The notes below the pieces were generated by a model. The model did not search any database. It was not told the origin of the DNA and saw only the letters and a list, made by a program, of their open reading frames with translations. From the NCBI GenBank assembly GCA_016926185.1, contig JAFGPD010000010.1:1444-65443 (forward strand): a stretch of DNA of 64,000 nt, given 5' to 3'. This DNA comes from Candidatus Woesebacteria bacterium. Its GTDB lineage: Bacteria > Patescibacteriota > Microgenomatia > UBA8517. The position numbers were made by a program, and so were the translations under genes. This document shows positions 1 through 64,000 of this stretch, piece by piece (positions within the stretch are counted from its first letter, which is position 1; every line of letters begins with the position of its first letter).

Positions 1-79
1 ATCGGTACTGTTTTCACGGACTTCACCGCAAAGTACCAAAATTGTTGCGGCAGGGCAATTTTTGAGCATATAATAAACT

Positions 80-712
80 ATGGATGCAACCGAAAATACG
101 TCTGATGCTTCTGAGGATTTCAGTGTTGCCAAAAGCGAAAAAGCAAAAAGCCAGCCGCGTTTCCACGGAAAGTTTTTCAAAGCCGCATCACCATCCGATA
201 AGGGAAAGAAGGCCGATAAGCCCGGATTGGTCGTTAATTTTACTGAGAACAAAGCGAGTCCTACTTTGACCGGCGATGATGCGCCGCTTGTTGATGTTAA
301 GGTAACAAACCCCGTGACCTATCTGAAAAAGTGGTGGAAAAAGATCATCGGTAACGAAGGGATCATGTTGAAATTTTCCCTGAAAATAAAACCTCTCACG
401 GCTTTTCTTCTGGTTGCTTTTGTTGTGTCCGGCGGAATAACAATAAATCTTTTAAATAGACTCCGGGATAAAAGCTCTGTTGCCCAATATATTCCTGCTT
501 TCGGATATGCTGAGCCCGTCGAGCGTGCATTCAGCGGCCGGCTGGAATCGGACGGGAAAGGTAACTATTTCGTTATTACTGCAACTGAAGTGATAAGGGT
601 TCAGAGCAATTTGGATCTTGAGCCATTTATGGGTGAAAATGTTTTGGTTAGCGGTTCATATAGTGATGCTGTTAAAACATTGAGTGTAACCCGGATCAAA
701 AAATTATTATAA
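80..712 (+). CDS. Hypothetical membrane-anchored protein with one central TM segment
   Basis: 210-aa ORF with Lys-rich N-terminus and a hydrophobic stretch LTAFLLVAFVVSGGITINLL; no recognisable catalytic motifs. Confidence 0.4.
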   Translation: MDATENTSDASEDFSVAKSEKAKSQPRFHGKFFKAASPSDKGKKADKPGLVVNFTENKASPTLTGDDAPLVDVKVTNPVTYLKKWWKKIIGNEGIMLKFSLKIKPLTAFLLVAFVVSGGITINLLNRLRDKSSVAQYIPAFGYAEPVERAFSGRLESDGKGNYFVITATEVIRVQSNLDLEPFMGENVLVSGSYSDAVKTLSVTRIKKLL

Positions 713-785
713 ACACCTGCTGAGCGATTGATTAGATTAATTGTCTTCTGAATTATTAATATAATTAGATAATCTTAAAACTGAT

Positions 786-1016
786 ATGGCTAAAGTACAG
801 TTCTCGGGAAAAGCAATAAAGAAAATGGAAGATTCAAATCTTTCTGAGAAGAAAGTGTTGGATGCCTATAAGGGCGGTGATGAGCAAAAGTGGAGTAACG
901 GAAAAGGATTCAATTCAGTAAAGAAGTACCCGGGATATGAAATTGGTGTTGCTTATTTTAAAAATGATGAGGGAACTTCTATTATCACTTCAGTATGGAA
1001 AAGAAAAAGAAGATAA
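786..1016 (+). CDS. DUF4258-like small protein (toxin-like fold), paralogous in motif to the 22532-22822 gene
   Basis: 76 aa; C-terminal ITSVWKRK resembles the IISVWSKK end of the 22532 protein, which carries the HALERMRDRGI hallmark of DUF4258. Confidence 0.4.
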   Translation: MAKVQFSGKAIKKMEDSNLSEKKVLDAYKGGDEQKWSNGKGFNSVKKYPGYEIGVAYFKNDEGTSIITSVWKRKRR

Positions 1017-1017
1017 T

Positions 1018-1046
1018 TTGACCCTATAATATATAAGAGGTAAAAT
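1018..1046 (+). promoter_or_regulatory. Sigma70-like promoter TTGACC-N17-TAAAAT ending 8 nt before the ATG at 1055 (leaderless-type)
   Basis: TTGACC at 1018-1023, 17-nt spacer, TAAAAT at 1041-1046; an 18-mer TTTGACCCTATAATATAT identical to 10737-10754. Confidence 0.45.
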
Positions 1047-1054
1047 ATAAAGCA

Positions 1055-1339
1055 ATGGGAGAAAGATATAACGGTTATCCTTTGCTTTTTACTGAGGATC
1101 CTGAACCAGAGATAGTCGAGCTAAACCAACGAGAGGATGAGGTTCTGTATGAGAGATTTGAAGGGAATGATGTCCTTAGCTGGAAAGTCGAAGGTGTTCA
1201 CCCTGGAAGAAATCCGTTGGTTTTGGGACGTTTTCATGATGAAGAAGGTAGATTTGATGGATATTATCATGTAAAAGTGCTTGATGGTAAACCAAAAGAA
1301 ATATTAGTATCTCCAGATAAAATGACTAAAAGGGAATAA
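1055..1339 (+). CDS. Hypothetical small acidic protein
   Basis: 94-aa ORF directly downstream of the conserved promoter box; no recognisable domain. Confidence 0.4.
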   Translation: MGERYNGYPLLFTEDPEPEIVELNQREDEVLYERFEGNDVLSWKVEGVHPGRNPLVLGRFHDEEGRFDGYYHVKVLDGKPKEILVSPDKMTKRE

Positions 1340-1436
1340 ACTGTAACTTTTTAAATAAATTGCCTTCGGCTTCGCCTTCGTAATTTTTATATCTTTTACT
1401 ACTGTTTTCCATTTGTTTATTTTTTTAAACGCTGTT

Positions 1437-1470
1437 AATATTCTCACATTCTTGAGAAAGTGAGAATATT
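1437..1470. promoter_or_regulatory. Perfect 11-bp inverted repeat (AATATTCTCAC-N12-GTGAGAATATT), candidate ArsR autoregulatory operator
   Basis: Palindrome read directly; ends 16 nt before the ArsR-family gene ATG at 1487. Confidence 0.5.
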
Positions 1471-1486
1471 AGGATAAAGTGAATGT

Positions 1487-1753
1487 ATGAATACCAAACG
1501 ACTTCAAAAGATTGTAAAAGGTTTTTCGAATCATAGAAGAATTCAAATTATGGAACTTTTGGAAACTTATCCTGATTTATCTTTGTCTGACATTGCAAGC
1601 AGAACTAAGATTAATTTAAAAACAGCAGGTGAACACACAAGAAGACTTGATGCATCTGGTTTAATAGAAAAAAATTACAGGGGAAGAGATGTGATACATT
1701 CACTAACAATTTTAGGCAAGAACATTCTTACGTTCTTAAGAAAGTTAGAATGA
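1487..1753 (+). CDS. ArsR/SmtB-family winged-helix transcriptional regulator
   Basis: 88 aa; NHRRIQIMELLETYPDLSLSDIASRT matches the ArsR HTH signature. Confidence 0.7.
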   Translation: MNTKRLQKIVKGFSNHRRIQIMELLETYPDLSLSDIASRTKINLKTAGEHTRRLDASGLIEKNYRGRDVIHSLTILGKNILTFLRKLE

Positions 1754-1786
1754 TTTGGAATCTCTGAATTTGACCCATTTTAAATA

Positions 1787-1815
1787 TTGACGCTTTTTAT
1801 TTCACGCGGTTTAAT
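1787..1815 (+). promoter_or_regulatory. Conserved promoter copy 1 (TTGACG-N17-TTTAAT) abutting the ATG at 1822
   Basis: TATTGACGCTTTTTATTTCACGCGGTTTAAT; near-identical copies at 6154-6184 and 6521-6551. Confidence 0.45.
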
Positions 1816-1821
1816 GGAGAC

Positions 1822-2121
1822 ATGAGTGACACCAATAAATTGTTTCAAAAAATTGTGAATGGCCAGAGTGCCATGAAGCAAGCAATCCTAAAAGAAGTAA
1901 AAAAGGTAGATAGTAAACTGAGTGGCAGGATGGATACTCTTGAACAGAAACTTGGCAAACTTGATAAAAAAATTGATAAAGGATTCAAGGAAGTTAATAA
2001 CCGATTGGATAAGCAGGGAAAATCTTTAGCTTATCTGGAAGATGATGCTCCAACGGTTGAGGAATTTGATAAGCTGGAAGAAAGAGTTACCGAGATTGAG
2101 GATAAAGTGCTTCACGCTTGA
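1822..2121 (+). CDS. Small coiled-coil protein, paralog A (unknown function)
   Basis: 99 aa, heptad-rich and charged, no TM; paralog of 6191-6469 at the DNA level, including a ~57-nt near-identical 3' stretch. Confidence 0.55.
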   Translation: MSDTNKLFQKIVNGQSAMKQAILKEVKKVDSKLSGRMDTLEQKLGKLDKKIDKGFKEVNNRLDKQGKSLAYLEDDAPTVEEFDKLEERVTEIEDKVLHA

Positions 2122-2152
2122 TTTGACATAAATTGCCTTTGCACCCAATTTT

Positions 2153-3601
2153 TTAATGGGTAATTATATCTTTTAACACTTTATTGAGCTTATTTCCATC
2201 CCACAATTCAACATTATTTGAAGATGCCAATTGTCTTGCACTTTTGGTAAATTTAGAGGTTGTGATGACCATAGCTCTGTCACATTTATAATGCTTTGTT
2301 GCTGCAACAGCTTCTTGAATTGCCTTATTGGTAACTGGCTTAGAGTATCTTTTTGCTTGTACCGCGATTTTTTCTCCTCCCTTTTTTATGATCAGATCAG
2401 CACCCTGGTCACCCGAAACAGGTGTTTTTACTACCAAGTGTCCAAGTTTTTTGAATAAATCTTGTAAAAGATCTTCGAATTCAATACCACTCAGATCATT
2501 TATTTTTCTACTAGAAAATTGGTTGGCAGAGGAACTTTTTCCCATTTTTAGTTCATTCTCGAAATTTTCAATCTCTTTTTGTTCTTCTTTTCTTTTTATT
2601 AAATCAATGATCTCTTCTTCCGGCAGGTCTTCGGTAGTAATATCCAGCTCTATAAATAATCGATTTAAAGTATAAGAAAATACCTCGTTGAAGTCCGTTT
2701 CGTACTCTCTGAGTGTTGGTATGGTGTCTTGGGTTTTCATTGCCGATAAACATGCTACAAAAGAAGTAACTACATCGTCTTTGGTAATAACATAACTTTC
2801 TGGTTCGTTAGATTTAGACTGTTTTAAATGAATAAATGTTGCTTCCCTGAGAGATCTGAATAAAGCTTCTTTCTGCGGACCCAGATTTATTGCTCTCAAT
2901 TTCTTGTGTTTATTCAGAAGCAGATCAGTAAGTTCCTCGTAATTTAAGCTGATGTCATTCTTTTCAAATATTGCCAACAGTTTTGGATAATCACTAAATA
3001 TGGTCAGCATCGATTCGAGCATGTCTTTGAATTGGCTATCCGGAGAGTCTACTTCCGGAAAACTCTGTTCTATTTCGATAATTTTATTACTGATAGTCAT
3101 TTTTATATTATCAATATCATTTAACCTTATCGCATTGAGAATAAATGGTGCTTTAGGAATAATGGCAAGTGAGGCAAAGTGTGCATTCCCAACTCTTTCG
3201 ATAAAAGATTTAAGAAAGTCTGTTTCAAGTTTTGCGATCTTCTCTTCCAGTTGTGTTATACGCAGTTTTTTTTCTTGTTCATTCTTTTTTATTTCATTTT
3301 TGATCTTTTCATAATTTTCTAAAGCAGAACTTTCTGAATCTTCTATGGAGATCTCTATACCATATTCACTTAAGAGCCTTTGGTTTAAAAGCGTAAAGGT
3401 GGACAACAGATCTTCTTCGGATGTTTCTTGATCCACTTCATCAATTAGTGTACGTATCAAAGCAAGTGTGATTTCATCCTGGGTTATCTCATAAAGATCA
3501 AGACTGCTTAGCCGGCTTTCTACTTTCGGTTTGACAATGTCTAGTAAATTCTCAAGGTGTTCAAGTGCTTTTTGTATTGCCATATCACGTTGGTTTGACA
3601 T
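2153..3601 (-). CDS. Mrr-like type IV restriction endonuclease catalytic domain fused to a ~350-aa N-terminal domain of unknown function
   Basis: C-terminal GADLIIKKGGEKIAVQAKRYSKP...VITTSKFTKSA...VELWDG matches the Mrr_cat PD-(D/E)xK-like core; N-terminal part is coiled-coil-rich with no recognised domain. Confidence 0.6.
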   Translation of the reverse strand: MSNQRDMAIQKALEHLENLLDIVKPKVESRLSSLDLYEITQDEITLALIRTLIDEVDQETSEEDLLSTFTLLNQRLLSEYGIEISIEDSESSALENYEKIKNEIKKNEQEKKLRITQLEEKIAKLETDFLKSFIERVGNAHFASLAIIPKAPFILNAIRLNDIDNIKMTISNKIIEIEQSFPEVDSPDSQFKDMLESMLTIFSDYPKLLAIFEKNDISLNYEELTDLLLNKHKKLRAINLGPQKEALFRSLREATFIHLKQSKSNEPESYVITKDDVVTSFVACLSAMKTQDTIPTLREYETDFNEVFSYTLNRLFIELDITTEDLPEEEIIDLIKRKEEQKEIENFENELKMGKSSSANQFSSRKINDLSGIEFEDLLQDLFKKLGHLVVKTPVSGDQGADLIIKKGGEKIAVQAKRYSKPVTNKAIQEAVAATKHYKCDRAMVITTSKFTKSARQLASSNNVELWDGNKLNKVLKDIITH

Positions 3602-3691
3602 TGCCTTATTTTAGCAAATAGGAGTAAATAAAAATGGAGAATCTTACGGTATATGATCAAAATAAATATTACTCGAAACCAACCTACACAT

Positions 3692-3720
3692 TTGACCCTA
3701 TAGTGGATAAGGGTATATAA
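3692..3720 (+). promoter_or_regulatory. TTGACC-N16/17-TATATA promoter box upstream of a 17-codon ORF and the GmrSD-like gene
   Basis: CATTTGACCCTATAGTGGATAAGGGTATATAA; same motif family as 1018, 6779, 7556 and 10738. Confidence 0.4.
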
Positions 3721-3825
3721 TTTACCCATATTCATGGCAAAAAAGAACACTTCTGGTAGAGAGAATCTAGAGATATTTGCATAGATTGCAAAAGATGTTA
3801 GAAATATGTGAGAATACAGAAGAAA

Positions 3826-5562
3826 ATGGAAATTATTACAGATAAGAAAAAACTTGTTGATCTGGTAACAGGTGCAAGAAAAGGAAAAGTTGTTTTGCCT
3901 CAATTTCAAAGATCATTTGTCTGGTCTTATGTAGATGTTGTTGATTTATTGGTTTCAATTTTTAATGGTTATTATGTAGGAAGCTTTTTAACTTTGAAGT
4001 GTGACAGTGAGAATGTACCCTTTGACTTTCGTACTATCGAGGGAGTTAATAAACAAAATGAAGATCTTAATCCAGAGGTGATGATACTGGATGGACAACA
4101 AAGGATTACTACACTTCATTATGTATTGTATGCGCCGGAAGAAATTACACTAAAGTACGCGAAATATCCTTATAGATTTTTTCTGAAACTTGATAGTTTG
4201 GTTAATGGTGATTTTGATAATGCAATTTATGGTATTAGATCAGACCAGTCAGAGAAATATATGTCACCCGAGTGGCAGTTCGAGAATAAAACCATTCCAT
4301 TCACAACACTTCAGGACTTTCAATCTTGGGATTCTTGGCTTGATAGTTACCAAGATTGGCTGCGCTCAATAGATGAAGAACAGTACGAAAATTATGTTAC
4401 CGCAGAGAGAGCAGACTGGAAGCAATCAATAAATGTATTTTTCGACATGGTTATACCAATAATCGAGATACCGAAAGTCAAAAGTGATGACGAAGACGGC
4501 GTAGCGGAAGTGTGCGCTATCTTTGAAAAAATTAACACAAAAGGTGTGAAATTATCGGTATTTGATTTGCTTACTGCCCGTCTTTTTAAATACAAAATTG
4601 ACCTGCATAAGTTATGGGAGGAAACACTAGAAACTTATAATTTGATAGATGATTTTTCGGAGGGGGAAAGTAACCCATATGGTATTTTTATTTTGAGAAT
4701 TATAGCGCTCATTAGAGGAGTCGATGTTAAAAGTAAAAATCTGATAAATTTGAAGCCAAATAACTTTGAGAATGATTGGGCGAACGCGTCAAAATATTTA
4801 CACAAAGCACTAAAAAGATTGATATCAACTAACGACGACGGTTTCGGCGTTTTTGATAAAAAATGGATGCCATATCCACCACTTCTCCCTGTATTATCTT
4901 CAGTTTTGTACCTTATCGATAAAAATAATTATAATAATTCCGCCTATAAAGCAATTAAAAAGTGGTATTGGGGATCTGTATTTGGCGAGAGATATCAAAG
5001 CGCTGTTGAAAGCAAGACAACATCGGATTTTAGAGAGATATCTCGCTACCTATCTGGTGAAGAAGTAAGCATTAAACTGTTTACTGAAATAGATGCAAAT
5101 ATAACTCTTAACGAACTATATGAAGTGAAGAGTGTCAACAGGATCAATTCAATTTATAAAGGAGTGATGAACTTATTAGCAATTAACCAAGCAAGAGATT
5201 TCCTGTTGCATGATAGTATTGAATTTCATGAACTTGATGATCACCACATTTTCCCGAAAGCATATTTGGCCAAAATTAAAGATGAGGAAGATCAGGTAAA
5301 GTATAAAGATAATTTGATAAATACAATCGTGAATAAAACCCTGATAAGTTATAGTACAAATAGAAAAATAAGTAAAAAGAAACCATCCGATTATGTAAAG
5401 GATAATAATTTAATTGTTCAGGCTTCTGTTAAAAGTATTTTGAAACGTCACTTTATCAATCAGGAAGCGTACGAGGCTATGTGTATGAATGATTATGAAA
5501 AATTTGTTAATGAGAGGAGTAACGTGTTAGTTAAAAAGATTAAGTCGCTTCTCCAAATTTGA
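3826..5562 (+). CDS. GmrSD-like type IV restriction enzyme (DUF262 ParB-like nuclease N-domain + DUF1524 HNH-like C-domain)
   Basis: LPQFQRSFVW and DGQQRITT (DUF262 signatures) near the N-terminus; HELDDHHIFPKAYL near the C-terminus (DUF1524-like); first in-frame ATG at 3826, although the ORF opens at a GTG at 3808. Confidence 0.75.
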   Translation: MEIITDKKKLVDLVTGARKGKVVLPQFQRSFVWSYVDVVDLLVSIFNGYYVGSFLTLKCDSENVPFDFRTIEGVNKQNEDLNPEVMILDGQQRITTLHYVLYAPEEITLKYAKYPYRFFLKLDSLVNGDFDNAIYGIRSDQSEKYMSPEWQFENKTIPFTTLQDFQSWDSWLDSYQDWLRSIDEEQYENYVTAERADWKQSINVFFDMVIPIIEIPKVKSDDEDGVAEVCAIFEKINTKGVKLSVFDLLTARLFKYKIDLHKLWEETLETYNLIDDFSEGESNPYGIFILRIIALIRGVDVKSKNLINLKPNNFENDWANASKYLHKALKRLISTNDDGFGVFDKKWMPYPPLLPVLSSVLYLIDKNNYNNSAYKAIKKWYWGSVFGERYQSAVESKTTSDFREISRYLSGEEVSIKLFTEIDANITLNELYEVKSVNRINSIYKGVMNLLAINQARDFLLHDSIEFHELDDHHIFPKAYLAKIKDEEDQVKYKDNLINTIVNKTLISYSTNRKISKKKPSDYVKDNNLIVQASVKSILKRHFINQEAYEAMCMNDYEKFVNERSNVLVKKIKSLLQI

Positions 5563-5619
5563 TCCTTTACCTTTTCTTCTATTTAGTTTCTATTTTATGC
5601 ATGCTATTCTTAGCCACCG

Positions 5620-6102
5620 ATGCAGAGAGATTTGATCTACAAGATTGCAAAGAATGAATTTATATTAGGAGACGAGTCTTTGCATGGAGAAGAACACTGG
5701 AGTAGAGTGGAGAAAATTGGTATATATTTGTCTGAGTTGACCGGTGCGGATGTTGATGTGGTAAGGATATTCGCCTACTTACATGATTGTAAAAGAGAAA
5801 ACGAAATGGAGGATCCCGGGCACGGGGAAAGAGCTGCTGAACTAGTCAAGAAATTGTCCGCGGAAGGTGTTTTGCAGCTAGGTGAGAAGAGTCTGTCGGA
5901 ACTTATTTATGCTTGTTATCATCACAATAAAAAGAGTAAATCTTCTGAGAATATAAATATATTGACTTGTTGGGATAGTGACGCCTTAGATTTGTGGAGA
6001 ATTGATATTGTTCCCGACCCTAATTGGCTAAATACGAAAGAAGCCAGAAGCAGAAAATTAATTAGCTTTTCCTATAAATTATTTGAAAAGTATAAAAAGT
6101 AA
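5620..6102 (+). CDS. Small HD-domain phosphohydrolase
   Basis: HGEEHWSRV ... YLHDCKRE ... DPGHGERAAELV gives an H..HD..H..D arrangement. Confidence 0.5.
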   Translation: MQRDLIYKIAKNEFILGDESLHGEEHWSRVEKIGIYLSELTGADVDVVRIFAYLHDCKRENEMEDPGHGERAAELVKKLSAEGVLQLGEKSLSELIYACYHHNKKSKSSENINILTCWDSDALDLWRIDIVPDPNWLNTKEARSRKLISFSYKLFEKYKK

Positions 6103-6155
6103 GACCCTAATAGTAAGTATGATGTGTATTAACATCTGAATTGACTCTTTATATA

Positions 6156-6184
6156 TTGACGCTTTTTATTTCACGCGGTTTAAT
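6156..6184 (+). promoter_or_regulatory. Conserved promoter copy 2 (TTGACG-N17-TTTAAT) 6 nt before the ATG at 6191
   Basis: Near-identical to 1787-1815. Confidence 0.45.
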
Positions 6185-6190
6185 AAGGAT

Positions 6191-6469
6191 ATGGATGATG
6201 TAAAGAAAATGTTTCAAAAAATTGTGAATGGCCAGAGCGCCATGAAACAAGAGATACTTAAAGGAATTAAAAAAGTAGAGGATAAACTAACAAGCAGAAT
6301 AGACGGACTTGAAAAGAAAACTGAAAAAGGATTCAAAGAAGTTAATAGCCGTTTAGATAAACAAGGAAAATCCTTAGCTTATCTGGAGGATGATGCTCCA
6401 ACGGTTGAGGAATTTGATAAGCTGGAAAAAAGAGTTGCCAAGATTGAGCAAAAAGTGCTTCACGCTTGA
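6191..6469 (+). CDS. Small coiled-coil protein, paralog B
   Basis: 92 aa; MFQKIVNGQSAMKQ...LAYLEDDAPTVEEFDKLE...KVLHA shared with paralog A. Confidence 0.55.
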   Translation: MDDVKKMFQKIVNGQSAMKQEILKGIKKVEDKLTSRIDGLEKKTEKGFKEVNSRLDKQGKSLAYLEDDAPTVEEFDKLEKRVAKIEQKVLHA

Positions 6470-6522
6470 TTTAACATAAATTGCCTTCGGTGAAAATGGA
6501 TATAATTTGACCTTTTTAAATA

Positions 6523-6551
6523 TTGACGCTTACTATTTCATGCGGTTTAAT
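6523..6551 (+). promoter_or_regulatory. Conserved promoter copy 3 (TTGACG-N17-TTTAAT) before the ATG at 6558
   Basis: TATTGACGCTTACTATTTCATGCGGTTTAAT, a diverged copy of the 1787 and 6156 element. Confidence 0.4.
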
Positions 6552-6557
6552 AGGGAT

Positions 6558-6767
6558 ATGGCAGATAAATTCCTCACTGAAGAAGATATAGATCTTTTGG
6601 AATCAAGACTAAAAGAAGTTTTTGTGACAAAAGAAGACTTCACGGAATATAAAAGTGAACTCTTTGGTAAGTTGGACGAAATAATCAAAAATACCCGTGA
6701 TACTAATGATGAAGTTGAACTTGTTGAAAATAGAATTACCACAATTGAGACAAAGTTAGCTTCATAA
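6558..6767 (+). CDS. Small coiled-coil protein sharing the promoter of the paralogs but not their sequence
   Basis: 69 aa from the ATG at 6558 (MADKFLTEEDIDLLESRLKE...); the annotated ORF start at 6507 would lie inside the promoter box. Confidence 0.4.
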   Translation: MADKFLTEEDIDLLESRLKEVFVTKEDFTEYKSELFGKLDEIIKNTRDTNDEVELVENRITTIETKLAS

Positions 6768-6778
6768 ATTTTCCCAAT

Positions 6779-6807
6779 TTGACCCCATAATGTGTTGGAT
6801 GTAATAT
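6779..6807 (+). promoter_or_regulatory. TTGACC-N17-TAATAT promoter 7 nt upstream of the ATG at 6815
   Basis: CAATTTGACCCCATAATGTGTTGGATGTAATAT. Confidence 0.4.
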
Positions 6808-6814
6808 TGGGCTG

Positions 6815-7240
6815 ATGAGTACGAAAATAGCACTTCTTATGTCCACTAATGATTGGGAGAAGATGAATATTTATCTTAAGCACTTGTCGAAGAATCAAAG
6901 GGCAGCTTGGAGAAATAATCTTAAATATAGCAAGCGATTTCTTGAAAGTATCGGCTATCCAATCAATTTATATTTCTTTCACAGAAATATAGTTAAATTC
7001 AGAGCAAATTGCGTTGGAATTTTCCAAAAAAAAGACAGAATGTGGCTGGATGGCGAGATACCTGAAGAGTATAAGTCTTCTAAGACTGAGTTTACGACAG
7101 CGGTTTATTTCGATAAACTGAAAAGGGTTAAAGATACACATATAAGTGAGTTTCCAAAGTGGGATGACCCCTCGGAAAGTTTTGAAAGAGGACAGCAGGG
7201 ACTATTAAGAGTTGTAGATCTATTGGATATAGAAAATTGA
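6815..7240 (+). CDS. Hypothetical protein
   Basis: 141-aa ORF with its own promoter box; no recognised domain. Confidence 0.4.
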   Translation: MSTKIALLMSTNDWEKMNIYLKHLSKNQRAAWRNNLKYSKRFLESIGYPINLYFFHRNIVKFRANCVGIFQKKDRMWLDGEIPEEYKSSKTEFTTAVYFDKLKRVKDTHISEFPKWDDPSESFERGQQGLLRVVDLLDIEN

Positions 7241-7241
7241 A

Positions 7242-7529
7242 ATGAAAATCTTTGGTGGTTTATTAATAATATTTGGTTCTGTTTGGACTTTATGGCGATT
7301 GCTGAAACAACCCGAGATGTTTAGGATCACTAGGCAAAACAAAAAAGATAAAGGTAAATTGTCAGGAATCATCACCTATATTTTTTCAGAAACTTTTGGG
7401 TTATGGCCTAGTTTATTGATCATTTATTTTGGATTGAAAATGACAATTCCCGGGATCTTGCCGATTTTTACTAAAGCCGTATATGCACTTATTTTTGCTT
7501 TACTTCTTTTGTTTTTCGGTTTAATATGA
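7242..7529 (+). CDS. Hypothetical small membrane protein (3 predicted TM segments)
   Basis: 95 aa, hydrophobic stretches; starts 1 nt after the upstream stop. Confidence 0.35.
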   Translation: MKIFGGLLIIFGSVWTLWRLLKQPEMFRITRQNKKDKGKLSGIITYIFSETFGLWPSLLIIYFGLKMTIPGILPIFTKAVYALIFALLLLFFGLI

Positions 7530-7555
7530 ACAACTGAATTAACTTTCCTTCCAAT

Positions 7556-7584
7556 TTGACCCCATAGTCTTATCTAAGTATAAT
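7556..7584 (+). promoter_or_regulatory. TTGACC-N17-TATAAT promoter 10 nt upstream of the ATG at 7595
   Basis: CAATTTGACCCCATAGTCTTATCTAAGTATAAT. Confidence 0.45.
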
Positions 7585-7594
7585 ATCCTATATT

Positions 7595-8260
7595 ATGGAA
7601 AGATTGCACGGGGTTGAAGTGCTAAGAAATTATTCTTTCAAAGATACCTCATTACCTTATGAGATAGCTTTGGATAAATTATCTTTAAGAACACAGGCTG
7701 CAGTCGGAAAAAATATTGATGATCTGAGGGCTAAGCAAGATTATAATTCCCATCGAAAGAAAGCTCTTAGAGAATTGGATCAGTTGGAACAAATATTTGA
7801 AATAGATACAATACGCGGCGGTTTCTCTTTTAATGAGGATGAACTTAATGAAGTTTATGAGAGTATGGGTCACTTATCATATTCTGAGATCGTCAGAGGG
7901 TTCGGAGATGATATTCTTCCAAGGTTTTTTGGAGGAGTCTTGTCTGAACGTACGCCGGGAGCCACAATATCGGGATACTTGCTGGATATTACTCAAATTG
8001 TTAACCCGGATGTTGTCTCATACGAAGATAGTATAAGGGAAATGGCGAATTCTCTAAGAGGTACCAAAACTAACCCGTTTATGTTAGGTATCTGTTTTGA
8101 TGATGCAATAAATTTGAGAGGAACAGCCACCTTACCTCATGAATTTTTTATGGATAGTGAAGAAGCGAAAAGATTTGTGCAGGTATATCGCAATTCAATT
8201 AATCCTATGGAAAGAAAAGAATTTAAACAGGGATTAGATTTAAAAATAGTTGCATTGTAA
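7595..8260 (+). CDS. Hypothetical protein
   Basis: 221-aa ORF; no recognised motifs. Confidence 0.45.
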   Translation: MERLHGVEVLRNYSFKDTSLPYEIALDKLSLRTQAAVGKNIDDLRAKQDYNSHRKKALRELDQLEQIFEIDTIRGGFSFNEDELNEVYESMGHLSYSEIVRGFGDDILPRFFGGVLSERTPGATISGYLLDITQIVNPDVVSYEDSIREMANSLRGTKTNPFMLGICFDDAINLRGTATLPHEFFMDSEEAKRFVQVYRNSINPMERKEFKQGLDLKIVAL

Positions 8261-8356
8261 TAAAAAGACTTACACATCCAGATTATTGAAATAAATTGTC
8301 TTCGAGTTCCTGACTTTTTAATTTGACCACTGTATCTAAAGTGTGACAAGATATAG

Positions 8357-10705
8357 ATGTACTTAATGACAGATCTGAAGAATTTTTTCTCTAAATTCAA
8401 AACGAATAAAAAGCTGAAATATATTCTTATTTTCTATTGCGTAATTATTGTTTCCTTCCTCTTTTACAAAGCACTGAACGCCGATTTTAACTTTAATTTA
8501 GGAAAGATCGATGACTGGCAATTCACTCCTGATGTGACTTCTTCACTTTATGATCTTGATATAGGTAAATTTATGCGCAATTTGTCGGTTGTACAGTTTT
8601 TTGTGCTTATTGTTCTTCATTTTCTATATGCTCTTATACCGATAAACATTTTTTATCTGAATTATCGTTTTTTTGGATTTATTGTACGCAGGTTCAGAAA
8701 AGAGCTTAAATTCGGCAGCCGAAAGAATGTTGGCAGATCTATTCTTCTGCTTATTTTGGGAATTTTATCTGCCGGTGCCACAGTTTACTTATCTATACAA
8801 AGCAATTGGATCCTGCCTCCTGTTTTGGGTGCGGCAGTAATAGTATTAGCGTTAACACTTATTTATATAATCGTTTCCTCAATTTTATTGATTGTTAGAA
8901 CACTGAACATAATTTACAGAAAGCTGGCTAATAAATCCCTTTTTGGCATGAAGAGGAAATGGCTGTGGAACTTTAGTAGTGTAGTATCTGTATTGCTAAT
9001 ATTGGTGTGGGTGGGATTAAATATATGGGAAATATTTTTCGGGATTGATCTTTTCAGTGCTACAAATATCACTCCGGTTGGTGGTGGTCTAACGTCGATG
9101 AGCGCACCCTCATTCGGTTCATCTACAGGTACTTTCAATCTATCGCCTGATAGTGCACTCATGCCGTCAGGGGGAGGAGGATTTAGCGGTAGAACCTCTG
9201 ACAATATAGGCTTTTCTACAGGAGGAGCGAAGGATATAAATAACTTCAGGGAAAATATTAAAAATAAATACTTACCGCTTTTTACCGACGTGACTTATGA
9301 GGGACTTTTCTATGATTATTATTTTGATACTGGTCAGCAAGAGGAATGTGCTGAGCTTTTTTGTCCGTCGTATAGTTATGCACAATCTGCCGATCCGCTG
9401 TCAGGAGAGCCGCAATATTTCCTTTCGGTCGGCCTAAATTCCGGCATTAAACAATCTGATTTCCAAAGAAAGAAGCTCAATCTTGTTATTGTGATGGATA
9501 TTTCCGGCTCTATGAGCTCGAGTTTTAATAGATATTACTACGATCGTAAAACTAACGAATATGATGCTGAAGAGGAAAGTAAAAGCAAGATGCAGGTTGC
9601 GAATGAATCGGTTGTTGCGTTGCTTGATCATTTAAATCCTCAGGACAGGTACGGAATGGTATTGTTTGACGGCAGTGCTTATCTGGCTAAACCACTGAGG
9701 CTTTTAGATACAACAGACCTGGAAAGTATAAAGGGTCACATTCTTGAGATATCTCCGCAGGGTTCTACGAACATGGAGGCGGGATATAAACTCGGTACTG
9801 AGGTTATTGAAGAATACTTGGATATAGACCCCGAGGAATATGAGAATAGGATAATCTTTTTGACCGATGCACAGCCCAACACCGGTGTTTTAAGCGAGGA
9901 AGGATTGGTAGGACTATCTCTAAATAATGCAGATAGGGGAATCTATACTACATTTATCGGGATCGGAGTGGATTTTAATACCGAGCTTATTGAAGCAATG
10001 ACAAAGATAAAGGGTGCCAATTACTATTCTATTCACTCTGCTTCTGACTTTAAGTACAGAATGGATGAAGGTTTTGACTATATGGTCACACCTTTGGTTT
10101 TTGATCTTGTTTTAAAGCTTGATAGTCCTGGGTTTACTATTGATAAGGTATATGGATCTCCGGAGGCGAATCTGGCAACTGGGGAGATAATGAGAGTTAA
10201 TACCTTATTCCCATCTGATAGCACATCGGAAGGTGTTAAGGGAGGAATTGTTCTTCTGAAATTATCTAAAAATACTGATTCGGCTGAGGAAGTGAGTTTG
10301 GAGGTTTCATACGAGGATCGATTGGGTCAGCTGCACAATAATGAAAAGAAAGCAAATATAACAGTTATGGACAGCGATTATTATCCCAATACTGGTGTAC
10401 GAAAAGCAATATTGCTGACACGCTATGCAAATCTTTTGAAAAATTGGATACAAGATCAAAGATCAATATCTCAGCAAAACACTACTTATACAGAACCCTG
10501 TGTAAGTTCTGAGAGTGGTATTATTATTCCGGTTGAGAGAGAATTAAGTCGGTGGGAGAGAACTTCAGTTCCTTTAAAGGTAATGCCCGAATACAGGGAC
10601 TTCTTTTTTACATTTAATAATTACTTCGTTCAGGAAATGCAATATTTGCAGGATCAGGATCTTGAACGGGAGGTGCAGGTTTTTGATCTTTTAATTAACA
10701 ATTAA
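8357..10705 (+). CDS. Multi-TM membrane protein with Gly/Ser-rich linker and von Willebrand factor A (vWA) domain
   Basis: Several N-terminal hydrophobic helices; Gly-rich segment containing GTFNLSP; vWA MIDAS-like LNLVIVMDISGSMSS and later FLTDAQPNTG. Confidence 0.6.
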   Translation: MYLMTDLKNFFSKFKTNKKLKYILIFYCVIIVSFLFYKALNADFNFNLGKIDDWQFTPDVTSSLYDLDIGKFMRNLSVVQFFVLIVLHFLYALIPINIFYLNYRFFGFIVRRFRKELKFGSRKNVGRSILLLILGILSAGATVYLSIQSNWILPPVLGAAVIVLALTLIYIIVSSILLIVRTLNIIYRKLANKSLFGMKRKWLWNFSSVVSVLLILVWVGLNIWEIFFGIDLFSATNITPVGGGLTSMSAPSFGSSTGTFNLSPDSALMPSGGGGFSGRTSDNIGFSTGGAKDINNFRENIKNKYLPLFTDVTYEGLFYDYYFDTGQQEECAELFCPSYSYAQSADPLSGEPQYFLSVGLNSGIKQSDFQRKKLNLVIVMDISGSMSSSFNRYYYDRKTNEYDAEEESKSKMQVANESVVALLDHLNPQDRYGMVLFDGSAYLAKPLRLLDTTDLESIKGHILEISPQGSTNMEAGYKLGTEVIEEYLDIDPEEYENRIIFLTDAQPNTGVLSEEGLVGLSLNNADRGIYTTFIGIGVDFNTELIEAMTKIKGANYYSIHSASDFKYRMDEGFDYMVTPLVFDLVLKLDSPGFTIDKVYGSPEANLATGEIMRVNTLFPSDSTSEGVKGGIVLLKLSKNTDSAEEVSLEVSYEDRLGQLHNNEKKANITVMDSDYYPNTGVRKAILLTRYANLLKNWIQDQRSISQQNTTYTEPCVSSESGIIIPVERELSRWERTSVPLKVMPEYRDFFFTFNNYFVQEMQYLQDQDLEREVQVFDLLINN

Positions 10706-10737
10706 AGTGTGACATTGTACTTTTTTGTTCTTCTAGT

Positions 10738-10766
10738 TTGACCCTATAATATATTTGAGTTAAAAT
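10738..10766 (+). promoter_or_regulatory. TTGACC-N17-TAAAAT promoter 7 nt upstream of the ATG at 10774
   Basis: Near-identical to the 1018-1046 box. Confidence 0.45.
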
Positions 10767-10773
10767 ACTTGTA

Positions 10774-11043
10774 ATGGAATGTATAAAATGGCTGAGAGAA
10801 AGATTTTTCAAAGGAATTCGCGAAGTGAATGAGGACTCTGGAGAGAAGGCTTTTGGAAGATTACCTGAGAATATTCAAGCTGATTTGACATCTGCAAACG
10901 TAGAGGACCGTATTAAAGCTGCCAACTGGCTGGCAGAACAGGAACTAACTGGAAAGATCAGTCGTGGCACTGGTTCAGCACAGAGTTTTGCTGCAGACGT
11001 AATAGCACAGAGAGAATTATCTTCAAAAAATACAAAAAGTTGA
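10774..11043 (+). CDS. Hypothetical small protein
   Basis: 89-aa ORF behind the conserved promoter. Confidence 0.4.
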   Translation: MECIKWLRERFFKGIREVNEDSGEKAFGRLPENIQADLTSANVEDRIKAANWLAEQELTGKISRGTGSAQSFAADVIAQRELSSKNTKS

Positions 11044-11295
11044 TAGTTTTACAGATTAATTTCAAGGCCCTGTTTAAAGTTTTTAGACCTTAAGGTTTGG
11101 TAATTACTTTATTTTGTGGTATAATTTCCATGTGACAAGCAGATCGAAGGAATATATCTGCTTAAATAGATTTAACGTTTTGAGTAAATAAGATAAGGAT
11201 ACCCCAAATAGATTTAATTAATTAAAGTATCTTCATCAGCAAATTCATTATAAGTTTCTTCATTTAGGCAGTTATGTTTTTTTGATCTTAAGATC

Positions 11296-12480
11296 ATGTA
11301 TAAAAGACATTATCACAGTAGAAACAACAGAGGAGCAAACAACAAAAGAATTAATAATGCTAGTCAGGTAGTTAGTGCTATACGTGCTATTAAATCTCTT
11401 CCAAAGGAAAGTATAAGTGATGACTCCGATAAATTCATTCCATTGAATGAATTTAAAGACTTTGCAATATCGGACAGATTGAAGTTAAACATACAAAACA
11501 AAAGATATGAACTTCCTACTCCGATCCAGGACAAGGCTATTCCCTCTATTCTTGATGGGCGAGATATTATTGGAATTGCCAATACCGGAACCGGAAAAAC
11601 CGCAGCTTTTCTCATTCCTCTAATTGAAAAGGTTTCAAGAGATCCCAGTCAAAAAGTAATTATTATTTTACCGACAAGAGAGCTCGCGGATCAGACCAGC
11701 GACGAGTTGTATGGATTTACATACGGAACACCGGTAAGCTGGACAGTGTGTGTAGGAGGGAAAAATATGGTAAAGCAAATTAACGACCTGGAAAAAGGAC
11801 CAAATTTTGTAATAGGAACACCGGGAAGACTTCTTGATCTGTCCAAGAAAGGCTTTTTGAATTTAAGAGAATTTGGAAATGTTGTACTCGACGAGGCTGA
11901 CAGAATGGTTGATATGGGCTTTATTCGAGATATTAGATATTTTATTGCCAATCTACCGAAAGACCGTCAGTCTTTGTTTTTCTCTGCAACCATTCCACCA
12001 AAAGTGGGAGAGATCTTGAAAAATTTTGTATCAGATCCGGTGACGATATCTGTTAAAAAAAGTGATGCAATTTCCAATATAGATCACGAGCTGATAAATG
12101 TTAACAATAAAGCAGCCAAGTTCAAAAAACTCAGCGATCTATTAAGAAGAGATGAACTGGAAAAAGTACTGATTTTTGGGCGTACAAAATGGGGTGTGCA
12201 AAAGCTTTCCAATGAACTTTATAAGAAAGGTTTCAATACGGGTGCGATACATGGGAACAAAAACCAATCGCAACGACAAAGAGTACTTGATGATTTTAAG
12301 GCTGGAAGGATCAGGATCATGATCGCAACAGATGTTTTGTCAAGAGGAATAGATGTTGATGACATTAGTCATGTAATTAACTATGACCTCCCGGGTTCGT
12401 ATGAGGATTATATTCACAGGATCGGGCGTACTGGACGGGCGAAAAAAAACGGAGTAGCGCTGACTTTTGTAGAAAATTGA
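11296..12480 (+). CDS. DEAD-box ATP-dependent RNA helicase
   Basis: Q-motif ELPTPIQ, Walker A NTGTGKTAAF, DEAD (VLDEADRM), SAT, HRIGRTGRA. Confidence 0.85.
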   Translation: MYKRHYHSRNNRGANNKRINNASQVVSAIRAIKSLPKESISDDSDKFIPLNEFKDFAISDRLKLNIQNKRYELPTPIQDKAIPSILDGRDIIGIANTGTGKTAAFLIPLIEKVSRDPSQKVIIILPTRELADQTSDELYGFTYGTPVSWTVCVGGKNMVKQINDLEKGPNFVIGTPGRLLDLSKKGFLNLREFGNVVLDEADRMVDMGFIRDIRYFIANLPKDRQSLFFSATIPPKVGEILKNFVSDPVTISVKKSDAISNIDHELINVNNKAAKFKKLSDLLRRDELEKVLIFGRTKWGVQKLSNELYKKGFNTGAIHGNKNQSQRQRVLDDFKAGRIRIMIATDVLSRGIDVDDISHVINYDLPGSYEDYIHRIGRTGRAKKNGVALTFVEN

Positions 12481-12608
12481 ATATTATTGCTTGTTCTTGC
12501 ATGGCGATTTGCTATTATAATGATTTACGCGTATACTTCAGTTTGGTTAATGAAGTATTACGAAAAGCCGAATTCTTCGGGTAAATATAACATATATAAT
12601 TTATAAAA

Positions 12609-13076
12609 ATGAACAATTACAGATCTGACAGAGATAGAGGAAGAAACTTCAGAAGAAACTCCGATGATAGAGGAGGAAGACGTGAAATGTTTGATGCCGT
12701 TTGTGCTAACTGTGGAAACGATTGCAAAATTCCTTTCCAGCCACGAAATGATAAACCTGTATACTGCAGTGATTGTTTTGAAAAAATGGGTGGCGGTGAT
12801 GATAGGAATTCAGGGAGGAGATCCCGACGCGATGACTCACGAAGGACAAGCACGAGCGGATTTAGATCTGGCGGTTTTGATAAGAATGAATTCGAGAAAC
12901 TCAATAAAGGTATAGAAGCGATGAATAAAAAGCTTGACAAGATAATAATATTGCTTTCTCCTGCCGACGTTAAAGAAAAGTCAGAACCGGAAGCTAAAAA
13001 GAAAAAAGAAGCACCAAAAGAAAAAGCTCTAAAAACCAAAAAACCTGCAAAGAAAGAAAAAAAGGAAAGTAAATAA
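12609..13076 (+). CDS. RG-rich / zinc-ribbon / Lys-rich small protein, possibly a detached C-terminal module of the helicase
   Basis: N-terminal RSDRDRGRNFRR...RGGRRE, CxxC-x17-CxxC (CANCGNDCKIPFQPRNDKPVYCSDC), C-terminal KKKKEAPKEKALKTKKPAKKEKKE. Confidence 0.5.
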   Translation: MNNYRSDRDRGRNFRRNSDDRGGRREMFDAVCANCGNDCKIPFQPRNDKPVYCSDCFEKMGGGDDRNSGRRSRRDDSRRTSTSGFRSGGFDKNEFEKLNKGIEAMNKKLDKIIILLSPADVKEKSEPEAKKKKEAPKEKALKTKKPAKKEKKESK

Positions 13077-13452
13077 ATTTTCTTATCTTCATATTTAAAC
13101 TAATTTTTTTTGACCAAAGCTAAAAAGTTGACCGAAAGTTACTTATAAAACTACACGTCCAATAAGAATAATTTAGTCAATTAAATTAGCATTATTTATG
13201 GTAATATTGAATTATCATTAACGAACAAACTACCGAGAAACTAATTGAACAATTTGAAAAAAAGGGAGGTCGGATCAATAGATACTACCTTTCAAGACCT
13301 ATATTGAAAGGCCCGGCTCTTGTATATCTTAAAGGTTGGTACCGCGGCAGCAATCTTCGCGATGCAGTTATCAGAGCCCTGAAAAAAGATTAACTTCCAT
13401 TATATAAAATATTAATTATCTGATCCTGCTCTTTCTAAAGACAATTTGTAGT

Positions 13453-13481
13453 TTGACCGAAGGATAGGGCAAAGGTAAAAT
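13453..13481 (+). promoter_or_regulatory. TTGACC-N17-TAAAAT promoter upstream of a 28-codon uORF and the Cas4-like gene
   Basis: AGTTTGACCGAAGGATAGGGCAAAGGTAAAAT. Confidence 0.4.
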
Positions 13482-13567
13482 AACATGCAGATGTCAAAGC
13501 ATTACCCCCCTTCGTCTTTAGTCATACTAAAGACTACGGAAGGGCAGGCAATCCAAAACATACAATT

Positions 13568-14317
13568 ATGAGCAAATACTATAATCCTAAAAGAGGAAGT
13601 GATTGGAATTACGGAGGCAGGAACTGGAAACTGAGCCGATCAAAGCTTGAACTTTTTCTTGAATGTCCAAAGTGTTTTTATCTTGATAATAAGTTGGGGA
13701 CCAAAAGACCTCCCGGGTATCCCTTTAACTTAAATACAGCTGTTGATACTCTTTTGAAAAAGGAATTCGATATCTTGCGTGCAAAAGGAGAAAAACATCC
13801 TTTGCAGAAAGAATATGGAGTGGATGCAGTTCCTGTTCCACATGAGGATTTGGATGAGTGGCGGGATAATTTTAAAGGTGTCGCAATCACTCACGAAAAA
13901 ACTGGGATGATCGTCACTGGAGCGATCGATGATCTTTGGATCGATTCCAATGACAACTATATCGTTGTAGATTATAAATCGACTTCGACAGACGAACAAA
14001 TTACGGAGCTTACAAAGGACCATCATGAAAGCTATAAAAGGCAGATGGAGATATATCAGTGGCTGCTTCGGCAAAAGGGATATAAAGTCTCTGACAAAGG
14101 ATATTTTGTTTACTGTAATGGGCGCACTGATGTTGAGGCATTTGATGGGAAGATCGAGTTTGATGTTACGTTGATCGAGTATGTTGGAGATGACAGTTGG
14201 GTTGAGAATACCATTATTGCAGCCCATAAATGTTTGGAGTCGGATGATATCCCTAAGTCCGATGAAGACTGTGATTATTGTGCCTATCGTAAAACTGTCG
14301 AGAAATTAGAAAAATAA
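13568..14317 (+). CDS. Cas4/RecB-like PD-(D/E)xK nuclease with a Cys4 cluster (solitary; no cas genes nearby)
   Basis: ECPKCFYL at the N-terminus, IDDLWID...IVVDYKST nuclease core, C-terminal C...CDYCAY, as in Cas4/AddB-type Fe-S nucleases. Confidence 0.6.
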   Translation: MSKYYNPKRGSDWNYGGRNWKLSRSKLELFLECPKCFYLDNKLGTKRPPGYPFNLNTAVDTLLKKEFDILRAKGEKHPLQKEYGVDAVPVPHEDLDEWRDNFKGVAITHEKTGMIVTGAIDDLWIDSNDNYIVVDYKSTSTDEQITELTKDHHESYKRQMEIYQWLLRQKGYKVSDKGYFVYCNGRTDVEAFDGKIEFDVTLIEYVGDDSWVENTIIAAHKCLESDDIPKSDEDCDYCAYRKTVEKLEK

Positions 14318-14372
14318 GATAAATATACACTTCGTTAACAATAAAAGAATAAAATTGAGTTAAAATGATTTA

Positions 14373-15353
14373 ATGACAGAGGAAATAGGTAATGGTGACT
14401 TTGAGGATAAAAAGATTACACGAAGGCAATTTCTAAAGTTGGTTGGTGCTTCTACAGGTGCTGCAATCATGTCAAATTCACTTCTTGGTGAAGTTATAGC
14501 CAGCAAAGAAACCGAACTGAAGAAGATAGAAGATGCCTATTCTGAATATAGCATCTCTTGGAAGGCAAGGCCATGGGTGTGGGCAAATTTAGCTATAGCA
14601 CGTGAGCATATCGATGGAATCCAAATTAAACCAGGTGAAGAGATCTCTTTGAATGATCTTTTAGATTTTGACGAGATGGAAGCGGCATCTCGGGTTAATA
14701 CAGATCCAAGTGAAGGTTACGTTGCTGCACAGATGTCTACAAAAATTGATGGTTGGGGATATGGACTTTGTCTTGCAGCCACTGCTCTATATCGGGCTGC
14801 TTTGGAATCTCCTTTGGAAATTACAGAAAGAGGGACGCATTATGATATTTATCCTAGTTATTTTAAAGATAGGCCAATAGGTACTGATGCGGCTGTCTAC
14901 AAACCGGAGGTTGATGATGATTTACCTGAAACTGATCTGAAATTAAGAAATCCGACTGATAAATTAATAACACTGAAATTTGGTGTCTTTAGTGCTGATG
15001 GAGAAGAAATTGAGGTTCCCGATAGAGAAATATCCGAAATTTGGTATAAAGCTACATACTTGGATCATTTAGTAAAAATATTAAGACGTAGATTGGGTAA
15101 GATGACTGGGGTTAATATGCCTGAACAGTATTTTCCGGAGCATACATTCGGGAATAGGAATATATTGGTCAGGGCAGCTTTTTCGGGTGAAAGTATTGAC
15201 TATAATGTAAACATTAGTGATGTTAGGAAAATCGTATCTTCTGATCCAAACACAGCTTCTCAATACACGTTTGACCGTAAACTGGTTATTAACGAAGGAG
15301 CGGAGACAAAGAATATCAGTGAATTGCATATATCTCAGTATAGAAATACCTGA
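14373..15353 (+). CDS. VanW-like protein with a twin-arginine (Tat) signal peptide
   Basis: TRRQFLKLVGASTGAAIMS near the N-terminus; DGWGYGLCLAATALYRAAL resembles the VanW GGGVCQ..TLY motif. Confidence 0.5.
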   Translation: MTEEIGNGDFEDKKITRRQFLKLVGASTGAAIMSNSLLGEVIASKETELKKIEDAYSEYSISWKARPWVWANLAIAREHIDGIQIKPGEEISLNDLLDFDEMEAASRVNTDPSEGYVAAQMSTKIDGWGYGLCLAATALYRAALESPLEITERGTHYDIYPSYFKDRPIGTDAAVYKPEVDDDLPETDLKLRNPTDKLITLKFGVFSADGEEIEVPDREISEIWYKATYLDHLVKILRRRLGKMTGVNMPEQYFPEHTFGNRNILVRAAFSGESIDYNVNISDVRKIVSSDPNTASQYTFDRKLVINEGAETKNISELHISQYRNT

Positions 15354-15514
15354 TACATTCTATAAATAAAAATAACTCCGTTTTGTAAGATGGCTTAACT
15401 GTAAAAGCAAGAGTGTTGAAAATATCTAACCTGATGATAAAAAACTTGTACTTCTTGATAGAATTCATTAAAAGATATATAGAATCATTACTGAAATTAA
15501 GGAGGTGAGAATTT

Positions 15515-15793
15515 ATGGCAGTGAAAAAAAGTGAGAATAAACCAAATCTCCAGCAGGTAAGTATAAACCTGGACACAACACCGGTTTTGTATACGGATAA
15601 TATCAATCTTAATGTTAACCCGGACGGTGTTGTTTTGGATGTTATGCAACGCTTAGGTCCGACCAACCAGACTCGCATTGTATCAAGAGTTGGTATGAGC
15701 CGTGATCATGCTAAAAAGTTTGTCGAAAAATTAGGAAAACTTCTCCTAAAGTCGGAAGGAAAGCTGGCAACCGGAAAGAGCATATTGAATTAG
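15515..15793 (+). CDS. DUF3467-like small protein
   Basis: 92 aa behind a strong SD (AAGGAGGTGAGAATTT-ATG); pattern NVNPDGVVLDV...MSRDHAKKFVEKL. Confidence 0.4.
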   Translation: MAVKKSENKPNLQQVSINLDTTPVLYTDNINLNVNPDGVVLDVMQRLGPTNQTRIVSRVGMSRDHAKKFVEKLGKLLLKSEGKLATGKSILN

Positions 15794-15796
15794 ATA

Positions 15797-16348
15797 TTAT
15801 TTTGGTGAAGAAATCTCTTTAATATCAAAATTAGACAATTTATTCAAAAATGAATAAAAAGCCAATGAAGGAAGTGAAATTAGCCAGAAAATCACTAGAA
15901 TTATTCTGATCGTATTAGCCCCTTCCGGTGCTTGCGGGAAGAAAGTGCTGACCAAAGCTGCGACCAGAAGGACAGTTATAAGAATGATTCGTAACTTTAA
16001 CTTGTTGAACTTTTGTACGTTTCTAAAAAGTTTTTTTGTCAGAGGTTTTAATATAGAGCTGATAACATATAGAGGTGTAGTGATCCATAAATAAGCTTTT
16101 ATAATATCATTTTCATCAGCTTCAAAAGTATCAGGTATACCAAAAAAATTGAAAATATTTGCAAATCTACTGAAGTCGCCATCTCCTGATAGATTGACAA
16201 CAAAGACAATGATGAATGCGAAGGAGATTAAGATAGATGCTGTCAATATATTAAATGATAAATAACTGATCAAAAGCTGAAATGCCCTAAGAATTACAGG
16301 TGCGAAATGGCTTTGTGAGTAAGTTGGTACTTTTTTGATCGTCGACAT
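15797..16348 (-). CDS. Hypothetical integral membrane protein
   Basis: 183 aa with 4-5 hydrophobic helices; convergent with the upstream gene. Confidence 0.35.
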   Translation of the reverse strand: MSTIKKVPTYSQSHFAPVILRAFQLLISYLSFNILTASILISFAFIIVFVVNLSGDGDFSRFANIFNFFGIPDTFEADENDIIKAYLWITTPLYVISSILKPLTKKLFRNVQKFNKLKLRIILITVLLVAALVSTFFPQAPEGANTIRIILVIFWLISLPSLAFYSFLNKLSNFDIKEISSPK

Positions 16349-16551
16349 AGATGGTTCTAAAATAATTTTATAGGTTTTTTGTGTTTATCAAAAGTCTTAA
16401 GTGCACTGAACGTGATAATAAGTAAATTATTTTACTTTCATAAAAAATAAAAACTTTTGATAGTTAACCTTTCAGATATACATTTGGGATATAATAATTA
16501 CAACAACTCTAACGGTTTGAATGCTGTTATTGGGCTGTTACTATATAAGTC

Positions 16552-17658
16552 ATGAACAATAAAATTAAATGTCCCTTCTGCAATAGATCTTTTGAGCCGA
16601 CTGAGGCCTACAAACACGAGTTGGAGGAAAAACTGCTTCAGGAAACTCAGCAGCAGCACAAAAAAGATATTGAGGTAATTAAGCTGAAAATTGAAAAAGA
16701 AGCCAGTGAAAAAGCACAAAAGGATCTGTCGGCTGAGCGTGAGAGAGGTAAAAAGCTGACCGGTCAGATCGACAAACTGCTTTCTGAGATCAGAAACTTG
16801 AGGCAAAAGGATGAAGAACGGGAAATTGAGATGAAGAAAAAACTTCTCGCAGAAGAAGAAAAAATTAAGGAAGAGCAAAGAAAGAAAAGTGAGGAAGCGC
16901 ACAAGCTGACAGATATGGAAAAGGATAAGAAATTAAATGAAGCTTTGGAGCAGATCGAGACACTGAAAGCGAAAATCCAAAAAGGTTCTCAGCAGACACA
17001 AGGTGAAGTTTTAGAGCTTGAGATCGAGGAAAAATTGAAACAGGAATTCCCCAGCGATCAGATCACGGAAATTAAAAAAGGACAAAGAGGTGCTGACGTG
17101 TCCCAGATTGTTGTTGATAAAAATGGGAAAAAATGCGGAAAGATCTTGTGGGAAAGTAAAAACGCAAAATGGTCGAATAGCTGGATCTCAAAGCTGAAAG
17201 AAGACCAAAGACAGGCAAAAGCGGATGTAGCAATTCTCGTCAGCGTTCATCTTCCGGAAAATGTCGAATATTACAGCCGGATAAAAGGCGTGTGGGTGTG
17301 TTCGTGGAAAGTGTTTCTTCAGCTTGCTTATTCTCTCCGGTTCACGCTTATTTCACTCAACTTTGAAAAACAAACCAAGGTCGGGATCGATCAGAAAATG
17401 CAGATACTTTATGAATACTTGACAGGGAACGAGTTCAAAGGAAGGATCGAGGGGATTGTAGAAAGCTTTTCTTCCCTGCAGGAAGAGATGGAGCGGGAGA
17501 AGCGCTGGTTCTCTACAAAATGGGCAAGACAAGAAAAAGAGATCAGAAAAGTTCTTGATCATACTCACGGGATGTATGGGGACCTGCAGGGAGTTATCGG
17601 GAAATCATTACCAGAAATAAAGACGCTTTCCCTGCCTGAAAGCAGTGACGAAAGTTAA
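16552..17658 (+). CDS. DUF2130-family protein (N-terminal C4 zinc finger, long coiled coil, C-terminal nuclease-like domain)
   Basis: CPFCNRSF...H, heptad-rich middle, QRGADVSQIVVDKNGKKCGKILWESKNAKWSNSWISKLKEDQRQAKADVAILVS. Confidence 0.5.
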   Translation: MNNKIKCPFCNRSFEPTEAYKHELEEKLLQETQQQHKKDIEVIKLKIEKEASEKAQKDLSAERERGKKLTGQIDKLLSEIRNLRQKDEEREIEMKKKLLAEEEKIKEEQRKKSEEAHKLTDMEKDKKLNEALEQIETLKAKIQKGSQQTQGEVLELEIEEKLKQEFPSDQITEIKKGQRGADVSQIVVDKNGKKCGKILWESKNAKWSNSWISKLKEDQRQAKADVAILVSVHLPENVEYYSRIKGVWVCSWKVFLQLAYSLRFTLISLNFEKQTKVGIDQKMQILYEYLTGNEFKGRIEGIVESFSSLQEEMEREKRWFSTKWARQEKEIRKVLDHTHGMYGDLQGVIGKSLPEIKTLSLPESSDES

Positions 17659-17705
17659 TTTGCTTTAATCCAATAGCCAAAAGTGTAAGAGGTAACTTTA
17701 GTATC

Positions 17706-18128
17706 TTATTTTGCCAAAGCAATGATTATTGTGCCGATGGTCATTAGTACCGCTCCGAATGCAACTTGCACGGTTATCCTTTCGCTTAAGATTATACCTG
17801 CAAAGACGATTGTCAGCACCAGACTTAGTTTGTCTATTGGAACAACTTTGCTTGCTTCACCGATCTTTAAGGCATAGAAATAAAAAAGCCAGGAAATTCC
17901 CGTCGCTATTCCTGAGAGGATCAAAAATATCCAAGATCTTTTTCCTATTGAAGAAAGCAGTGGCAGCTTTTTTTGGAATAGAACAATTCCCCAGGTAAAA
18001 ATCAGAATTACCGTGGTTCTTATTGCGGTTGCTAGGTTACTGTCAACATTTTCTATACCGATCTTTGCAAGTATTGCCACCAATGCGGCAAATATTGCTG
18101 AAAGAAAAGCTGCGATGTACCAAGTCAT
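17706..18128 (-). CDS. EamA/DMT-family small membrane transporter (4 TM)
   Basis: 140 aa; single EamA-like repeat ILSGIATGISWLFYFYALKIGEASKVVPIDKLSLVLTIVFAGIILSE. Confidence 0.6.
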   Translation of the reverse strand: MTWYIAAFLSAIFAALVAILAKIGIENVDSNLATAIRTTVILIFTWGIVLFQKKLPLLSSIGKRSWIFLILSGIATGISWLFYFYALKIGEASKVVPIDKLSLVLTIVFAGIILSERITVQVAFGAVLMTIGTIIIALAK

Positions 18129-18166
18129 TAACAGTATTTTAATTTATTTTTATGAAAGATATAAGT

Positions 18167-18766
18167 CTATCTTTTTATTGGGGAGGAAGTTGTTTCATCA
18201 AAACACTCTGGTATAAGATATGTCGAAAAGTCGGGATGATCTTCAAAAAGACTGCACATTATTACACCGTTCCCGTCAGCTACAATTTTTACTTCACCAT
18301 TATCTTTTACTGCAAATACATAACCTCCTCCTGCCGGTGCAGATACTGGGACAACTCCGCCTTCAATGTATTTTCCCAAGTGTTTAAAAATTACGACCTT
18401 CATGTCTGTCAGATCTAATCCCTTTTTAATTAAAGCTTGCTTGATCAGTTCCGAGTCACCTTCGATATCACATTCTCCTCTAAAGTAAGCCCATTCTTCA
18501 CAGGAGTAATCTTTCAGGTTGCACATTCCGAATTGGCTTCCGTCTGACTCTGTAATGATCTCCAGTTCTCCTCCATTTTCTTCACAGTACACTGAAGCAG
18601 GGTTTGCCATTCCTGCAGAAGGTTGATCTTGGTCGGCTTGTCTAGCTATTGGAGTGGGAGTAGGCACGGTTTCCAGTGGCTTTTCATTTGATCTTTTATT
18701 AGCAATTACTAGAAATATCACCAAAAGAGAGGAAAATATCGGGATTATCCAGACTAATTTTTTCAT
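18167..18766 (-). CDS. DUF333-domain secreted/membrane-anchored protein
   Basis: N-terminal TM anchor; MANPASVYCEENGG is the DUF333 hallmark. Confidence 0.5.
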   Translation of the reverse strand: MKKLVWIIPIFSSLLVIFLVIANKRSNEKPLETVPTPTPIARQADQDQPSAGMANPASVYCEENGGELEIITESDGSQFGMCNLKDYSCEEWAYFRGECDIEGDSELIKQALIKKGLDLTDMKVVIFKHLGKYIEGGVVPVSAPAGGGYVFAVKDNGEVKIVADGNGVIMCSLFEDHPDFSTYLIPECFDETTSSPIKR

Positions 18767-18885
18767 ATATGTATTTTATCACTTGTGTAAATATCATGTG
18801 AGTAGTACTGTTTTTGTTTCTTGTGTTAAAAAATTTTAAAAAGGCTTTTAATCTGATGAATGTGTTGTAGTAAAATACATTTGGA

Positions 18886-19284
18886 ATGAGAGCATCAGCA
18901 ATAATTGTCAAAAAAAATAAGATACTTTTGATACATCGTTTTAAAAAGGGAAAAGAATATTGGGTATTTCCCGGAGGAAATATCGAAGAAGGAGAAAAGA
19001 AAATTGAGGCAATAAAGCGTGAGGTATTAGAAGAAACAAGCTTAGCAGTCACAAGCTGCAGATATAGTTTTGATTATAAAGATGAGGATGGTGAGTGCAA
19101 TCCTGTGTTCACTTGTGAAGTTGAGGGTGGTGAGCCAAGATTAGCTGAAGGCGCTCCTGAGGCTGAAGCTGCTACGGACACAAATTGGTATAAACCGGAA
19201 TGGATAGATATAGAAGGATCGCTTAAGCTCAAGATCTATCCAGAGGAGGGAATTAGAGTTATTAGATCTTTGCTTAGGAAATAA
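18886..19284 (+). CDS. Nudix hydrolase
   Basis: Nudix box GGNIEEGEKKIEAIKREVLEETSL. Confidence 0.75.
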   Translation: MRASAIIVKKNKILLIHRFKKGKEYWVFPGGNIEEGEKKIEAIKREVLEETSLAVTSCRYSFDYKDEDGECNPVFTCEVEGGEPRLAEGAPEAEAATDTNWYKPEWIDIEGSLKLKIYPEEGIRVIRSLLRK

Positions 19285-19335
19285 AACTAAATGTTATTTA
19301 TTAATACTTACAATTTAAAAAGGTTTCTGGCAAAT

Positions 19336-20514
19336 TCAGAGGTGTTCGAGTGAAAGCTGTGCTGGTTGGAAGTTTTTATTATAATAAATCGCTTTTTCGA
19401 ATTCCTGCCTTGCAGCCTCAATCCTTCCTTGTTTAAGATATATTTCACCTCTAATTTGGTAAAATTCTGAAAAAGCACGGTTTCCATTGTTTAAAATATT
19501 TTCTATCCTTGGCAAAAGCTCAACATACCTGCCTAGTTTTTGATATGCCAGAAGTGGTTCTATCTGATACCATAAAGTTCTGAATGGAAGTTTGCTTTCC
19601 ACTTTTTCAAAAATTTCTATAGACTTTTGACAATCTCCTATTTCGTAATAGGCAACAGATAGTGAAAATTGTAAATATTTATCCTCGGGATTTTTTACAG
19701 CTTCTTTTTTCAGATATTCTACGGCATTTTGCCAAGCGATCATTTCATCTATATTTTCTCCGATTATTGATCCAACCAGCTTTTCTTGACCGGGTTTAAC
19801 CAAAACCAGATATTCAAATCCGTACGGCTTCCAAAGCTGCAAGAATTCATCGTAATCATATTTTAAACCCTTGCCTTGCAGGGAATCATTTTGTATCAAA
19901 TAACCTCTTTTATCATTGTATCCATAGACAACACGGAAATGGCCAATATCTTCATTGGTTTTGGTCAAGGTCCTTGTAATGACAGGTATGTTATTTGCAA
20001 CAAATTTCTTAACGATCTCAATAGTACCAACAGGTCTATGAAAGGGGATAAAGCCGAAGTCTTTTGATTTTTCAGCTAGTTCTGCAAGGGTTACAGATTT
20101 GTCGTCGTTGTCCCCATTTGGTATTTGATAAGGGCGCAGTTCGTCCCCGAGAGCTTTTTGACTTACATTAATACAATAGAAAGAAAGTGCCATCGATAGT
20201 GATGCGGGACCGCAGTTGTTGAAAGTCTGAAAGCTATGCGAGCCTCCTTTTATCTGATAGCTTTCTGGTATCACCCCATATAAAGGAATGGGTGAAGATG
20301 TGATAGCTGATGATTGAAAATTACTTGATGTGAGATCAACAATTTTTTCAAAATTTGAGTAATTTAATCTAACAATTTGATTGTCTTTATAAACATGGAG
20401 GAAGAATGAAAAAAGCACCAGAATAATAAAAGTCATCCCAATTGTCAGTAATTCTTTTTTGTTTTTCTTATCTTTTGTTTTTAGATTATTAAATTCTCTC
20501 AATATTTCGGCCAT
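19336..20514 (-). CDS. C39-like cysteine peptidase domain protein with C-terminal TPR repeats, N-terminal TM anchor
   Basis: FQTFNNCGPASLSMALSFY (Peptidase_C39_2-like catalytic Cys region); TPR-like helical repeats at the C-terminus. Confidence 0.55.
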   Translation of the reverse strand: MAEILREFNNLKTKDKKNKKELLTIGMTFIILVLFSFFLHVYKDNQIVRLNYSNFEKIVDLTSSNFQSSAITSSPIPLYGVIPESYQIKGGSHSFQTFNNCGPASLSMALSFYCINVSQKALGDELRPYQIPNGDNDDKSVTLAELAEKSKDFGFIPFHRPVGTIEIVKKFVANNIPVITRTLTKTNEDIGHFRVVYGYNDKRGYLIQNDSLQGKGLKYDYDEFLQLWKPYGFEYLVLVKPGQEKLVGSIIGENIDEMIAWQNAVEYLKKEAVKNPEDKYLQFSLSVAYYEIGDCQKSIEIFEKVESKLPFRTLWYQIEPLLAYQKLGRYVELLPRIENILNNGNRAFSEFYQIRGEIYLKQGRIEAARQEFEKAIYYNKNFQPAQLSLEHL

Positions 20515-20557
20515 ATCTATATATTAACATGTATTACCGGTTCGAATAAGAGGATTG

Positions 20558-21313
20558 TTATATTAGTTTTTCGTTTTGGAGATATTCAACTACTCCTTTG
20601 TAGATAGCTTTGGCAGATATTTCAGGGTGGTTGGTAAGGAAGGCCCTGTCGGAGCTGTTAGTGAGAAAACCTGTTTCAATTATCACTGCTGTGGTCATCG
20701 GATGTATCGCATGATCATATCTCCACCAGGAAAATGCGTAATAACCGCGCATATTACGTGTGATATTGGGATCCAGTGATAATCCGGTGTCTGTTTTATA
20801 ATATTTGTCGATTGAGCTGATCAGACTCTCTGCGTTTCCTGTGAGGTCTCTCCAAGGACCAGTGATCTTGTAACCGGATTTTTCTGTATCTTCACTGCCG
20901 TCGGCATGGATAGCTATAAATACATCAGACCAATATTTTTCGGGAACGGTAGCTGGCAGAAGCTCAACGAATATCCCGTCAGCCTTAAGCAAGTTCTCGA
21001 TCTCTCTTGCTATTGTGAGATTAACTTCCCATTCGTCGTAGCCGCCAGCACTTGCTCCGTCACTTGTCCTTAGTTTTTTAAGTTCTTCGGGAAGATCATC
21101 ATTTTTGAAATGACCCACCTGAATAGCAACCTTTGCAGGTAGATCAGGTCGGCTCCAGTCTGAAAGCCAGGACAGAACCCCGCTTGGCACACTTTCCTCA
21201 CTGGTTGAAATAGCGGGGGCTCCCTGTATACTATCTTTCGGAGAAGAAAAATAAGAAATTATTCCTGCAGTGGTCAAAAATAATATAAATAGTACAAAAA
21301 TCACTTTTCTCAT
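20558..21313 (-). CDS. N-acetylmuramoyl-L-alanine amidase (Amidase_3 family), secreted
   Basis: Signal peptide; IQVGH...EWEVNLTIAREIENLLKADG...DVFIAIHADG matches the Amidase_3 layout. Confidence 0.55.
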   Translation of the reverse strand: MRKVIFVLFILFLTTAGIISYFSSPKDSIQGAPAISTSEESVPSGVLSWLSDWSRPDLPAKVAIQVGHFKNDDLPEELKKLRTSDGASAGGYDEWEVNLTIAREIENLLKADGIFVELLPATVPEKYWSDVFIAIHADGSEDTEKSGYKITGPWRDLTGNAESLISSIDKYYKTDTGLSLDPNITRNMRGYYAFSWWRYDHAIHPMTTAVIIETGFLTNSSDRAFLTNHPEISAKAIYKGVVEYLQNEKLI

Positions 21314-21406
21314 AGAAGTTACGATATTAGCACAGTTTTCTTAAGATTACCTGACTGTGTTTTCACGGACTTTTCTTGTTGGGATTATTGTGCAATACTG
21401 AAGAGC

Positions 21407-22531
21407 ATGAAAAATCTTAAAAATGACTTACAAATAAGCAAAGGATCGATCATAATTATGATCTTGGTTGTTGTAGCTTTTTTTGCAACAGCAGGGATCG
21501 CTTATTATTTAATGGCTTATGGTCAAAAAAGTGGGGTTGATAAGTTTGTGAGCAGTAATGTTATCAGAAAAGACACATCTTCTATAAATAGTAATGACAT
21601 TGAAAACTTAACTCCTACCCCAATATCAAAAAGTTTTCCTTTTGAGGAGATGACACTCCCGTCTCTTCGGAGACGTAATTATAAAAGCAGTCTGGGGGAA
21701 TTGCAAAAACTTGCAGATAAAAATAACTTTTCTTCGTATTTGACAAGCTACGATTCTGACGGTCTTAGGATAAATGGCTATCTCACAATACCTCACGGAC
21801 AGATCCCGGAGGGAGGTTGGCCTGCGGTGGTATTCGTACACGGATACATTCCTCCACAAGAGTATGAAACGACAAAAAACTATGTTAGCTATGCTGATGC
21901 TTTGGCTGATTATGGCTTGGTTGTTTTTAAAATTGATCTCAGGGGGCATGGTCAAAGTGAAGGGGAACCGATGGGTGCATACTATTCGGAAAGCTATGTT
22001 GTTGACACCTTAAATGCATACAGAGCTTTGCAAAAAAGCGATTTTGTTAACCCAGACAAAATTGGTCTTTGGGGACATTCAATGGGTGGTAACGTCGTTT
22101 TTCGAAGTAAAGTTGTAATACCAGAAATTCAGAAGGTAGTGATATGGGCTGGAGCTGTGTTTACCTATGAGGATTTTTCTGAGTATAAGATCGAAGATAA
22201 TAGTTACCAGCCACCACCCCAAGAATCGGAGAGAATAAAAAGGAGAGAAGAGCTTTTTGATAATTATGGAGAATTTGATCCTAATAGTGAATTTTGGAAA
22301 CAGATTGTGCCGACAAATTATCTCGAAGATATATCCGGTGATTTTCAAATTCATCACGCGATTGACGATAATATAGTGAGCATTGAATATAGCAGGAATT
22401 TGGAAAAGATATTTGATGCTGACGGGATAGAAAATCAGCTCTATGAATATAGAAGTGGTGGACATAATATCACTAGCAGTAGTTTTGATTTAGCAATGCA
22501 ACGATCTGCAGACTTTTTGACAAGTTATTAA
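21407..22531 (+). CDS. Alpha/beta-hydrolase (S9/dienelactone-hydrolase-like), membrane-anchored
   Basis: N-terminal TM; nucleophile elbow GLWGHSMGG; later D and H candidates. Confidence 0.6.
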   Translation: MKNLKNDLQISKGSIIIMILVVVAFFATAGIAYYLMAYGQKSGVDKFVSSNVIRKDTSSINSNDIENLTPTPISKSFPFEEMTLPSLRRRNYKSSLGELQKLADKNNFSSYLTSYDSDGLRINGYLTIPHGQIPEGGWPAVVFVHGYIPPQEYETTKNYVSYADALADYGLVVFKIDLRGHGQSEGEPMGAYYSESYVVDTLNAYRALQKSDFVNPDKIGLWGHSMGGNVVFRSKVVIPEIQKVVIWAGAVFTYEDFSEYKIEDNSYQPPPQESERIKRREELFDNYGEFDPNSEFWKQIVPTNYLEDISGDFQIHHAIDDNIVSIEYSRNLEKIFDADGIENQLYEYRSGGHNITSSSFDLAMQRSADFLTSY

Positions 22532-22822
22532 ATGAAAAAAGATTACGGGGGAGTAGTGTGGACAGATCATGCACTAGAGAGAATGCGTGACAGGGGAATA
22601 AAACAGGGAGATGCATGGGCAACTTTTAGAAGTCCTCATTCCAGCAAGAATGCTTCAACTAAAGATGCGTATATATATTATAAAACTTTCGGGAGTGAAA
22701 AGATCGAGGTTGTAGCAAAAAAGGATGAGGATAAATGGATAATTATTTCTGTATGGTCTAAAAAACTGGAAAAGCAGAAAAACAAGAGCATTTTTAGTTT
22801 TATAAAAAAACTTTTTAAATGA
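22532..22822 (+). CDS. DUF4258 protein (toxin-like)
   Basis: VVWTDHALERMRDRGIKQGD; start codon abuts the upstream stop (TAAATG). Confidence 0.55.
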   Translation: MKKDYGGVVWTDHALERMRDRGIKQGDAWATFRSPHSSKNASTKDAYIYYKTFGSEKIEVVAKKDEDKWIIISVWSKKLEKQKNKSIFSFIKKLFK

Positions 22823-23190
22823 TCGTAAAAAGATCAATAGATAACTTAGAGTTGAAATTCTCCTTAATAGAAAAAATTCTGACTTTCCATACGGATTTTC
22901 ATATTCATATTAAAAATATTAAGTCTATTAAAGAAGGCAAACTATCCCCATGGAGACGCTTTTTGGGTTTTCGCTGTCCCGGAACCTTTTTGCCTGGAGT
23001 ATTCAAATTGGGAACATATTATACAAAGGAAGGCAGAGAATTTTGGTTTTGGTTAAGGAATAAAAAATATGAATATACAATTGAACTGAAGGATGAAAAG
23101 TATGAACGTTTGATCATTTCAACAAATAAAAAATTGTCACTAAATCTTAAACAGAAAAAGAGACAGTTGGAATACATATTGAATAGCTGA
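22819..23190 (+). CDS. Hypothetical protein, possible bacterial PH-like fold; 4-nt overlap with the DUF4258 gene
   Basis: ATGA overlap; GTYYTKEGREFWFWL...TIELKDEKYERLII. Confidence 0.3.
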   Translation: MIVKRSIDNLELKFSLIEKILTFHTDFHIHIKNIKSIKEGKLSPWRRFLGFRCPGTFLPGVFKLGTYYTKEGREFWFWLRNKKYEYTIELKDEKYERLIISTNKKLSLNLKQKKRQLEYILNS

Positions 23191-23196
23191 AACTTT

Positions 23197-23619
23197 GTGG
23201 TAAATTATTACTGTAAAAAGGAGGTGATCAATTTGAAAGGTTTTGTAGATAATATAGAAAAACTGACATTAAAAAACAATAACTTCAGAAAAGTACTTTT
23301 TACTGGTAAATTCTGCCAGCTTGTGGTCATGAGCTTAAAACCCGGTGAGGAAATTGGAATGGAAGTTCATCCTGATGTAGATCAATTCTTCCGGATCGAT
23401 AGTGGTATGGGAAAAGTGATAATGGGGAGGGAAGAAAAAAGATTGAAGGACGGTTCTGCGATCGTTGTTCCTGCTGGAACAAAACATAATATTGTTAATA
23501 CCAGTAAGACTGATGATCTGAAACTTTATACCGTATATTCGCCACCCAATCATCCAAAAGGTACGGTTCATAAAACTTACGAGGAAGCTGAAGAGTATGA
23601 GAAAAAGCATCACTCATGA
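23197..23619 (+). CDS. Cupin-domain protein
   Basis: GMEVHPDVDQFFRIDSGMGKVIMG...DGSAIVVPAGTKHNIVN (cupin_2 metal-site pattern). Confidence 0.6.
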   Translation: MVNYYCKKEVINLKGFVDNIEKLTLKNNNFRKVLFTGKFCQLVVMSLKPGEEIGMEVHPDVDQFFRIDSGMGKVIMGREEKRLKDGSAIVVPAGTKHNIVNTSKTDDLKLYTVYSPPNHPKGTVHKTYEEAEEYEKKHHS

Positions 23620-23643
23620 TTTGTTTTTGGAAAACAAATCGTA
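23619..23643 (+). terminator. Hairpin GATTTGTTTT-TGG-AAAACAAATC immediately after the cupin gene stop
   Basis: 10-bp perfect inverted repeat read directly. Confidence 0.35.
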
Positions 23644-23817
23644 GGAGTCGTTTTGGCGTGTTATTATTGGGTTGTGATATGACTTAAGGTTATATTTTCA
23701 ATGAGATCTCAAGCTTCGTTTAAGATGTGGTATTCTGTTGAAAAGCCCAATCAAGATCAACAGCAATGTTTGTAATCTTTACTTGACAAAATGTAATGTT
23801 TGTATTACATTTTATAT

Positions 23818-24213
23818 ATGGATCTTACTTCTGAGCAATTTGAAAAGATAAGAAAAATATTAACATTTCTCGAGATAATAGTTGTATTATTGGCAGTGAA
23901 TTTTAACTCTGCTCTTATTGCGATCTTTGGGATCGGTTTCGGGATGTTTATTTTGACTTTTCTTAAAAGCAGCGTGAAGGATAAATTGATTGACGAAAGA
24001 ATAGAAAGTATCGCAAACCGTGCTGCGATGGTGTCTTTCAGGGTGATGCTTCCAATTCTTGGATTGACCTCGGTAGCTCTTTTGGTTAGTGCCGGAAAAG
24101 AGGAATTCTATTTCCTGCATGGATTGGGAGTCATCCTTTCTTATATTACTTGTTTAGGACTTTTTATTTATTTAGTGACTTATTATTACTTTAACAAAAA
24201 ATATGGGGGATGA
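23818..24213 (+). CDS. Small membrane protein (3-4 TM), partner of the downstream XRE regulator
   Basis: First in-frame ATG at 23818 (the ORF opens at a TTG at 23800); TTGACA at 23784-23789 with a 17-nt spacer places this ATG in a leaderless position. Confidence 0.4.
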
Positions 24214-24413
24214 TGATACAAAACAAGATAAAAGTTTACAGAGCAATGAATGAAATGACCCAAGAGGATCTAGCAAAAAAGGTTGGAGTCGTTCGTCAGA
24301 CGATCCATGCGATCGAGAATAACAAATATGTTCCATCACTTTCTTTAGCTTTCAAAATTGCCGGTGAGTTTGGTGTTGATATCAATGAGGTTTTTCAATT
24401 TCAGAAATCATGA
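24210..24413 (+). CDS. XRE-family helix-turn-helix transcriptional regulator
   Basis: [41 protein letters not shown]; ATGA overlap with the upstream membrane protein gene. Confidence 0.7.
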
Positions 24414-24811
24414 AAAAGTTGATCACAAAGTACAGAAACTGGTTTTTTTACTGGGCAGCTGTGGGAGTAGGATTTTTCATACTTTTCTTTTTGGTCACCA
24501 GCAGCTGGATCGGTGTGAGCGTTAAGGAAAAATGTCTTATCGCTACCGCCAGGTATGAAAAAGAGGATTGTGTGTTTGCATTGATGGATCAGCTGCAGGA
24601 TGAGAACACAACATATCGTGAAAAAAATTATGCGATATGGGCATTGGGACAGTTGGGAGATGATAGAGCATTGTCTATTTTGGAAAATATGTATACTGGT
24701 ATAATTCCTGATAGAGAACCGTACGATGACGGCATAAGCCAGTATGAGCTGAAAAAAGCAATCAAGTTAATAGATGACGGTTTCAATGCTACTGCTTTTG
24801 TGTGGAGATGA
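24410..24811 (+). CDS. Membrane-anchored HEAT-repeat-like protein
   Basis: N-terminal TM; [23 protein letters not shown] resembles PBS-lyase HEAT repeats. Confidence 0.4.
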
Positions 24812-25834
24812 TCATATTGGCATTTTAACGGTGAAGATCGATCCTTTTCCAATTTTACTTTCCACCTCGATCTTTCCTTCATGTTTTTCTACTATGATCT
24901 TTGCCAGAGATAGTCCTAAACCGAAACCTTCTGCTTTAATTTTTGATCTTGAAGACTCAACACGATAAAACCTTTCAAATATTTTTTCCAAGTGTTTTTC
25001 TGCAATACCTATCCCTGTGTCCTTTACTATTATTAATAGTACTCTTAAGTTCTTGCTTAGCTTTGATATGATAGATACTTTTCCGCCTTTGGGAGTATAT
25101 TTTATTGCGTTGTCTAAAAGGATCGAGATCAGCTTTGCGATCTTTTCTTCATCTGCCTTGATATATACAAGAGAAAGTTTATTGGCGATTTTTATGTTTT
25201 TTGCTTTGGCTTGTTTTTCGAATTTTTCAACCTCTCTTCTAATAACTTCTTTCGTGTTAACCCTTTGTTTTTTTAAATTAGCTTCCTCAATTCGAGCCAA
25301 TGCAAGCAATTCATTCGTAAGTATCTTCAGATCATCGATATCATCCAGACTTTCCTGAAGAGTTCTTTTTGCCTCTTTTAAGTTAAGCTTTTTGTCTCTT
25401 AAAGAAACCTCAATAGATGTTTTTAGTGCTGTTATTGGAGTTTTAAGTTCATGTGACGCATCAGCTACAAATCTTTTTTGTTCATCCATTGTATGCTCGA
25501 TCGGTTCAAGGGTTTTTCCTGCCAAGTAATGCCCAAGCATTGAAGATAGTACAAAAAGGAAACCATTTGCATAAATAAGAATAAGGAAAATTCTATTTCT
25601 TGCTGATTCAAGATCACTTCTGAAATACTCATGAACAGGACCTTCTATTCTAAAGTATTGAGGAGTTTCTTTAGATAATCTATTCTCAATAGTTATAAGC
25701 CTATTTTTGAATTCTCTTGAAACCTCATTATAAATAAATGCACTAAAAGTGAAACTCATTAACATTATTATCAGTACATACCAAGCAGTGAGTTCGAGTC
25801 TTGCTCTTTTGAACATCTTTTTACCTTTAAACAA
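24812..25834 (-). CDS. Two-component sensor histidine kinase
   Basis: Two TM segments, HisKA ASHELKTPI, HATPase N/G boxes (LLDNAIKYT, DTGIGI, GFGLGLSLAK). Confidence 0.8.
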   Translation of the reverse strand: MFKGKKMFKRARLELTAWYVLIIMLMSFTFSAFIYNEVSREFKNRLITIENRLSKETPQYFRIEGPVHEYFRSDLESARNRIFLILIYANGFLFVLSSMLGHYLAGKTLEPIEHTMDEQKRFVADASHELKTPITALKTSIEVSLRDKKLNLKEAKRTLQESLDDIDDLKILTNELLALARIEEANLKKQRVNTKEVIRREVEKFEKQAKAKNIKIANKLSLVYIKADEEKIAKLISILLDNAIKYTPKGGKVSIISKLSKNLRVLLIIVKDTGIGIAEKHLEKIFERFYRVESSRSKIKAEGFGLGLSLAKIIVEKHEGKIEVESKIGKGSIFTVKMPI

Positions 25835-25855
25835 ATTTACACTTAACTAAGTTTT

Positions 25856-26530
25856 TTACTCTGACACCTTGTAACCGAAACCTCTAACTGTTTCAATGAT
25901 CTTAGACTTACCTTTGAAGGGTTTTTCCAGTTTACCTCTTAAGTATCCGATATATACCTCAACTGTATTGGGAAGTACATCAGAATCGTAGTCCCATACA
26001 TGCTCGATGATTTGATCTTTGGTCACTACTTTTCCTTTGTTTCTCAAAAGATATTCCAAAAGAGATAGTTCAGTTTTACTAAGTTCGATAAGTATTTTCC
26101 CTCTTTTGACCTCGAGATTTTTGGTGTTTAGAGTAAGGTCTTTCGTTTGCAGGACACTGTCAAGGGTTTGCTTTGGTCTTCTTGACAAAGCCCTGACTCG
26201 TGCAAGAAGTTCGGTAAAAGAAAAAGGCTTTGGTAAGTAGTCATCAGCCCCAGAATTCAAACCTTCCACTTTTTCGTTCACAGAATCTCTCGCTGTAAGT
26301 ATCAAAATGGGAGTGTGTATATTTTCGGCTCTTAAGTTCTTGCAAATAGTCAGCCCGTCAATTTTTGGAAGCATCAGATCAAGGATGATGACATCATAAT
26401 TTTCAGTTGATGCAAGGTCATAACCAGACTCGCCATCGAAGGCCACATCAACAGCAAAAGTTTCCTGTTCAAGACCCCGTCTTATAGAGTTGGCGATCTT
26501 ATATTCGTCCTCAACTATGAGAATTCTCAT
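25856..26530 (-). CDS. OmpR-family response regulator
   Basis: Receiver MRILIVEDE...DVIILDLMLP...; winged-helix C-terminus YIGYLRGKLE...VRGFGY. Confidence 0.85.
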   Translation of the reverse strand: MRILIVEDEYKIANSIRRGLEQETFAVDVAFDGESGYDLASTENYDVIILDLMLPKIDGLTICKNLRAENIHTPILILTARDSVNEKVEGLNSGADDYLPKPFSFTELLARVRALSRRPKQTLDSVLQTKDLTLNTKNLEVKRGKILIELSKTELSLLEYLLRNKGKVVTKDQIIEHVWDYDSDVLPNTVEVYIGYLRGKLEKPFKGKSKIIETVRGFGYKVSE

Positions 26531-26713
26531 TTTTGTTTAACAAGCGATTTGTTGTAGCAGATAGTTGGGAAGGATTTAGTGGTGAAATAAGATCTATTGC
26601 TTACAACTTATCTTAAAAATTTGTAAATATAGTATAAACCATTTCTGAGAAAAAACTGAGAGAATTTTATGTAAGAGAAATTGCCTATTTGTATTTTTAA
26701 AAAATTTGTTACA

Positions 26714-27457
26714 ATGTCTAATATGGCAGCCAATAAAAAAACGTCCACGAAAAAGGTAACAAAAAAAACAAGTACTAAAAAAACCAAAACAATTGCTGAT
26801 AATACAAAAAAGTCAGAATCAAAAGGGTATGGGATTAAAAGCAGTGAAAAAAGTGTTTTGAAGAGTAAAAGATACATTGCTTTAGTATTTTTTTTGATTG
26901 TTGCTGGGACACTGTATCTTCTTCGCGGTCAGTATCTTGCAGCCTTAGTAAATGGTACTCCAATAACAAGATTTTCAGTACTGAAGCTTTTGGAGGATCA
27001 GTCCGGACAGCAAATTCTAGACCAGCTTGTAAATGAATCTTTGATAAAACAAGCTGCCAACAAGCAAAATATTGAGATCTTAGAAACTGATATAGATAAA
27101 GAGATCGATAGTATTTCCAAAAATATTGAAAGTCAGGGACAGAACTTGAATGATCTTCTGGCAATGCAGGGAATGACAATGGAGGATTTGAGAGAAAGAA
27201 TTGATACACAGCTTACATTAGAGAGATTACTGGAGGATAGGATTGGTGTAGAAAAACAGGAAGTTGATGATTATATCGAAAAGTATAGCGATTCAATTCC
27301 CGAGGACATGAGTGCAGAAGAGATAGAAGATCTTGCTCGTGAGCAGCTTGTGCAAAAAAAACTTCAAACAGAGATAACGAAGTACTTAGAAGAACTTCAA
27401 TCAGAAGCAAATATAATGTACTTCGGTGCGTATCAGGTAACTGCTGATACCGAGTGA
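26714..27457 (+). CDS. SurA-N/PrsA-like chaperone-domain protein, membrane-anchored
   Basis: First ATG at 26714 (the ORF opens at a TTG at 26681); Lys-rich N-terminus, one TM, then LVNGTPITRFSVLKLLEDQSGQQILDQLVNESLIKQAA, typical of the SurA N-terminal domain. Confidence 0.4.
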   Translation: MSNMAANKKTSTKKVTKKTSTKKTKTIADNTKKSESKGYGIKSSEKSVLKSKRYIALVFFLIVAGTLYLLRGQYLAALVNGTPITRFSVLKLLEDQSGQQILDQLVNESLIKQAANKQNIEILETDIDKEIDSISKNIESQGQNLNDLLAMQGMTMEDLRERIDTQLTLERLLEDRIGVEKQEVDDYIEKYSDSIPEDMSAEEIEDLAREQLVQKKLQTEITKYLEELQSEANIMYFGAYQVTADTE

Positions 27458-27458
27458 T

Positions 27459-28385
27459 CTAGCTTGATTTGTCTACATCCGGAGTTTCCAGTTCAATTTG
27501 AATATTGGTGGCAGTAGGTACTTCATTTTGTATCGCATTTTCGATCTTGTCGATCAGTTGTTCGATCTCGTCAGTGCTTAACTCATTTGATAAATGAACC
27601 TCGATATTCACTAGTAACCTGTTAGTTCCGATACGAAGTGTTCTTAGGTCCAATACTTTTTTTACATCAGGGAAATTTTCTGTGACCTTGATTATTTTTT
27701 CCTCCACTTTAGCTGATGCAGACTGACCCACCAAAAGATCCCTTGCACCCTCAATGATAAAAAGCGCCAGGATCGCCAGTGTGATCCCTATTGTCATTGC
27801 ACCCAGTCCATCAAAACGATAATTGCCGGTCAATGAATAAAAAACTAAAGAGATGAGTCCAAGAATTGAAGCGATAGTGCCCATCATGTCGATGACCAGC
27901 GTTGTTTTGGTCTCAATAAAGGCAGAATGCACAATGACACCCCATATATTTTTAAGAGAATTTTTTCCTAAAAGACGCCTCATTGAAAGTGACATTGAGT
28001 AGCCATTAGTTATTGATGCTATGATAAGTGCGATTATGGCAAGGGAAATATTTTCTATTGGTTTAGGATCGAGAAATCTTTTTAGACCAAAGTAAAACGA
28101 TGCACCTGCTGTGATCGTAAAGGTTGCCAGAGCCGATAAAAATGTCCAAAAGTATAACTCTCTGCCGTACCCGAAAGGATGATTTTTATCAGAAGGGATA
28201 TTGGACCTTTTTATACCAATTAAAAGAAAACCAGCCGCTAAAAGATCAGCAGCTCCTTCTAGAGCCTGAGATAGCATAACGACACTTCCTGATATAAAAG
28301 CTAGTAATATGTTTATGGCAACATCAGAAAAGCTGACTATAACAGAAGTCCGGACTGCCTTTTTTGCTGTGATCTTTTTGTCCAC
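27459..28385 (-). CDS. Cation diffusion facilitator (CDF) family metal efflux transporter
   Basis: GTG start; six TM segments; HPFGYGRELYFW motif; cytoplasmic C-terminal domain. Confidence 0.75.
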   Translation of the reverse strand: MDKKITAKKAVRTSVIVSFSDVAINILLAFISGSVVMLSQALEGAADLLAAGFLLIGIKRSNIPSDKNHPFGYGRELYFWTFLSALATFTITAGASFYFGLKRFLDPKPIENISLAIIALIIASITNGYSMSLSMRRLLGKNSLKNIWGVIVHSAFIETKTTLVIDMMGTIASILGLISLVFYSLTGNYRFDGLGAMTIGITLAILALFIIEGARDLLVGQSASAKVEEKIIKVTENFPDVKKVLDLRTLRIGTNRLLVNIEVHLSNELSTDEIEQLIDKIENAIQNEVPTATNIQIELETPDVDKSS

Positions 28386-28616
28386 TATTTAATCATACAA
28401 TATGTTGTATTATATTTTGAATTATACACATGTCATTTCATAAATTTCTTATCATTGCGAGCGATGTGCAGTGATCTGGAAGATCTTTTCTTTAGGCAGT
28501 CGAAGGATTACTTCGTCGTGGACTCCTCTCGATGATCCCGATTAGATTGTTGCAACGTCCAATGGAGCACTTAGGAGAGGATGTTGGATGTAATCCAAAA
28601 AAGAATTTGAAGAGGA

Positions 28617-31600
28617 TTATTTCTTTCTTCTTTTATTTTTAAAGTGGATTAGTATAAAGACTAGTACACCGCCACCGAGTAGTACAACATTTGCAATTAC
28701 GAAAAGTGCTAATCCTGAAAAAGTCGGGGTAGAAGTTGTCCCCAGACTGCCTGAAGGTGATAGGTTAAATGTGCCAGCACTATCGAAATCACTAACTGGT
28801 GCCGACTTTTCTGCGATCCCAAGAGAGCCAAACATTTGAATACCACCACCTGATAGGGGGTTAGACATAATCCCTTCAGGAGTCAGATTAATGGTTTGTC
28901 CTTGTCCTCTAGTTTCGGCTCTGGGTGTTGTCTCATCCCTATATCTGTCTAAATTCTCAGACAGGCTTTCTAAGGTATTAAGCTGGAATTCATTTACTAG
29001 TGCGATCAAAGATGAGTGTGGACCCACAATTGAATTGTTTTTGGAAAAATCGTTGAAGTTGTCTAAAAAGGCTACCTGAGTATTAAGGTTAGCTTTGGTT
29101 GTTGAATACAAGCCTTTTAGGAATTTACTAGCAAATAAATATGACACTAAGTCGCCAGTACTGGTTGTTTTGATTTCGTTCCAGCCGGCCAAGTTATACA
29201 TGTTTGGAGAACCAGAGTCAGTATAGTAGCTGAAATATTCACCCGAAGCCACTAGCTTTTTACCATCAACCTCTACCTTTTCAGCATCAATTATTGCGCT
29301 ATTTAAAGCAGCTGTGAAATTGTCAAACGAAGAACCTCCGCTTTGCAGAATGTCTGTAGTAATGTTTGTAGTATAGGGAGGAATGGTCTCGCCGTGTACT
29401 ACATAAAGCGAGACATCTTTGTTTAGCCTTGTTGTATTATTGGAGGCGGGCTGTTGCGAGTCGGTTATAAGTATTACAAAATCATAATCACTTTTCTCCA
29501 GCTTGTTATAGGAATTTATCCAATTACCTATCCCAAAGTAGTTGATACTAAGATCTTTATCTAAATTATCTTTTTCAAGCTTTTTAGGTTCAGATATTAG
29601 GTCATTGAATTTAACCAGGTAAACGTCGTTATCTTCAATTAGTTGACTGTTGTGGAGCATATCAACTGCTTTTTCAATTTGTTTATTCTCCTTATTTGCA
29701 TAGGATACATCTGCTGCTATTGCGATCTTCAGACCGCTTGCAATATCTGTTAAGGAAAGTTCATTTTTATTATCACACTCGACGTTTTTACCAGAACTTG
29801 CGATCTTTGTATTGGGTACAAGATAAGCGCTGTATGAAGCAAAATTGTTTTGTAGCTGAATGTCATTTTGGAGACTGCACAGTTTTTTACCAAGTTCTTC
29901 ATAATTATTGTCCTGAATGTAATTATCTTCGACCAAAGCAACCTTTCCATCAACTCTTACTTCTTCCAAAACTTCTTTTGTCTTGATATTTTCCTCTTTT
30001 GTATATACCGGAAGGGGGTAGCCATCAGGTTCGACGGGCGTGATATATGTAAATTTAATTCTTTGATTTCTGCCGTTGAGTATCGTACGATTGTTTTTCG
30101 AAGGCACAGGATAAACTCGCAGTCTGTATTGTGTTGGTCCGGTTTGCTCCAGAAGTGCCGGATCACGTCTTCTGACGATCTGTCTTTCATAAGTTTCCTG
30201 AGCGGCACCCTTTGGCGCTATTACACCGGTGAATTCAAGATTGGGACCCAGCAGTAACTCCGTAACAACAGCGTCCTCAGGAAGAGAGAATTCATATATT
30301 ACTTCCTGATCACTGAAGGCCGAGTTAGTATATACCTCGTCAATACTGACTTTTACTATCAATCCTTCGTTTGAGGTTTCTACATTAATATCCCTTGAGA
30401 AAAGCTCGACGTTTTTTGCCGAACTGACATTTCTTGCGGTTTTGTAAGTTTCGCCAAAAAGATAATTATAAGCATTTCGGGCTTCGTAATTTCGGTCAAG
30501 ACTTCCCTGATAAACAAAAGGATAAGCCAAAGTTGTGAATGAATCGTGAATTATTTCAGCACCCAATCCTTCTATCCCGAAAACCTCTTCGTATGCATCT
30601 TTGATGAAATCATCATCTTTGGCCATTAAGTATCTGCGTCTGACGTTTGTTAGATTATCGAAGGCTCTTTTGATCTGATCTTCTTTATCAAGAAGCCCCA
30701 TCGCTATCTCTTCTTTTTCCTCAAAGGTTTCTGCCTCATGTAGATCTTCCAACAGGTTGATATATCTGTCGGCACTGGGCTGATAGGAAACACCGAATAC
30801 TAGTGCAAACCAGACGAAGGCAAATATATAAAGATATTTTTTGACATTTACCGCCCCGATCTTTTCCGAAACCTCTTTGGCTGATCTTTTAAATATCTTT
30901 GCAAGAGAGTAGGTCAGAAGATATGGAGCTGAGGTTAACGCTAGTGCAAGAGCTATCCCCATCCCTCCAAAAGTTATTGCGATCAAGATACCAAAAGGGT
31001 TAAATCTTCGATATGAAGAAACTGTCGCTTCAACAATGTCATATGAGATGTATTCATAAACTATTTTTGAAAGTGTTCCTAGGACAAGGGGAGTGAAGTA
31101 GGTGAATAACAAAGTTATATAAAAAGAAGTAAGAAATAGAGATTCTCTCAGAAAAAGCACGATATAGTTATATTTCTCTGATTTGAATGTGATCTTCATC
31201 AGATTGATTAAAAACACAGGTATAGCAAAGATAAACATCAGCAGAAGAAACCAGACAAAGGGACTGGGGGTAGAGAAAACGTTTGCACATACTATAGAGA
31301 TAAATACAAGCGGGACTTCGAAAAGCAAAAAAAGTTTGGCAAGTTTTTCCGGTGTTATCTTCTCTTTGTACTTAATGACGATAAATGAAGTGACAAAGGG
31401 AGTAAATCCTGCGATAAGCAAAAATGCCAATCTTGCCAGACCGATATTTTTGACAGTTTCGATGATGTTTCCGTCCGTAACTGCGCTGAAATTTATATTG
31501 GTAATAAAACTAAAGATTATTAAAAGAAAAATTGCATTGTATCCCCAAAATACTAGGTTCACGATGAACTTTCCCGCTTCGCTTGGAAGCTTGAGCTCAT

Positions 31601-32000
31601 CTTCTTTCACTGAGTATTTAGGTTTTTTCTTATCTCTTTTATCTAAGTAGTCGAGGAGTTCATAGTCGATTTTTGGACTTTTTTTATTATCAATCTCCGG
31701 TTTTCTATCAGAAGAATCTTTAAGTTTTTCGATTAGAACTTCACGAGCGATCTTTTCGGCGATCGGGGAGAATGTGTCGGGGGTTACTTCATTCTTATCT
31801 CTCATTAATCGGATCTCTCCGCTTTTTGCATCCACAACTACGTCCACGGTTTTGGTTTCGGCTGGATAGAGTTTGTGATACTCACTTAGGACTTTGTCGT
31901 GGATCTCTGAGACTATTGTGGAGTATGAAACACCCTTTTGTGTTACAAGATCTGCTAAATTTGCAAACTCGCTTTTTTCCATAGAACTTTGACTATACAT
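28617..32000 (-). CDS. Giant (1127 aa) polytopic membrane protein with a large extracytoplasmic domain and a C-terminal Gly-rich motif + TM + basic tail
   Basis: About 10 hydrophobic helices in the N-terminal third; C-terminus ...GTFNLSPSGSLGTTSTPTFSGLALFVIANVVLLGGGVLVFILIHFKNKRRKK. Confidence 0.5.
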   Translation of the reverse strand: MYSQSSMEKSEFANLADLVTQKGVSYSTIVSEIHDKVLSEYHKLYPAETKTVDVVVDAKSGEIRLMRDKNEVTPDTFSPIAEKIAREVLIEKLKDSSDRKPEIDNKKSPKIDYELLDYLDKRDKKKPKYSVKEDELKLPSEAGKFIVNLVFWGYNAIFLLIIFSFITNINFSAVTDGNIIETVKNIGLARLAFLLIAGFTPFVTSFIVIKYKEKITPEKLAKLFLLFEVPLVFISIVCANVFSTPSPFVWFLLLMFIFAIPVFLINLMKITFKSEKYNYIVLFLRESLFLTSFYITLLFTYFTPLVLGTLSKIVYEYISYDIVEATVSSYRRFNPFGILIAITFGGMGIALALALTSAPYLLTYSLAKIFKRSAKEVSEKIGAVNVKKYLYIFAFVWFALVFGVSYQPSADRYINLLEDLHEAETFEEKEEIAMGLLDKEDQIKRAFDNLTNVRRRYLMAKDDDFIKDAYEEVFGIEGLGAEIIHDSFTTLAYPFVYQGSLDRNYEARNAYNYLFGETYKTARNVSSAKNVELFSRDINVETSNEGLIVKVSIDEVYTNSAFSDQEVIYEFSLPEDAVVTELLLGPNLEFTGVIAPKGAAQETYERQIVRRRDPALLEQTGPTQYRLRVYPVPSKNNRTILNGRNQRIKFTYITPVEPDGYPLPVYTKEENIKTKEVLEEVRVDGKVALVEDNYIQDNNYEELGKKLCSLQNDIQLQNNFASYSAYLVPNTKIASSGKNVECDNKNELSLTDIASGLKIAIAADVSYANKENKQIEKAVDMLHNSQLIEDNDVYLVKFNDLISEPKKLEKDNLDKDLSINYFGIGNWINSYNKLEKSDYDFVILITDSQQPASNNTTRLNKDVSLYVVHGETIPPYTTNITTDILQSGGSSFDNFTAALNSAIIDAEKVEVDGKKLVASGEYFSYYTDSGSPNMYNLAGWNEIKTTSTGDLVSYLFASKFLKGLYSTTKANLNTQVAFLDNFNDFSKNNSIVGPHSSLIALVNEFQLNTLESLSENLDRYRDETTPRAETRGQGQTINLTPEGIMSNPLSGGGIQMFGSLGIAEKSAPVSDFDSAGTFNLSPSGSLGTTSTPTFSGLALFVIANVVLLGGGVLVFILIHFKNKRRKK

Positions 32001-32260
32001 ACACTTTATATCTCCTGAAAGCTCTTTTCAACAACAACTTATAATCTGATATTAGTCGTTAAATGAAAGAAAGGCTTAGTGAAATTGAAAAAGAGCTGGG
32101 AGAAAATTTATTTGTAAAATGGCCAACGAAGGCGGTTATTATTTTGGTAGTTCTGGGATTTTCTATTGGACTGATAAGAGAAACTATAAAAACGGCTTCA
32201 GTTGTATAAATTAACATTAAAAATATTTCATTCTTTGTAGTATAATAGTAATACAAAGAC

Positions 32261-32779
32261 ATGACCTCAAAGACGGGGACAGTGTTCATTAGCCCGCCAG
32301 ATGAGGATGATCTGCAGGAAAAAGAAGAATTAGAAGGCTCGGATGGCGGTGAGCTTGATAATCTTGCTCGTAAAGCAAGGTGGATTATTTTTGAGTGTTC
32401 TTCGAAATCATCATTTCTTTCCGCTTCAAAGGACAGGTTAACAATTTGTCCTAATAGAGTTACTATCACTAAAAAGAGTCTTTTTACTATGGATGAATAC
32501 CCTATGCCTATTGAAAATGTCACTAGTGCCAGGGTTTACTCTCATTTCAGGAATGCTTCACTTATTATTGAGACATTTGGTGTTCCAACGCCCGATCCTG
32601 TAAAAAATCTGGATGTCAATGACGCCAGGCTTGCAAGGCGATATATTCAAGCACTGGTCCAATGCAAGAAAAATAACATAGACCTTACACATTTAAGTTT
32701 AGAAGAGCTGAAAAATAAACTTAAAAGAATTGGAATGGTCCAATACAGTACAGAGGAGAAAGATTATCACAAGATATAA
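32261..32779 (+). CDS. Hypothetical protein, possible bacterial PH (bPH_2-like) domain
   Basis: VTITKKSLFTMDEYPMPIENVTSARVYSHFRNASLIIETFG. Confidence 0.35.
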   Translation: MTSKTGTVFISPPDEDDLQEKEELEGSDGGELDNLARKARWIIFECSSKSSFLSASKDRLTICPNRVTITKKSLFTMDEYPMPIENVTSARVYSHFRNASLIIETFGVPTPDPVKNLDVNDARLARRYIQALVQCKKNNIDLTHLSLEELKNKLKRIGMVQYSTEEKDYHKI

Positions 32780-32836
32780 CTTCGCAACGCTTTATAGTTG
32801 AATATATTCCTGTGTAGTTTTGTATAATTATTACAA

Positions 32837-33121
32837 ATGCGCAAAAAAACACAAAAGGACCAAAAAGCTTCTTCAAAAGAAGATATATTAGATAAGATAA
32901 AAAAAACCCAGGAAAGATTAATAGTATCACTTGCAGCTGCATGGGAAACGGCACCCGACGATCCCAAGATCCGGGAAAAGTTAATGAAAGCTTCAGAAAA
33001 GGCCGTAAAATTGAGAGAAAGCATCTATAAAGATGTTTTAAAAGAGGAACCTCCAGATGTTAGGGAATCTTATACAAATTTGAGAGAGAAGCTTGAGAAA
33101 GAAATAAAGGATAGAAAATAA
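32837..33121 (+). CDS. Hypothetical small charged helical protein
   Basis: 94 aa, Lys/Glu-rich. Confidence 0.35.
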   Translation: MRKKTQKDQKASSKEDILDKIKKTQERLIVSLAAAWETAPDDPKIREKLMKASEKAVKLRESIYKDVLKEEPPDVRESYTNLREKLEKEIKDRK

Positions 33122-33631
33122 ATGGAAAATAGAATAGTTGTGGTAAACGATAAGATGCAAAAAGACTACAAATACGTTCTCAGTGAGCCTATTGGGAAGA
33201 ATTTTGATCCGGAATTTAAGCCGCAATTATCTCCTAAGCAGATGTTAAAACTAGGTGTGTTTGGCGGAAAGTATTTGAATGATTGCAAAGACGAATTCCC
33301 TAAAGATTGGTACAAGGATGCGAAAATGTCTCCGGAAAGAAAAGATGTCTCTAAAAATCATTTTGGTGTTGATGCCAGTCAGCCCCTTTCTTTTTGGATC
33401 AATAAAGGCTGGATATATCCCGAAGACCCGCGAGGCTGGTTTCAATGGTACTGCCGCTATTATATGGGCAGAAGGCTTCCCAAAGAAGATAAAAGACAAA
33501 TTGGCAGATGGAAAGCGATGGTCAGGCATATTGCGCAGATAAGAAAAAATTGTAAACCTAAAGACCTTAACTGCAGGAAAAGACAGCGGCAGGCTCTTTT
33601 GCATTGGGCATATGACAGCAGAAAGATATAG
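33122..33631 (+). CDS. Hypothetical protein (Trp/Tyr/Arg-rich, basic C-terminus)
   Basis: 169 aa; GWIYPEDPRGWFQWYCRYYMGRR; start codon abuts the upstream stop. Confidence 0.35.
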   Translation: MENRIVVVNDKMQKDYKYVLSEPIGKNFDPEFKPQLSPKQMLKLGVFGGKYLNDCKDEFPKDWYKDAKMSPERKDVSKNHFGVDASQPLSFWINKGWIYPEDPRGWFQWYCRYYMGRRLPKEDKRQIGRWKAMVRHIAQIRKNCKPKDLNCRKRQRQALLHWAYDSRKI

Positions 33632-33658
33632 TCAAAACGGCTAGATCATAATTTAGAT

Positions 33659-34846
33659 ATGGGAAAGAAAATAGCACTTTTTTTGGTAGTAATAACAGTA
33701 TTGGCATATGTTTTATATTTTTTCAGAGAGGATATTGAAAGAGTATTCTTCAAGCCGACTGATACAGATATTGAAATTGGAGTTACAAGAAAAGAACTTG
33801 ATCAAAAAACTACTTCTATAACTCCAAACAAACAAAGCGCGGATGATAAAAAAGAGGATGTGAAAGTTATTGCAACAGGTTTAAGAATTCCCTGGGAGAT
33901 TGCGTTCATAGATGAAAATACGATGTTGGTTACAGAAAGGACTGGAGATCTATTAAAAATAAACACAAGCGGTGATATTTCCCTTGTGGGAAATATTGAT
34001 GGTGTGGAAGATATTGGTGAAGGAGGACTTTTGGGTTTGGCCCTTCATCCAAAATTTGCAATCAACGGATGGATTTATCTCTATGTCACGGCAAGAAGCG
34101 GTAATGAATTGATCAATAGAATTGAGAGGTATAAATTTGATGGAAGTATCCTGTCAGAGAAAAAGATAATAATTGATAATTTACCTGGCGCAAGATATCA
34201 CGATGGCGGGAGAATTAAATTCGGTCCGGATGGATATCTTTATATGACAGTTGGTGATGCTGAGAATGAAAAGAAAGCTCAGGATAGAAACTTATTATAT
34301 GGCAAAATATTACGGATCACTGATGAAGGACAAGTTCCCGAAGGTAACCCTTTCGGAAATGAAGTATACTCCCTGGGTCATAGAAATCCTCAGGGACTTG
34401 CGTGGGACAACAGAGGCAGGTTGTGGTCGACTGAACATGGACCTTCTGGAGTAAATTCAGGTTATGATGAACTTAACCTGATCTATAAGGGTCTGAATTA
34501 TGGCTGGCCAAATATTATAGGTGATACTTGGGAACCGGATCTGGAAATTCCAATAATTCAATCAGGAGCAAGTGATACTTGGGCACCCGCAGGGTCAGTT
34601 TACTGGGGCGGTTCGATATTTTTTGCAGGCCTTAGAGGTGAAAGCTTGTATGAAGTAAATATCGCTGATATTAAAAATCCCAAGATCAAGTCACATTTTC
34701 ATAAAGAGTTTGGCAGACTGAGAGCATTGGCTATTGGTCCGGATGGATATTTTTATGTTTCTACAAGTAACACCGATGGTCGCGGAGATGCTGAACCTGA
34801 AGATGACAAGATAATTAGAATTAATCCCACTGTTTTCAGAAGGTGA
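33659..34846 (+). CDS. PQQ-dependent soluble glucose/sorbosone dehydrogenase-like beta-propeller protein (YliI family)
   Basis: Signal/TM anchor; GLALHPKF...YLYVT; HDGGRIKFGPDGYLYMTVGD; GHRNPQGLAWD. Confidence 0.7.
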   Translation: MGKKIALFLVVITVLAYVLYFFREDIERVFFKPTDTDIEIGVTRKELDQKTTSITPNKQSADDKKEDVKVIATGLRIPWEIAFIDENTMLVTERTGDLLKINTSGDISLVGNIDGVEDIGEGGLLGLALHPKFAINGWIYLYVTARSGNELINRIERYKFDGSILSEKKIIIDNLPGARYHDGGRIKFGPDGYLYMTVGDAENEKKAQDRNLLYGKILRITDEGQVPEGNPFGNEVYSLGHRNPQGLAWDNRGRLWSTEHGPSGVNSGYDELNLIYKGLNYGWPNIIGDTWEPDLEIPIIQSGASDTWAPAGSVYWGGSIFFAGLRGESLYEVNIADIKNPKIKSHFHKEFGRLRALAIGPDGYFYVSTSNTDGRGDAEPEDDKIIRINPTVFRR

Positions 34847-34860
34847 AAGATCTGTGAGAT

Positions 34861-36498
34861 TTAAGAATACAGAAACTTATCATAATTTTCCAACATCTTT
34901 TTAGCACTGAAATTACTGGAAAGCTCAATTGATCTTTTCATTCTTTCTATCCATTTCAGTGGAAGGCCTGCCTCATTTCTTTCGTAATACTGCGGAATTA
35001 TCTCATTTTCCAAAAGATCGTAAAAATCTTCTGCGACATTTTCTGGGTCTATGTTCCAGCCTATTCCTTTCCAATCTACTTCATATGTCCAGCCATCCAA
35101 TACCGTGCAATTCAGCACACCATTGCTGATGGCTTTCATACCACTTGTGCCGCATGCTTCAAGATTGCCTTTTGGGGTATTAAGCCAAACATCAGAACCG
35201 GAAGTTAAGTGATTGGCCAAAGATATATTGTAATTGGGTACAAATATTGCATAACCGTTAAGTTCAGTTCCAAAGAGTTTAATGATATCTTCAATTAAGT
35301 ATTTTGCATTTGGATCGGCACTGTGGCTATTTCCGGCAAAAAGGATTTGCACCTCTTTGCTTGGCTTGGCGATGATATTTTTCAATCTCTTAATATCTTT
35401 AAAAATTGCTTTGGGTTGCTTGTATTCGGCCAGTCTTCTTGCCCAGGAGATCACAAGCCTTTTTGGATCATACCCAAAACCAGTTCTGTCTACCACCGTT
35501 TCCATTAGTTCCTCCTTTTTCTTTTGATGAAGTGCCCAAAGCTCCTCATTGGATATATTGGGATCTCTGAAGTCACTGTCTTGCCATCTTGGAAGATAAA
35601 CACCATTTGTTATAGCTGTCCAATTATATTCAGGGTATTTCTTTCTGGCATATTCACCATGCACTTGGGATACCGCTGATCGTTTGTTAGATATGTTCAG
35701 TGCAAAATGTGTTATTGAGAATTTATCTTTTCCAACGAGACCCGGTTTGATAATTTCATCAACTTCAACACCTAATTCTGTTGCAAATGGCTTACCCCAA
35801 AAACGCACAGCATCAGCAGAGTAGGTAGGGTTTCCAGCCTCGACTAGAGTGTGGTTGGTATATACGATTTTCTCTTTTGCCTTTTCCCATGCTTTGCTGA
35901 AACTTAAGTCTTCATCCTGCATAAAACCTTTTGTTATTTCCCAGATGGCAAATATTGGTCTTCCCTCATTGAAATGATATTTTCGGGGTGTTACATTAAG
36001 TATTCTTAAAAGACACGCACCTCCTACACCGAGAATTATCTCTTGTCTTATCTGACTGGCTTCGTCACCCTGATAAAGTGCATCCATATCATGTACCCAT
36101 TCGGATGGATTGTCGTCAAGATCGGTAGACAGGAAAAATTGAATAGCTGTATCTGAAAGCCTTAAATGATAAGCCTTGACGATCACTTCTTTGGAAGGTG
36201 TTGGTAAAGTGAATTTGAGCAGTTTTCCATTTACCGTAGTTTGTCTTAAAAATGATGTGTCATGATCGAATTCAGAATCTTTCCTTCTTTCCTTCCCTTC
36301 ATGATTTATTTGTTGAATAAATTGTTTACCTCCATACAAAAGTCCAATACCGATCATCGGAAAATGGTTTGTTCCCGCTGCATTTATCAGATCTCCTGCA
36401 AGGATCCCAAGTCCACCGGCGTATGTAGGAAGGTCGTTGTCGATGGCGAATTCTGAGCAAAGGTAGGCAACAGGATTTTTGATGCTGGACAGTTTCAT
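34861..36498 (-). CDS. Alpha-glucan (glycogen/maltodextrin) phosphorylase, GT35 family
   Basis: AGGLGILAGD near the N-terminus; TNHT; PLP-lysine region ACGTSGMKAISNG. Confidence 0.8.
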   Translation of the reverse strand: MKLSSIKNPVAYLCSEFAIDNDLPTYAGGLGILAGDLINAAGTNHFPMIGIGLLYGGKQFIQQINHEGKERRKDSEFDHDTSFLRQTTVNGKLLKFTLPTPSKEVIVKAYHLRLSDTAIQFFLSTDLDDNPSEWVHDMDALYQGDEASQIRQEIILGVGGACLLRILNVTPRKYHFNEGRPIFAIWEITKGFMQDEDLSFSKAWEKAKEKIVYTNHTLVEAGNPTYSADAVRFWGKPFATELGVEVDEIIKPGLVGKDKFSITHFALNISNKRSAVSQVHGEYARKKYPEYNWTAITNGVYLPRWQDSDFRDPNISNEELWALHQKKKEELMETVVDRTGFGYDPKRLVISWARRLAEYKQPKAIFKDIKRLKNIIAKPSKEVQILFAGNSHSADPNAKYLIEDIIKLFGTELNGYAIFVPNYNISLANHLTSGSDVWLNTPKGNLEACGTSGMKAISNGVLNCTVLDGWTYEVDWKGIGWNIDPENVAEDFYDLLENEIIPQYYERNEAGLPLKWIERMKRSIELSSNFSAKKMLENYDKFLYS

Positions 36499-36552
36499 AC
36501 TATTTATAGATTATCATTAATCATTATTCGACACTAGTTTTATGATGATAAG

Positions 36553-37161
36553 CTAAAATAGTCCTTCCTGTTTGATCTCTATCTCATTTTCAGGATAGGA
36601 GAAATCTACATCAAATCTTCTTACTGTATTCCATTTATCTTTGAACATCAGGTGACTATTTTTAAACCCGAAATCATAAACTTGCTTGGTGATGTCTACA
36701 TCGGACTCACAATATCTTTTTAATTTGTCCAAACTTTCTTTGTCACCTTTTTTCCAATACAACACTGCATTTATACCAACATCTATCTTTTCAGTATCAA
36801 GAGTTTCCTTTGCAATTGAATCAAGACTGATCCTTTTCCCTAGAGAAGCTTTTACTTGGTCCATAATATCAAAATGTTTCAGTCTTTCAAAGGGGAACGG
36901 AGAGTATGGCTGAAGAGCCGGAATGTCAAAGTGAAAAGTGTTAAATCCGATTATTCTGTCAGCATTTTGAAAATACTCCCACATTTTGGGAAAATCATTT
37001 TCCCAGAAGCTTAACATTTTACCTGAAATTTCGTTCAAACTATCATCCAGTGACCTGTTATATAGTGAAATCACGGATACCCCCAGATCACCTGGGTTAT
37101 CTCCTTCTATTTCACTGAATAGTTTTTTGGTTTCAACGTCGAAAATAACTTCGTTTATCAT
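36553..37161 (-). CDS. DEDD-type 3'-5' exonuclease-like protein
   Basis: Candidate exo motifs FDVET (I), FNTFHFDIP (II), YCESDVD (III). Confidence 0.45.
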   Translation of the reverse strand: MINEVIFDVETKKLFSEIEGDNPGDLGVSVISLYNRSLDDSLNEISGKMLSFWENDFPKMWEYFQNADRIIGFNTFHFDIPALQPYSPFPFERLKHFDIMDQVKASLGKRISLDSIAKETLDTEKIDVGINAVLYWKKGDKESLDKLKRYCESDVDITKQVYDFGFKNSHLMFKDKWNTVRRFDVDFSYPENEIEIKQEGLF

Positions 37162-37260
37162 CAGGTTTACAGTATATCAGTCAGTTTTAATTTGAAAAAG
37201 TATTCAAGTAAACGGTTTGACGGATTTTGTAATAAAATATAAACTGAAAAACGCAATTAT

Positions 37261-38139
37261 ATGAATAAGAAATTGATAGCATTTTTAGTAGCGATCGCAG
37301 TTTTTATCTGTACTGGCACAATTTCTGTTAAAGCAGTTAAACCTGATAACCCTGGTAACTCTATGGATAATCCTTCAGTTGTTAATTCACAAAAACCTGT
37401 TAGAGATGATAATGAACAACAGCAGGGTAAAAGCAGTTTTGCTCACATAAAAACCCAAAACAATAAGTTGTATGTGATAACTGATAATAATGATGATACT
37501 GACACAGCAACCGATGAAGGTCAGGTTGAAGATGAATATGAAGTGGATGAGGATAATGGTTACAAAATAAGGGCACACGAGAATGCCTCACTCGTTATTA
37601 GAAATAAACTTGCAGCGCAAACTAATTTTCCGCTTAAGGTTAATCTAGATACAAATGAGCTGATAGTAACAACTCCAAAAGGAGAAAAGACTGTGACGAT
37701 CTTACCCGATAAGGCGGTTTTTAACATGCTTGCCGCAAATGTTTTGGACCAGTTAGGAGGGAAAGGCGGGCTGCAATGGATGGCTGATCAGATCACCCCA
37801 ACCTCGACACCTTCTGCCGACCTAAATCCAACATCTACTCCTTCAGGCATTATTACACCCAGTCCCTCGTCCTCTTCATCTGCTATTATCACTGATATTC
37901 CTGGTGAGACAGAGCAAGAAGAAGTTGTGGGAGTCGGGGAAGAATCACCTATTAAACTTGCTTTAGATAAGGATGGAAATCTTGTTTACGAGATAGATGG
38001 AATTAAAACAGAGAAGTTTTTGGGTATCTTCAAGGTAAAACTCAATAAAGTTGTGATAGTATCTGCTGAGACTGGTGAATTGATAAAAGTAAAACAGAAT
38101 CTTGCAAACAAAATATTAGATCTTCTATCTGTGGATTAA
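37261..38139 (+). CDS. Secreted hypothetical protein with Ser/Thr/Pro-rich linker
   Basis: Signal peptide MNKKLIAFLVAIAVFICTGTISVKA; PTSTPSADLNPTSTPSGIITPSPSSSSS. Confidence 0.4.
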   Translation: MNKKLIAFLVAIAVFICTGTISVKAVKPDNPGNSMDNPSVVNSQKPVRDDNEQQQGKSSFAHIKTQNNKLYVITDNNDDTDTATDEGQVEDEYEVDEDNGYKIRAHENASLVIRNKLAAQTNFPLKVNLDTNELIVTTPKGEKTVTILPDKAVFNMLAANVLDQLGGKGGLQWMADQITPTSTPSADLNPTSTPSGIITPSPSSSSSAIITDIPGETEQEEVVGVGEESPIKLALDKDGNLVYEIDGIKTEKFLGIFKVKLNKVVIVSAETGELIKVKQNLANKILDLLSVD

Positions 38140-38217
38140 GTAGAAACTAACTATTTATAAAGCTTTTTGATATAATTTCCAAGCTCTTTTAACCTAAAGA
38201 GTAAAATATATTAAATC

Positions 38218-39012
38218 ATGGTGAAAAAGTATAAAACAGGCGAAATAAAAATTACTATTCCTACTAACAAGAATGAACTATTAGAAAAGGTGCTTCGAAG
38301 TATCAATGGCAATATTGAGGTGAAAACTTTGTGGAATGTCATCAATGTCAATGCGATGGATAGGCTCGGGATGAGTGATCATGGACATGTACACTTTCAG
38401 ATAGTCGCCAACATCGCTCTTAAATTCGCACGAACACTGCATAAAGATAAAGTGAAGATGAGCTTGGAAAAGGATTATGGATTAAGTTATGATCATTCTG
38501 AGATTGTAATATTTCTTGCAAGTCTGCTTCATGATCTGGGTATGACAATTGATCGTAAAGGTCACGAAGGATTCTCACTTTTTCTTGCAAATAACATTCT
38601 TAGAGAAATGCTTGCTTTTATGAACAAAGAGGAACAAGTGATCATTACTTCTGAAGTTCTGCATGCGATAATTTCTCACAGGTCTGATGGTAAGCCATTA
38701 ACTGTCGAAGCAGGAATAGTAAGAGTTGCTGACGCTTTAGATATGAGTGAAGGCCGAACCAGGGTTTCTTATGAGAAAGGAATAATTGATATTTACAATA
38801 TTTCAGCAACAGCAATAGACAAAGTAGAGATAAAAGAGGGAAAGGATAAACCCATAAGTATCTTGATCACAATGAATAATTCTTCTGGGATCTTTCAAGT
38901 GGATGAACTATTGAAAAAGAAATTAAAAGGTTCGGGGATAGAAGATTTTGTAAGCATCAAGGCTGTGATCAAAGGTGACGAAAAAAGCCTTGTCAAAGAA
39001 TTTGAGTTTTGA
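38218..39012 (+). CDS. HD-domain phosphohydrolase
   Basis: MSDHGHVHFQ...LLHDLGMTIDRKGHEGFS...RVADALD. Confidence 0.5.
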   Translation: MVKKYKTGEIKITIPTNKNELLEKVLRSINGNIEVKTLWNVINVNAMDRLGMSDHGHVHFQIVANIALKFARTLHKDKVKMSLEKDYGLSYDHSEIVIFLASLLHDLGMTIDRKGHEGFSLFLANNILREMLAFMNKEEQVIITSEVLHAIISHRSDGKPLTVEAGIVRVADALDMSEGRTRVSYEKGIIDIYNISATAIDKVEIKEGKDKPISILITMNNSSGIFQVDELLKKKLKGSGIEDFVSIKAVIKGDEKSLVKEFEF

Positions 39013-39411
39013 TCCAGATTTTCTTCAATAGGGTGTAACTTAGATTGTCGCACATTTTCAATTGTTTTTACAGATTTTCTTTTCTTCCAAAATGGTATTT
39101 AGTTAAGTTGATGAGCAGTTTTATAGAAAGAGCATCAATAGTGTATCCTCCAGGAAATGAAAAAGATGAGTCATCAAGTTGCTGCAAAACTCCGGAACAA
39201 ATACTCGCTGAATCTTTAGGGGTGAGAACTAACAATCTCTGGTCAAACGGCGTTTCTCATCAATCGGGGCAATCAAAAGAAAGAAGAAGCATACACAATT
39301 TGCCTGATAATGTAAGAGTTGAGCATTTTATAAATAAAAGTAGCAGGTTCAGCCATTCGGATCCTGTGGAAGATCATGATAGAAGAAGAAAAATGAGAAG
39401 AGGTCATTGAA

Positions 39412-40626
39412 CTACTTGCTCACAAAAAGTATTACGTTTGGAAGGTTTCGCCCGGGACCAACTTTATATCCACCTGACCACAATGCTGTTGATCCACCAT
39501 CATCAAGATTCATCGCATTCTCAAACCCAAGCGCTTTCATTACTCTGGCGCTTTCTGCAACTGTTGCCGAGTGAACAACACCAATATATACGCTACTTCC
39601 TTTGTTGGCGACGAAACTTCTTCCGCCTTTACTTCCCTTTTTTGGATCATCGTCTCCACCAAAACGAACTTCACCATTCATGAGAAGTAGAGGATAATTC
39701 ATAAGCACTCCATTTGGTGAAGTATCCCGTCCCCATTCGGAGCCGCTTGCAACAAAGCGTACATACCCATCACCAAAGATTACCACTGGATTACCACTAT
39801 AGACATTATTGTCGGAATTAAAATAAGTCTTTTTATGGTTCATTGCCAGAAGATCAAAAGAATTGGTCTTTCCCTGACAGGAAGGATAAGTTGCAGGACA
39901 GAAATAACTTCCGTTAATACCTGCGTATGCTCCATTTCTGCTGATATATTCAGAAAGAGGTAGTACGGGACAATCATTGCCGCAGTTGCTGTCAGCTGCA
40001 GTGTCCACTATCACTTTTGTTGATGAAATATCAGCTGCAACCATGCTTACCAAAAATTGTCCCGCTTCGGGAGTATTTACGTATTGCCTTGAATAACCTG
40101 ATCCCGGAGGAGCGTTACTTTCGGGAGCAGTGACTTTCGGAGCCTGAGCTTCAGCGATCTTTTGAAGTTCACCGGAAATTTTCTTATCCAGTTCTGCTAA
40201 AGTAGCCTCTGCTGTTGCGTATTCTAAACTTGATAGCTCAGACAAAGCTCTTGCATATAATTCATCCAGTTCGGATAGATCATCATCAGTTTTTTCTTTA
40301 AGCTTAAGCAGTTCCTCATAGGAAGATACTGCCTTTTGGTAGGTATCTTCAACGTTACTCACTGTTTCATTAAGCTTTTCATTTATCTTTACCTGATCGA
40401 TATTTTTAAAATCTTCATATTCTTTACTTACTTTATCCAGTTCGGCTGCTTTTTCTTCTACTGCAGATTGAGTATCTGCTGCAGCTTGTTTTAGAGTTGA
40501 ATTTTGGTTTGCCAGATACGTAGTGATCGTCAATGAAGCGGATATAATAACTATTCCAACAATGCCAATAAAAGTACTTTTACCTTTGAATAATTTTTTG
40601 ATTTTATTTACTTTAATTTTTGACAT
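39412..40626 (-). CDS. Membrane-anchored coiled-coil protein with C-terminal phosphodiester glycosidase (NAGPA-like) domain
   Basis: TM anchor, coiled coil, C-terminal ALGFENAMNLDDGGSTALWSGG characteristic of this family. Confidence 0.55.
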   Translation of the reverse strand: MSKIKVNKIKKLFKGKSTFIGIVGIVIISASLTITTYLANQNSTLKQAAADTQSAVEEKAAELDKVSKEYEDFKNIDQVKINEKLNETVSNVEDTYQKAVSSYEELLKLKEKTDDDLSELDELYARALSELSSLEYATAEATLAELDKKISGELQKIAEAQAPKVTAPESNAPPGSGYSRQYVNTPEAGQFLVSMVAADISSTKVIVDTAADSNCGNDCPVLPLSEYISRNGAYAGINGSYFCPATYPSCQGKTNSFDLLAMNHKKTYFNSDNNVYSGNPVVIFGDGYVRFVASGSEWGRDTSPNGVLMNYPLLLMNGEVRFGGDDDPKKGSKGGRSFVANKGSSVYIGVVHSATVAESARVMKALGFENAMNLDDGGSTALWSGGYKVGPGRNLPNVILFVSK

Positions 40627-40697
40627 AATTTAGTTTACACTTTTTATAGATAATATTAATAATTTAATTATTAAAGTCTTCACAATATAATTGATGT

Positions 40698-41555
40698 ATG
40701 GTTATTAAAATTGCCCCCTGGAAGGGTAGGACAAATATGACGATTGAGAAAAGGTATAAAGATGATACCGGATCGTGGAACACCGTTAATGAAAAAGCCG
40801 AAAGCTTAAAAAAGTTCATAAGGAAAACATTGCTTACAATATTTCTGTTGTCTCTTGTTACTTTTGTTTTCCTTGTGTCATTCAACCCCCCTTTGCCCCA
40901 AAAGGATGTAATATTAGATAAGATAATTCATCAGGAACCCTATCAAAATAAGGAAATTATCGAGCAGCAGATAATTACAAAGGGTGATTATAGATATAAA
41001 GTAATACCGCAATATTCCTACGAGCTTTATGGTCTTGTTGTTTCGCAGTACAATAGCGAAAATTTTTTAGACGTTAGACACAAGAAAGACCCTGCCCAGA
41101 TCAAGGACTTGTGTGTTGTGTGGGGGGACAATATTGTAAGTGGTATTTATAAGGACATTGAGTACAAAAGTGGAGAATTCACTTGCTATGCGAAACCAAA
41201 AGAAGGTGTTGATTGGAGCGCATTTTCTATGCAAAATTTGTCCAATAATCATTTAGTTCCCGCTGATGATGAAATTGCAGACAAAATCAGAAAAGCCAAT
41301 ATTGCTGATCAGGTCTACATAAAGGGTTATTTATCAAGTTACGAGATCTATGATATTAATGGTGATCTCATTTCAAGCAGGGGAACCAGTATCAAAAGAG
41401 AGGATAGTGGTAATGGTGCTTGTGAAACAATTTTTGTTACCGATTTTGAAATTTTAAAAGGAAAAAACTACCTATATAGATATGTTCGTGACATTTCCGG
41501 AATTACAGCGGTGTTTTCATTTTTAGCCTTAGCTGTGGTTATATTGTTTCTATAA
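40698..41555 (+). CDS. Hypothetical membrane protein (TM near each terminus)
   Basis: 285 aa; alternative ATG at 40737. Confidence 0.4.
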   Translation: MVIKIAPWKGRTNMTIEKRYKDDTGSWNTVNEKAESLKKFIRKTLLTIFLLSLVTFVFLVSFNPPLPQKDVILDKIIHQEPYQNKEIIEQQIITKGDYRYKVIPQYSYELYGLVVSQYNSENFLDVRHKKDPAQIKDLCVVWGDNIVSGIYKDIEYKSGEFTCYAKPKEGVDWSAFSMQNLSNNHLVPADDEIADKIRKANIADQVYIKGYLSSYEIYDINGDLISSRGTSIKREDSGNGACETIFVTDFEILKGKNYLYRYVRDISGITAVFSFLALAVVILFL

Positions 41556-41597
41556 AATCTTTGTTATTGAGGTTGTATGTTAATATATGTGTGACAA

Positions 41598-41939
41598 ATG
41601 CAAATAAATATAAATCCAAAGGATCTCAAAATAAGTGAGAAACAGGAGTTATTTATATTTAGAAAGTTCAAAAGCCTGACAAAGATCTTGAAAAGGTTTG
41701 ATCCTGACGAAAAAACTGTTGATATACGTGTGGTAGAAGGTTCAAGATGGGGATACAAAATTAGTTTTTCAATGTGGCTTCCAAGGAAAAAACATATTTT
41801 TGCCAAAGTTAAGGGAAAGAACTTCGAAGATGCCGTTAATGAGCTCAAACAAATTGTGATAAGACAGGTCAGACAGTATAAAGAGGAGCTGACCAGGAAA
41901 GAGGTGGAAAAAGAAAAGCTTCTGGATAGTCTCAAGTAA
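41598..41939 (+). CDS. hpf: Ribosome hibernation promoting factor / RaiA (S30EA family)
   Basis: MQININPKDLKISEKQELFIFRKFKSLTKIL...VDIRVVE...FAKVKGKNFEDAVNELKQ follows the HPF layout. Confidence 0.55.
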   Translation: MQININPKDLKISEKQELFIFRKFKSLTKILKRFDPDEKTVDIRVVEGSRWGYKISFSMWLPRKKHIFAKVKGKNFEDAVNELKQIVIRQVRQYKEELTRKEVEKEKLLDSLK

Positions 41940-41943
41940 AAAT

Positions 41944-42624
41944 ATGAAAAATAAGGGAAGGATATTATTCACCGGTTTTGTTACACATGATGTTATGCGA
42001 TTTATTGTAGAAAAACCGGAAGGCTTTGAGTTCACACCTGGACAGGCTACAGAGGTTGCTATTGCCAAGGATGGTTGGGAAGACAAAAAGCGTCCTTTCA
42101 CATTTACTTCACTTGCTGATGATGAAGTATTGGAGTTTATTATTAAGGGTTATCCCGTTAAAGATAATCCGGAACATAGCGGAATGACTGAAAAACTTCA
42201 CACTTTGAAACCCGGCGATGAGCTTTTATTTGATGATCCGTGGGGCACTATTGAATACAAAGGTCCGGGTGTTTTTATCGCAGGGGGTGCCGGAATAACT
42301 CCTTTTATAGCGATCATAAGAGATCTTAAAGTAAAAAATAAACTTAAAGGAAACAAACTATTTTTTTCAAACAAAACAGCAAAAGATATCATCTTAGAAA
42401 AGGAATTAAGGGAAGCGTTTGGTGATGAGCTTTTGCTTACATTAACAAGAGAGAAGTTACCCGGTTATTCAAATGGCAGGATCAATAAGAACTTCTTGGG
42501 GAAATATGTCAAAAGATATGATCAGAATTTCTATGTCTGTGGTCCAAAGAAAATGGTTGAGGATATCAAAAAGATCTTAGATAGTTTAGGAGCAAGCTCC
42601 GATTCTTTGGTTTTTGAAGAGTGA
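41944..42624 (+). CDS. FAD/NAD(P)-binding oxidoreductase (ferredoxin-reductase-type module)
   Basis: RPFTFTS (FAD RxYS-like), GGAGITPF (NAD(P) GGxGxxP), C-terminal YVCGP. Confidence 0.6.
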   Translation: MKNKGRILFTGFVTHDVMRFIVEKPEGFEFTPGQATEVAIAKDGWEDKKRPFTFTSLADDEVLEFIIKGYPVKDNPEHSGMTEKLHTLKPGDELLFDDPWGTIEYKGPGVFIAGGAGITPFIAIIRDLKVKNKLKGNKLFFSNKTAKDIILEKELREAFGDELLLTLTREKLPGYSNGRINKNFLGKYVKRYDQNFYVCGPKKMVEDIKKILDSLGASSDSLVFEE

Positions 42625-42650
42625 TTGACCTTTATTAGAATTAAACGAAT

Positions 42651-43025
42651 ATGGATCAATTAACAAATAAGCATACTTGCCAAGCTATGGTTGTTGCCTG
42701 TATTGATTTCCGTTTTCAAAAATACTTGCGAAAATTTGAGGACGAAAATATTCATGGTGGATATGACTTATTGACCTTTGCGGGTGGTGTCAAGCAACTA
42801 GATCAGGTTTTGGAAGAAATAGATATTTCAAAAAGACTTCATGAAATTCACGAACTTTATCTGGTCAATCATGAGAATTGCGGGGCATATGGGGAGGAGA
42901 GTACCTACGAAAATCATAAAAGAGATCTAGAGAAAGCATATAACGCAGTCAAGGAAAAATATCCGGATATCAACATTCACAAGTATTATCTTCATTTGGA
43001 TGGTCAGTTTGAAAAGATCGATTAA
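42651..43025 (+). CDS. Hypothetical protein with a beta-carbonic-anhydrase-like CxDxR ... HxxCG arrangement (weak)
   Basis: VVACIDFRF and VNHENCGAYG; short (124 aa), so the assignment is tentative. Confidence 0.3.
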   Translation: MDQLTNKHTCQAMVVACIDFRFQKYLRKFEDENIHGGYDLLTFAGGVKQLDQVLEEIDISKRLHEIHELYLVNHENCGAYGEESTYENHKRDLEKAYNAVKEKYPDINIHKYYLHLDGQFEKID

Positions 43026-43052
43026 ACTGCTTGTGTTAATAAATTTTTAGTT

Positions 43053-43448
43053 ATGAATGATTTGAAAAATAAAAGTGAAGATTATTGGAAAGATAAGTTA
43101 ACCGACGAAGAATATAAGATACTTCGGGAAAAGGGTACTGAAAAGCCTTTTACTGGTGAGTTTTTGGACAACAAAGCCGATGGAACTTATGTTTGCAAAG
43201 CCTGTGGCAATCCGTTGTTTAATTCGGAAACAAAATTCAAGTCGGGAAGCGGTTGGCCGAGTTTCTATGACGTCGTTGATAAAGGAAATGTTGAGCTGAA
43301 AGAAGATAATTCCTTGGGAATGAAGAGAACGGAAGTGGTATGTGGTAACTGCGGTTCACACCTGGGACATCTATTTGAGGATGGTCCAGAGCCGACGAGG
43401 AAAAGGTATTGTATAAATTCAGCTTCATTGGAATTTACTATTAGGTGA
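43053..43448 (+). CDS. msrB: Peptide-methionine (R)-S-oxide reductase MsrB
   Basis: CKACGNPLF...SGWPSF...[21 protein letters not shown]...RYCINS. Confidence 0.85.
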
Positions 43449-43598
43449 TTTCATCCTTTTTTCAGCTAATTTGAATAATAAAAAAATCGTGTTTTACTCT
43501 ATCACTAATTATTTTTTTTGTCTCTCTTCATCTTGTATGGTTAAAAAGGAGAAAAACAAAAATAGACTTATAGTATTTTACTATATATAATAGATTAT

Positions 43599-44786
43599 AT
43601 GAAAGTGGAATTAAACTCAAACAGAACAATGGTAGGCATTCCTTTTTATGATGCAGAAGGGGAAGAAGTTCTGGAGGCATGTTTATCAGATGTTGATCGA
43701 GCATTAAACAATTTAGGTGTAGACGCACAAATTGTAGTAGGTATAAATGGTCCAATGACATGTCGTGGTTATGAACCATTATCACAGAGTATAAATAGAT
43801 CAAAATATAATGCCTCTGTTAGGTTTATAAAAACGTTGCCGGGTCAGGTAGCTGCATTAAATCAACTAGCTTGTCATGGCGTAGATATGCAATGCGAGCG
43901 AATTTTTTTAACAGATGCTGATATTTCAAGATTGCCTGATTCTTTGGGTGCGATGTGGACAGAAGGTTCAAAACCTTTAGTTGGAGCAAGGTATTCAGCT
44001 TACCCAATTGAATTGATGATGGATGCTGGAATAGAAATAAGCGACGAGGAGGCAGGGCTTATTGAAATTTTTGAAGCGGATAAACACCCTTCGGTAAGGC
44101 GGTACGTTTCTGATTTAAGACCGAAAAATAGAGTTAAGGGTAGTCTTATGTTGGTTGATATAAATTATGCACAGTCAATGCATGGTGATCAAAAAGTAAC
44201 TCCAGATAGTCGAATGAACTTTAATATTGGACAGACTGATAGGCAAATAGTTGATCGTGCTGGATTTATGCATTATCCACGTACCAGTTTGACCGATCAC
44301 ATTCAAGCGAGGGTTAGACACTTCAGAGCCGCTTCTGCTGAAGGTCGATTAGATATACAATACAGAAAGGAGTTATTTCCGAGCCCCTGCCAGGTAGAAT
44401 CAATTGCTGAACAAATTATTTTTGATGATCCTACTGCTCTAAAGGAGGTTTCGAACTTGTTGTTAAGGTCTGCTCTCAGACAAGAGGTAGCAGGTATATG
44501 TCGAGATATAGCGGATGATAGCTTTACAGAATGGTGGGGACAGCGTTTTAGTAATGAAGAGACTGACTTGAATACACTGGTGCATTCATTTCAGGAGGCT
44601 CAGTGTAGAATTTGTAGATTGTTGAGAAATGTTAATTGGCATGATCTAGATTCTGCTGCATCTAATGGACATGGTACAACACAATCTAGTAAATCTAGGA
44701 TACCAATAAATCTAGAACCATATATGAAAAATATTAATTATCGAAGAATGATTTTTTCCTACCTAGGAGTTGAAGAAGATAAATGA
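43599..44786 (+). CDS. Hypothetical protein, possible GT-A-like fold; compositionally atypical
   Basis: MVGIPFYDAEGEEVLEACLSDVD...TDADI; visibly higher GC and more Arg/Ala, fewer Lys, than neighbours. Confidence 0.35.
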   Translation: MKVELNSNRTMVGIPFYDAEGEEVLEACLSDVDRALNNLGVDAQIVVGINGPMTCRGYEPLSQSINRSKYNASVRFIKTLPGQVAALNQLACHGVDMQCERIFLTDADISRLPDSLGAMWTEGSKPLVGARYSAYPIELMMDAGIEISDEEAGLIEIFEADKHPSVRRYVSDLRPKNRVKGSLMLVDINYAQSMHGDQKVTPDSRMNFNIGQTDRQIVDRAGFMHYPRTSLTDHIQARVRHFRAASAEGRLDIQYRKELFPSPCQVESIAEQIIFDDPTALKEVSNLLLRSALRQEVAGICRDIADDSFTEWWGQRFSNEETDLNTLVHSFQEAQCRICRLLRNVNWHDLDSAASNGHGTTQSSKSRIPINLEPYMKNINYRRMIFSYLGVEEDK

Positions 44787-44794
44787 TATAACAT

Positions 44795-45502
44795 ATGTTT
44801 TTATTGATTAATAAACCAAAAGGGATTACTTCGCATGATGTGGTGAATAGAATTAGGAGATTGGTAAACACCTACCCTGCTACGCCAAGGCTTCGTAGGG
44901 CAAGGATTGGGCATGCGGGGACATTGGATCCGAATGCTACGGGACTTTTAATAGTCGGTATCGGAAGAGAGTCTACGAAGAAGTTGGGAATGTTAGCAAA
45001 AGATACGACAAAGACATATATTGCAGAGATCGTTTTGGGGGAAGAGAGAGAGACGGATGATGTAGAGGGAAATATTCGAAATACTAAATACGAAATACTA
45101 AATACTAAACAAATTACAAATTCCAAAATTCAAACAGTATTAAAACAATTCATCGGACAGCAGAAGCAGTTGCCACCGGAGTATTCTGCGATAAAGATAA
45201 AAGGCAAAAAAGCATATGAGCTGGCAAGAAAGGGAAAAGATGTGAAGCTTGAAGCAAGAAAAATAGTGATTCATTCCATTAAACTTCTAGGATACATTTA
45301 TCCAAAGCTGGAAATTGAATGTGAAGTTTCCTCAGGAACATATCTTCGGGCACTGGCCAGAGATATTGGAAGAAAGCTGGGTACAGGTGCATATTTGAAA
45401 AACCTCAAAAGAACTGCAATAGGAAAGTATGAACTTAAAGATGCGATCAAGTTAGACAAAATAACTTTGGAGAATTTGAAAAGCTTCAGTTTTGAGATTT
45501 AA
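44795..45502 (+). CDS. truB: tRNA pseudouridine(55) synthase
   Basis: GHAGTLDPNATGLLIVGIG catalytic-Asp motif. Confidence 0.85.
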   Translation: MFLLINKPKGITSHDVVNRIRRLVNTYPATPRLRRARIGHAGTLDPNATGLLIVGIGRESTKKLGMLAKDTTKTYIAEIVLGEERETDDVEGNIRNTKYEILNTKQITNSKIQTVLKQFIGQQKQLPPEYSAIKIKGKKAYELARKGKDVKLEARKIVIHSIKLLGYIYPKLEIECEVSSGTYLRALARDIGRKLGTGAYLKNLKRTAIGKYELKDAIKLDKITLENLKSFSFEI

Positions 45503-45655
45503 ATTTCTGTCATTTGTCATTCGAATAAGTTATTTTGAATATGGGATTTTCTAATTTATTTTTGTTGAGCAAAGAAGTTTTTATATTATGACGCTGTTAT
45601 GCTACTTATGCTATTGCCAGTGACTGTGCCAGAGCCTGAAAGATAAAATTGTCAT

Positions 45656-45681
45656 TGTTCCGTTGTCTAGACAACGGAACA
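45656..45681. terminator. Strong 12-bp perfect hairpin TGTTCCGTTGTC-TAGA-GACAACGGAACA
   Basis: Read directly; followed by an AT-rich tract; about 150 nt after the truB stop. Confidence 0.4.
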
Positions 45682-45842
45682 GTTAATTTGTAAGACTTTT
45701 GTAGTACTTTTTTAAGACTTTAGACTCAGATGCAGATATTCATATATTAAGATGTTCGGATGTCCAATTTCAACATGGTTTATTAAATGTCGGTATGATG
45801 TATGAACGGAAATCTTATGAGCTTAACTTGTGTATACTATAA

Positions 45843-46616
45843 ATGTTTATGAATGCCTTAAATTATATTTTATTAGGAGTTGTTCAGGGATTGACGGAAT
45901 TTCTTCCTGTTTCTTCATCAGGACATTTGGTAATATTTCAGAGCATTTTACCCGGAGTTAACGAGCCGGGAATTATTCTCGAGGCATTTTTGCACGCTGG
46001 GACTTTACTTTCAGTTATTTATTTTTTTCGAAAGACATTTTTTAGGAAAAATATTAAATATTGGATATTGATCTGTATTTCTACTATTCCTGCAGTCTTG
46101 GTTGGGCTTTTCTTAAACGATCACGCTGAAAAGCTTTTCACTAATATCAGGGTCGTTGGTGTTGCACTTTTAATTACTGGTTTTATTAACTTCGCGACAG
46201 GCAAGATCAGATCAAAGATAAGGGAATCAGTGGCTTTTGAAAAATTTAACATGAAAGATATTTCAAATTCTTTAATAATTGGAGTTTTTCAGGCTGTTGC
46301 AATAGTCCCCGGAATATCACGTTCAGGTTCGACAATATTTGCCGGAAGAAAGCTGGGCTTAAGCAAAAATGATGCGGCGCAATTTTCTTTTTTAATGTCT
46401 ATTCCCGCAATACTTGGTGCGAACGCTTTCGAATTTGTGACCAGCAATAAAATTAATAGTGACTTTAACTATTTATATCTTATTGGATTTATATTTTCTT
46501 TTTTGTCAGGAGTGATCGCGATAAAGATCGTAATTAGATTTTTAGAAACGGCAAAATACGAATACTTTTCCTTTTATGTTTTTATTGTAGGAGTATTGGT
46601 GTTAATTATATCTTGA
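45843..46616 (+). CDS. uppP: Undecaprenyl-diphosphatase
   Basis: VSSSGHLV... and GISRSGSTIFAG signature, 7-8 TM. Confidence 0.8.
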   Translation: MFMNALNYILLGVVQGLTEFLPVSSSGHLVIFQSILPGVNEPGIILEAFLHAGTLLSVIYFFRKTFFRKNIKYWILICISTIPAVLVGLFLNDHAEKLFTNIRVVGVALLITGFINFATGKIRSKIRESVAFEKFNMKDISNSLIIGVFQAVAIVPGISRSGSTIFAGRKLGLSKNDAAQFSFLMSIPAILGANAFEFVTSNKINSDFNYLYLIGFIFSFLSGVIAIKIVIRFLETAKYEYFSFYVFIVGVLVLIIS

Positions 46617-46979
46617 AGCAAACTCCAAAAACTTCGGAATAAATAAAAACAAACCGATAATAACAGACATCATTGCTGCCAGAAGGACCATTGCAGCTGA
46701 GACATCTTTGGCAACTTTTGCCTCAGGACGAATTTCTGGACTAACAAGATTTACTAGTGCTTCAAGCATCGTATTGAGTAGCTCTAAAATTAGGACAAAA
46801 AATATTGTAAATGCCAAAAGTGCAAATTCAGAAAAATCCAGTTGAAGAAGAATTGCCATAATTAGCACTATGGTTGTGATAGTTAAATGAATACGAAAGT
46901 TCGGCTCTCTTGTAATGGCAGTCTTCAATCCCGTAAAAGCATACTTGAAACTTTTTATAGTTGAATGTTTTTTCAACAT
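46602..46979 (-). CDS. dgkA: Diacylglycerol/undecaprenol kinase (prokaryotic DAGK family)
   Basis: 125 aa, 3 TM; SFKYAFTGLKTAITRE...ELLNTMLEALVN; 15-nt convergent overlap with uppP. Confidence 0.65.
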   Translation of the reverse strand: MLKKHSTIKSFKYAFTGLKTAITREPNFRIHLTITTIVLIMAILLQLDFSEFALLAFTIFFVLILELLNTMLEALVNLVSPEIRPEAKVAKDVSAAMVLLAAMMSVIIGLFLFIPKFLEFASRYN

Positions 46980-47008
46980 TTTACGTCTTTCTTATTTAAC
47001 CAGATTAT

Positions 47009-47776
47009 TTGCTTGGAGTCTATTATATTAAGAATATGGACTTTTTCCGAAAGTCTGCATATTATGTAAATAGGGCAATGTGGAAAAAAAATCAGTTTTT
47101 AATTTTGTTGACAGTGGTTTTTGTTTTGCTGGCCAGTTTTGTAGTATTCGAACCGGGACAAAATAAAATTACAAAAGATCACTCCAACAGTCAACAAGTA
47201 CAAATGGGTTGTGTTTATCAGGATCTCTCAGGTGCGATCGACTATTCTCAGACAGTTGCGATTTTTAACGGTAAGCGAATTGATATACCCAGATATGCTT
47301 ACCTTGATAGTGTTGACAATAAGGTTTTAGGATTGGCCACAGAGGAGAGGTGGATCGAGGTTGATCTGTCTGACCAGAAGTTATACGCATGGGAAGGAGA
47401 TAGGCTTTTCATGGAAAGTCTGATCTCCTCAGGACTTCCCTGGTGGCCGACGCCGACAGGCGAGTTCAGGGTTTGGATAAAGCTGAGAGCAACAAGGATG
47501 GAGGGTGGGAGTGGTGCATATTATTACAATTTACCGAATGTCCCCCATACGATGTATTTTGCTAACGATGAAATACCTAGCTGGAGAGGTTTTGGGATAC
47601 ATGGAGCGTATTGGCACAATGAATTTGGCACTCCCCGCAGTCATGGCTGTGTCAACCTGCCTTTAGATGCTGCTGAAATGCTTTATTATTGGGCTACTCC
47701 AATTTTGCCTGAAGGTAAAACCTCAGTACGCTCAACCCTTGAAAATCCGGGTATAAGGGTGATCATCCATGAATAA
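47009..47776 (+). CDS. L,D-transpeptidase (YkuD family)
   Basis: TM anchor; catalytic HNEFGTPRSHGCVNLP. Confidence 0.75.
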   Translation: MLGVYYIKNMDFFRKSAYYVNRAMWKKNQFLILLTVVFVLLASFVVFEPGQNKITKDHSNSQQVQMGCVYQDLSGAIDYSQTVAIFNGKRIDIPRYAYLDSVDNKVLGLATEERWIEVDLSDQKLYAWEGDRLFMESLISSGLPWWPTPTGEFRVWIKLRATRMEGGSGAYYYNLPNVPHTMYFANDEIPSWRGFGIHGAYWHNEFGTPRSHGCVNLPLDAAEMLYYWATPILPEGKTSVRSTLENPGIRVIIHE

Positions 47777-47786
47777 CCTTTAGATT

Positions 47787-48260
47787 ATGGAACTTTTTAT
47801 AGCTTTCATTGCAAGTATACTATTGTGGCTGATGTTTGTTGGATTAGTGCTTTTATGGATAATTGATGGAAGGATAAAAAAAGAACAGGCACTTCACGCC
47901 TTTTTCTCGTCAACAACAGCTTGGACAGTGTCTCAAATGATAAAACAAATTTTTCCCAGACCGCGTCCGTATCAATTGAATGGCCATCAGCTTTTAACAG
48001 TAACACTTAATCATTATGATGGGTCCTTTCCTTCTACTCATGCGGCTTTGGCTTTTTCAATCGCTTTTGCGGTATATCTGCATTCTAAAAAACTTGGGAC
48101 CTTTTTTATGATTTGTGCATTTTTAGTGGCTTTAGGAAGGGTGTTAAGTAATGTTCATTATGCTGTGGATGTGGTGGGGGGTGGGATAGTAGGAGCAACA
48201 ACTGCATATTTTTTAGACAAACTTCATTTAGACAAGCTGATAGGCAAAAAGGGGAAATAG
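47787..48260 (+). CDS. PAP2-family phosphatase (undecaprenyl-PP/phosphatidylglycerophosphate phosphatase-like)
   Basis: KQIFPRPRPY, PSTHAA, SNVHYAVDVVGG = the three PAP2 motifs. Confidence 0.7.
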   Translation: MELFIAFIASILLWLMFVGLVLLWIIDGRIKKEQALHAFFSSTTAWTVSQMIKQIFPRPRPYQLNGHQLLTVTLNHYDGSFPSTHAALAFSIAFAVYLHSKKLGTFFMICAFLVALGRVLSNVHYAVDVVGGGIVGATTAYFLDKLHLDKLIGKKGK

Positions 48261-48316
48261 ATGTTTTCTACTTGACAATTAGCACTATAAACTTTAGACT
48301 GCTAAGAGTGTAGATT

Positions 48317-50758
48317 ATGCAAGAGATCGATAAAATTTATAATAATATTCCAGTTGTAGCTATCCGTGGCTCTGTCGTGTTTCCTCATACAGATACGATA
48401 TTGTCGTTCGGAAGGAAAAAAAGTGTCGCGGCTGTTAACAAATCCTTTCAAACAGATAAGGTGATCTCTATTTTCACTCAAAAAGACCCAAGAACTCAGG
48501 ATCCAAAAGCCGGTGACCTGTATTCCGTTGGTACAATTGCGACAATAACGCAAATGATGTCTACGGACAATGAGCTTCATGCTGTTGTACGAGGACAAGA
48601 AAGAATTAAACTTTCAAAAATCACATCCATATCTCCTTATTTGGAAGCTGAGGTGGAAAAAATCCAGGAGGATAAGACAGACGATCCAAAAGTCCAGGCA
48701 TTAGCCAAAAAGTTAGCATCACTTTTCAAAAAATCTATAAATTTGGGCAAACAAGCCGAAATAATGACCGTTATGAGATTGGTGTCGGGAAAAGTTGACC
48801 CGAATGAGCTTGCTGATCAGATAGCTTCAATTTTGGACATTACCACAAATGAAAAACAAGAGATACTGGAGACATTTTCTATTAAATCAAGGATCCAGAA
48901 AGTGATGAAATTATTAGCCCGTGAAGTGAATATATTGGATATTGAAAGGACGATCACCTCAAAAACCCAAAAGAGATTTGAGGATCAGATGAGAAAAGCG
49001 ATGCTTCGCGAGAAAAAAAGAACAATTGAAGAGGAGTTGGGTGAGGAAGATGAGGATGGTTCAGATGAGATCATTAGTTACAGAAAAAAGATAACAAAGT
49101 CCAAAATGCCTAAAGATGTCAAAAAGAAGGCAAAAAAGGAACTTAATAAGCTCTCAAAACTAAATCTACATAGTCCCGAGGTGGGATATATCAGAAATTA
49201 TCTTGATTGGATTACTGATATGCCTTGGGGTAAGTTAAGCACAAGTGATGTGGAGATCAAAAAAGCGAAAAAGATTCTAAACGATGACCATCATGGTCTG
49301 AAAAAAACCAAGGAAAGGATACTTGAGTATCTTGCTGTTATGAAAGTAAAGAAGAACAATGGAAAATCAGCAAAGAAAAATAAAAAAGAAAACATCCATA
49401 ATGTGCTGGATTCACAGCCGACAATTTTGTGTTTTATCGGTCCTCCGGGGGTTGGCAAAACATCTATAGGGAAATCTATAGCACGCGCTCTTGGCAGAAA
49501 GTTTGTAAGAATATCCCTGGGAGGAGTGAGGGATGAAGCAGAAATAAGAGGCCACAGAAGAACTTATGTCGGTGCGCTTCCGGGAAGAATTATTCAGGGA
49601 ATAAAAGATGCAGGGACAAGTAACCCCGTTTTTATGCTTGATGAGGTGGATAAGCTAGGTACTGACTTTCGCGGTGATCCAAGTTCGGCTTTGCTGGAGG
49701 CACTTGATCCCGAACAAAATAAAGAGTTCTCTGACCACTACTTGGAAGTTGCTTATGATCTTTCAAAAGTGATGTTTATCTGCACAGGAAATGTATTGGA
49801 TGATATTCCTCCTGCACTGAAAGACAGGATGGAAGTGATAACTTTTCCGGGTTACACTCAAGAAGAAAAATTCGGTATAGCAAAAGATTTCCTCTGGCCT
49901 AAGCAGCTTAGACTTCATGGACTTGATAATAAAAAGATCAAGATCAATAAAACCGCGCTTGATGAGGTGATCAACCGTTATACAAGAGAGGCGGGGGTTA
50001 GGGATCTAGAGAGGAATTTAGCAACAATTTGCAGAAAGATCGCCAGAAAGATCGCAGAAGGTAAAAAGTTTAATAAAACTATCACGAAGACAAGCCTTAA
50101 AAAATACTTAGGCCCGCAAAAATTCACTTCTCTAATAGCCGAGACAAAAGATGATGTGGGTATGTCTACAGGATTGGGTGTTACTGCAGCCGGGGGAGAA
50201 ATAATGTTCATTGAGGTTGCTCTTATGCCTGGGAAAGGAAAACTTACCCTGACAGGTAAACTGGGAGATGTTATGCAGGAGTCGGCAAAAGCAGCTTTTA
50301 CATGGACAAAGTCCCACTGGGATATGTTAGGTTTGAATGAGCGCTTTTCAAAAAACATAGATGTTCACATTCATGTACCTGAGGGTGCTGTGCCGAAAGA
50401 CGGTCCATCTGCAGGAATTGCCTTATCAACAGCATTGGTATCCGCACTGACCGGTATTCCGGTCAAACGTACTGTTGCCATGACAGGTGAGGTTACTCTA
50501 AGAGGAAGAGTTCTTGAGATAGGCGGGGTGAAAGAGAAGGTCATTGCTGCTCATAGGGCAGGCATTAAGACAATTGTTTTGCCAAAGGATAATGAAAAAG
50601 ATCTTGAAGATATCCCAAGTTCAACAAAGGAAGATATTGAATTTGTTTTTGCGAAACAGCTTGAGGATGTTTTATCTGTTTCCCTTAAAAAATGGCCAAT
50701 AACTGATAAGAATAAAAAACACTTTGATACTCGTCCCTCATTTCTTGCAACAAATTAG
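48317..50758 (+). CDS. lon: ATP-dependent Lon protease (LonA)
   Basis: LON N-domain, Walker A GPPGVGKTS, sensor region, catalytic PKDGPSAGIA ... K. Confidence 0.9.
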   Translation: MQEIDKIYNNIPVVAIRGSVVFPHTDTILSFGRKKSVAAVNKSFQTDKVISIFTQKDPRTQDPKAGDLYSVGTIATITQMMSTDNELHAVVRGQERIKLSKITSISPYLEAEVEKIQEDKTDDPKVQALAKKLASLFKKSINLGKQAEIMTVMRLVSGKVDPNELADQIASILDITTNEKQEILETFSIKSRIQKVMKLLAREVNILDIERTITSKTQKRFEDQMRKAMLREKKRTIEEELGEEDEDGSDEIISYRKKITKSKMPKDVKKKAKKELNKLSKLNLHSPEVGYIRNYLDWITDMPWGKLSTSDVEIKKAKKILNDDHHGLKKTKERILEYLAVMKVKKNNGKSAKKNKKENIHNVLDSQPTILCFIGPPGVGKTSIGKSIARALGRKFVRISLGGVRDEAEIRGHRRTYVGALPGRIIQGIKDAGTSNPVFMLDEVDKLGTDFRGDPSSALLEALDPEQNKEFSDHYLEVAYDLSKVMFICTGNVLDDIPPALKDRMEVITFPGYTQEEKFGIAKDFLWPKQLRLHGLDNKKIKINKTALDEVINRYTREAGVRDLERNLATICRKIARKIAEGKKFNKTITKTSLKKYLGPQKFTSLIAETKDDVGMSTGLGVTAAGGEIMFIEVALMPGKGKLTLTGKLGDVMQESAKAAFTWTKSHWDMLGLNERFSKNIDVHIHVPEGAVPKDGPSAGIALSTALVSALTGIPVKRTVAMTGEVTLRGRVLEIGGVKEKVIAAHRAGIKTIVLPKDNEKDLEDIPSSTKEDIEFVFAKQLEDVLSVSLKKWPITDKNKKHFDTRPSFLATN

Positions 50759-50972
50759 TATTTCTTCTTACGAATTATTTTACTCATTCGTTGGATATAC
50801 AAGATTTTTAACTTTTTCTGCCAATAACTATGAAAAAGCCATCAGTGATCAGATGGATTAGATTCGGAAAATTAATTCCACATGGATTTTAAGTATTAAA
50901 AATATTCCTAAAATATGGTAAAATACAAACACTTCCCGGGAAAAAAGTGGCTTTCTCCGGAAAAAGGAATAT

Positions 50973-51479
50973 ATGAGTTGTATTGGAAATATCAAGCAAG
51001 GGACTGTAATTATTGAGCGCGGAAAAGTATATAAGGTGTATAAGGTCAAAGAAGAGCAATATAACGGTGAACCTCAAGATGTGATGTACTACAAACCATA
51101 TTTTGATGATCCCACACAAAATGGACTCATCTGCTCAATTCCTGTGAATAGCATAAGAGAAGCAAACATCAGGGTCCCATCTACAAAAAAAGAGATCAAA
51201 GAAGTACTAAGTGACCTGAAAAAGCAGGTGCGACTGAGAAATATTCTCGATGCAAAAGATGCAAAGACGGCAGTTAATGAAAATGATATTGGTGAAACTG
51301 TATCAGTCATAAGGAAATTTTGGGCGGAAAAGAAAAAAAGGGATACCGGAAATCTTCCAAAATCAAAAAAGGATATTCTGGAATCTGCGATTGAGCAAGT
51401 TGCGCAGGAGATCGCGTATGTCAGTAACACTTCTTTAGAGAAAGCTTACGAGAAGGTGAATCATGCGCTAGATAATTAA
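50973..51479 (+). CDS. CarD/CdnL-like RNA-polymerase-interacting domain protein (tentative)
   Basis: N-terminal IKQGTVIIERGKVYKVYKV...IPVNSIREANIRVPST resembles the CarD_CdnL_TRCF domain. Confidence 0.4.
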   Translation: MSCIGNIKQGTVIIERGKVYKVYKVKEEQYNGEPQDVMYYKPYFDDPTQNGLICSIPVNSIREANIRVPSTKKEIKEVLSDLKKQVRLRNILDAKDAKTAVNENDIGETVSVIRKFWAEKKKRDTGNLPKSKKDILESAIEQVAQEIAYVSNTSLEKAYEKVNHALDN

Positions 51480-51598
51480 ATTCTTCGATCAAAAAGTGAT
51501 ATTGCTGTTTTTCTGAGACACAACCTCAATTCTTTGAACAAAAAGCTTGATATTATGTTGTGCAATACTCTAGCTTTTGTTAAGATTAAATTGCTTCG

Positions 51599-54500
51599 AT
51601 GGATGACAAAAGTAGAGACAACAATAACCACAGTGATGTGAACGATAATTTTGAATATAATCCTTCTGGATCTGTCGCGAGCGAAAACACCTCATCCGGA
51701 TTTTTCAAAAAAGCTTTTTTTGAAGGTAAGAACGAAATTTCAAAACTACTAATGCTTTTCAAAAATCTGAAAAACAAAAAATATCTGGTTGTATTATTAG
51801 TATTAATTCTATTTATTGGTTTAGTAGCATTAAAAAACCGACCTTCGAAGAAATCAATACAGGTACGGCAGGAAGAACAGGAAGAGATCACTTCAGAAGA
51901 TGATGGGTTTGAGAAAGTAGTTATCCCTGAACGCGAACAACCATTCTTCAAACTTGAAACGAAAGAAGTTAGGAGATTTGGAATATTGCCTGCAGAAGAT
52001 TTTGTGCTAAAGACCATTGAGCCCGTGACAGCTTCGTATATTAGATCAGTGATCGAAGATCCGGAAAATTTTAGTATTGAAGAAACTGGTGACAAAGAAA
52101 TTACGATAAAGAACCGGAACGCTCTTGATCTGGATGAGCCGATATCTATAGTATTAAACACTCAAGGTCAGCAATTGGGTGGCTATACTTTTGACCGTAA
52201 TTATAGTTGGGCTTTTCAGGCGCAGGGTAAATTTGCAGTAGCATCAACTGTTCCAGGAAACGAAAAAACGCAGGTGCCTGTGAATACAGGAATAGAAATA
52301 ACGTTTAATCAGGATGATTTTAAAGATCCTGTCAGATTAATTCAAATTGAACCTGAAATCCAATTCAGATCTCAGATCATTGATGAGACCTTTGTTGTTA
52401 TTCCCGATAAACCTTTAGATCACGAAACTGTATACACTGTCAGATTAAAAAGTGGTTTGAGACTCAATTCAAGAGACGACCAAATAAGCGAGGATTATGA
52501 ATTTTCTTTTCAGACTGAGGAAAAGAAAGAGCTTTCAAAACCCAAACCCTGGATCTCCATCCATAATAATTTTGTCCAGTCTTCTCCAACGGAGCCTTTT
52601 ATCACTAGGGTAAGTACAGCGAATTGGAATAATGATATTAAAGTAAATATAAAGGTTTATCAGTTTGGGAATGCTTCGGAGTTTGTAAGCTCAAGGGAGG
52701 AATACGATGAAGCAGTTCGCGATTGGCAGGTATATTACCCGAATAGGTATAAATTTTCGGAAGGACTGGGAGAGGTATTAAATGAAGATGTCAGCGTGCA
52801 GGAGGAAGAACAAATTCAATATATCCAATTGTCCAAAAATCTTGACCCTGGATACTATCTGATGGAATTTAGGGTAGAGGGAGAACTAGTATCTAATCAA
52901 GTATGGTATCAATCCTCAGAAATAGCAGGTTTCATTTCTTTGGGAAGAGATGATATTATCGTTTGGGCTAATAATTTAGCTTCAAAGTCAGCTATCAACG
53001 GAGCGCTTGTCAGGAGTATATCAACCGGAGGAACTTGGATCACAAATGCTGACGGTGTTGCCAAGTTTCCATCAGCGCTAGAATATTTCGATGAAGATAA
53101 CGATTACTTTGAGATATCTGATGCAGCAGGTAATTCTGTGGTCTTGCCGGTCGAGTCGCAAAAAGGAAACACCGGTCCGGGTGAGACTTCCGCTGATGAT
53201 TTCTGGTCTTATCTTTACACAGAAAAAATATATTATCTAAGTAACGACACTGTAAATATCTGGGGTGTGATCAAGGATAGAGATACAGGTGTTGTGCCCA
53301 ATGCAAGATTGGTTTTGTTTCATTCAGAAGAAATATATTCCGAGCCCCTAAGTCCATCAAGTGATGGTTCTTTTATCACCAAATTTCCGCTCAATGATGC
53401 TCCGGAGGGTTGGTATCAGCTTCAATTGAAAGTAGGAGATACTACAGTCGAGCAGTTAAGCTTCACGGTCAGACAGTATGTAAAACCTGACATGAAGATC
53501 GAAATAAGCTCCGACAAAAAAGCGATCTTTACAGATGAAGAGGTCAAATTTGAGGTAAAAACATCATTTTTCGATGAAACTCCCGGTGCAAATATCGACC
53601 TTAATGTCCATGAATACCAATCAGGTAAAAAGACAACCTCGAAAACCGATGATAATGGTGTTATTGAATACACTTACAGACCCAGCTATAAACAAGGATA
53701 CTATTACCCGAGGTATGAAGGTATTTCAGCGATACCCGGGATCACTCAGGAAAGTATTGTTGAGGGCAGTGGCAGTGTTAGAGTTTTTGGTCCGAAGATC
53801 ATGATGACAACCGACAGGGATCAAGAATCTGATAAGGCTTCGTTCACTGCGACCTTTAATAAAGTTGATCTGACAGGTATCAACAGCGGAACAACCAATG
53901 ATCCCAAGGGAGATCCTGTCGGTGGTAAAGATATTAATGTATTGATTGAAGAACACTGGACAGAAAGAGTGGAAACAGGATTTACTTATAGTTTCATTGA
54001 GAAATTAACTTACAAAACCTACAAATATGAAAGAAAAACTGAAGAGAAAGAAAATTTAACCCTTACCACCGACAGCTTTGGTGAAATATCTCATAACTTT
54101 GATATGACAATTGGCCGCTCTTATACTGTAGAGATTTCTGTGAATGACGAAGACGGCAAAAAAGTTGAAAGAACTTTGTACTTCTATGCATCCAAGTGGG
54201 TCGGAAGTTACGGGTATTATGGTAGTAGCAGCGAGGACACAAACGTTTATATTGATCTGGCTTTTGGCAGAGATACAAATGTCTATTCAGTTGGGGAGGA
54301 TGTATATGTCAAATTGACCCAGCAGGGAGATGATTATAAAAAATTAGATGATGATAAGTTTCTTTTTACTAAATCTCAAAGGGGCAGACAAGATGCTTTT
54401 GTTGAGGATGTCCCGCAGTTTTCTTTCCAATTTTCGCAAAGTGATGTTCCTAACACTTTTGTGAGCGCGGTAGTTTTTAATGGAAGGATCTACAAACGTG

Positions 54501-56809
54501 CTGAAGGATATTGTCAAACAAATTGGGTATGCGGAGGAGGATGGGGATATTACCATTATTACTATAGCCATAATACCTTCAAGGGTATTTATATAACACA
54601 TAAAAAAGAGGATAGTGAACTTGATATAGAAATTAAAACAACAAAAGCAAAATACGAACCGGGTGAGCGAGTTGATATTCAGGCTATTGTCACCAAGGAT
54701 GGTAATCCTGCCGGGGGAGCTAGTGTGAATCTTGCTATGGTCGATGCCGCACTAGCAGCCATTGGCGGTGTACGTGAACCCAGTGTTTTAGCAAGCGTTC
54801 ATGAGGCGATACCTCACCAGATATACTACGTTTATACCACTCATGAGCCAATAATTCCTGATACTCCGGGAGCAGAAAAAGGCGGTGGTGGCGGTGATAG
54901 GGATAATTTCAAAGACACAGCAGCATTTTATCAGGCACAAACTGATGGTGAGGGAGTGGCTAATTTTAGCTTTGAACTTCCTGACAATATCACGACATGG
55001 ATAGTTTATATGCAGGCAATTAATGGCAATCTGCAAGCCGGTCAGTCTGAAAGCAGCATTATCGTGACAAAGGATTTCTTTGTAACGTCAAAGTTTCCGA
55101 AAAATATCTTAGTGGGCGATAGTGCTTTTATTAGTGCAAATAGCTTTGGTGTGGCACTTAATGAAAATAGCACTATCGATTACTCAGTATTATTTAACGA
55201 CGGAGGAAGTGAAATAGATAGTCAGCAGGCTCAAGAAAAAGCATTTGTAGAGAAAGATTTTAGAATACCAGAACTTGAAGAAGGAACTTATGATGTTATT
55301 GTCAGAGGTAAATACTCTGATATGAATGACGGTGTTCGCTTACCTCTGGAGGTGGTTAATTCAAGAATAAGACAAGAATATTCGGTAAAACACAATGTGG
55401 ATGAGGGCGGTGAACTAAGTGATCTAATTACAGACGATCATCTTGAGGACGAACCAATAATGTTGGTGGTATCAGATGAGGGGAAGGGAAAGTTTTTCTA
55501 CACCCTTAGGGATTATTGTTATAGAGGTTGGAGCAATAGGTTAGAGAAAAGAATTGTTTCAAAGAGATCAGATACTTTACTGCGTGACAAATTTGACTAT
55601 GAGGAATGCCGTATGATCGAACCGTTTTTCTCGGAATTTCAGGGTGCAGATGGCGGTTTGTCTCAAGTTGTCTGGGGAGGAAGTGTACTTGACACATCTC
55701 TTTGGGCAGTAATAGTTGCACCAGACGAATTTGACCAGGATAAATTGGTTAAATATTTTGATGATGTTTACGAAAACAGTCAAGGTGACAGACTGCACAA
55801 GATAAGGGCTGGATGGGCTTTATCGCTTTTGGGAGAAAGTAAATTAAGGGAGCTGAAAGCAATGATTCCTGCTGCTATTTCATTTGATGAAAAAGTATAT
55901 CTTGGGATCGCACTTGCACAGCTTGGTGATAGGGAGGTTGCTAGAGGTCTTTTTCTTGATATTCTTGCTGATTATGCATATGAGCTTCATCCATACATAA
56001 GAATTGATTCAACACAAGACAGGGGCGCCAGTTATGAAGATTTCGTTGTTGAGACAAGTAAGGCCCTTTTGCTTGGTGAACTTGTGGATGATAAATATAA
56101 CGATCGTATGTATGAATACATCGATAATTACAGAGGAACCTTGCAAAATTATTTGATAGATCTGAGTGACATTGAGTATATTGATAACGCAATTGCGACA
56201 CTACCGGATAGTGACACACAGTATAGTTTGACCACGACTGCAGGCACAATTTCAGAAACACTCGACAAGGGAAAGAGTGAGTGGTATGAGCTTACTTCTA
56301 ATGATATTGATCAATTTGAATTTTCTTTGGAAACCGGAAAAGCTGATCTATTGGCAAAGTATCTTATTGATATAGATGTATTAAAAACTAAGAGTCAAGA
56401 CAAACGGCTTTCGATCAAACGTACTATAACTGAGGCCAAAAATGACGATGGCGTGATAAGACCGGGAGATATTGTCAAAATAACTTTAGAGCTGACACTT
56501 GATCTTGATAATGCGCCGAAATGTTCGTATCAAATAAAAGATTCGCTTCCTTCCGGTTTGACATATTTAAGCAGTCCTGGCAGTTTTGGTTTTAAAGATG
56601 CCTATTATGCAAGGGAAACTACCGGAAATACGATTGTGTTTAACACTTATAGCTCAAAATGGATATTCAAAGAAGGCAAGCAAGTTATAAATTATTATGC
56701 GAAAGCTTCGGCTGTTGGAGAATACAGAGCAGAACCGGCAGTCTTCCAATCGCTCAAGGAACTCACGGTCTTTTCGATGACAGATGAGGGAACTGTAGTG
56801 GTAGAATAG
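51599..56809 (+). CDS. Alpha-2-macroglobulin-family giant surface protein (1736 aa), membrane-anchored, apparently thioester-less
   Basis: N-terminal TM; LPDNITTWIVYMQAINGNLQAGQSESSIIVTKDFFVTSKFPKNILVGDSAF aligns by eye with the A2M-domain PDTITEW...FFV region; no CxEQ found (FQGADGGLSQ where GCGEQ would be expected). Confidence 0.55.
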   Translation: MDDKSRDNNNHSDVNDNFEYNPSGSVASENTSSGFFKKAFFEGKNEISKLLMLFKNLKNKKYLVVLLVLILFIGLVALKNRPSKKSIQVRQEEQEEITSEDDGFEKVVIPEREQPFFKLETKEVRRFGILPAEDFVLKTIEPVTASYIRSVIEDPENFSIEETGDKEITIKNRNALDLDEPISIVLNTQGQQLGGYTFDRNYSWAFQAQGKFAVASTVPGNEKTQVPVNTGIEITFNQDDFKDPVRLIQIEPEIQFRSQIIDETFVVIPDKPLDHETVYTVRLKSGLRLNSRDDQISEDYEFSFQTEEKKELSKPKPWISIHNNFVQSSPTEPFITRVSTANWNNDIKVNIKVYQFGNASEFVSSREEYDEAVRDWQVYYPNRYKFSEGLGEVLNEDVSVQEEEQIQYIQLSKNLDPGYYLMEFRVEGELVSNQVWYQSSEIAGFISLGRDDIIVWANNLASKSAINGALVRSISTGGTWITNADGVAKFPSALEYFDEDNDYFEISDAAGNSVVLPVESQKGNTGPGETSADDFWSYLYTEKIYYLSNDTVNIWGVIKDRDTGVVPNARLVLFHSEEIYSEPLSPSSDGSFITKFPLNDAPEGWYQLQLKVGDTTVEQLSFTVRQYVKPDMKIEISSDKKAIFTDEEVKFEVKTSFFDETPGANIDLNVHEYQSGKKTTSKTDDNGVIEYTYRPSYKQGYYYPRYEGISAIPGITQESIVEGSGSVRVFGPKIMMTTDRDQESDKASFTATFNKVDLTGINSGTTNDPKGDPVGGKDINVLIEEHWTERVETGFTYSFIEKLTYKTYKYERKTEEKENLTLTTDSFGEISHNFDMTIGRSYTVEISVNDEDGKKVERTLYFYASKWVGSYGYYGSSSEDTNVYIDLAFGRDTNVYSVGEDVYVKLTQQGDDYKKLDDDKFLFTKSQRGRQDAFVEDVPQFSFQFSQSDVPNTFVSAVVFNGRIYKRAEGYCQTNWVCGGGWGYYHYYYSHNTFKGIYITHKKEDSELDIEIKTTKAKYEPGERVDIQAIVTKDGNPAGGASVNLAMVDAALAAIGGVREPSVLASVHEAIPHQIYYVYTTHEPIIPDTPGAEKGGGGGDRDNFKDTAAFYQAQTDGEGVANFSFELPDNITTWIVYMQAINGNLQAGQSESSIIVTKDFFVTSKFPKNILVGDSAFISANSFGVALNENSTIDYSVLFNDGGSEIDSQQAQEKAFVEKDFRIPELEEGTYDVIVRGKYSDMNDGVRLPLEVVNSRIRQEYSVKHNVDEGGELSDLITDDHLEDEPIMLVVSDEGKGKFFYTLRDYCYRGWSNRLEKRIVSKRSDTLLRDKFDYEECRMIEPFFSEFQGADGGLSQVVWGGSVLDTSLWAVIVAPDEFDQDKLVKYFDDVYENSQGDRLHKIRAGWALSLLGESKLRELKAMIPAAISFDEKVYLGIALAQLGDREVARGLFLDILADYAYELHPYIRIDSTQDRGASYEDFVVETSKALLLGELVDDKYNDRMYEYIDNYRGTLQNYLIDLSDIEYIDNAIATLPDSDTQYSLTTTAGTISETLDKGKSEWYELTSNDIDQFEFSLETGKADLLAKYLIDIDVLKTKSQDKRLSIKRTITEAKNDDGVIRPGDIVKITLELTLDLDNAPKCSYQIKDSLPSGLTYLSSPGSFGFKDAYYARETTGNTIVFNTYSSKWIFKEGKQVINYYAKASAVGEYRAEPAVFQSLKELTVFSMTDEGTVVVE

Positions 56810-56816
56810 CTACAAA

Positions 56817-57623
56817 ATGAGTTTAATAAATTCCAAATTTAAGATAATAGTGTCAATATTGCTGATAATAATTATTTTAGTTGGATTATTTTACAAACAA
56901 AGAAAGGAACAAAAAGTATTAGGTGAATCGGATGATGAACATTTAGATATTCGTGGATTGGTAATACCTCACCATGACCTTGCTTTTGATCTAATAATTA
57001 GAGCTATTGAAAGTTCAAAGAAAGATACAGGTTACAGAAAAATTGTGATCATCGGACCCAATCATTACTATCCCAACAGCCCCTTTATAACAACCGGAGA
57101 TAGTTTGAGAGATTATTCAATAGACGAAGATTATGTTACGAAATTAGTCAGTTATGATCACGTTCATTTTGATAATGAAATGTTAGGAAATGAACATAGT
57201 ATCGGGATACCGATAGAGTACTTGGGCAAAGCATATCCCGAAGCAGATTTCATACCGATCATTGTTTCGCATTATTATAATGAGGAGTCAATGGACAAAT
57301 TTGCAGAAAAACTATCTGAAGACTTTTCATCTGAAACTCTTTTTGTAATGGCAGTGGATTTTTCCCACAATGTAGGTTTTGAAGAGGCGATGAGAAATAA
57401 CGATGATTCTATTTCTGCAATTGAAAGGTTTGATTATAATACTATCATTAATTTTGACGACAGATATATGGACTCACCTCTCTCAACAATACTGTTTTTA
57501 AATATTATGGAAAAATTGGGAGCAAAGAATTGGCAAACATATGACTCTTCACACGCAAGTTTGCTTAAGGGAATACCCAACCTTCAAGGGACAAGTTACG
57601 TGACAGGGGTTTTCTCGAAATAA
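56817..57623 (+). CDS. MEMO1-family (AmmeMemoRadiSam-B-like) protein, membrane-anchored
   Basis: VIPHHDLAF, IIGPNHYY, NEHSIGIPIEYL match the Memo PHAGY / GPSH / EHS blocks. Confidence 0.55.
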   Translation: MSLINSKFKIIVSILLIIIILVGLFYKQRKEQKVLGESDDEHLDIRGLVIPHHDLAFDLIIRAIESSKKDTGYRKIVIIGPNHYYPNSPFITTGDSLRDYSIDEDYVTKLVSYDHVHFDNEMLGNEHSIGIPIEYLGKAYPEADFIPIIVSHYYNEESMDKFAEKLSEDFSSETLFVMAVDFSHNVGFEEAMRNNDDSISAIERFDYNTIINFDDRYMDSPLSTILFLNIMEKLGAKNWQTYDSSHASLLKGIPNLQGTSYVTGVFSK

Positions 57624-57725
57624 TATACTTTATGTGGTGTTACAATAGATATCTAAAAGCGGTTACGCTAGTTTTCGAAAAAAAGTGAGGAGAAGTTTTT
57701 AATAAATTATTTAAATAACAGTAAA

Positions 57726-58688
57726 ATGGCACAAAGAAGGTACAGACATAGAAAAAGACATCTTCAGGAGAGAGAAAAAAGAAGAGCTGAGAGCGCTTTG
57801 CACCGCAGGGAAAGATTGGGTCAAAGAATGAAAAGGCAACTAGTTCGTGCTCAGGAGAATGAAATTACCGAATATCATATTTATAAAAAACTAGCCGATA
57901 TTGTCAAAGATGAGAATATCGAAAATAGTAAGGTCTTAGAAAAAATTGCAGAGGAGGAAAAGAAACATTCCGAATTTTGGAAAGGGTACACCGAAGAGGA
58001 TCCAAAGCCGAAAAGATTTAAAATATTTTTCCATAATATTTTAGCAAGACTTTTTGGACTTACATTTTCGGTAAAGTTGATGGAGCAGGGTGAAGAGCTT
58101 GCCCAGGTGAATTATTCTGAAATAGCCAAAGAGATTCCTGAGGCAGAAAAGATTGAAAAAGAGGAGGGTGAACACGAGAAAAAATTGCTGGGACTTTTGG
58201 ATGAAGAGAGATTGAAGTATGTCGGATCAATGGTGTTGGGAGTAAATGATGCATTAGTCGAGCTGACTGGAGCGCTTGCTGGTCTTACATTGGCATTCCA
58301 AAATACAAGATTAATTGCTCTAACAGGACTCATTACAGGGATCGCAGCATCTCTGTCAATGGGAGCATCGGAATATCTTTCGGTAAAGGCTGAAGATAAA
58401 GAAAAAGAGCCTGTAAAAGCATCCATATATACGGGAGGTATGTATGTTGTTACGGTGATGATCTTGATCTTTCCTTATTTTATTTTTACGAACATTTATT
58501 ATTCACTTGCCCTTACCCTTTTTAATGCAATATTTATAATTTTGCTTTTTACTTTTTATATTTCGGTTGCCCAGGACCTGCCTTTCAAAAAGCGATTCTT
58601 TGAGATGGCAGGGATTTCTCTTGGAGTTTCTGCTCTAACTTTTGGTATTGGTTATATTGTAAGAAATACTTTTGGTATTGATATGTAG
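57726..58688 (+). CDS. VIT1/CCC1-family iron transporter with N-terminal ferritin-like (erythrin) domain
   Basis: ENEITEYHIYKKLA...EEEKKHSEFW (ferritin-like); membrane part GSMVLGVNDALVELTGALAGLT...GASEYLSVKAE typical of VIT1. Confidence 0.65.
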   Translation: MAQRRYRHRKRHLQEREKRRAESALHRRERLGQRMKRQLVRAQENEITEYHIYKKLADIVKDENIENSKVLEKIAEEEKKHSEFWKGYTEEDPKPKRFKIFFHNILARLFGLTFSVKLMEQGEELAQVNYSEIAKEIPEAEKIEKEEGEHEKKLLGLLDEERLKYVGSMVLGVNDALVELTGALAGLTLAFQNTRLIALTGLITGIAASLSMGASEYLSVKAEDKEKEPVKASIYTGGMYVVTVMILIFPYFIFTNIYYSLALTLFNAIFIILLFTFYISVAQDLPFKKRFFEMAGISLGVSALTFGIGYIVRNTFGIDM

Positions 58689-58886
58689 TTCAATTTTCTT
58701 TGCCAAATTATTCTGACAAGTCATTCTAGTAGCAATTTTTAAACGACTTTTGCAGCAACTCTTTTTGTACTATAATTTTTGTGGCTATAATCTCATGATA
58801 TTCGTTTTTAGAGTATCTTAGATATAATATTTTGATAGGATTATTATTGTACATTTTTATTTTAAATTTTTAGGAGGTGAAAAAAC

Positions 58887-59156
58887 ATGAAAGTACTTAA
58901 ATTTGGAGCAGTTTGGTGTCCGGGTTGTCTTGTAATGAAGCCTCGTTGGAAAGAGATCGAGGAAGAAAACCCGTGGCTCAAAACGGAATATTACGATTTT
59001 GATGAGAATAAAGAAATGGTAGATAGATATCATATTGATAAAAATCTGCCAACCTTTGTTTTTTTGGACAAAAATGAAGAGGAGTTTCTTAGGTTGCAAG
59101 GCGAACACTCAAAAAAAGAGCTTGTAAAAATAATTAATGATAATAAAGATAAATGA
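58887..59156 (+). CDS. Thioredoxin-like protein
   Basis: AVWCPGC active-site motif; strong SD AGGAGGTG upstream. Confidence 0.6.
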   Translation: MKVLKFGAVWCPGCLVMKPRWKEIEEENPWLKTEYYDFDENKEMVDRYHIDKNLPTFVFLDKNEEEFLRLQGEHSKKELVKIINDNKDK

Positions 59157-60463
59157 GTATTTTTAAAAAGATAAGTACAATAATAGTGGCGGTTTTTCTT
59201 ATACTGATAGTTATTAAGCCAACAAATGCACAGGAAAAACACGTGAATGTGTATTTGTTTTGGGGAGATGGCTGTCCGCATTGTGCAAAAGAGAAGGAAT
59301 TTCTTCAAGCACTGGATGAAAGTAATCCAGAGGTAAATGTTTACTATTTTGAGATTTACTATAGCAGCGAAAATAGAAAGTATTTACAAGAAGTACAAAA
59401 AACTCTAGGAACAGATTCTAATGGCGTTCCTTATTCGGTAGTAGGAGATCAGTCCTTCGTTGGTTTTAGTCCAACAATAACCACAGAAGAAATTAAGAAC
59501 AGGATTATTTATTGCTATCAAAATGATTGCCCGGATTCTGTGGCTAGTATAGTAGGTATAGTTCCAAGGGTGGATGAACCTGTACCAACAAAAATCCCGG
59601 AAGATGATAATGGTGAGAATGATCATGATGGTTCAATTGATCTCTCTCAAAAGCAAGACGACCAAAATGAAGCTGATACAGGATCAGATGCTGATGACAA
59701 AGAAAATATAATTCCTGAAAAAATCGTTTTTCCCGTCATTGGAGAAATTCAGACCAAAAACCTTTCGCTTCCCGTTTTTACAATTGTCTTGGGTGTTTTG
59801 GATGGCTTTAATCCTTGCGCAATGTGGACACTTCTTTTCTTGATAAGTCTTCTGTTGGGTATGGAAAATAAAAGGAGAAGGTGGATATTAGGAACTGCTT
59901 TTATTATTGCTTCTGCTTTTGTCTATTTTTTGTTTATGGCCGCTTGGCTAAATCTTATTATTTTCGTTGGTTTCGTTGTTTGGGTCAGGATACTAATAGG
60001 ACTAGTGGCAATTGGTGGAGGAGGGTATAACCTAAGAGAATATTTCACCAATAAAGAAGCTGCCTGTAAAGTGACTGGATCTGAAAAAAGACAGAAAGTT
60101 TTTGAAAAACTTAAAAATATTACTCATCAGAAAAAGTTTATAATTGCCTTGGGTGGAATAATTTTACTTGCTTTTGCAGTTAATCTGGTTGAACTTATTT
60201 GTTCGGCTGGACTTCCTGTTGTGTTCACCCAAGTTTTAGCTTTGAGTGAACTTAGTAGAGTTACTTATTATGGATATATGCTTATGTATATCTTTTTCTT
60301 TATGATAGATGATCTTTTTGTTTTCTTTACAGCAATGATTACCTTGGAAATGACAGGAATAAGTACAAAATATAGCAGAGTTTCTAATCTTGTTGGGGGA
60401 GTACTAATGCTTACTATTGGTCTACTTCTTATCTTCAAGCCGGAAGTATTGATGTTTGGGTAA
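59153..60463 (+). CDS. Fusion of an exported thioredoxin-like domain and a CcdA/DsbD-type transmembrane thiol-disulfide transporter
   Basis: Signal/TM then WGDGCPHCAKE (CxxC); C-terminal 6-TM region with GFNPCAMWTL and ELICSAGLPVVF, matching the two conserved Cys of CcdA; ATGA overlap with the upstream trx gene. Confidence 0.55.
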   Translation: MSIFKKISTIIVAVFLILIVIKPTNAQEKHVNVYLFWGDGCPHCAKEKEFLQALDESNPEVNVYYFEIYYSSENRKYLQEVQKTLGTDSNGVPYSVVGDQSFVGFSPTITTEEIKNRIIYCYQNDCPDSVASIVGIVPRVDEPVPTKIPEDDNGENDHDGSIDLSQKQDDQNEADTGSDADDKENIIPEKIVFPVIGEIQTKNLSLPVFTIVLGVLDGFNPCAMWTLLFLISLLLGMENKRRRWILGTAFIIASAFVYFLFMAAWLNLIIFVGFVVWVRILIGLVAIGGGGYNLREYFTNKEAACKVTGSEKRQKVFEKLKNITHQKKFIIALGGIILLAFAVNLVELICSAGLPVVFTQVLALSELSRVTYYGYMLMYIFFFMIDDLFVFFTAMITLEMTGISTKYSRVSNLVGGVLMLTIGLLLIFKPEVLMFG

Positions 60464-60475
60464 AACTTAGAGAAG

Positions 60476-60500
60476 ATATTGCACTCCCGGAGTGCAATAT
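60476..60500. terminator. Bidirectional hairpin ATATTGCACTCC-c-GGAGTGCAATAT between convergent genes
   Basis: 12-nt perfect inverted repeat read directly. Confidence 0.45.
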
Positions 60501-60510
60501 TGTGGAATAC

Positions 60511-60897
60511 TCATTTATAATCAGGAGGGCAAGATGTCTTTTTATGGACGAGTTTTACTAAACGTTTTAATAATTCCATATCAAACTCTTCCACTGAGCG
60601 GACTTTGATATGTCTCATTGTTTTTCCGCTGCCTTCGAAATTTCTTATCTCTTCTTCAGACAATCCAGTAATTGCAAAGCCAATATGAATTCTCTCTTTC
60701 ATTGCAGCAATATAGAATTTCCCTCCATCGTATACAGGCACACCCCATCTGAATTCCTCTTTGCAGTTTGGAATAGTGTTCAATATTAATTCTCTTGATC
60801 TTTTGAGAAGTGTTTTTTTAATACTATCTTGTTTTTCAATATATACTTCAACCTTTTTGATCACGGGTAATAGTAAGGTGTATTTAATGATTATCAA
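60511..60897 (-). CDS. Hypothetical protein, possibly DUF1801/YdhG-like
   Basis: EFRWGVPVYDGGKFYIAAMKERIHIGF. Confidence 0.3.
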   Translation of the reverse strand: MIIIKYTLLLPVIKKVEVYIEKQDSIKKTLLKRSRELILNTIPNCKEEFRWGVPVYDGGKFYIAAMKERIHIGFAITGLSEEEIRNFEGSGKTMRHIKVRSVEEFDMELLKRLVKLVHKKTSCPPDYK

Positions 60898-60945
60898 TAC
60901 TAAAGTACAAAGATTTTATGTCTAAAGTAATTTAGTACTTTACAG

Positions 60946-61212
60946 TTAAAATTCTTCAGGGTCAGGGACAGAAACGTCTATTTTTCCAACGTTGTTAAGT
61001 AGTTTTTCTTGTTCAGAGTGGGTTTCTACTACGAAATTTCCAGTGGACCATCCGCGATGCCAATTACCATCGGGGGTTTTTACATCAGAACGTTTACTAT
61101 CCCTCCAAAAAATCATTTCAGTACCATCACTTGAACTGACGGCACGTATAATACCAAGTCTATCCCATTCTTTTTGTTGTGGATATTGCTCTTTACTTTC
61201 TACTCCTGCCAT
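60946..61212 (-). CDS. Hypothetical small protein
   Basis: 88-aa ORF, Trp-rich; no recognised motif. Confidence 0.3.
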   Translation of the reverse strand: MAGVESKEQYPQQKEWDRLGIIRAVSSSDGTEMIFWRDSKRSDVKTPDGNWHRGWSTGNFVVETHSEQEKLLNNVGKIDVSVPDPEEF

Positions 61213-61332
61213 TTTTCAGTTAATAAAAATGACCCCACCACATATAAATGTATCGTATTTTTTCGTGAAATATCAAGGGTTAATTATGAAAAATGCACAA
61301 GGACTGTTTATTTTGAGGTTTTGAAAAAATGG

Positions 61333-61797
61333 TTATAAGTATTGCTTTAATTTATTTGCGAATTTCATCCTGTCTTTAGGGTTGGACAGAATCTTATCTT
61401 TTGGCTGCAGGGATTCGAATTTGTCACCTTCGTATCTTGGAAAAACGTGAAGATGATAGTGGAACGCGTGCTGCTGACTTGCAGGTTCATTATTTTGTCT
61501 TATTGTGATTCCGTCGCATTTATAAGCATTTTTCATTGCGATTGAGATCTTTTTGGCAACTAGAAATATTCTTTGGCCAACATTATTAGGTAATTCGTAA
61601 ATATTTTCGTAGTGTTTATTCGGAACAATAATGACATGACCTTCACAAGTTGGGATCCAGAAAGAGTTTATATATGCGGTTACTACATCGTCTTTGTAAA
61701 CCTCATCAGTTAGCTTAAGGAGTGTATCTTTTCTTTCAACTCCAGAAAGACCAATGCAAATCGGGCACTTATAGTTTTTGGGCGCATGTCTAATCAT
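61333..61797 (-). CDS. HIT-family (histidine triad) nucleotide hydrolase/transferase
   Basis: HVIIVPNKHY...QHAFHYHLHVFPR (HxHxHxx triad); N-terminal CPICIG. Confidence 0.65.
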   Translation of the reverse strand: MIRHAPKNYKCPICIGLSGVERKDTLLKLTDEVYKDDVVTAYINSFWIPTCEGHVIIVPNKHYENIYELPNNVGQRIFLVAKKISIAMKNAYKCDGITIRQNNEPASQQHAFHYHLHVFPRYEGDKFESLQPKDKILSNPKDRMKFANKLKQYL

Positions 61798-61799
61798 GC

Positions 61800-62405
61800 T
61801 TGTATTATATAATACGAATGTATATGAAAATACTTTTTGTAAGACATGGGGAAAGTGTGGATGATATTGAAGATCGCTATGGTGGTTGGGCGGATTTTGA
61901 TTTGACAGAAAATGGGAAAAGGCAAGTTACTGAAACAGCTGATAAGATCTCTTCTTTAGATGAAAGGTTTGAAATTATCCTTTCCTCACCGTTGAAAAGA
62001 GCTGTTCAGGCAGCGGAGATAATTTCTAATAAACTCGATATTAAAGTGGAGATTTTTGAATATCTCAAGGAAAGGAATTTAAACGGTATCTTGACCGGGT
62101 TGATCAAAAGTGAAGCAAAGAAAAAATATCCTGATCAAGTAAGAAAGCATGAAAATTATGAATATGTAGATGCCAGTGAGAGGGCTGAAGATATGAATAG
62201 CAGAGTAAGAAACGCAATTGACATATTGTTAAAAAAGAAACTGAACTCATTAATAGCAGTGACTCATGGACTGTTTTTGACAGCTTTCTTTAAAGAAATG
62301 ATGAACATCAATATTTCTAAAGTTAGTGATGGAGGGTATGTGTTGGTTGAAGAGAAATACGGCAAATTTGATATTATCAAGGAAGACGGGATTGTATATG
62401 AATAA
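61800..62405 (+). CDS. Histidine phosphatase (phosphoglycerate-mutase-like) family protein
   Basis: ILFVRHGES RHG motif; later AVTHG. Confidence 0.65.
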   Translation: MYYIIRMYMKILFVRHGESVDDIEDRYGGWADFDLTENGKRQVTETADKISSLDERFEIILSSPLKRAVQAAEIISNKLDIKVEIFEYLKERNLNGILTGLIKSEAKKKYPDQVRKHENYEYVDASERAEDMNSRVRNAIDILLKKKLNSLIAVTHGLFLTAFFKEMMNINISKVSDGGYVLVEEKYGKFDIIKEDGIVYE

Positions 62406-62988
62406 TATTAAGGCAGTTATACTTGATGCTGATGGAGTTGTGATAAAAGATCATGAGTATTTTAGTGTTCGTTACAAAAGGGATTTTGGTAAATCACTGA
62501 AAGATGAAGTAATAACAAACTTTTTCAAAAATGAATATAAGAAAACTGCTGTAGGTAAAGCAGACTTAAAAGAGCTTTTGGAGAAAAGGTTGGACGAGTG
62601 GGGTTGGAAGGGAACAGTTGATGAACTTTTGAAATATTGGTTTGAGGGTGAGCGTGATGTCAATAAGAAGGTCTTAGAAATTGCTAAGAATTTGAGAGAA
62701 AAAGGTGTAAAAATAGGTCTTGCTTCGGATAATGAGAGATACCGCGCAGAATATTTGTTTGATGAGGTAGGATTGGAATACTATTTTGATTACATGTTCT
62801 TTTCTTGTTTTTTAGGTTTCACAAAATCAGATCCAAAGTTTTTCGAATACGTTATCAATAAGCTGAAATTCAAACCTCAGCAAATAATTTACTTTGATGA
62901 TGATCAGGAAAATGTCGATGTTGCAAAAGGTGTTGGTATTGACGCAAGACTTTATGAATCAGTATCTCAGCTGAGTGAATTATTGTGA
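62399..62988 (+). CDS. HAD-superfamily hydrolase
   Basis: Motif I VILDADGVV; ATG at 62399 overlaps the upstream stop (ATGAATAA); the longer ORF from 62326 is an artefact of the overlap. Confidence 0.65.
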
Positions 62989-63040
62989 TCAGGAAGTAGT
63001 TATATATTGATATGTAAGCCGGAATAAGTATTTACTAATA

Positions 63041-63280
63041 TTATTGATTTCTCCTATGATGTTCCGCTCGATCGGCAATATCGTCAGCTCTTTCTTCATG
63101 CATTTGACTTCTTGGAATATATTTACCTGAGGGAGTTTGAATGAGAGTATCCGGAACACCTTCTTTTGTTGTTCCGGGTGCAGTTTCACCTCTGGAATTT
63201 TCGATAAATGTCACTTGTTTGACACTGCCTCCACCGCCTTTTTCTGGTGCGTAATTAATATGTTTTTCAATATTCACCAT
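63041..63280 (-). CDS. Hypothetical small protein (Gly-rich, acidic/basic C-terminus)
   Basis: 79-aa ORF; no recognised motif. Confidence 0.3.
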   Translation of the reverse strand: MVNIEKHINYAPEKGGGGSVKQVTFIENSRGETAPGTTKEGVPDTLIQTPSGKYIPRSQMHEERADDIADRAEHHRRNQ

Positions 63281-63495
63281 GATAGATATGAAATGTTTCT
63301 TTTCGTATTATGAATATTATACTAATAATAAGTGAATTTTAGTAGGAAGTAATGATAGTCAAGGAAGTATTTAAGGTTTATTCAATCTTTTAGAAGATTC
63401 TAATCTTTTAAGGTCAGGGATTTGAGTTTACAACCAGGAATGGTAGCAGTGAACAAACTTTTCTTTCAAAATCAAGGATTTTAATCCTCGGTTGT

Positions 63496-63921
63496 TTATT
63501 TACGATCTTTAAATAAACCTATTCGATCATCTCGGTTGGTTGTAAACCAGCCTTCTTGTGGTAGATCAATTTCTTCTTTGGTTGTTCCCAAAGGGTACTT
63601 ACATAAGTCACAATAATAGGTTTTACCAAGATCTTCCCAAATTTGATCGTCATCTGTTCTTTCTGATAAAGATCTATATTGTCTTTCTTCTCTAGGTTTC
63701 AGGCCAACCCAACCACCACACTCTTTACAACGACATGCGGCTGAATGAGGCACATCCTTTCCGTTCTGATATCCTAACGCCAGTTCCAATGGTCCATTTC
63801 TGACTTGCCATTCTAATTCTGGATCTAAATTTTCATACAAAATACCGGAATTTCTTGCTTCGTTTCGTCGAAAATCCAATTGGCTCTTTGGAAATACAGG
63901 TCTATGTTCAATTTTGTTCAC
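63496..63921 (-). CDS. Hypothetical Cys-containing protein
   Basis: 141 aa; CRCKECGGW and CDLCKYP suggest a zinc-binding module. Confidence 0.35.
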   Translation of the reverse strand: MNKIEHRPVFPKSQLDFRRNEARNSGILYENLDPELEWQVRNGPLELALGYQNGKDVPHSAACRCKECGGWVGLKPREERQYRSLSERTDDDQIWEDLGKTYYCDLCKYPLGTTKEEIDLPQEGWFTTNRDDRIGLFKDRK

Positions 63922-64000
63922 TAGATGAATATTTGCTAATTTTATCAGTATTATTAGGCATTTTTAAAAAGAAATAGGATGATATTAAATATTTTTCAAA

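What the first reader, a model, noticed from the sequence alone, without database searches (positions are those of the whole stretch)
1018..13490. Recurrent TTTGACC(C)-N17-TAAAAT/TATAAT box a few nt upstream of ATGs, implying an island-wide leaderless promoter cassette
At least seven genes are preceded by the same architecture. Examples: 1018-1046 before ATG 1055; 3692-3720; 6779-6807 before 6815; 7556-7584 before 7595; 8324-8352 before 8357 (weaker -10); 10738-10766 before 10774; 13453-13481. The 18-mer TTTGACCCTATAATATAT is identical at 1017-1034 and 10737-10754 although the downstream proteins are unrelated. Distance from the -10 hexamer to ATG is only ~7-10 nt, so there is no room for a Shine-Dalgarno leader. 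The same logic applies at 23784-23820 (TTGACA-N17-TACATT then ATG 23818) and probably 26707-26725. Core genes here (for example 15515 and 58887) instead have long leaders with strong AGGAGG sites. Two expression modes therefore coexist, and the promoter box looks like a portable unit attached to small accessory genes.
Basis: seen in the sequence. Interest (0 to 1): 0.6.

Follow-up and report, generated by a model that had tools for sequence, protein, structure and literature searches.

The report
Repeated strong promoter box, leaderless genes
A cluster of accessory and defence genes in an uncultured Woesebacteria genome carries a repeated, near-consensus bacterial promoter box placed so close to the start codons that the mRNAs must have almost no leader; this leaderless layout is the norm for the whole genome, and only the repeated box is special to the cluster.

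Summary
TTGACC-N17/18-TAnhAT-N5-12-ATG occurs 6 times in the window against 0.03 expected, all on the + strand between 1018 and 13493. The 18-mer at 1017 and 10737 is identical. The source is a Candidatus Woesebacteria MAG (candidate phyla radiation).

- **Leaderless is genome-wide.** A -10 hexamer 5-12 nt before the ATG precedes 20 of 57 first genes across the window, against 3% of internal ATGs. It also precedes 24% of first genes in 40 related contigs. Strong Shine-Dalgarno sites are the exception (15515, 58887). This is the known GeneMarkS-2 'group C' pattern.
- **The box is what is island-specific.** The core AATTTGACCC supplies a consensus-like -35. Core genes instead use -10-only or TGn-extended -10 promoters.
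- **The box is more than a -35.** In five window copies the whole ~34-nt module is conserved, spacer included. The same module (85% identical) lies before an unrelated gene on another metagenome contig, which carries seven boxes in 8.6 kb. Most of those are not at -35 spacing.

Best reading: sigma-70-type promoters driving leaderless accessory genes, copied as a unit. An extra regulatory or recombination role for the 11-nt core is not excluded. There are no transcription-start data. Moderate interest.

The parts
1015..1046 (+). Class-1 promoter module: core AATTTGACCC 1015-1024 (-35 TTGACC 1018-1023), 17-nt spacer CTATAATATATAAGAGG, -10 TAAAAT 1041-1046. ATG 1055 follows 8 nt later (94-aa protein with no homologue found).
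   Evidence: start agrees with NCBI protein JXA63_00795
1767..1815 (+). Class-2 arrangement: core AATTTGACCC 1767-1776 lies 17 nt upstream of a second -35. The promoter is TTGACG 1787-1792, N17, TTTAAT 1810-1815, then 6 nt to ATG 1822 (coiled-coil paralogue 1).
   Evidence: repeat family D3
3689..3721 (+). Class-1 module: CATTTGACCC, 18-nt spacer, -10 TATAAT 3716-3721. It is followed by a 16-codon upstream ORF 3734-3784; the GmrSD gene starts at 3826.
5556..5565 (+). Degenerate box AATTTGATCC overlapping the TGA stop of the GmrSD gene, 55 nt before the HD-domain gene (ATG 5620).
   Evidence: sequence
6138..6184 (+). Degenerate box GAATTGACTC (TTGACT 6141-6146), then TTGACG 6156-6161, N17, TTTAAT 6179-6184, then 6 nt to ATG 6191 (coiled-coil paralogue 2).
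6504..6551 (+). Class-2 arrangement: box AATTTGACCT 6504-6513, then TTGACG 6523-6528, N17, TTTAAT 6546-6551, then 6 nt to ATG 6558.
6776..6807 (+). Class-1 module: AATTTGACCC, spacer CCATAATGTGTTGGATG, -10 TAATAT 6802-6807. ATG 6815 follows 7 nt later. The first 18 nt are identical to L141 2552-2569.
7553..7584 (+). Class-1 module: AATTTGACCC, spacer CCATAGTCTTATCTAAG, -10 TATAAT 7579-7584. ATG 7595 follows 10 nt later (221-aa all-helical protein).
   Evidence: N-terminus supported by 58 homologues
8320..8329 (+). Box AATTTGACCA with no acceptable -10 at 16-18 nt. ATG 8357 (VWA-domain protein) lies 28 nt after the box.
10735..10766 (+). Class-1 module: AGTTTGACCC, spacer CTATAATATATTTGAGT, -10 TAAAAT 10761-10766. 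ATG 10774 follows 7 nt later (89-aa protein with no homologue found).
13450..13481 (+). Promoter AGTTTGACCG, N17, TAAAAT 13476-13481. A leaderless-type upstream ORF 13485-13571 has a stop that overlaps ATG 13568 of the PD-(D/E)XK gene.
23783..23811 (+). Separate -35/-10 promoter outside the island: TTGACA, N17, TACATT, then 6 nt to ATG 23818. A 9-nt palindrome spans the spacer and the -10.
26707..26715 (+). Example of the core-genome promoter type: TGtTACAAT (extended -10, no -35), then 7 nt to ATG 26723.

Best explanation
The boxes are housekeeping (sigma-70-type) promoters of an accessory and defence gene cluster in a Candidatus Woesebacteria genome.

**How it would work.** Region 4 of sigma would read the TTGACC inside the conserved core AATTTGACCC as a -35 element. 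A TAAAAT, TATAAT or TAATAT -10 follows 17-18 nt later. Transcription would then begin 6-8 nt after the -10, at or within about 3 nt of the ATG. The mRNA is therefore leaderless and would be translated without a Shine-Dalgarno interaction, by direct ribosome binding to a 5'-terminal AUG.

**What is general and what is local.** Leaderless initiation is the default of this genome and its relatives. Most core genes use -10-only or TGn-extended -10 promoters in the same position. The island differs in having a consensus-like -35, which predicts stronger and activator-independent expression of each small gene as its own transcription unit.

**Copied as a unit.** Five window copies plus one in another genome share the whole ~34-nt module, including spacer positions CYATART and T9, T11, G14, A15. 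The module was therefore most likely copied as a unit in front of unrelated genes rather than evolved independently.

**Leader variants.** At 3692 and 13453 the promoter instead feeds a short upstream ORF. The one at 13485 is stop-start coupled (ATGA) to the PD-(D/E)XK gene.

**Shown versus inferred.** Shown: motif statistics, positions, conservation and absence of Shine-Dalgarno sites. Inferred: promoter activity, transcription start positions, leaderless translation and copying as a unit.
For: - **Composite promoter+ATG pattern:** 6 observed against 0.03 expected. The highest-scoring sigma-70 consensus matches in 1-16 kb are these boxes, at 10-11 of 12 positions.
- **Position and orientation:** all boxes are intergenic and co-oriented with the downstream gene. 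Ten of 11 intergenic TTTGACC copies lie in the island.
- **Distance to the start:** the gap between the -10 and the ATG peaks at 6-8 nt window-wide. This equals the 6-8 nt reported for leaderless 'group C' genomes (PMC6028130).
- **Few Shine-Dalgarno sites:** SD-like 4-mers occur in only 6 of 69 genes.
- **Start codons:** NCBI calls agree, and homologues of the 7595 protein align from residue 1-2.
- **No room for leaders:** divergent genes 61797(-) and 61818(+) are 20 nt apart with interdigitated -10 boxes.
- **Relatives:** 129 of 536 first genes have a -10 hexamer 5-12 nt before the ATG, and 64 of 536 have an SD 4-mer.
- **The host polymerase uses -35 elements elsewhere:** Lon has TTGACA-17-TAGACT here and a similar TTGACA...TAGACT layout in L144.
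- **Two promoter classes:** no box promoter has TGn, while 6 of 19 non-box leaderless promoters do.
- **Spacer conservation:** mean pairwise identity is 61% against 28.5 +/- 2.7% for shuffles.
- **Cross-genome module:** L141 2552-2584 is 85% identical to window 1015-1047, before an unrelated gene.
Against: - There are no transcription-start or expression data of any kind.
- Window boxes 1770 and 6507 have a -10-like TTTAAT only 34 nt downstream, with a separate TTGACG -35 in between. Box 8323 has no acceptable -10.
- On L141, six of the seven AAATTTGACC(CC) copies have no TAnnnT hexamer 16-18 nt downstream. Their spacers are 26 or 31 nt, or no gene follows. The conserved 11-mer is therefore not explained by a -35 role alone.
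- Sigma contacts about 6-7 bp of a -35 element, which does not explain conservation of AA upstream, CC downstream and the CYATART spacer block.
- No box lies on the - strand, although the islands contain five - strand genes.
- My gene map is a crude longest-ORF call, though it matches the three NCBI-annotated proteins that could be checked.
Confidence: 0.6

Rival explanations
1. The 11-nt core (C)AAATTTGACC(C) is mainly the binding site of a DNA-binding protein, either an island-encoded or a host regulator. That protein would co-regulate the accessory genes, for example by silencing or activating them. In many copies the site happens to overlap the -35 position. This can coexist with promoter function.
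For: - The core is conserved over 10-12 nt, longer than a -35 hexamer, in three different assemblies: the window, L141 and L142.
- On L141, six of seven copies have no -10 hexamer at promoter spacing. The genes there have their own -10 hexamers at leaderless distance, 26-31 nt from the box.
- In the window, class-2 copies sit just upstream of a complete second promoter.
- The spacer block CYATART is conserved beyond any known polymerase requirement.
- The island encodes a winged-helix protein (1487-1753).
Against: - The box is not palindromic and has no direct-repeat partner, which is unusual for dimeric helix-turn-helix regulators.
- The winged-helix gene has its own different 17-nt palindromic operator (1436-1471).
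- No DNA-binding protein is shared between the window island and L141.
- Box-to--10 distances (17, 18, 26, 31, 31, 34) are not in helical phase.
Confidence: 0.2
2. The box marks cassette junctions. It would be a short recombination or homology site at which promoter-plus-gene units are inserted, duplicated or exchanged between related genomes. That would make it an integron-like array without attC sites, or recombination between direct 34-nt repeats. This would explain why unrelated genes carry the same module.
For: - Eleven of 13 junctions between + strand genes from 1016 to 10774 carry a box or a degenerate box, all in one orientation.
- The same holds on L141, with seven boxes in 8.6 kb.
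- Two boxes overlap the stop codon of the upstream gene (window 5556-5565; L141 2841-2850), and one abuts a stop codon (window 1014-1016).
- The three box-driven proteins searched had no hit but themselves in a word-indexed search. A full HMMER scan, run for one of them, found only relatives of 40% identity or less.
- A near-identical module lies before unrelated genes in two genomes whose one shared protein is 40% identical.
Against: - No integrase, recombinase or transposase was detected in the window island, in the 4.3 kb to its left (L139) or on L141.
- The box has no inverted-repeat partner, so there is no attC-like or terminal-inverted-repeat structure.
- Paralogue homology (1760-2139 against 6132-6487) runs through the box rather than ending at it (sequence).
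- The distance from box to next ATG is tight (35-53 nt in 12 of 17 copies) while the distance to the preceding stop varies from 0 to 72 nt. This fits a 5' gene signal better than a junction.
- The island has no GC anomaly.
Confidence: 0.1
3. The pattern is a chance by-product of AT-rich intergenic DNA, in which TTGAC-like and TATAAT-like words are frequent.
For: At a loose threshold, promoter-like matches in 1-16 kb are no more frequent than in shuffles: 53 against 55.6 +/- 8.8.
Against: - The specific composite pattern occurs 6 times against 0.03 expected.
- The 10-mer with at most 1 mismatch occurs 16 times against 6.75 expected, and 0 of 100 shuffles reach that.
- There is strict strand and position bias.
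- Spacer identity lies more than 12 standard deviations above shuffles.
- The box recurs on an independent contig.
Confidence: 0.02

Closest known systems
Leaderless-gene promoters of GeneMarkS-2 'group C' bacteria (Actinobacteria, Deinococcus-Thermus), for example Mycobacterium tuberculosis and Deinococcus deserti (PMC6028130, PMC4007540, PMC4633059, PMC3160421)
   Same: A Pribnow-type -10 box lies 6-8 nt upstream of the start codon of first genes. There is no Shine-Dalgarno site. ATG starts dominate. A minority of Shine-Dalgarno-led genes coexists in the same genome.
   Different: The organism belongs to the candidate phyla radiation (Woesebacteria) and has 37% GC, not a high-GC actinobacterium or Deinococcus. 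My literature searches found no paper describing leaderless predominance in this group. No transcription-start data exist here.
Classical -35/-10 promoters versus extended -10 (TGn) promoters of sigma-70 holoenzyme (textbook E. coli and B. subtilis promoter classes; from general knowledge)
   Same: Island promoters have TTGACC, a 17-18 nt spacer, TAnAAT and no TGn. Core promoters lack a -35, and about a third have TGn. This is the familiar trade-off between the two classes.
   Different: Conservation extends beyond the hexamers, to AA upstream, CC downstream and the CYATART spacer block. The box also occurs uncoupled from a -10.
Promoter-bearing short repeats such as Neisseria Correia elements, and self-promoted cassettes in chromosomal integron arrays (from general knowledge)
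   Same: A short repeated sequence that supplies promoter elements is found in front of many unrelated accessory genes, in one orientation and in arrays.
   Different: The box has no terminal inverted repeats, no target-site duplication, no attC-like hairpin and no integrase (Pfam). The shared unit is only 11-34 nt long.
CtsR operator of Firmicutes (tandem heptads A/GGTCAAA-NAN-A/GGTCAAA, often overlapping -35; from general knowledge)
   Same: The heptad GGTCAAA is the exact reverse complement of TTTGACC and typically overlaps promoter hexamers.
   Different: Only single heptads occur here. There is no tandem copy at 10-nt register, and no CtsR gene was seen in the window.

Membership tests
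Sigma-70-type (-35/-10) bacterial promoter | -35 hexamer close to TTGACA | tested here: met
   TTGACC (5 of 6) at all nine window boxes.
Sigma-70-type (-35/-10) bacterial promoter | -10 hexamer TAnnnT 16-18 nt downstream of the -35 | tested here: met
   Met at 1018, 3692, 6779, 7556, 10738 and 13453. Not met at 8323 or 1770, and met only marginally at 6507 (TACTAT at 18 nt). Not met at six of seven L141 copies.
Sigma-70-type (-35/-10) bacterial promoter | Intergenic and co-oriented with a downstream gene | tested here: met
   Ten of 10 intergenic island copies are on the + strand, upstream of + strand ORFs.
Sigma-70-type (-35/-10) bacterial promoter | Mapped transcription start 6-8 nt downstream of the -10, with activity dependent on the hexamers | not testable with these tools
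   No transcriptome or reporter data are available.
Leaderless mRNA gene (GeneMarkS-2 group C architecture) | Pribnow box about 6-8 (up to about 10) nt upstream of the start codon of the first gene in an operon | tested here: met
   Gaps are 8, 7, 10 and 7 nt at 1055, 6815, 7595 and 10774. The window-wide peak is at 6-8 nt. Twenty of 57 first genes show it, against 3% of internal ATGs.
Leaderless mRNA gene (GeneMarkS-2 group C architecture) | No Shine-Dalgarno sequence between promoter and start; AUG start codon | tested here: met
   None of the four has a Shine-Dalgarno match within 13 nt of its ATG. The GAGG upstream of 1055 abuts the -10 hexamer and lies 14 nt from the ATG. All four start with ATG.
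Leaderless mRNA gene (GeneMarkS-2 group C architecture) | Start codon correctly assigned | tested here: met
   NCBI proteins have identical lengths. Homologues of the 7595 protein align from residue 1-2. This was not checked independently for 1055, 6815 or 10774, for which no homologues were found or searched.
Leaderless mRNA gene (GeneMarkS-2 group C architecture) | mRNA 5' end at the start codon | not testable with these tools
   This needs dRNA-seq or 5'-RACE.
Integron cassette array (attC sites) | Imperfect inverted repeats (R''/L''...L'/R') at each cassette end | tested here: not met
   No inverted repeat involves any box. No GGTCAAA copy lies on the + strand in the island.
Integron cassette array (attC sites) | Tyrosine recombinase IntI adjacent to the array | tested here: inconclusive
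   None was found in the window genes scanned, in the 4.3 kb to the left (L139) or on L141. Contig ends limit the search.
MITE or Correia-type promoter-bearing repeat | Terminal inverted repeats and a repeat body of about 100 nt or more | tested here: not met
   Homology is confined to 11-34 nt and starts abruptly at AATTTGACC.
CtsR operator | Two heptads (A/G)GTCAAA in tandem, 3 nt apart | tested here: not met
   TTTGACYNTNTTTGACY with at most 3 mismatches gives 11 matches against 14 expected. None is at a box except a poor 3-mismatch hit at 1769.

The most novel reading that the evidence does not exclude
AATTTGACCC, with its 34-nt class-1 form, is a lineage-specific mobile promoter or junction element of accessory islands in candidate-phyla-radiation bacteria. 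It would both drive leaderless expression and serve as the short homology or recognition site through which unrelated small genes are captured, duplicated and exchanged between Woesebacteria genomes. Functionally this would be a cassette system without an integron integrase or attC sites. It might also be read by a dedicated DNA-binding protein.
Probability: 0.12. Interest if true: 0.7.

Novelty: new member of a known kind. Interest (0 to 1): 0.35.

Why it matters
- **Gene calling.** Candidate-phyla-radiation bacteria are uncultured and their transcription and translation signals are almost undescribed. This window, with 40 related contigs, suggests that a Woesebacteria lineage expresses most first genes from -10-only promoters as leaderless mRNAs. 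That affects start-codon calling and small-gene annotation in thousands of such genomes.
- **Reading accessory regions.** Genes in the accessory or defence cluster carry a different, -35-containing, highly conserved promoter module. This gives a simple sequence tag for finding such regions. It also suggests that these genes are expressed strongly and independently of one another.
- **A possible route for gene capture.** If the module proves to be mobile or regulator-bound, it would point to a mechanism of gene capture or co-regulation in organisms with very few known mobile elements.

Tried and rejected
- **Genome collection scan** for TTTGACCCYATART-N9-12-TAWAAT. It gave 52 scattered hits, about the chance level by my estimate. 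The source genome is absent from that collection, and candidate-phyla-radiation genomes are not enriched. The scan therefore says nothing about relatives.
- **Metagenome scan** for the 18-mer plus TAAAAT: 0 hits.
- **Viral contig scan** for the box plus a -10: 0 hits. PHROGs found nothing phage-like in the island proteins. A phage origin has no support.
- **Synteny through DEAD-helicase relatives**. All 80 loci share at most 60% protein identity, with no conserved gene order. The island boundaries could not be defined this way.
- **Composition.** The island has no GC anomaly.
- **Rfam and tRNA scans** of the window: nothing found.
- **Protein similarity within the island.** Box-driven proteins are unrelated to each other, apart from the coiled-coil paralogues at 1822 and 6191, which are 73% identical.
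- **Second repeated motif** (A)TAAATTG(C/T)CTTCGG, tested as a possible intrinsic terminator: no consistent hairpin.
- **attC-like or terminal inverted repeats** at the boxes: none.
- **CtsR operator:** rejected.
- **Structure of the 7595 protein family**, sought for a DNA-binding or recombinase fold. The model is confident (pLDDT 94) and all-helical but has no match in the Protein Data Bank, so it was uninformative.

Full report
**Source and setting.** The window has 36.6% GC. Three of its proteins are identical to NCBI proteins JXA63_00795, JXA63_00845 and JXA63_00855 of a 'Candidatus Woesebacteria bacterium' MAG, on a 67,328-nt contig.

Region 1-13.5 kb holds small genes, nearly all on the + strand. 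Their functions are accessory or defence-like:
- an Mrr-type nuclease (2153-3601, - strand);
- a GmrSD/HEC-05-like protein (3826-5562);
- an HD-domain protein;
- a winged-helix protein (1487-1753);
- a VWA-domain protein (8357-10705);
- three coiled-coil paralogues;
- several proteins with no family match.

A contig from the same sample extends 4.3 kb to the left. It adds a ResIII/SWI2-SNF2 protein but no further boxes. The region has no GC anomaly. No tRNA or Rfam family was found in the window.

The independent consensus scan ranks these sites top, at 10-11 of 12 positions. TTTGACC occurs 26 times on both strands. Eleven are intergenic, and ten of those lie in the first 13.5 kb, all co-oriented with the genes. 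AATTTGACCC with at most one mismatch occurs 16 times against 6.75 +/- 2.45 expected. The 18-mer identity between 1017 and 10737 is exact.

Three qualifications apply:
- Box 8323 has no acceptable -10.
- At 3692 the next ATG (3734) opens a 16-codon ORF, and the GmrSD gene starts at 3826.
- At 13453 the ATG (13485/13491) opens a 28/26-codon ORF whose TGA overlaps ATG 13568.

**Leaderless layout is genome-wide, not island-specific.** I used a simple gene map that matches the three NCBI-annotated proteins that could be checked. In it, a -10 hexamer (TAnhAT) lies 5-12 nt before the ATG of 20 of 57 genes that have an upstream gap. That is 7 of 16 in the island and 13 of 41 elsewhere, against 3% of internal ATGs. 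The distance peaks at 6-8 nt.

A scan that ignores gene calls finds 65 TAnhAT-N5-9-ATG sites. Thirty are followed by an ORF of at least 60 codons, and 23 of those sit at the 5' end of a gene. They include the core genes VanW 14373, NUDIX 18886, EamA 18128(-), SurA-like 26723 and the Mrr gene itself. Genes 61797(-) and 61818(+) are 20 nt apart with interdigitated -10 boxes, which leaves no room for leaders.

Shine-Dalgarno-like 4-mers precede only 6 of 69 genes.

Forty contigs carrying DEAD-helicase relatives (48-60% protein identity) show the same picture. Of 536 first genes, 129 have the -10 hexamer, 64 have a Shine-Dalgarno 4-mer and only 7 have a full TTGAC plus -10 plus ATG arrangement.

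This is the architecture GeneMarkS-2 calls group C: a Pribnow box 6-8 nt from the start of first genes in operons (PMC6028130). It is so far described mainly for Actinobacteria and Deinococcus-Thermus. My literature searches found no description of it for candidate-phyla-radiation bacteria.

**What is special to the island.** Core leaderless promoters lack a -35, and 6 of 19 have a TGn-extended -10. The box promoters have TTGACC and never TGn. The polymerase does use -35 elements in some core promoters. One example is Lon, with TTGACA-17-TAGACT here and a similar TTGACA...TAGACT layout in a relative. Another is the promoter at 23783.

The box is more than a hexamer. The conserved core is AATTTGACCC, and homology starts abruptly at that point. 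In five window copies plus one foreign copy the 17-nt spacers are 61% identical on average, against 28.5 +/- 2.7% for shuffles. Spacer positions 1-7 (CYATART) are 84% identical.

From 1016 to 10774, eleven of thirteen junctions between + strand genes carry a box or a one-mismatch variant.

**Related sequences.** The three box-driven proteins searched had no hit but themselves in a word-indexed search. A full HMMER scan found 58 distant homologues of the 7595 protein, at 21-42% identity. Most align from residue 1-2, which supports the annotated start.

The contig of its closest homologue is L141, from a JGI metagenome (8.6 kb, 34% GC). It carries seven copies of (C)AAATTTGACC(CC), all intergenic and all on the + strand:
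- One copy (2552-2584) is a complete class-1 module: TTGACC-17-TAGAAT-7-ATG. It is 85% identical to window 1015-1047 and 18 of 18 identical to window 6776-6793. It stands before a protein unrelated to any in the window.
- Three copies lie 26-31 nt from the -10 hexamers of genes that are themselves leaderless-type.
- The other three have no such partner: one has a gene about 150 nt downstream, one has no gene after it and one sits in a divergent intergenic region.

L142 has a variant box, AAATTTGACTCC, directly after a stop codon. Four other homologue contigs have leaderless-type -10 boxes but no box. In the 80 DEAD-helicase loci, ATTTGACC occurs only as scattered copies, about one to three per contig, rather than in arrays like those of the window and L141.

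**How it most likely works.** The class-1 copies are best read as strong housekeeping promoters. The -10 ends 7-10 nt before an ATG, so the transcript starts at or within about 3 nt of the start codon and is translated without a Shine-Dalgarno site.

Each small accessory gene would then be its own transcription unit. It would be expressed without the activators or extended -10 that core promoters may rely on. Conservation of the whole 34-nt unit before unrelated genes, within one genome and between two genomes whose shared protein is only 40% identical, argues for copying as a unit or for strong selection.

The promoter activity, the start sites and the leaderless translation are all inferred. 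Nothing was measured.

**What this does not explain.** The 11-nt core is equally conserved where it cannot serve as a -35. This applies to window 1770 and 6507, which lie upstream of a complete TTGACG-17-TTTAAT promoter shared by the coiled-coil paralogues, to window 8323 and to six of seven L141 copies.

That leaves room for a regulator-binding site or a cassette-junction role. Evidence against a regulator:
- the box has no dyad or tandem partner;
- no DNA-binding protein is shared between the two islands.

Evidence against a junction site:
- no recombinase was found;
- the box has no inverted repeats;
- paralogue homology runs through the box;
- the distance to the next ATG is tighter than the distance to the previous stop.

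Chance is excluded by the statistics above.

**Comparison with known systems.** The layout works like the leaderless promoters of group C bacteria and fits all sequence-level criteria of that class. It also mirrors the classical split between -35/-10 promoters and extended -10 promoters.

It is not an integron array, because it lacks attC-like structure. It is not a Correia- or MITE-type repeat, because it lacks terminal inverted repeats. It is not a CtsR operator, because only single heptads occur. It is not phage-derived as far as can be seen.

**Verdict.** Leaderless genes are the rule throughout, and Shine-Dalgarno-led genes are the exception. What is new is modest:
- a candidate-phyla-radiation lineage with group-C-type gene starts;
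- a conserved, orientation-locked promoter module that tags accessory genes in at least two genomes, with a variant of its core in a third.

Interest is moderate to low, at 0.35. It would rise only if the box proves to be mobile or bound by a dedicated factor.

Noticed in passing
window 48272-48316: The Lon protease promoter is TTGACA-N17-TAGACT with a 16-nt leader. It contains a CIRCE-like inverted repeat, TTAGCACTA-N9-GACTGCTAA (consensus TTAGCACTC-N9-GAGTGCTAA). This suggests HrcA-type heat-shock control in this Woesebacterium. A related contig (L144) has a similar TTGACA...TAGACT layout before its Lon gene.
   Followed up: partly
window 1436-1471: A 17-nt, 94% complementary palindrome (TAATATTCTCACATTCT / AGAAAGTGAGAATATTA) lies directly upstream of the winged-helix gene 1487-1753. 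It is probably that gene's autoregulatory operator. It is unrelated to the TTTGACC box.
   Followed up: partly
window 735-748, 1350-1373, 2125-2145, 6471-6494, 8286-8309; also L139 about 4140-4160: A second repeated island motif, (A)TAAATTG(C/T)CTTCGG, lies 2-25 nt after stop codons of island genes. It forms no consistent hairpin, so it is not an obvious intrinsic terminator. Its function is unknown.
   Followed up: partly
window 13485-13571: A 28-codon upstream ORF (MQMSKHYPPSSLVILKTTEGQAIQNIQL) starts 3 nt (or 9 nt, at the second ATG) after the -10 hexamer. It contains a 14-nt hairpin (13509-13539) and ends in a TGA that overlaps ATG 13568 of the PD-(D/E)XK/Cas4-like gene. This may be termination-reinitiation coupling or a regulatory leader.
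   Followed up: partly
window 3734-3784: A 16-codon upstream ORF (MAKKNTSGRENLEIFA) lies between the strongest box promoter (3692-3721) and the GmrSD gene (ATG 3826). The GmrSD gene has neither a Shine-Dalgarno site nor a good -10 hexamer next to its start.
   Followed up: no
window 61797-61818: Divergent genes start 20 nt apart. Each gene's -10 box lies inside the other gene's promoter or start region (TATTATATAATA). This is a compact bidirectional leaderless promoter.
   Followed up: partly
window 23783-23811: The promoter TTGACA-17-TACATT-6-ATG carries a perfect 9-nt palindrome, AAATGTAAT...ATTACATTT, across the spacer and the -10. It precedes an operon of a DUF2178 membrane protein and an Xre-type helix-turn-helix protein (24210-24413). 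The palindrome is a likely operator.
   Followed up: no
window 27-50 and L139 4180-4390 (left of the window): Four palindromes of the form ACCGCAA-N-TTGCGGT lie upstream of gene 80-712. They may be operators or RNA hairpins.
   Followed up: no
window 7595-8260: This 221-aa protein belongs to a family with 58 distant homologues. AlphaFold2 gives a confident all-helical model (pLDDT 94, pTM 0.91) with no match to any solved structure (best Foldseek E-value 0.5). The fold is uncharacterised. The gene sits in accessory-gene neighbourhoods on L141 and L144 but among housekeeping genes on L136.
   Followed up: partly
L005, L018, L020, L021, L028, L038 (Dehalococcoidia; a 7th copy, L002, is more divergent); L025, L037, L039 (Margulisbacteria-type): The genome scan turned up near-identical promoter-like sequences, TTTGACCCTATAAT-N10-TATAATcccgcattgcc, in six Dehalococcoidia MAGs. 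A second conserved one occurs in three Margulisbacteria-type MAGs. No Rfam family lies downstream. What they drive is unknown.
   Followed up: partly
L141 8330-8390: A tRNA-like T-arm sequence (GGTTCGAATCC) lies near the end of the box-rich contig. ARAGORN calls no tRNA there. It may be a tRNA fragment marking an island boundary.
   Followed up: partly

What the first reader, a model, noticed from the sequence alone, without database searches (positions are those of the whole stretch)
1437..6767. Type IV restriction-like module (Mrr-domain fusion, GmrSD-like, HD protein) bracketed by ~350-bp direct repeats that each encode a small coiled-coil protein, with an ArsR regulator at the edge
The sequence shows two clear restriction-type genes, divergently arranged. 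One is a protein whose C-terminus is an Mrr catalytic core (GADLIIKKGG...QAKRYSKP...ELWDG) behind a ~350-aa unrecognised N-terminal domain. The other is a DUF262/DUF1524 GmrSD-like enzyme (LPQFQRSFVW, DGQQRITT, DHHIFPKA), followed by a 160-aa HD-domain protein. Immediately left (~1771-2142) and right (~6141-6490) of this ~4-kb block are direct repeats. By eye most positions are identical, including a ~57-nt stretch with a single mismatch. Each carries the same TTGACG-N17-TTTAAT promoter, a ~95-aa coiled-coil ORF and a shared 3' motif ATAAATTGCC. A third promoter-only copy drives a different small coiled-coil ORF at 6558. An ArsR-family regulator with a perfect 11-bp palindromic operator sits just upstream. 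Long direct repeats flanking a defense cassette could mediate excision or cassette exchange. The coiled-coil proteins have no obvious function and may be regulators, anti-defense decoys or part of the system itself.
Basis: partly seen in the sequence, partly recalled or inferred. Interest (0 to 1): 0.75.

Follow-up and report, generated by a model that had tools for sequence, protein, structure and literature searches.

The report
Restriction genes between duplicated small genes
Two restriction-type nuclease genes in an uncultured Woesebacteria genome sit between two old duplicate copies of a small gene that is common across this bacterial group and is not linked to defence elsewhere, so this is an ordinary small defence island, not a new repeat-bounded mobile cassette.

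Summary
Two direct repeats (1763-2139 and 6132-6487) are 85% identical. Each is a full expression unit: promoter, a 99- or 92-aa helical ORF, and a 3' motif. A third promoter copy drives a 69-aa ORF. Between the repeats lie an Mrr_cat nuclease fusion, a BrxU/GmrSD-like enzyme and a small HD protein. An ArsR-type regulator lies to the left.

- The repeats are old paralogues (dS 0.57, dN/dS 0.22) of a ~90-aa family found across Microgenomates. In 47 species its neighbours are variable or housekeeping (Obg/YchF, rpsF-ssb-rpsR). Defence-model hits are no more common near the gene than 5.5-10 kb away.
- Homologues of the HD protein sit in non-defence contexts and are never next to DUF262, so there is no conserved three-gene module.
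- The regulator belongs with the small gene, not with the nucleases. The pair and its two palindromic operators are conserved in another Woesebacteria genome.
- There is no integrase, tRNA or GC shift, and no variant contigs were found. Excision could not be tested.
- A Type III-like R-M system lies just left of the window.

Verdict: an ordinary chromosomal defence island inside a cluster of lineage-specific small genes. Interest is low to moderate.

The parts
1436..1471 (.). Operator O1. A 36-bp palindrome (core ATTCTCACATTCTTGAGAAAGTGAGAA, 1440-1466) that overlaps the -35 box and spacer of the regulator's own promoter.
   Evidence: Inverted repeat I15. The pattern occurs only twice in 64 kb. 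The 26-nt core is identical in L006 at 9593-9620.
1452..1480 (+). Promoter of the regulator gene: TTGAGA-N17-TAAAGT, ending 6 nt before the ATG (leaderless geometry).
1487..1753 (+). 88-aa ArsR/SmtB-like winged-helix regulator with no cysteines.
   Evidence: Pfam HTH_24/HTH_5/MarR. NCBIfam HTH_metalloreg, below cutoff. A 74%-identical orthologue lies directly upstream of a cc gene in L001/L006.
1724..1750 (.). Operator-like palindrome O2, inside the last 9 codons of the regulator gene and about 40 nt upstream of the cc1 promoter.
   Evidence: (I8). It is conserved at the same place in L006, at 9880-9906.
1763..2139 (+). Left repeat unit: a complete expression unit made of promoter, cc1 and 3' motif.
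1787..1815 (+). Class B promoter copy 1 (TTGACGCTTTTTATTTCACGCGGTTTAAT).
1822..2121 (+). cc1: a 99-aa member of the Microgenomates-wide helical protein family (locus tag JXA63_00805).
   Evidence: AlphaFold2 model: helix 3-75, break at DDAPT, helix 79-98, pLDDT 87.
2153..3601 (-). 482-aa nuclease fusion: a rare all-alpha N-terminal region (1-350) plus a C-terminal Mrr_cat PD-(D/E)xK domain (D402, Q415, K417).
3692..3721 (+). Class A promoter (TTGACC-N18-TATAAT) about 100 nt upstream of the GmrSD-like gene. A 16-codon upstream ORF (3735-3785) lies in between.
3808..5562 (+). GmrSD/BrxU-like enzyme (DUF262 with DGQQR, plus DUF1524 with DHHIFP). The likely start is the ATG at 3826.
   Evidence: Pfam. 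PADLOC HEC-05 match end to end, E 1.6e-25. Weak N-terminal match to BrxU 7p9k. HEC-05 is the BrxU family.
5620..6102 (+). 160-aa HD-domain protein, probably a passenger. Its homologues are not linked to defence.
6132..6487 (+). Right repeat unit: promoter, cc2 and 3' motif.
6156..6184 (+). Class B promoter copy 2.
6191..6469 (+). cc2: 92-aa paralogue of cc1 (locus tag JXA63_00825), 73% amino-acid identity.
6523..6551 (+). Class B promoter copy 3. It differs from copies 1 and 2 at 3 positions.
6558..6767 (+). cc3: a 69-aa helical ORF. Only its last 22 residues resemble the cc family, and not significantly.

Best explanation
The window comes from a Candidatus Woesebacteria chromosome. The region is a small chromosomal defence island with three parts. 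A Type III-like methyltransferase plus Res helicase-nuclease lies just left of the window. An Mrr_cat nuclease fusion and a BrxU/GmrSD-like type IV enzyme lie at 2153-5562. These genes sit inside a cluster of small lineage-specific genes.

The 'direct repeats' are not element boundaries. They are two old paralogous copies of a complete expression unit: a leaderless promoter, a ~90-aa ORF and a 3' motif. The ORF belongs to a helical protein family found across Microgenomates. Both copies are under purifying selection. Their promoter and 3' half appear to have been partly homogenised, probably by gene conversion (inferred).

The ArsR-like regulator is the conserved partner of the left copy. It probably represses its own promoter through operator O1. 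It may act on cc1 through O2 (inferred).

The two nucleases most likely act independently, each as a single-protein restriction enzyme:
- The GmrSD-like enzyme would be an NTP-dependent, modification-dependent nuclease like BrxU. This is inferred from its family.
- The Mrr_cat fusion would be a nuclease controlled by a rare all-alpha N-terminal domain of unknown specificity.

The HD protein is probably a co-transcribed passenger.
For: Organism and family:
- One search finds exact matches to Woesebacteria locus tags and 79 family members, all from Microgenomates.
- One search shows conserved motifs: NGQ, R-D-G and LAYLEDDxPT.
- One search finds 47 loci in GTDB genomes.

Neighbourhoods of the family:
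- Searches show variable neighbours, with recurrent Obg/YchF GTPases, rpsF-ssb-rpsR and CtpB.
- In one search the top Pfam families among 150 near neighbours are GTPases, ArsR HTH, MFS, HAD and NUDIX. No R-M families appear in the top 25.
- Searches give similar PADLOC profiles for genes within 3 kb and for genes at least 5.5 kb away.
- Searches find no phage copies.

Age of the paralogues:
- One search gives dN 0.125, dS 0.57 and dN/dS 0.22. dS is 1.21 in the 5' half and 0.29 in the 3' half.
- One search gives 85% identity, with a longest perfect tract of 39 nt.

Duplication is common in the family:
- Two or three cc copies lie 0.1-7.2 kb apart in L006, L007, L030, L039, L041 and L057.
- The intervals hold Obg, PDDEXK_1, GNAT, HD_3, a serine hydrolase and a radical-SAM gene.

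Regulator pairing:
- The regulator-cc adjacency and both operator palindromes are conserved in L006.
- The operator occurs only twice in the window.

Defence genes:
- The Type III-like R-M upstream is shown.
- The HD protein is unlinked to DUF262 elsewhere.

No signs of a mobile element:
- GC is flat.
- No tRNA is present.
- No recombinase domain was found in the 13 proteins scanned across 80-10705; the 95-aa ORF at 7242-7529 was not scanned.
Against: - In the three Woesebacteria-like genomes with widely spaced cc copies (this window, L006, L057), R-M genes lie within a few kb. A local association in this clade therefore cannot be excluded, though the sample is only three genomes.
- No closely related genome without the nucleases was found, so the ancestral gene order is not known.
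- The function of the cc family is unknown, so a role that touches defence cannot be formally excluded.
- The closest relative (L053, a 1.1-kb contig) has a single cc gene in a different gene order (o76-like, cc, p210). This shows the region rearranges.
Confidence: 0.7

Rival explanations
1. Repeat-bounded cassette. The two cc repeat units act as recombination substrates. The 4-kb nuclease block can then be excised, or swapped for other cargo, by homologous recombination.
For: - The copies are in direct orientation and share perfect tracts of 39 and 32 nt.
- Synonymous divergence is uneven along the gene (dS 1.21 against 0.29), and the 32-nt promoter core is identical. Both suggest past gene conversion between the copies.
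- Three genomes have two cc units 4.4-7.2 kb apart with different content between them.
- A short-read contig of the same genome breaks inside the repeated promoter. This only shows the sequence is repeated.
Against: - Identity is only 85% and dS is 0.57, so this is not a recent or actively homogenised pair.
- In L006 the interval contains the essential-type GTPase Obg and other non-defence genes.
- Independent assemblies of L006 and L057 show the same interval content.
- No recombinase, tRNA or GC shift is present.
- The one apparent variant junction (L079) is an assembly chimera. It has Ns in the repeat and joins into the middle of an R-M gene.
Confidence: 0.1
2. The cc proteins are functional components of the restriction genes they flank, acting as regulators, decoys or partners.
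For: They are adjacent to the nucleases. They share an identical, strongly conserved promoter, which suggests co-regulation of cc1, cc2 and cc3.
Against: - The family is mostly single-copy in 47 species, without Mrr or GmrSD neighbours.
- No homologue of the Mrr fusion, the GmrSD-like protein or the HD protein was found in any of the 80 or so related loci.
- Only 2 clusters related to the Mrr N-terminal region exist among 1.84 billion representatives, whereas the cc family is common.
- The nuclease genes do not carry the class B promoter.
Confidence: 0.05
3. Hot-spot model. In one Woesebacteria clade the regulator/cc neighbourhood is a preferred site where accessory genes, often defence genes, accumulate. 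Duplication of the cc unit is a by-product of repeated insertion and rearrangement.
For: - R-M genes lie within a few kb of the cc copies in all three clade members with long contigs. These are a Type III-like system here, MwoI-type plus HicAB in L006 and an Eco57I-type enzyme in L057.
- Synteny beyond the regulator-cc pair is not conserved.
- L053 shows a different gene order around cc.
Against: - Only three genomes support it, and R-M genes are common in these small genomes.
- The family-wide near-versus-far comparison shows no enrichment.
- No insertion scars or mobility genes were seen.
Confidence: 0.15

Closest known systems
BrxU / GmrSD-family type IV restriction enzymes (PADLOC model HEC-05)
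   Same: - Single polypeptide with an N-terminal DUF262 domain carrying DGQQR.
- A long helical linker.
- A C-terminal DUF1524 His-Me finger motif (DHHIFP, against DHIYP in BrxU).
- End-to-end match to the HEC-05 model, which represents the BrxU family.
   Different: - Sequence similarity to solved BrxU is weak: E 2e-4, N-terminal 80 residues only.
- Pfam GmrSD_C scores below its cutoff.
- It is not embedded in a BREX or Hma system.
- Its substrate (modified DNA) is untested.
Mrr-family type IV enzymes and other Mrr_cat fusions (PADLOC PDC-S02, ZorD C-terminus, mREase_IV)
   Same: - C-terminal Mrr_cat PD-(D/E)xK domain with invariant D402, Q415 and K417.
- The fold matches AF1548 and the nuclease domains of MspJI and AspBHI.
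   Different: - It lacks the winged-helix DNA-binding N-terminal domain of E. coli Mrr.
- Instead it has a ~350-aa all-alpha region with no Pfam, PDB or fold match.
- Only 2 related clusters exist among 1.84 billion representatives.
Chromosomal defence islands
   Same: Several unrelated restriction-type genes are clustered within about 10 kb: Type III-like R-M, an Mrr_cat fusion and a GmrSD-like enzyme.
   Different: No mobility genes, tRNA or composition shift. The island is interleaved with small lineage-specific genes that share standard promoter and 3' motifs.
Repeat-bounded gene cassettes (integron cassettes, recombination-flanked islands)
   Same: Direct repeats of about 360 nt flank a block of accessory genes.
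   Different: The repeats are whole diverged genes with promoters (85% identity), not recombination sites. There is no integrase. The same gene family is mostly single-copy elsewhere.
ArsR/SmtB autorepressors (such as the SdpR type)
   Same: A small winged-helix protein with a palindromic operator that overlaps its own promoter.
   Different: It has no cysteines, so it lacks the classical thiol metal-sensing site (read directly from the sequence). A second operator copy lies inside its own 3' coding end. Its effector is unknown.

Membership tests
GmrSD / BrxU type IV restriction enzymes | N-terminal DUF262 (ParB-like NTPase) domain with the DGQQR motif | tested here: met
   Pfam GmrSD_N E 1.1e-28 over residues 18-260. 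The sequence reads ILDGQQRITT.
GmrSD / BrxU type IV restriction enzymes | C-terminal DUF1524 His-Me finger nuclease with a D/E-H-x-x-P motif | tested here: inconclusive
   Pfam GmrSD_C scores 21.3 bits, below the 23-bit cutoff. The motif DDHHIFP is present, and the PADLOC HEC-05 model aligns end to end (6-583 against 19-594 of 600, E 1.6e-25).
GmrSD / BrxU type IV restriction enzymes | Cleavage that depends on modified (hmC or glucosyl-hmC) DNA, plus NTP dependence | not testable with these tools
   This needs biochemistry or phage assays.
Mrr (type IV) restriction endonucleases | Mrr_cat PD-(D/E)xK catalytic core with D...QxK | tested here: met
   Pfam Mrr_cat E 9.7e-32. D402, Q415 and K417 are invariant in alignment A3. 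The fold matches AF1548, MspJI and AspBHI nuclease domains.
Mrr (type IV) restriction endonucleases | N-terminal winged-helix domain that recognises methylated DNA (Mrr_N) | tested here: not met
   No Pfam hit in residues 1-350 at E <= 0.1. The model is all-alpha with no fold match. Only 2 related clusters were found.
Conserved multi-gene defence system (Mrr fusion + GmrSD-like + HD) | The component genes co-occur in other genomes | tested here: not met
   HD homologues lie in non-defence contexts without DUF262. No homologue of the three genes occurs in any related locus.
Mobile cassette / genomic island bounded by repeats | A recombinase or integrase, tRNA or att-type target, near-identical boundary repeats, and a composition shift | tested here: not met
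   No recombinase domain in the proteins scanned across 80-10705 (13 proteins, not every ORF). No tRNA. GC 0.34-0.37 inside against 0.34-0.40 elsewhere. The repeats are 85% identical with dS 0.57.
Mobile cassette / genomic island bounded by repeats | Occupied and empty sites, or different cargo, in close relatives | tested here: inconclusive
   No close relative with long contigs was found. The best is L053 at 1.1 kb. Assemblies of L006 and L057 show no variation. L079 is a chimera.
ArsR/SmtB metalloregulators | Winged-helix fold of the ArsR family | tested here: met
   Pfam HTH_5 E 2.6e-5, above cutoff. NCBIfam HTH_metalloreg E 1e-8, but below its cutoff.
ArsR/SmtB metalloregulators | Cysteine-based metal-binding site (of the ELCVCD type) | tested here: not met
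   The 88-aa sequence contains no cysteine.
Microgenomates ~90-aa helical protein family (unnamed) | Conserved N-terminal NGQ, central R-x-D-x-x-G and C-terminal LAYLEDDxPT-x-E-x-D-x-L motifs in a ~90-aa all-helical protein | tested here: met
   cc1 and cc2 carry all the invariant columns of alignment A2. cc3 does not.

The most novel reading that the evidence does not exclude
In one Woesebacteria clade the duplicated cc expression units, together with their ArsR-like partner, mark a recombination-prone slot. Accessory genes, mostly restriction genes, are gained and lost there. The paralogous ~360-nt units would act as the homology arms. This would be a gene-flanked, integrase-free cargo site in ultra-small CPR genomes.
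Probability: 0.12. Interest if true: 0.55.

Novelty: new member of a known kind. Interest (0 to 1): 0.25.

Why it matters
If the plain reading is right, this adds one more example of clustered restriction genes in a CPR bacterium. It also adds one rare Mrr_cat fusion whose N-terminal domain is almost unique in current databases.

Two by-products are more useful than the cassette idea:
- A well-conserved, uncharacterised ~90-aa helical protein family, specific to Microgenomates and often duplicated.
- A conserved regulator-operator pair with a second operator embedded in the regulator's own coding end.

Neither answers a long-standing question. Both are modest leads for CPR biology, where most small genes have no known function.

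Tried and rejected
- L079 first looked like a restriction gene bracketed by a cc fragment and a full cc gene. Alignment to L057 showed it joins the first 50 nt of one cc copy to the interior of the Eco57I-type gene, and it carries Ns in the repeated promoter. It is an assembly chimera and was discarded.
- I tested whether leaderless promoters single out the cc genes. They do not. Only 6 of 73 genes in the window have an SD-like sequence, and many have a -10 box just before the ATG.
- I tested whether cc3 is a diverged cc paralogue. The hhalign probability is 4%, with similarity only in the last 22 residues.
- I looked for a known fold or family for cc. PDB sequence search returned only generic coiled-coil hits, and Pfam and PADLOC hits were below threshold. 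The afdb50 fold library was unavailable.
- Rfam search of 1-12000 and of the upstream contig found nothing above chance.
- The metagenome scan for close relatives found no cc protein more than 67% identical.
- Literature searches on CPR leaderless genes and on Woesebacteria defence found nothing specific.
- I tested for a general ArsR-cc pairing. Direct adjacency exists only in this window and the L006 lineage. Other ArsR genes lie 0.9-2.7 kb away in two loci.

Full report
**What is there**

The window matches a 67-kb contig of a Candidatus Woesebacteria bacterium. cc1 and cc2 are its locus tags JXA63_00805 and JXA63_00825. The gene order in the finding is as follows:
- an 88-aa ArsR-type winged-helix gene (1487-1753);
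- cc1 (1822-2121, 99 aa);
- an Mrr_cat fusion on the minus strand (2153-3601, 482 aa);
- a GmrSD-like gene (3808/3826-5562);
- an HD-domain gene (5620-6102, 160 aa);
- cc2 (6191-6469, 92 aa);
- cc3 (6558-6767, 69 aa).

**The repeats**

The repeat units are 1763-2139 and 6132-6487. They are 85% identical (300 of 353 aligned positions) and differ by one 7-codon indel. The local alignment score is 227.5, against a maximum of 20 for shuffles. The longest perfect tracts are 39 and 32 nt.

The 29-nt promoter TTGACGCTTnnTATTTCAyGCGGTTTAAT occurs three times in 64 kb, where none is expected by chance. Each copy ends 6 nt before an ATG. So each repeat is a whole expression unit: promoter, ORF and the 3' motif ATAAATTGCCTT. 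That 3' motif also follows three other nearby genes.

**What the repeats are**

cc1 and cc2 belong to a family of ~90-aa proteins with 79 database relatives, all from Microgenomates: Woese-, Shapiro-, Davies-, Blackburn- and Gottesmanbacteria. The family has invariant NGQ, R-x-D-x-x-G and LAYLEDDxPT-x-E-x-D-x-L motifs. The AlphaFold2 model is one long helix (3-75), a break at DDAPT and a second helix (79-98), with pLDDT 87. No known family or solved structure matches beyond generic coiled coils.

cc1 against cc2 gives dN 0.125, dS 0.57 and dN/dS 0.22. These are old paralogues, and both are under purifying selection. dS is 1.21 in the 5' half but 0.29 in the 3' half, and the 32-nt promoter core is identical. 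This suggests partial gene conversion, or strong constraint on the promoter (inference).

Duplication of this gene is common:
- two copies 5.7 kb apart in L006;
- two copies 7.2 kb apart in L057, where the units are about 367 nt and 90% identical;
- three copies in L007;
- near-tandem pairs in L030, L039 and L041.

In a neighbour-joining tree the copies within one genome group together in the window, in L057 and in L030, but not in L006.

**Is the family linked to defence?**

Across 47 species loci the neighbours are mostly unique. The recurrent ones are Obg/YchF GTPases, rpsF-ssb-rpsR and a CtpB-type peptidase.

I sampled 150 proteins encoded within 3 kb of cc genes. Their top Pfam families are GTPases, ArsR HTH, MFS, HAD and NUDIX. 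No R-M families appear in the top 25. PADLOC hits for this near set resemble those for 150 proteins encoded at least 5.5 kb away: SoFic 2 against 3, mad2 2 against 3, PDC-S05 1 against 1.

No copy of the family exists in IMG/VR or INPHARED phages. No homologue of the Mrr fusion, the GmrSD-like protein or the HD protein occurs in any of the roughly 80 related loci.

The intervals between widely spaced cc copies in other genomes hold non-defence genes:
- L006: Obg and PDDEXK_1;
- L057: GNAT, PDDEXK_1, HD_3 and a serine hydrolase;
- L007: a radical-SAM/SPASM gene.

**The regulator**

The palindrome at 1436-1471 overlaps the regulator's own promoter (TTGAGA-N17-TAAAGT, leaderless). A second copy (1724-1750) lies inside the regulator's last nine codons, about 40 nt upstream of the cc1 promoter. 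These are the only two copies in 64 kb.

In another Woesebacteria genome (L001/L006) a 74%-identical regulator sits directly upstream of a cc gene. Both palindromes are conserved there, and the 26-nt core of the first is identical. That genome has no Mrr or GmrSD homologue at the locus.

The regulator therefore belongs with cc, not with the nucleases. It has no cysteine, so it is not a classical thiol metal sensor.

**The defence genes**

The GmrSD-like protein has these features:
- GmrSD_N (E 1e-28) with DGQQR, and a DHHIFP motif. Pfam GmrSD_C scores just below its cutoff.
- An end-to-end match to PADLOC HEC-05, E 1.6e-25. Payne and colleagues equate HEC-05 with BrxU (bioRxiv 10.1101/2024.01.29.577857).
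- Only weak sequence similarity to the solved BrxU structure.

The Mrr fusion has these features:
- A clear Mrr_cat core with D402, Q415 and K417 invariant among relatives.
- A fold that matches AF1548 and the nuclease domains of MspJI and AspBHI.
- An all-alpha N-terminal 350 residues with no Pfam, PDB or fold match. Only 2 related clusters exist among 1.84 billion representatives, one of them a full-length 478-aa orthologue.

It lacks the winged-helix domain that defines E. coli-type Mrr. It should therefore be described as an Mrr_cat nuclease fusion, not as a proven type IV enzyme.

Homologues of the HD protein lie in a glycogen operon, next to MFS/TyrRS genes, or among unknown genes. It is probably a passenger. 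It may be co-transcribed, because it follows the GmrSD-like gene after 57 nt with no promoter match.

**Wider context**

A short-read contig of the same genome extends 4.3 kb to the left of the window. It shows a DNA methyltransferase and an 843-aa ResIII/SWI2-SNF2 restriction protein directly upstream of the first window gene. The region is therefore a small defence island. That contig ends at window position 1813, inside the repeated promoter, as expected for a repeat.

GC content is flat. There is no tRNA. No recombinase domain was found in the 13 proteins scanned across 80-10705.

The closest relative is a 1.1-kb contig (L053). It has a single cc gene with the same dual-box promoter, but in a different gene order (o76-like, cc, p210 homologue). 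So the region does rearrange.

**Excision or cassette exchange**

This could not be tested directly. The evidence against it:
- the repeats are 85% identical and old;
- an essential-type gene (Obg) lies between the copies in L006;
- independent assemblies of L006 and L057 show no variation;
- the one apparent variant (L079) is a chimera.

The evidence for it:
- the copies are in direct orientation;
- there are signs of gene conversion;
- R-M genes lie near the cc copies in all three clade members with long contigs.

I give the cassette reading about 0.1 and a looser hot-spot reading about 0.15.

**Verdict**

The sequence features are real and were well described. The best explanation is an ordinary chromosomal cluster of independent restriction-type genes lying between old paralogues of a lineage-wide small gene, with the ArsR-type regulator tied to that small gene. 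Novelty: a new member of a known kind. Interest: 0.25.

Noticed in passing
L054 1-4129 (same genome, directly left of window position 1): A Type III-like R-M pair lies directly upstream of the first window gene: a beta-class N6/N4 DNA methyltransferase (531 aa or more) and an 843-aa ResIII/SWI2-SNF2 restriction protein. The defence island therefore extends beyond the window.
   Followed up: partly
window 1724-1750; L006 9880-9906: A second copy of the regulator's operator palindrome is embedded in the last nine codons of the regulator gene itself. It is conserved in a genome whose regulator is only 74% identical. The centre-to-centre spacing to the first operator is 284 bp here and 287 bp in L006.
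   Followed up: partly
window 1016, 1770, 3690, 6777, 7554, 10736: An extended -35 motif AATTTGACCCyATA recurs upstream of six genes, all on the + strand and all within the first 11 kb. It is also present in L006 and L053. This suggests a shared promoter class or a local regulon.
   Followed up: partly
window 736, 1355, 2128, 6476, 8291: A 3' motif ATAAATTGyCTT(CG) lies 8-30 nt after the stop codons of five + strand genes, all within the first 8.3 kb. It may be a terminator-like or processing element in a genome with few canonical terminators.
   Followed up: no
whole window: Leaderless gene starts appear to be the norm. Only 6 of 73 called genes have an SD-like sequence, and many have a TAnnnT box 5-10 nt before the ATG.
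   Followed up: partly
window 26-50 and L054 4196-4400: Four palindromes of the form CCGCAA-N-TTGCGG lie upstream of the 210-aa gene at 80-712. They are conserved in the relative L053. No Rfam family matches.
   Followed up: no
window 3735-3785: A 16-codon upstream ORF (MAKKNTSGRENLEIFA) and a leader of about 100 nt lie between the class A promoter and the GmrSD-like start. This is unusual in a genome that is otherwise leaderless.
   Followed up: no
window 1945-1965 (cc1 codons 42-48): cc1 and cc2 differ by exactly one heptad (7 codons). The same region varies by heptad-sized indels across the family, consistent with a coiled coil of adjustable length.
   Followed up: partly
window 13568-14317; L006, L057, L007: A PDDEXK_1 (Cas4/RecB-like) protein of about 225-250 aa recurs within a few kb of cc genes in four genomes. 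In L006 and L057 it lies between the two cc copies.
   Followed up: no
L053 290-565: In the closest relative, the single cc protein has the first 20 residues of cc1 exactly, followed by a cc2-like middle without the heptad insertion. This mosaic pattern fits recombination among cc copies.
   Followed up: partly
L079: This JGI contig is a repeat-induced assembly chimera. It has Ns in the cc promoter and a junction from the 5' end of one cc copy into the interior of an Eco57I-type gene.
   Followed up: yes

Follow-up and report, generated by a model that had tools for sequence, protein, structure and literature searches.

The locus and its repeated element

The window, a stretch of 64 kb (64,000 nt) of Woesebacteria DNA, carries three genes for small coiled-coil proteins, here called cc1, cc2 and cc3, and an ArsR/MarR-like gene that adjoins cc1 (Table 1). 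The family of cc1 has 79 members, all of them in Microgenomates. In the AlphaFold2 model of cc1 (pLDDT 85.7), a kink separates a long helix (residues 3-75) from a second one (79-98). BLASTP detected no similarity between cc3 and cc1, and a profile-profile comparison gave a hint of remote homology over the C-terminal part. Pfam searches with cc1, cc2, cc3 and their relatives returned sub-threshold matches to coiled-coil families only (P10, phasin, HSBP1, PspAA, DUF1664), and a Foldseek search of the PDB returned no match. An origin of cc1 from phage was also considered; no homologue was found among viral contigs, and there is therefore no sign of such an origin.

Each coiled-coil gene is preceded by a short promoter-like element. 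A pattern search of the window with the 31-mer TATTGACGCTTTTTATTTCACGCGGTTTAAT recovered copies 1 and 2 with 0 mismatches and copy 3 with 3 mismatches, all on the plus strand, and 100 dinucleotide-preserving shuffles gave no match. The three near-identical copies named in a preliminary description of this DNA are thus present, with none expected by chance. The geometry described there also agrees in all three: the gap between the -10 hexamer and the ATG is exactly 6 nt, and the -35 hexamer TTGACG matches TTGACA at five of six positions. The similarity reaches past 31 nt and defines a 55-nt family (1776-1830, 6145-6199 and 6512-6566). Searches of the window, L031 and L032 against Rfam gave no match. 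A minus-strand promoter candidate within copy 1 (GTGAAA-17-TAAAAT, 1805-1777) was discarded because neither the other copies nor the orthologues keep it.

Table 1. Coordinates of the features discussed in the text (window numbering).
Feature	Position	Strand	Remarks
Palindrome O1	1436..1471 (28-nt core 1440-1467)	.	Overlaps arsR-like promoter TTGAGA-17-TAAAGT-6-ATG
ArsR/MarR-like winged-helix gene	1487..1753	+	88 aa, no cysteine; cc neighbour also in L001 and L032
Palindrome O2	1723..1752 (core 1724-1751)	.	Nearly identical to O1; last arsR-like codons; ~85 nt upstream of cc1 start
Direct repeat, left copy	1763..2141	+	Promoter, cc gene, 3' motif ATAAATTGCCTT
Upstream TTGACC box, copy 1 (AATTTGACC)	1770..1775	+	17 nt start-to-start from -35; without -10 partner at the right distance
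Element copy 1	1785..1815	+	-35 TTGACG 1787-1792; -10 TTTAAT 1810-1815; ATG 1822
Copy 1 discriminator GGAGAC	1816-1821	+	Between -10 and ATG 1822
cc1 (JXA63_00805)	1822..2121	+	99-aa coiled-coil protein
Direct repeat, right copy	6135..6487	+	Pairs with left copy around 4-kb block 2153-6102
Upstream TTGACT box, copy 2	6141-6146	+	
Element copy 2	6154..6184	+	Identical to copy 1; -35 TTGACG 6156-6161; -10 TTTAAT 6179-6184; ATG 6191
cc2 (JXA63_00825)	6191..6469	+	92 aa; cc1 paralogue, 73% identity
Upstream TTGACC box, copy 3	6507-6512	+	
Element copy 3	6521..6551	+	3 mismatches; -35 TTGACG 6523-6528; -10 TTTAAT 6546-6551; ATG 6558
cc3 (JXA63_00830)	6558..6767	+	69-aa coiled-coil protein, second family

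Although three occurrences are present, two of them go back to one gene duplication. Copies 1 and 2 form the 5' ends of a direct repeat of ~360 nt that spans promoter, CDS and 3' flank, and for this reason they are not independent. Since the repeat is 75-90% identical, the perfect 31-nt run is unremarkable by itself. The two repeats flank a 4-kb Mrr/GmrSD/HD block. The cc1/cc2 unit, promoter plus gene, was duplicated, with its copies now on either side of this restriction/defence block, and the neighbouring cc3 carries its own family's version of the same promoter; together these two facts account for the three copies in the window. A strain variant (L042) encodes a cc3 that is 100% identical. 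Its contig breaks off within the repeat, 133 nt ahead of cc3, and so does not reach the place of the 4-kb block.

Conservation in related Microgenomates

The element was searched for in contigs, namely the 64-kb window, related loci and public collections. The motif search proposed in the preliminary description succeeded outside the window but not within it: the element precedes orthologues of both coiled-coil families in six other Microgenomates contigs, and a PWM scan of the window found no further copy. It reads TTGACGCATCATATTTCACGAGGTTTAATAGAGATATG upstream of the cc orthologue in L031, TTGACTGCTGTTATTTCACGAGGTTTAATAGGGATGTG upstream of the one in L032, and TTGACATGAAATATTTCACGAGGTTTAATAGGAATATG before a cc3-type gene in L038; weaker versions occur in L001, L039 and L036. 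A relaxed pattern run over 172 kb of Microgenomates DNA matched solely before cc1- and cc3-type genes.

An alignment of eight sequences keeps TTGAC, T..TCA, GTTTAAT and the TG of the start codon invariant, with no indel from the -10 hexamer to the start codon. The spacer is exactly 17 nt in every instance. Its proximal part is conserved and its distal part is free; the fixed positions are TCA at about -20 to -18 and a G at -13, directly before TTTAAT. Between instances, the core from -37 to -1 is 65-89% identical, as against 27 +/- 8% for random 37-mers. The DNA from -120 to -55 of the element-bearing genes shows random-level identity, and so do the coding sequences of cc1-type and cc3-type genes when compared with each other.

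The public collections were scanned with a strict GCGG pattern, which would miss GAGG variants. In the GTDB representative genomes, TTGAC-N9-TTTCAYGCGGTTTAAT gave one match, in a Hespellia MAG, which was taken as chance; the source genome or its close kin are evidently absent from these representatives. Among JGI metagenome contigs there were 21 matches. Nineteen of them are a single unrelated promoter family, and the other two look like chance. This family consists of TTGACCTTGTYAGGTTTCATGCGGTTTAAT followed by AAGGAG and ATG, lies on contigs of 44-49% GC and is also found in IMG/VR viral contigs. It was rejected as a relative of the element, the shared 16 nt being attributed to the search pattern itself.

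Placement of the start codon

The preliminary description put the transcription start at the start codon or within a couple of nt of it. The module lies where initiation would be expected on the A of the ATG, and this placement is well supported by comparison. The 6-nt gap from the -10 hexamer to the start is kept in 9/9 independent instances from two gene families. In four distant cc1 homologues the promoter sequence is unrelated, yet TAnnnT stands at the same distance of exactly 6 nt from the ATG in all four. In L040, the gap is 9 nt. The start codon of the nine instances is ATG in eight and GTG in one (L032), at the same position, and TTGAC is fixed in all nine. A pyrimidine at -1 with a purine at +1 is present in 8/9 instances. 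In the dominant published promoter layout, the -10 hexamer is followed by a 5-bp discriminator and a Y-1 R+1 Y+2 'start' element, and the cc elements fit this layout; AG-rich discriminators have been reported for Terrabacteria (PMC12641261).

The same placement is the default layout in this genome, however, and is not peculiar to the coiled-coil genes. A -10-like hexamer lies 6-7 nt before the start in 20 of the 74 genes in the window, where its occurrence peaks at this distance; an SD-like core precedes 6/74. In the related loci, TAnnnT stands exactly 6 nt before the start in 17/62 genes and an SD-like core in 2/62. G is depleted upstream of the starts, with a frequency of 5-23% across -14 to -1 and at most 14% from -13 to -5.

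Taken as a reading of sequence and its conservation, the element is probably a clade-specific core promoter that is fused to the start codon, gives leaderless mRNA and heads two coiled-coil families. Its parts would be a TTGAC -35, a 17-nt spacer, a TTTAAT -10 and a purine-rich discriminator of 5 nt, with a pyrimidine at -1. Transcription would begin on the first base of the start codon, A or G, yielding a leaderless mRNA. The element stands before the two small coiled-coil families within a subgroup of the Woesebacteria and their Microgenomates relatives. As it heads both families, the element probably marks a small set of co-expressed genes, a regulon-like group.

The unusual -10 hexamer and a possible dedicated factor

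TTTAAT matches TATAAT at five of six positions, with the final T present and a T at position 2, where A is near-universal. A consensus scan does not list the element because it requires A at this position. We infer that TTTAAT and the conserved proximal spacer, with its G at -13 and TCAY at about -20 to -17, reflect either intrinsic tuning or a trans-acting factor. In the latter case, these features would be read by a dedicated factor. It could be a specialised or alternative sigma factor or, ArsR aside, some activator or repressor, and the three genes would be switched together as a regulon, perhaps of a stress type. All 9-10 instances share the same non-consensus -10, while the other promoters of the window keep the A at position 2 (TATAAT, TAAAAT or TAATAT); the selective conservation of the proximal spacer and the restriction of the element to two gene families point the same way. 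The -35 region speaks against such a factor, as the housekeeping TTGAC with a 17-nt spacer differs from the promoters of known alternative sigma factors. The consensus sites of CtsR, CRP/FNR, sigma-B, sigma-54 and RpoH do not fit the element in spacing or sequence. No candidate factor was found, and spacer and discriminator can tune promoter strength factor-free, the spacer sequence alone shifting it up to 600-fold (PMC12641261). We regard a dedicated factor as rather doubtful; it would refine rather than exclude the leaderless core promoter.

It is possible, at a tentative level, that four features which ordinary promoters can do without, namely a TTTAAT that has no A at -11, the G at -13, TCAY and the tandem TTGAC box, together constitute the recognition code of a specialised sigma factor or of the cysteine-free ArsR-like protein that accompanies these genes. 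If true, this code would define a switchable small coiled-coil regulon in Woesebacteria, apparently undescribed, that sits in a genome running largely on leaderless mRNAs.

The ArsR-like gene and its palindromes

The preliminary description regarded the core of the spacer, CACGCGG/CATGCGG, as conserved and as a potential operator of the adjacent ArsR-type protein. The core is not invariant: elsewhere it reads CACGAGG, CATGAAG, CATTTGG or CACAGTG, and nothing but TCA(Y) and the G that precedes TTTAAT stays constant. The operator idea also fares poorly. The ArsR-like gene does adjoin a coiled-coil gene in the window, L001 and L032, and GTGAAAT, the reverse complement of ATTTCAC in the element, resembles the outer half-site GTGAGAAT of the palindrome with one extra base. 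However, the ArsR-like gene has its own palindrome, ATTCTCACATTCTTGAGAAAGTGAGAAT, which is strongly symmetric and of different sequence. The dyad symmetry of the element is weak; ATTTCAC-N3-GTTTAAT pairs at 5/7 positions in the window copies and at 3/7 in L001 and L039. Moreover, the instances in L038 and L036 have no ArsR neighbour, and no palindrome lies near copies 2 and 3. An operator for the ArsR-type repressor in the spacer core is accordingly unlikely.

The palindrome itself is a better candidate. O1 is 94% complementary over 17-nt arms, and a 28-nt palindrome of this type is conserved in three genomes (window, L001 and L032). With up to 3 mismatches, ATTCTCACATTCTTGAGAAAGTGAGAAT matched only at the cores of O1 and O2. 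O1 is the probable operator of the ArsR-like protein. It lies as an inverted repeat over the -35 and spacer of the arsR-like gene's own promoter, the classic autorepression layout of ArsR/SmtB operators. This likeness holds for O1 and O2 and not for the 31-nt element. The ArsR-like protein has no cysteines and so falls outside the typical thiolate metal sensors. As ArsR-like and coiled-coil genes are adjacent in three loci, a functional link between them is possible. A comparison of the ArsR and cc match lists for co-location gave nothing beyond the two cases already known. The link, if real, would more likely act via the second palindrome, O2, than via the spacer core.

Upstream boxes and leadered transcription

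A second box, TTGACC or TTGACT, lies 15-17 nt upstream of the -35 in each of the three window copies. Transcription could in principle start from such AATTTGACC-type boxes or read through from the preceding gene, which would make the element a 5'-UTR and its purine-rich end a ribosome-binding site. Copy 3 has TTGACC-18-TACTAT, and L036 has a full upstream promoter of the AATTTGACC-box class. The hexamers before the start codon are purine-rich (GGAGAC, AAGGAT and AGGGAT), with GGAG, AAGGA or AGGGA directly preceding the ATG, and could be read as very closely spaced SD sequences. No intrinsic terminators were predicted between the genes. Nevertheless, no -10 partner of the upstream box is conserved; the box was rejected as the -35 of a second promoter, since a partner occurs only in copy 3 and weakly in L031. 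Its distance from the element ranges from 15 to 65 nt. The purine tract, the only one there, ends 1-2 nt from the ATG, which is too close for SD pairing, and SD motifs are almost missing genome-wide. RNA folds of the element have z-scores of 0.1 to 1.0 (one -1.27) and differ per sequence, none being stable or shared. Nor would leadered transcription explain why -10 and ATG stay 6 nt apart even where the promoter sequences are unrelated. Leadered transcription is thus quite improbable as the explanation of the element. Given the lack of predicted terminators and the presence of the upstream TTGACC boxes, longer read-through or leadered transcripts may coexist with the leaderless ones.

Finally, that the repeats are the mere trace of a recent segmental duplication with no selection of their own is very hard to credit: copies 1 and 2 do lie inside a repeat with other perfect runs of 29-40 nt in its CDS part, but copy 3 heads a gene whose CDS has random-level identity to cc1 and cc2, and the element recurs before orthologues in six other contigs where the flanking intergenic DNA is unalignable.

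Comparison with known systems

The mechanism itself, a sigma-70-type promoter that yields a leaderless mRNA, is already well known. One close likeness is to leaderless genes of Actinobacteria and Deinococcus. There, too, the -10 ends 6-7 nt before A/GTG without a Shine-Dalgarno sequence, the layout is found in a large share of genes, and GTG is tolerated at the 5' end, as here in L032. A leaderless transcriptome of Mycobacterium tuberculosis was reportedly described by Cortes et al. in 2013. The present case differs in that it concerns CPR/Microgenomates, that the start is deduced rather than mapped, and that TTTAAT takes the place of a TANNNT -10. A further parallel is the Deinococcus radiation/desiccation response motif, a 17-bp palindrome bound by the repressor DdrO, which is likewise a conserved sequence over the core promoters of a small set of functionally linked genes in a leaderless-rich genome; it is palindromic with a known repressor, whereas the element is not palindromic. 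Compared with the sigma-70 core promoter, the element shares the TTGAC -35, the 17-nt spacer, the 6 nt from -10 to the expected +1 and the AG-rich discriminator, but has a T at the second -10 position, the fixed TCA(Y) and the upstream TTGAC box (PMC12641261). Ordinary housekeeping promoters are not conserved across genomes as whole units, unlike the element.

Significance for Woesebacteria

The CPR/Patescibacteria account for a large, uncultured portion of the bacterial tree. A literature search turned up no work on promoters, regulons or signals for translation initiation in this group, and searches by Patescibacteria, CPR, Microgenomates, Woesebacteria and other names found nothing on leaderless mRNA or SD usage. 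The locus provides a concrete, testable example, in which a promoter is kept as a unit across genomes and goes together with two families of small coiled-coil proteins that look abundant. If 5' ends in metatranscriptomes confirm the start, the element would help to trace co-regulated genes in Woesebacteria. Such confirmation would also strengthen the case that initiation in this lineage is mainly leaderless, a point of importance for the annotation of gene starts in CPR genomes.

The promoter element

A 31-nt promoter-like element heads three small coiled-coil genes, cc1, cc2 and cc3. All three copies named in the preliminary description were recovered with a 31-mer search (table below), which gave no match in 100 shuffles. 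The proposed geometry also holds in 3/3 copies: TTGACG and TTTAAT are exactly 17 nt apart, and the ATG (1822, 6191 and 6558; ORFs of 99, 92 and 69 aa) follows TTTAAT by 6 nt. A PWM scan of the 64-kb window found no further copy; additional copies are located before cc1- and cc3-type orthologues elsewhere.

Element copies and genes of the block between cc1 and cc2
Feature	Position	Strand	Basis
Element copy 1	1785-1815	+	31-mer search, 0 mismatches
Element copy 2	6154-6184	+	31-mer search, 0 mismatches
Element copy 3	6521-6551	+	31-mer search, 3 mismatches
Mrr_cat restriction endonuclease	2153-3601	minus	domain match
GmrSD-type enzyme (DUF262/DUF1524)	3826-5562		domain match
HD-domain protein	5620-6102		domain match

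The -10 is TTTAAT in every element instance, with T at the second position, where sigma-70 promoters almost always carry A. Because of this T, a consensus promoter scan skips the element. The remaining promoters of the window have TATAAT, TAAAAT or TAATAT. An extra TTGACC/TTGACT box is present further upstream, at a distance of 15-18 nt in the window copies and the related loci L031 and L032 and of 36-65 nt in L001, L036 and L038; it has no conserved -10 partner.

A second promoter family, AATTTGACCC(C/T)ATA(A/G)T...TA(A/T)AAT, heads small hypothetical genes at 1015-1048, 3690-3721, 6776-6809, 7553-7586 and 10735-10768. These promoters are near-identical and strong (TTGACC, 17-18 nt, TATAAT/TAAAAT), and their clustering in the first 11 kb of the window suggests a variable island built of single-gene units.

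Leaderless placement

In 9/9 element instances, exactly 6 nt separate the -10 from the start codon. Distant cc1 homologues in L004, L007, L034 and L036 have unrelated promoter sequence, and TAnnnT again stands exactly 6 nt before the ATG (4/4). This fixed distance argues for leaderless expression, since a leadered mRNA would not constrain it. A pyrimidine at -1 precedes A/G at +1 in 8/9 instances. Among mapped starts of 49 bacteria, the dominant layout is a -10, a 5-bp discriminator and a Y-1 R+1 Y+2 'start' element, and the discriminators of Terrabacteria are AG- or AT-rich (PMC12641261). The RGRGA-Y-ATG of the element fits this layout exactly.

The purine tract is unlikely to serve as the SD of a leadered mRNA: it stops 1-2 nt short of the ATG, and the genome is nearly devoid of SD motifs. 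An SD-like core is found in 6/74 window genes and in 2/62 genes of six related loci (L001, L004, L007, L034, L036 and L040), and G frequency upstream of window starts is 5-23%. There is no support for a structured 5' UTR: fold z-scores are 0.1 to 1.0 (one at -1.27), the sequences have no fold in common, and Rfam gave no match.

In the window, with crude ORF starts, -10-like hexamers are most frequent 6-7 nt ahead of the start codon (20/74 genes), and TAnnnT lies exactly 6 nt before the start in 17/62 genes of the six related loci. The promoter of the arsR-like gene just upstream of cc1 reads TTGAGA-17-TAAAGT-6-ATG. From these patterns, leaderless initiation at the cc genes is very likely, and so is its being the default of the lineage. 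The leaderless placement first described is upheld in its gap and layout, and it is not peculiar to the coiled-coil genes. A literature search returned no paper linking leaderless mRNA or SD usage with Patescibacteria, CPR, Microgenomates, Woesebacteria or other group names.

Duplication and conservation

The cc1, cc2 and cc3 proteins (JXA63_00805, JXA63_00825 and JXA63_00830) are encoded on a 67-kb contig of a Candidatus Woesebacteria bacterium MAG. The paralogues cc1 and cc2 are 73% identical and belong to a family of 79 detectable members, all named ones being Microgenomates (Woesebacteria, Shapirobacteria and Daviesbacteria). BLASTP detected no similarity of cc3 to cc1, and cc3 represents a second family of 12 members. 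Profile-profile comparison matched the two families over the C-terminal 52 columns (88.5% probability, E = 2.7e-6); they may be very old paralogues, although coiled-coil composition inflates such scores. In an AlphaFold2 model of cc1 (pLDDT 85.7), a helix of residues 3-75 is followed by a kink at DAP and a second helix (79-98). Foldseek found nothing similar to this model in the PDB, and Pfam gave only sub-threshold coiled-coil matches for the cc proteins.

Similarity between the cc1 and cc2 loci is unbroken from about 1763/6135 to 2141/6487, spanning the promoter, the entire CDS, which contains a 21-nt indel, and the 3' flank (75% and 90% identity in two segments). Element copies 1 and 2 are products of one duplication. 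Their perfect 31-mer alone is no proof of selection, because the CDS holds further perfect runs of 29-40 nt. The ~360-nt direct repeats (1763-2141 and 6135-6487) bracket a 4-kb block (2153-6102) that, from its domain matches, looks like a defence island; recombination between them would allow this block to be gained or lost. Within the block, a strong promoter (3692-3721) is followed 13 nt on by a 16-codon ORF, MAKKNTSGRENLEIFA, within 3735-3785, ahead of the GmrSD gene, whose start (ATG 3826 or GTG 3808) has no -10 box nearby.

Pure duplication as the explanation of the repeats is incompatible with copy 3 and with the elements of orthologues. The cc3 CDS is 48-51% identical to those of cc1/cc2 (gapped nucleotide identity; 44% for random sequence), and the core of copy 3 (-37 to -1) is 84-89% identical to those of copies 1 and 2. 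In other metagenomes, the element also precedes cc1-type orthologues in L031 (76% protein identity) and L032 (61%, GTG start) and a cc3-type orthologue in L038 (80%), with weaker versions in L001, L039 and L036, the last at a distant cc3-type gene. Core identity across instances is 65-89%, against 27 +/- 8% for random 37-mers, and the flanking DNA (-120 to -55) is no more alike than random sequence. In an alignment of eight sequences, TTGAC, T..TCA (about -22 to -18), GTTTAAT and the TG of the start codon are invariant, with zero indels from the -10 to the start codon. A relaxed pattern matched only before cc1- and cc3-type genes in 172 kb of Microgenomates DNA. The element is thus a conserved promoter specific to two gene families.

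The distal spacer is unconstrained (GCTTTTT, GCTTACT, GCATCAT, TGCTGTT, ATGAAAT). CACGCGG/CATGCGG, previously taken as a conserved core, varies among orthologous promoters (CACGAGG, CATGAAG, CATTTGG, CACAGTG). GACGC and C at -15 are common to the window copies and absent from orthologous promoters, which suggests some within-genome homogenisation of copies, or co-evolution with a factor. Two large collection scans with a strict GCGG pattern (GTDB representatives and JGI metagenome contigs) gave only chance or unrelated matches. A highly conserved but unrelated promoter, TTGACCTTGTYAGGTTTCATGCGGTTTAAT, followed by AAGGAG and ATG, occurs in freshwater/viral contigs (L011-L030 from JGI metagenomes, L044-L051 from IMG/VR); the 16 nt it has in common with copy 3 probably arise from the search pattern itself.

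In L031 (780-910 versus window 1-110), a cc1-type gene lies ~320 nt upstream of a homologue of window ORF 80-712. In the window, this ORF is separated from cc1 by the arsR-like gene plus three more small genes. As the two loci differ in these intervening genes, gene order around the cc genes is fluid.

The motif ATAAATTG(C/T)CTT(C/T)G lies 5-30 nt past the stop codons of several small genes (+ strand, 1355-1368, 2128-2141, 6476-6489 and 8291-8304; about 1378 and 2458 in L032), with 6 matches at <=2 mismatches versus 0.96 expected. It has neither hairpin nor T-run, which rules out a classic terminator. In L032, it closes a ~95-nt repeated non-coding element.

The ArsR-like gene and its palindromes

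The ArsR-like protein (88 aa) matches HTH_24, HTH_5 and MarR and has zero cysteines. Upstream of its gene, the 28-nt palindrome O1, ATTCTCACATTCTTGAGAAAGTGAGAAT (1440-1467), overlaps the gene's own -35 and spacer; it is identical in L032 (2540-2567) and nearly identical in L001. A very similar palindrome, O2 (1724-1751), lies within the last codons of the gene (encoding ILTFLRKLE), and the window holds no further palindromes of this type. L001 has three copies (3593-3620, 3880-3907 and 4373-4400), the third located after the cc gene. The arsR-cc pair of L001 is enclosed, like a cassette, by the two copies of a 102-nt direct repeat (3526-3627 and 4306-4407).

The spacer core had been proposed as an operator for the ArsR-like protein. 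This is not supported, as the element does not resemble the palindrome, its symmetry is weak, and no ArsR gene adjoins the element-bearing genes of L038 and L036. Adjacency of ArsR and cc genes in three loci suggests a link; should this link exist, the better candidate site would be O2, which lies about 85 nt ahead of the cc1 start.

What may read the element

TTTAAT, the invariant TCA(Y) and G-13 leave room for a dedicated factor. Such a factor would not be required, since spacer/discriminator composition by itself can make promoters hundreds of times stronger or weaker (PMC12641261). Judged by sequence comparison, the promoter cassette is real, conserved, mechanistically ordinary and set for leaderless expression, and would mark a small regulon-like gene set of Woesebacteria. 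The genome-wide leaderless or near-leaderless signature bears on start-codon annotation in CPR genomes.
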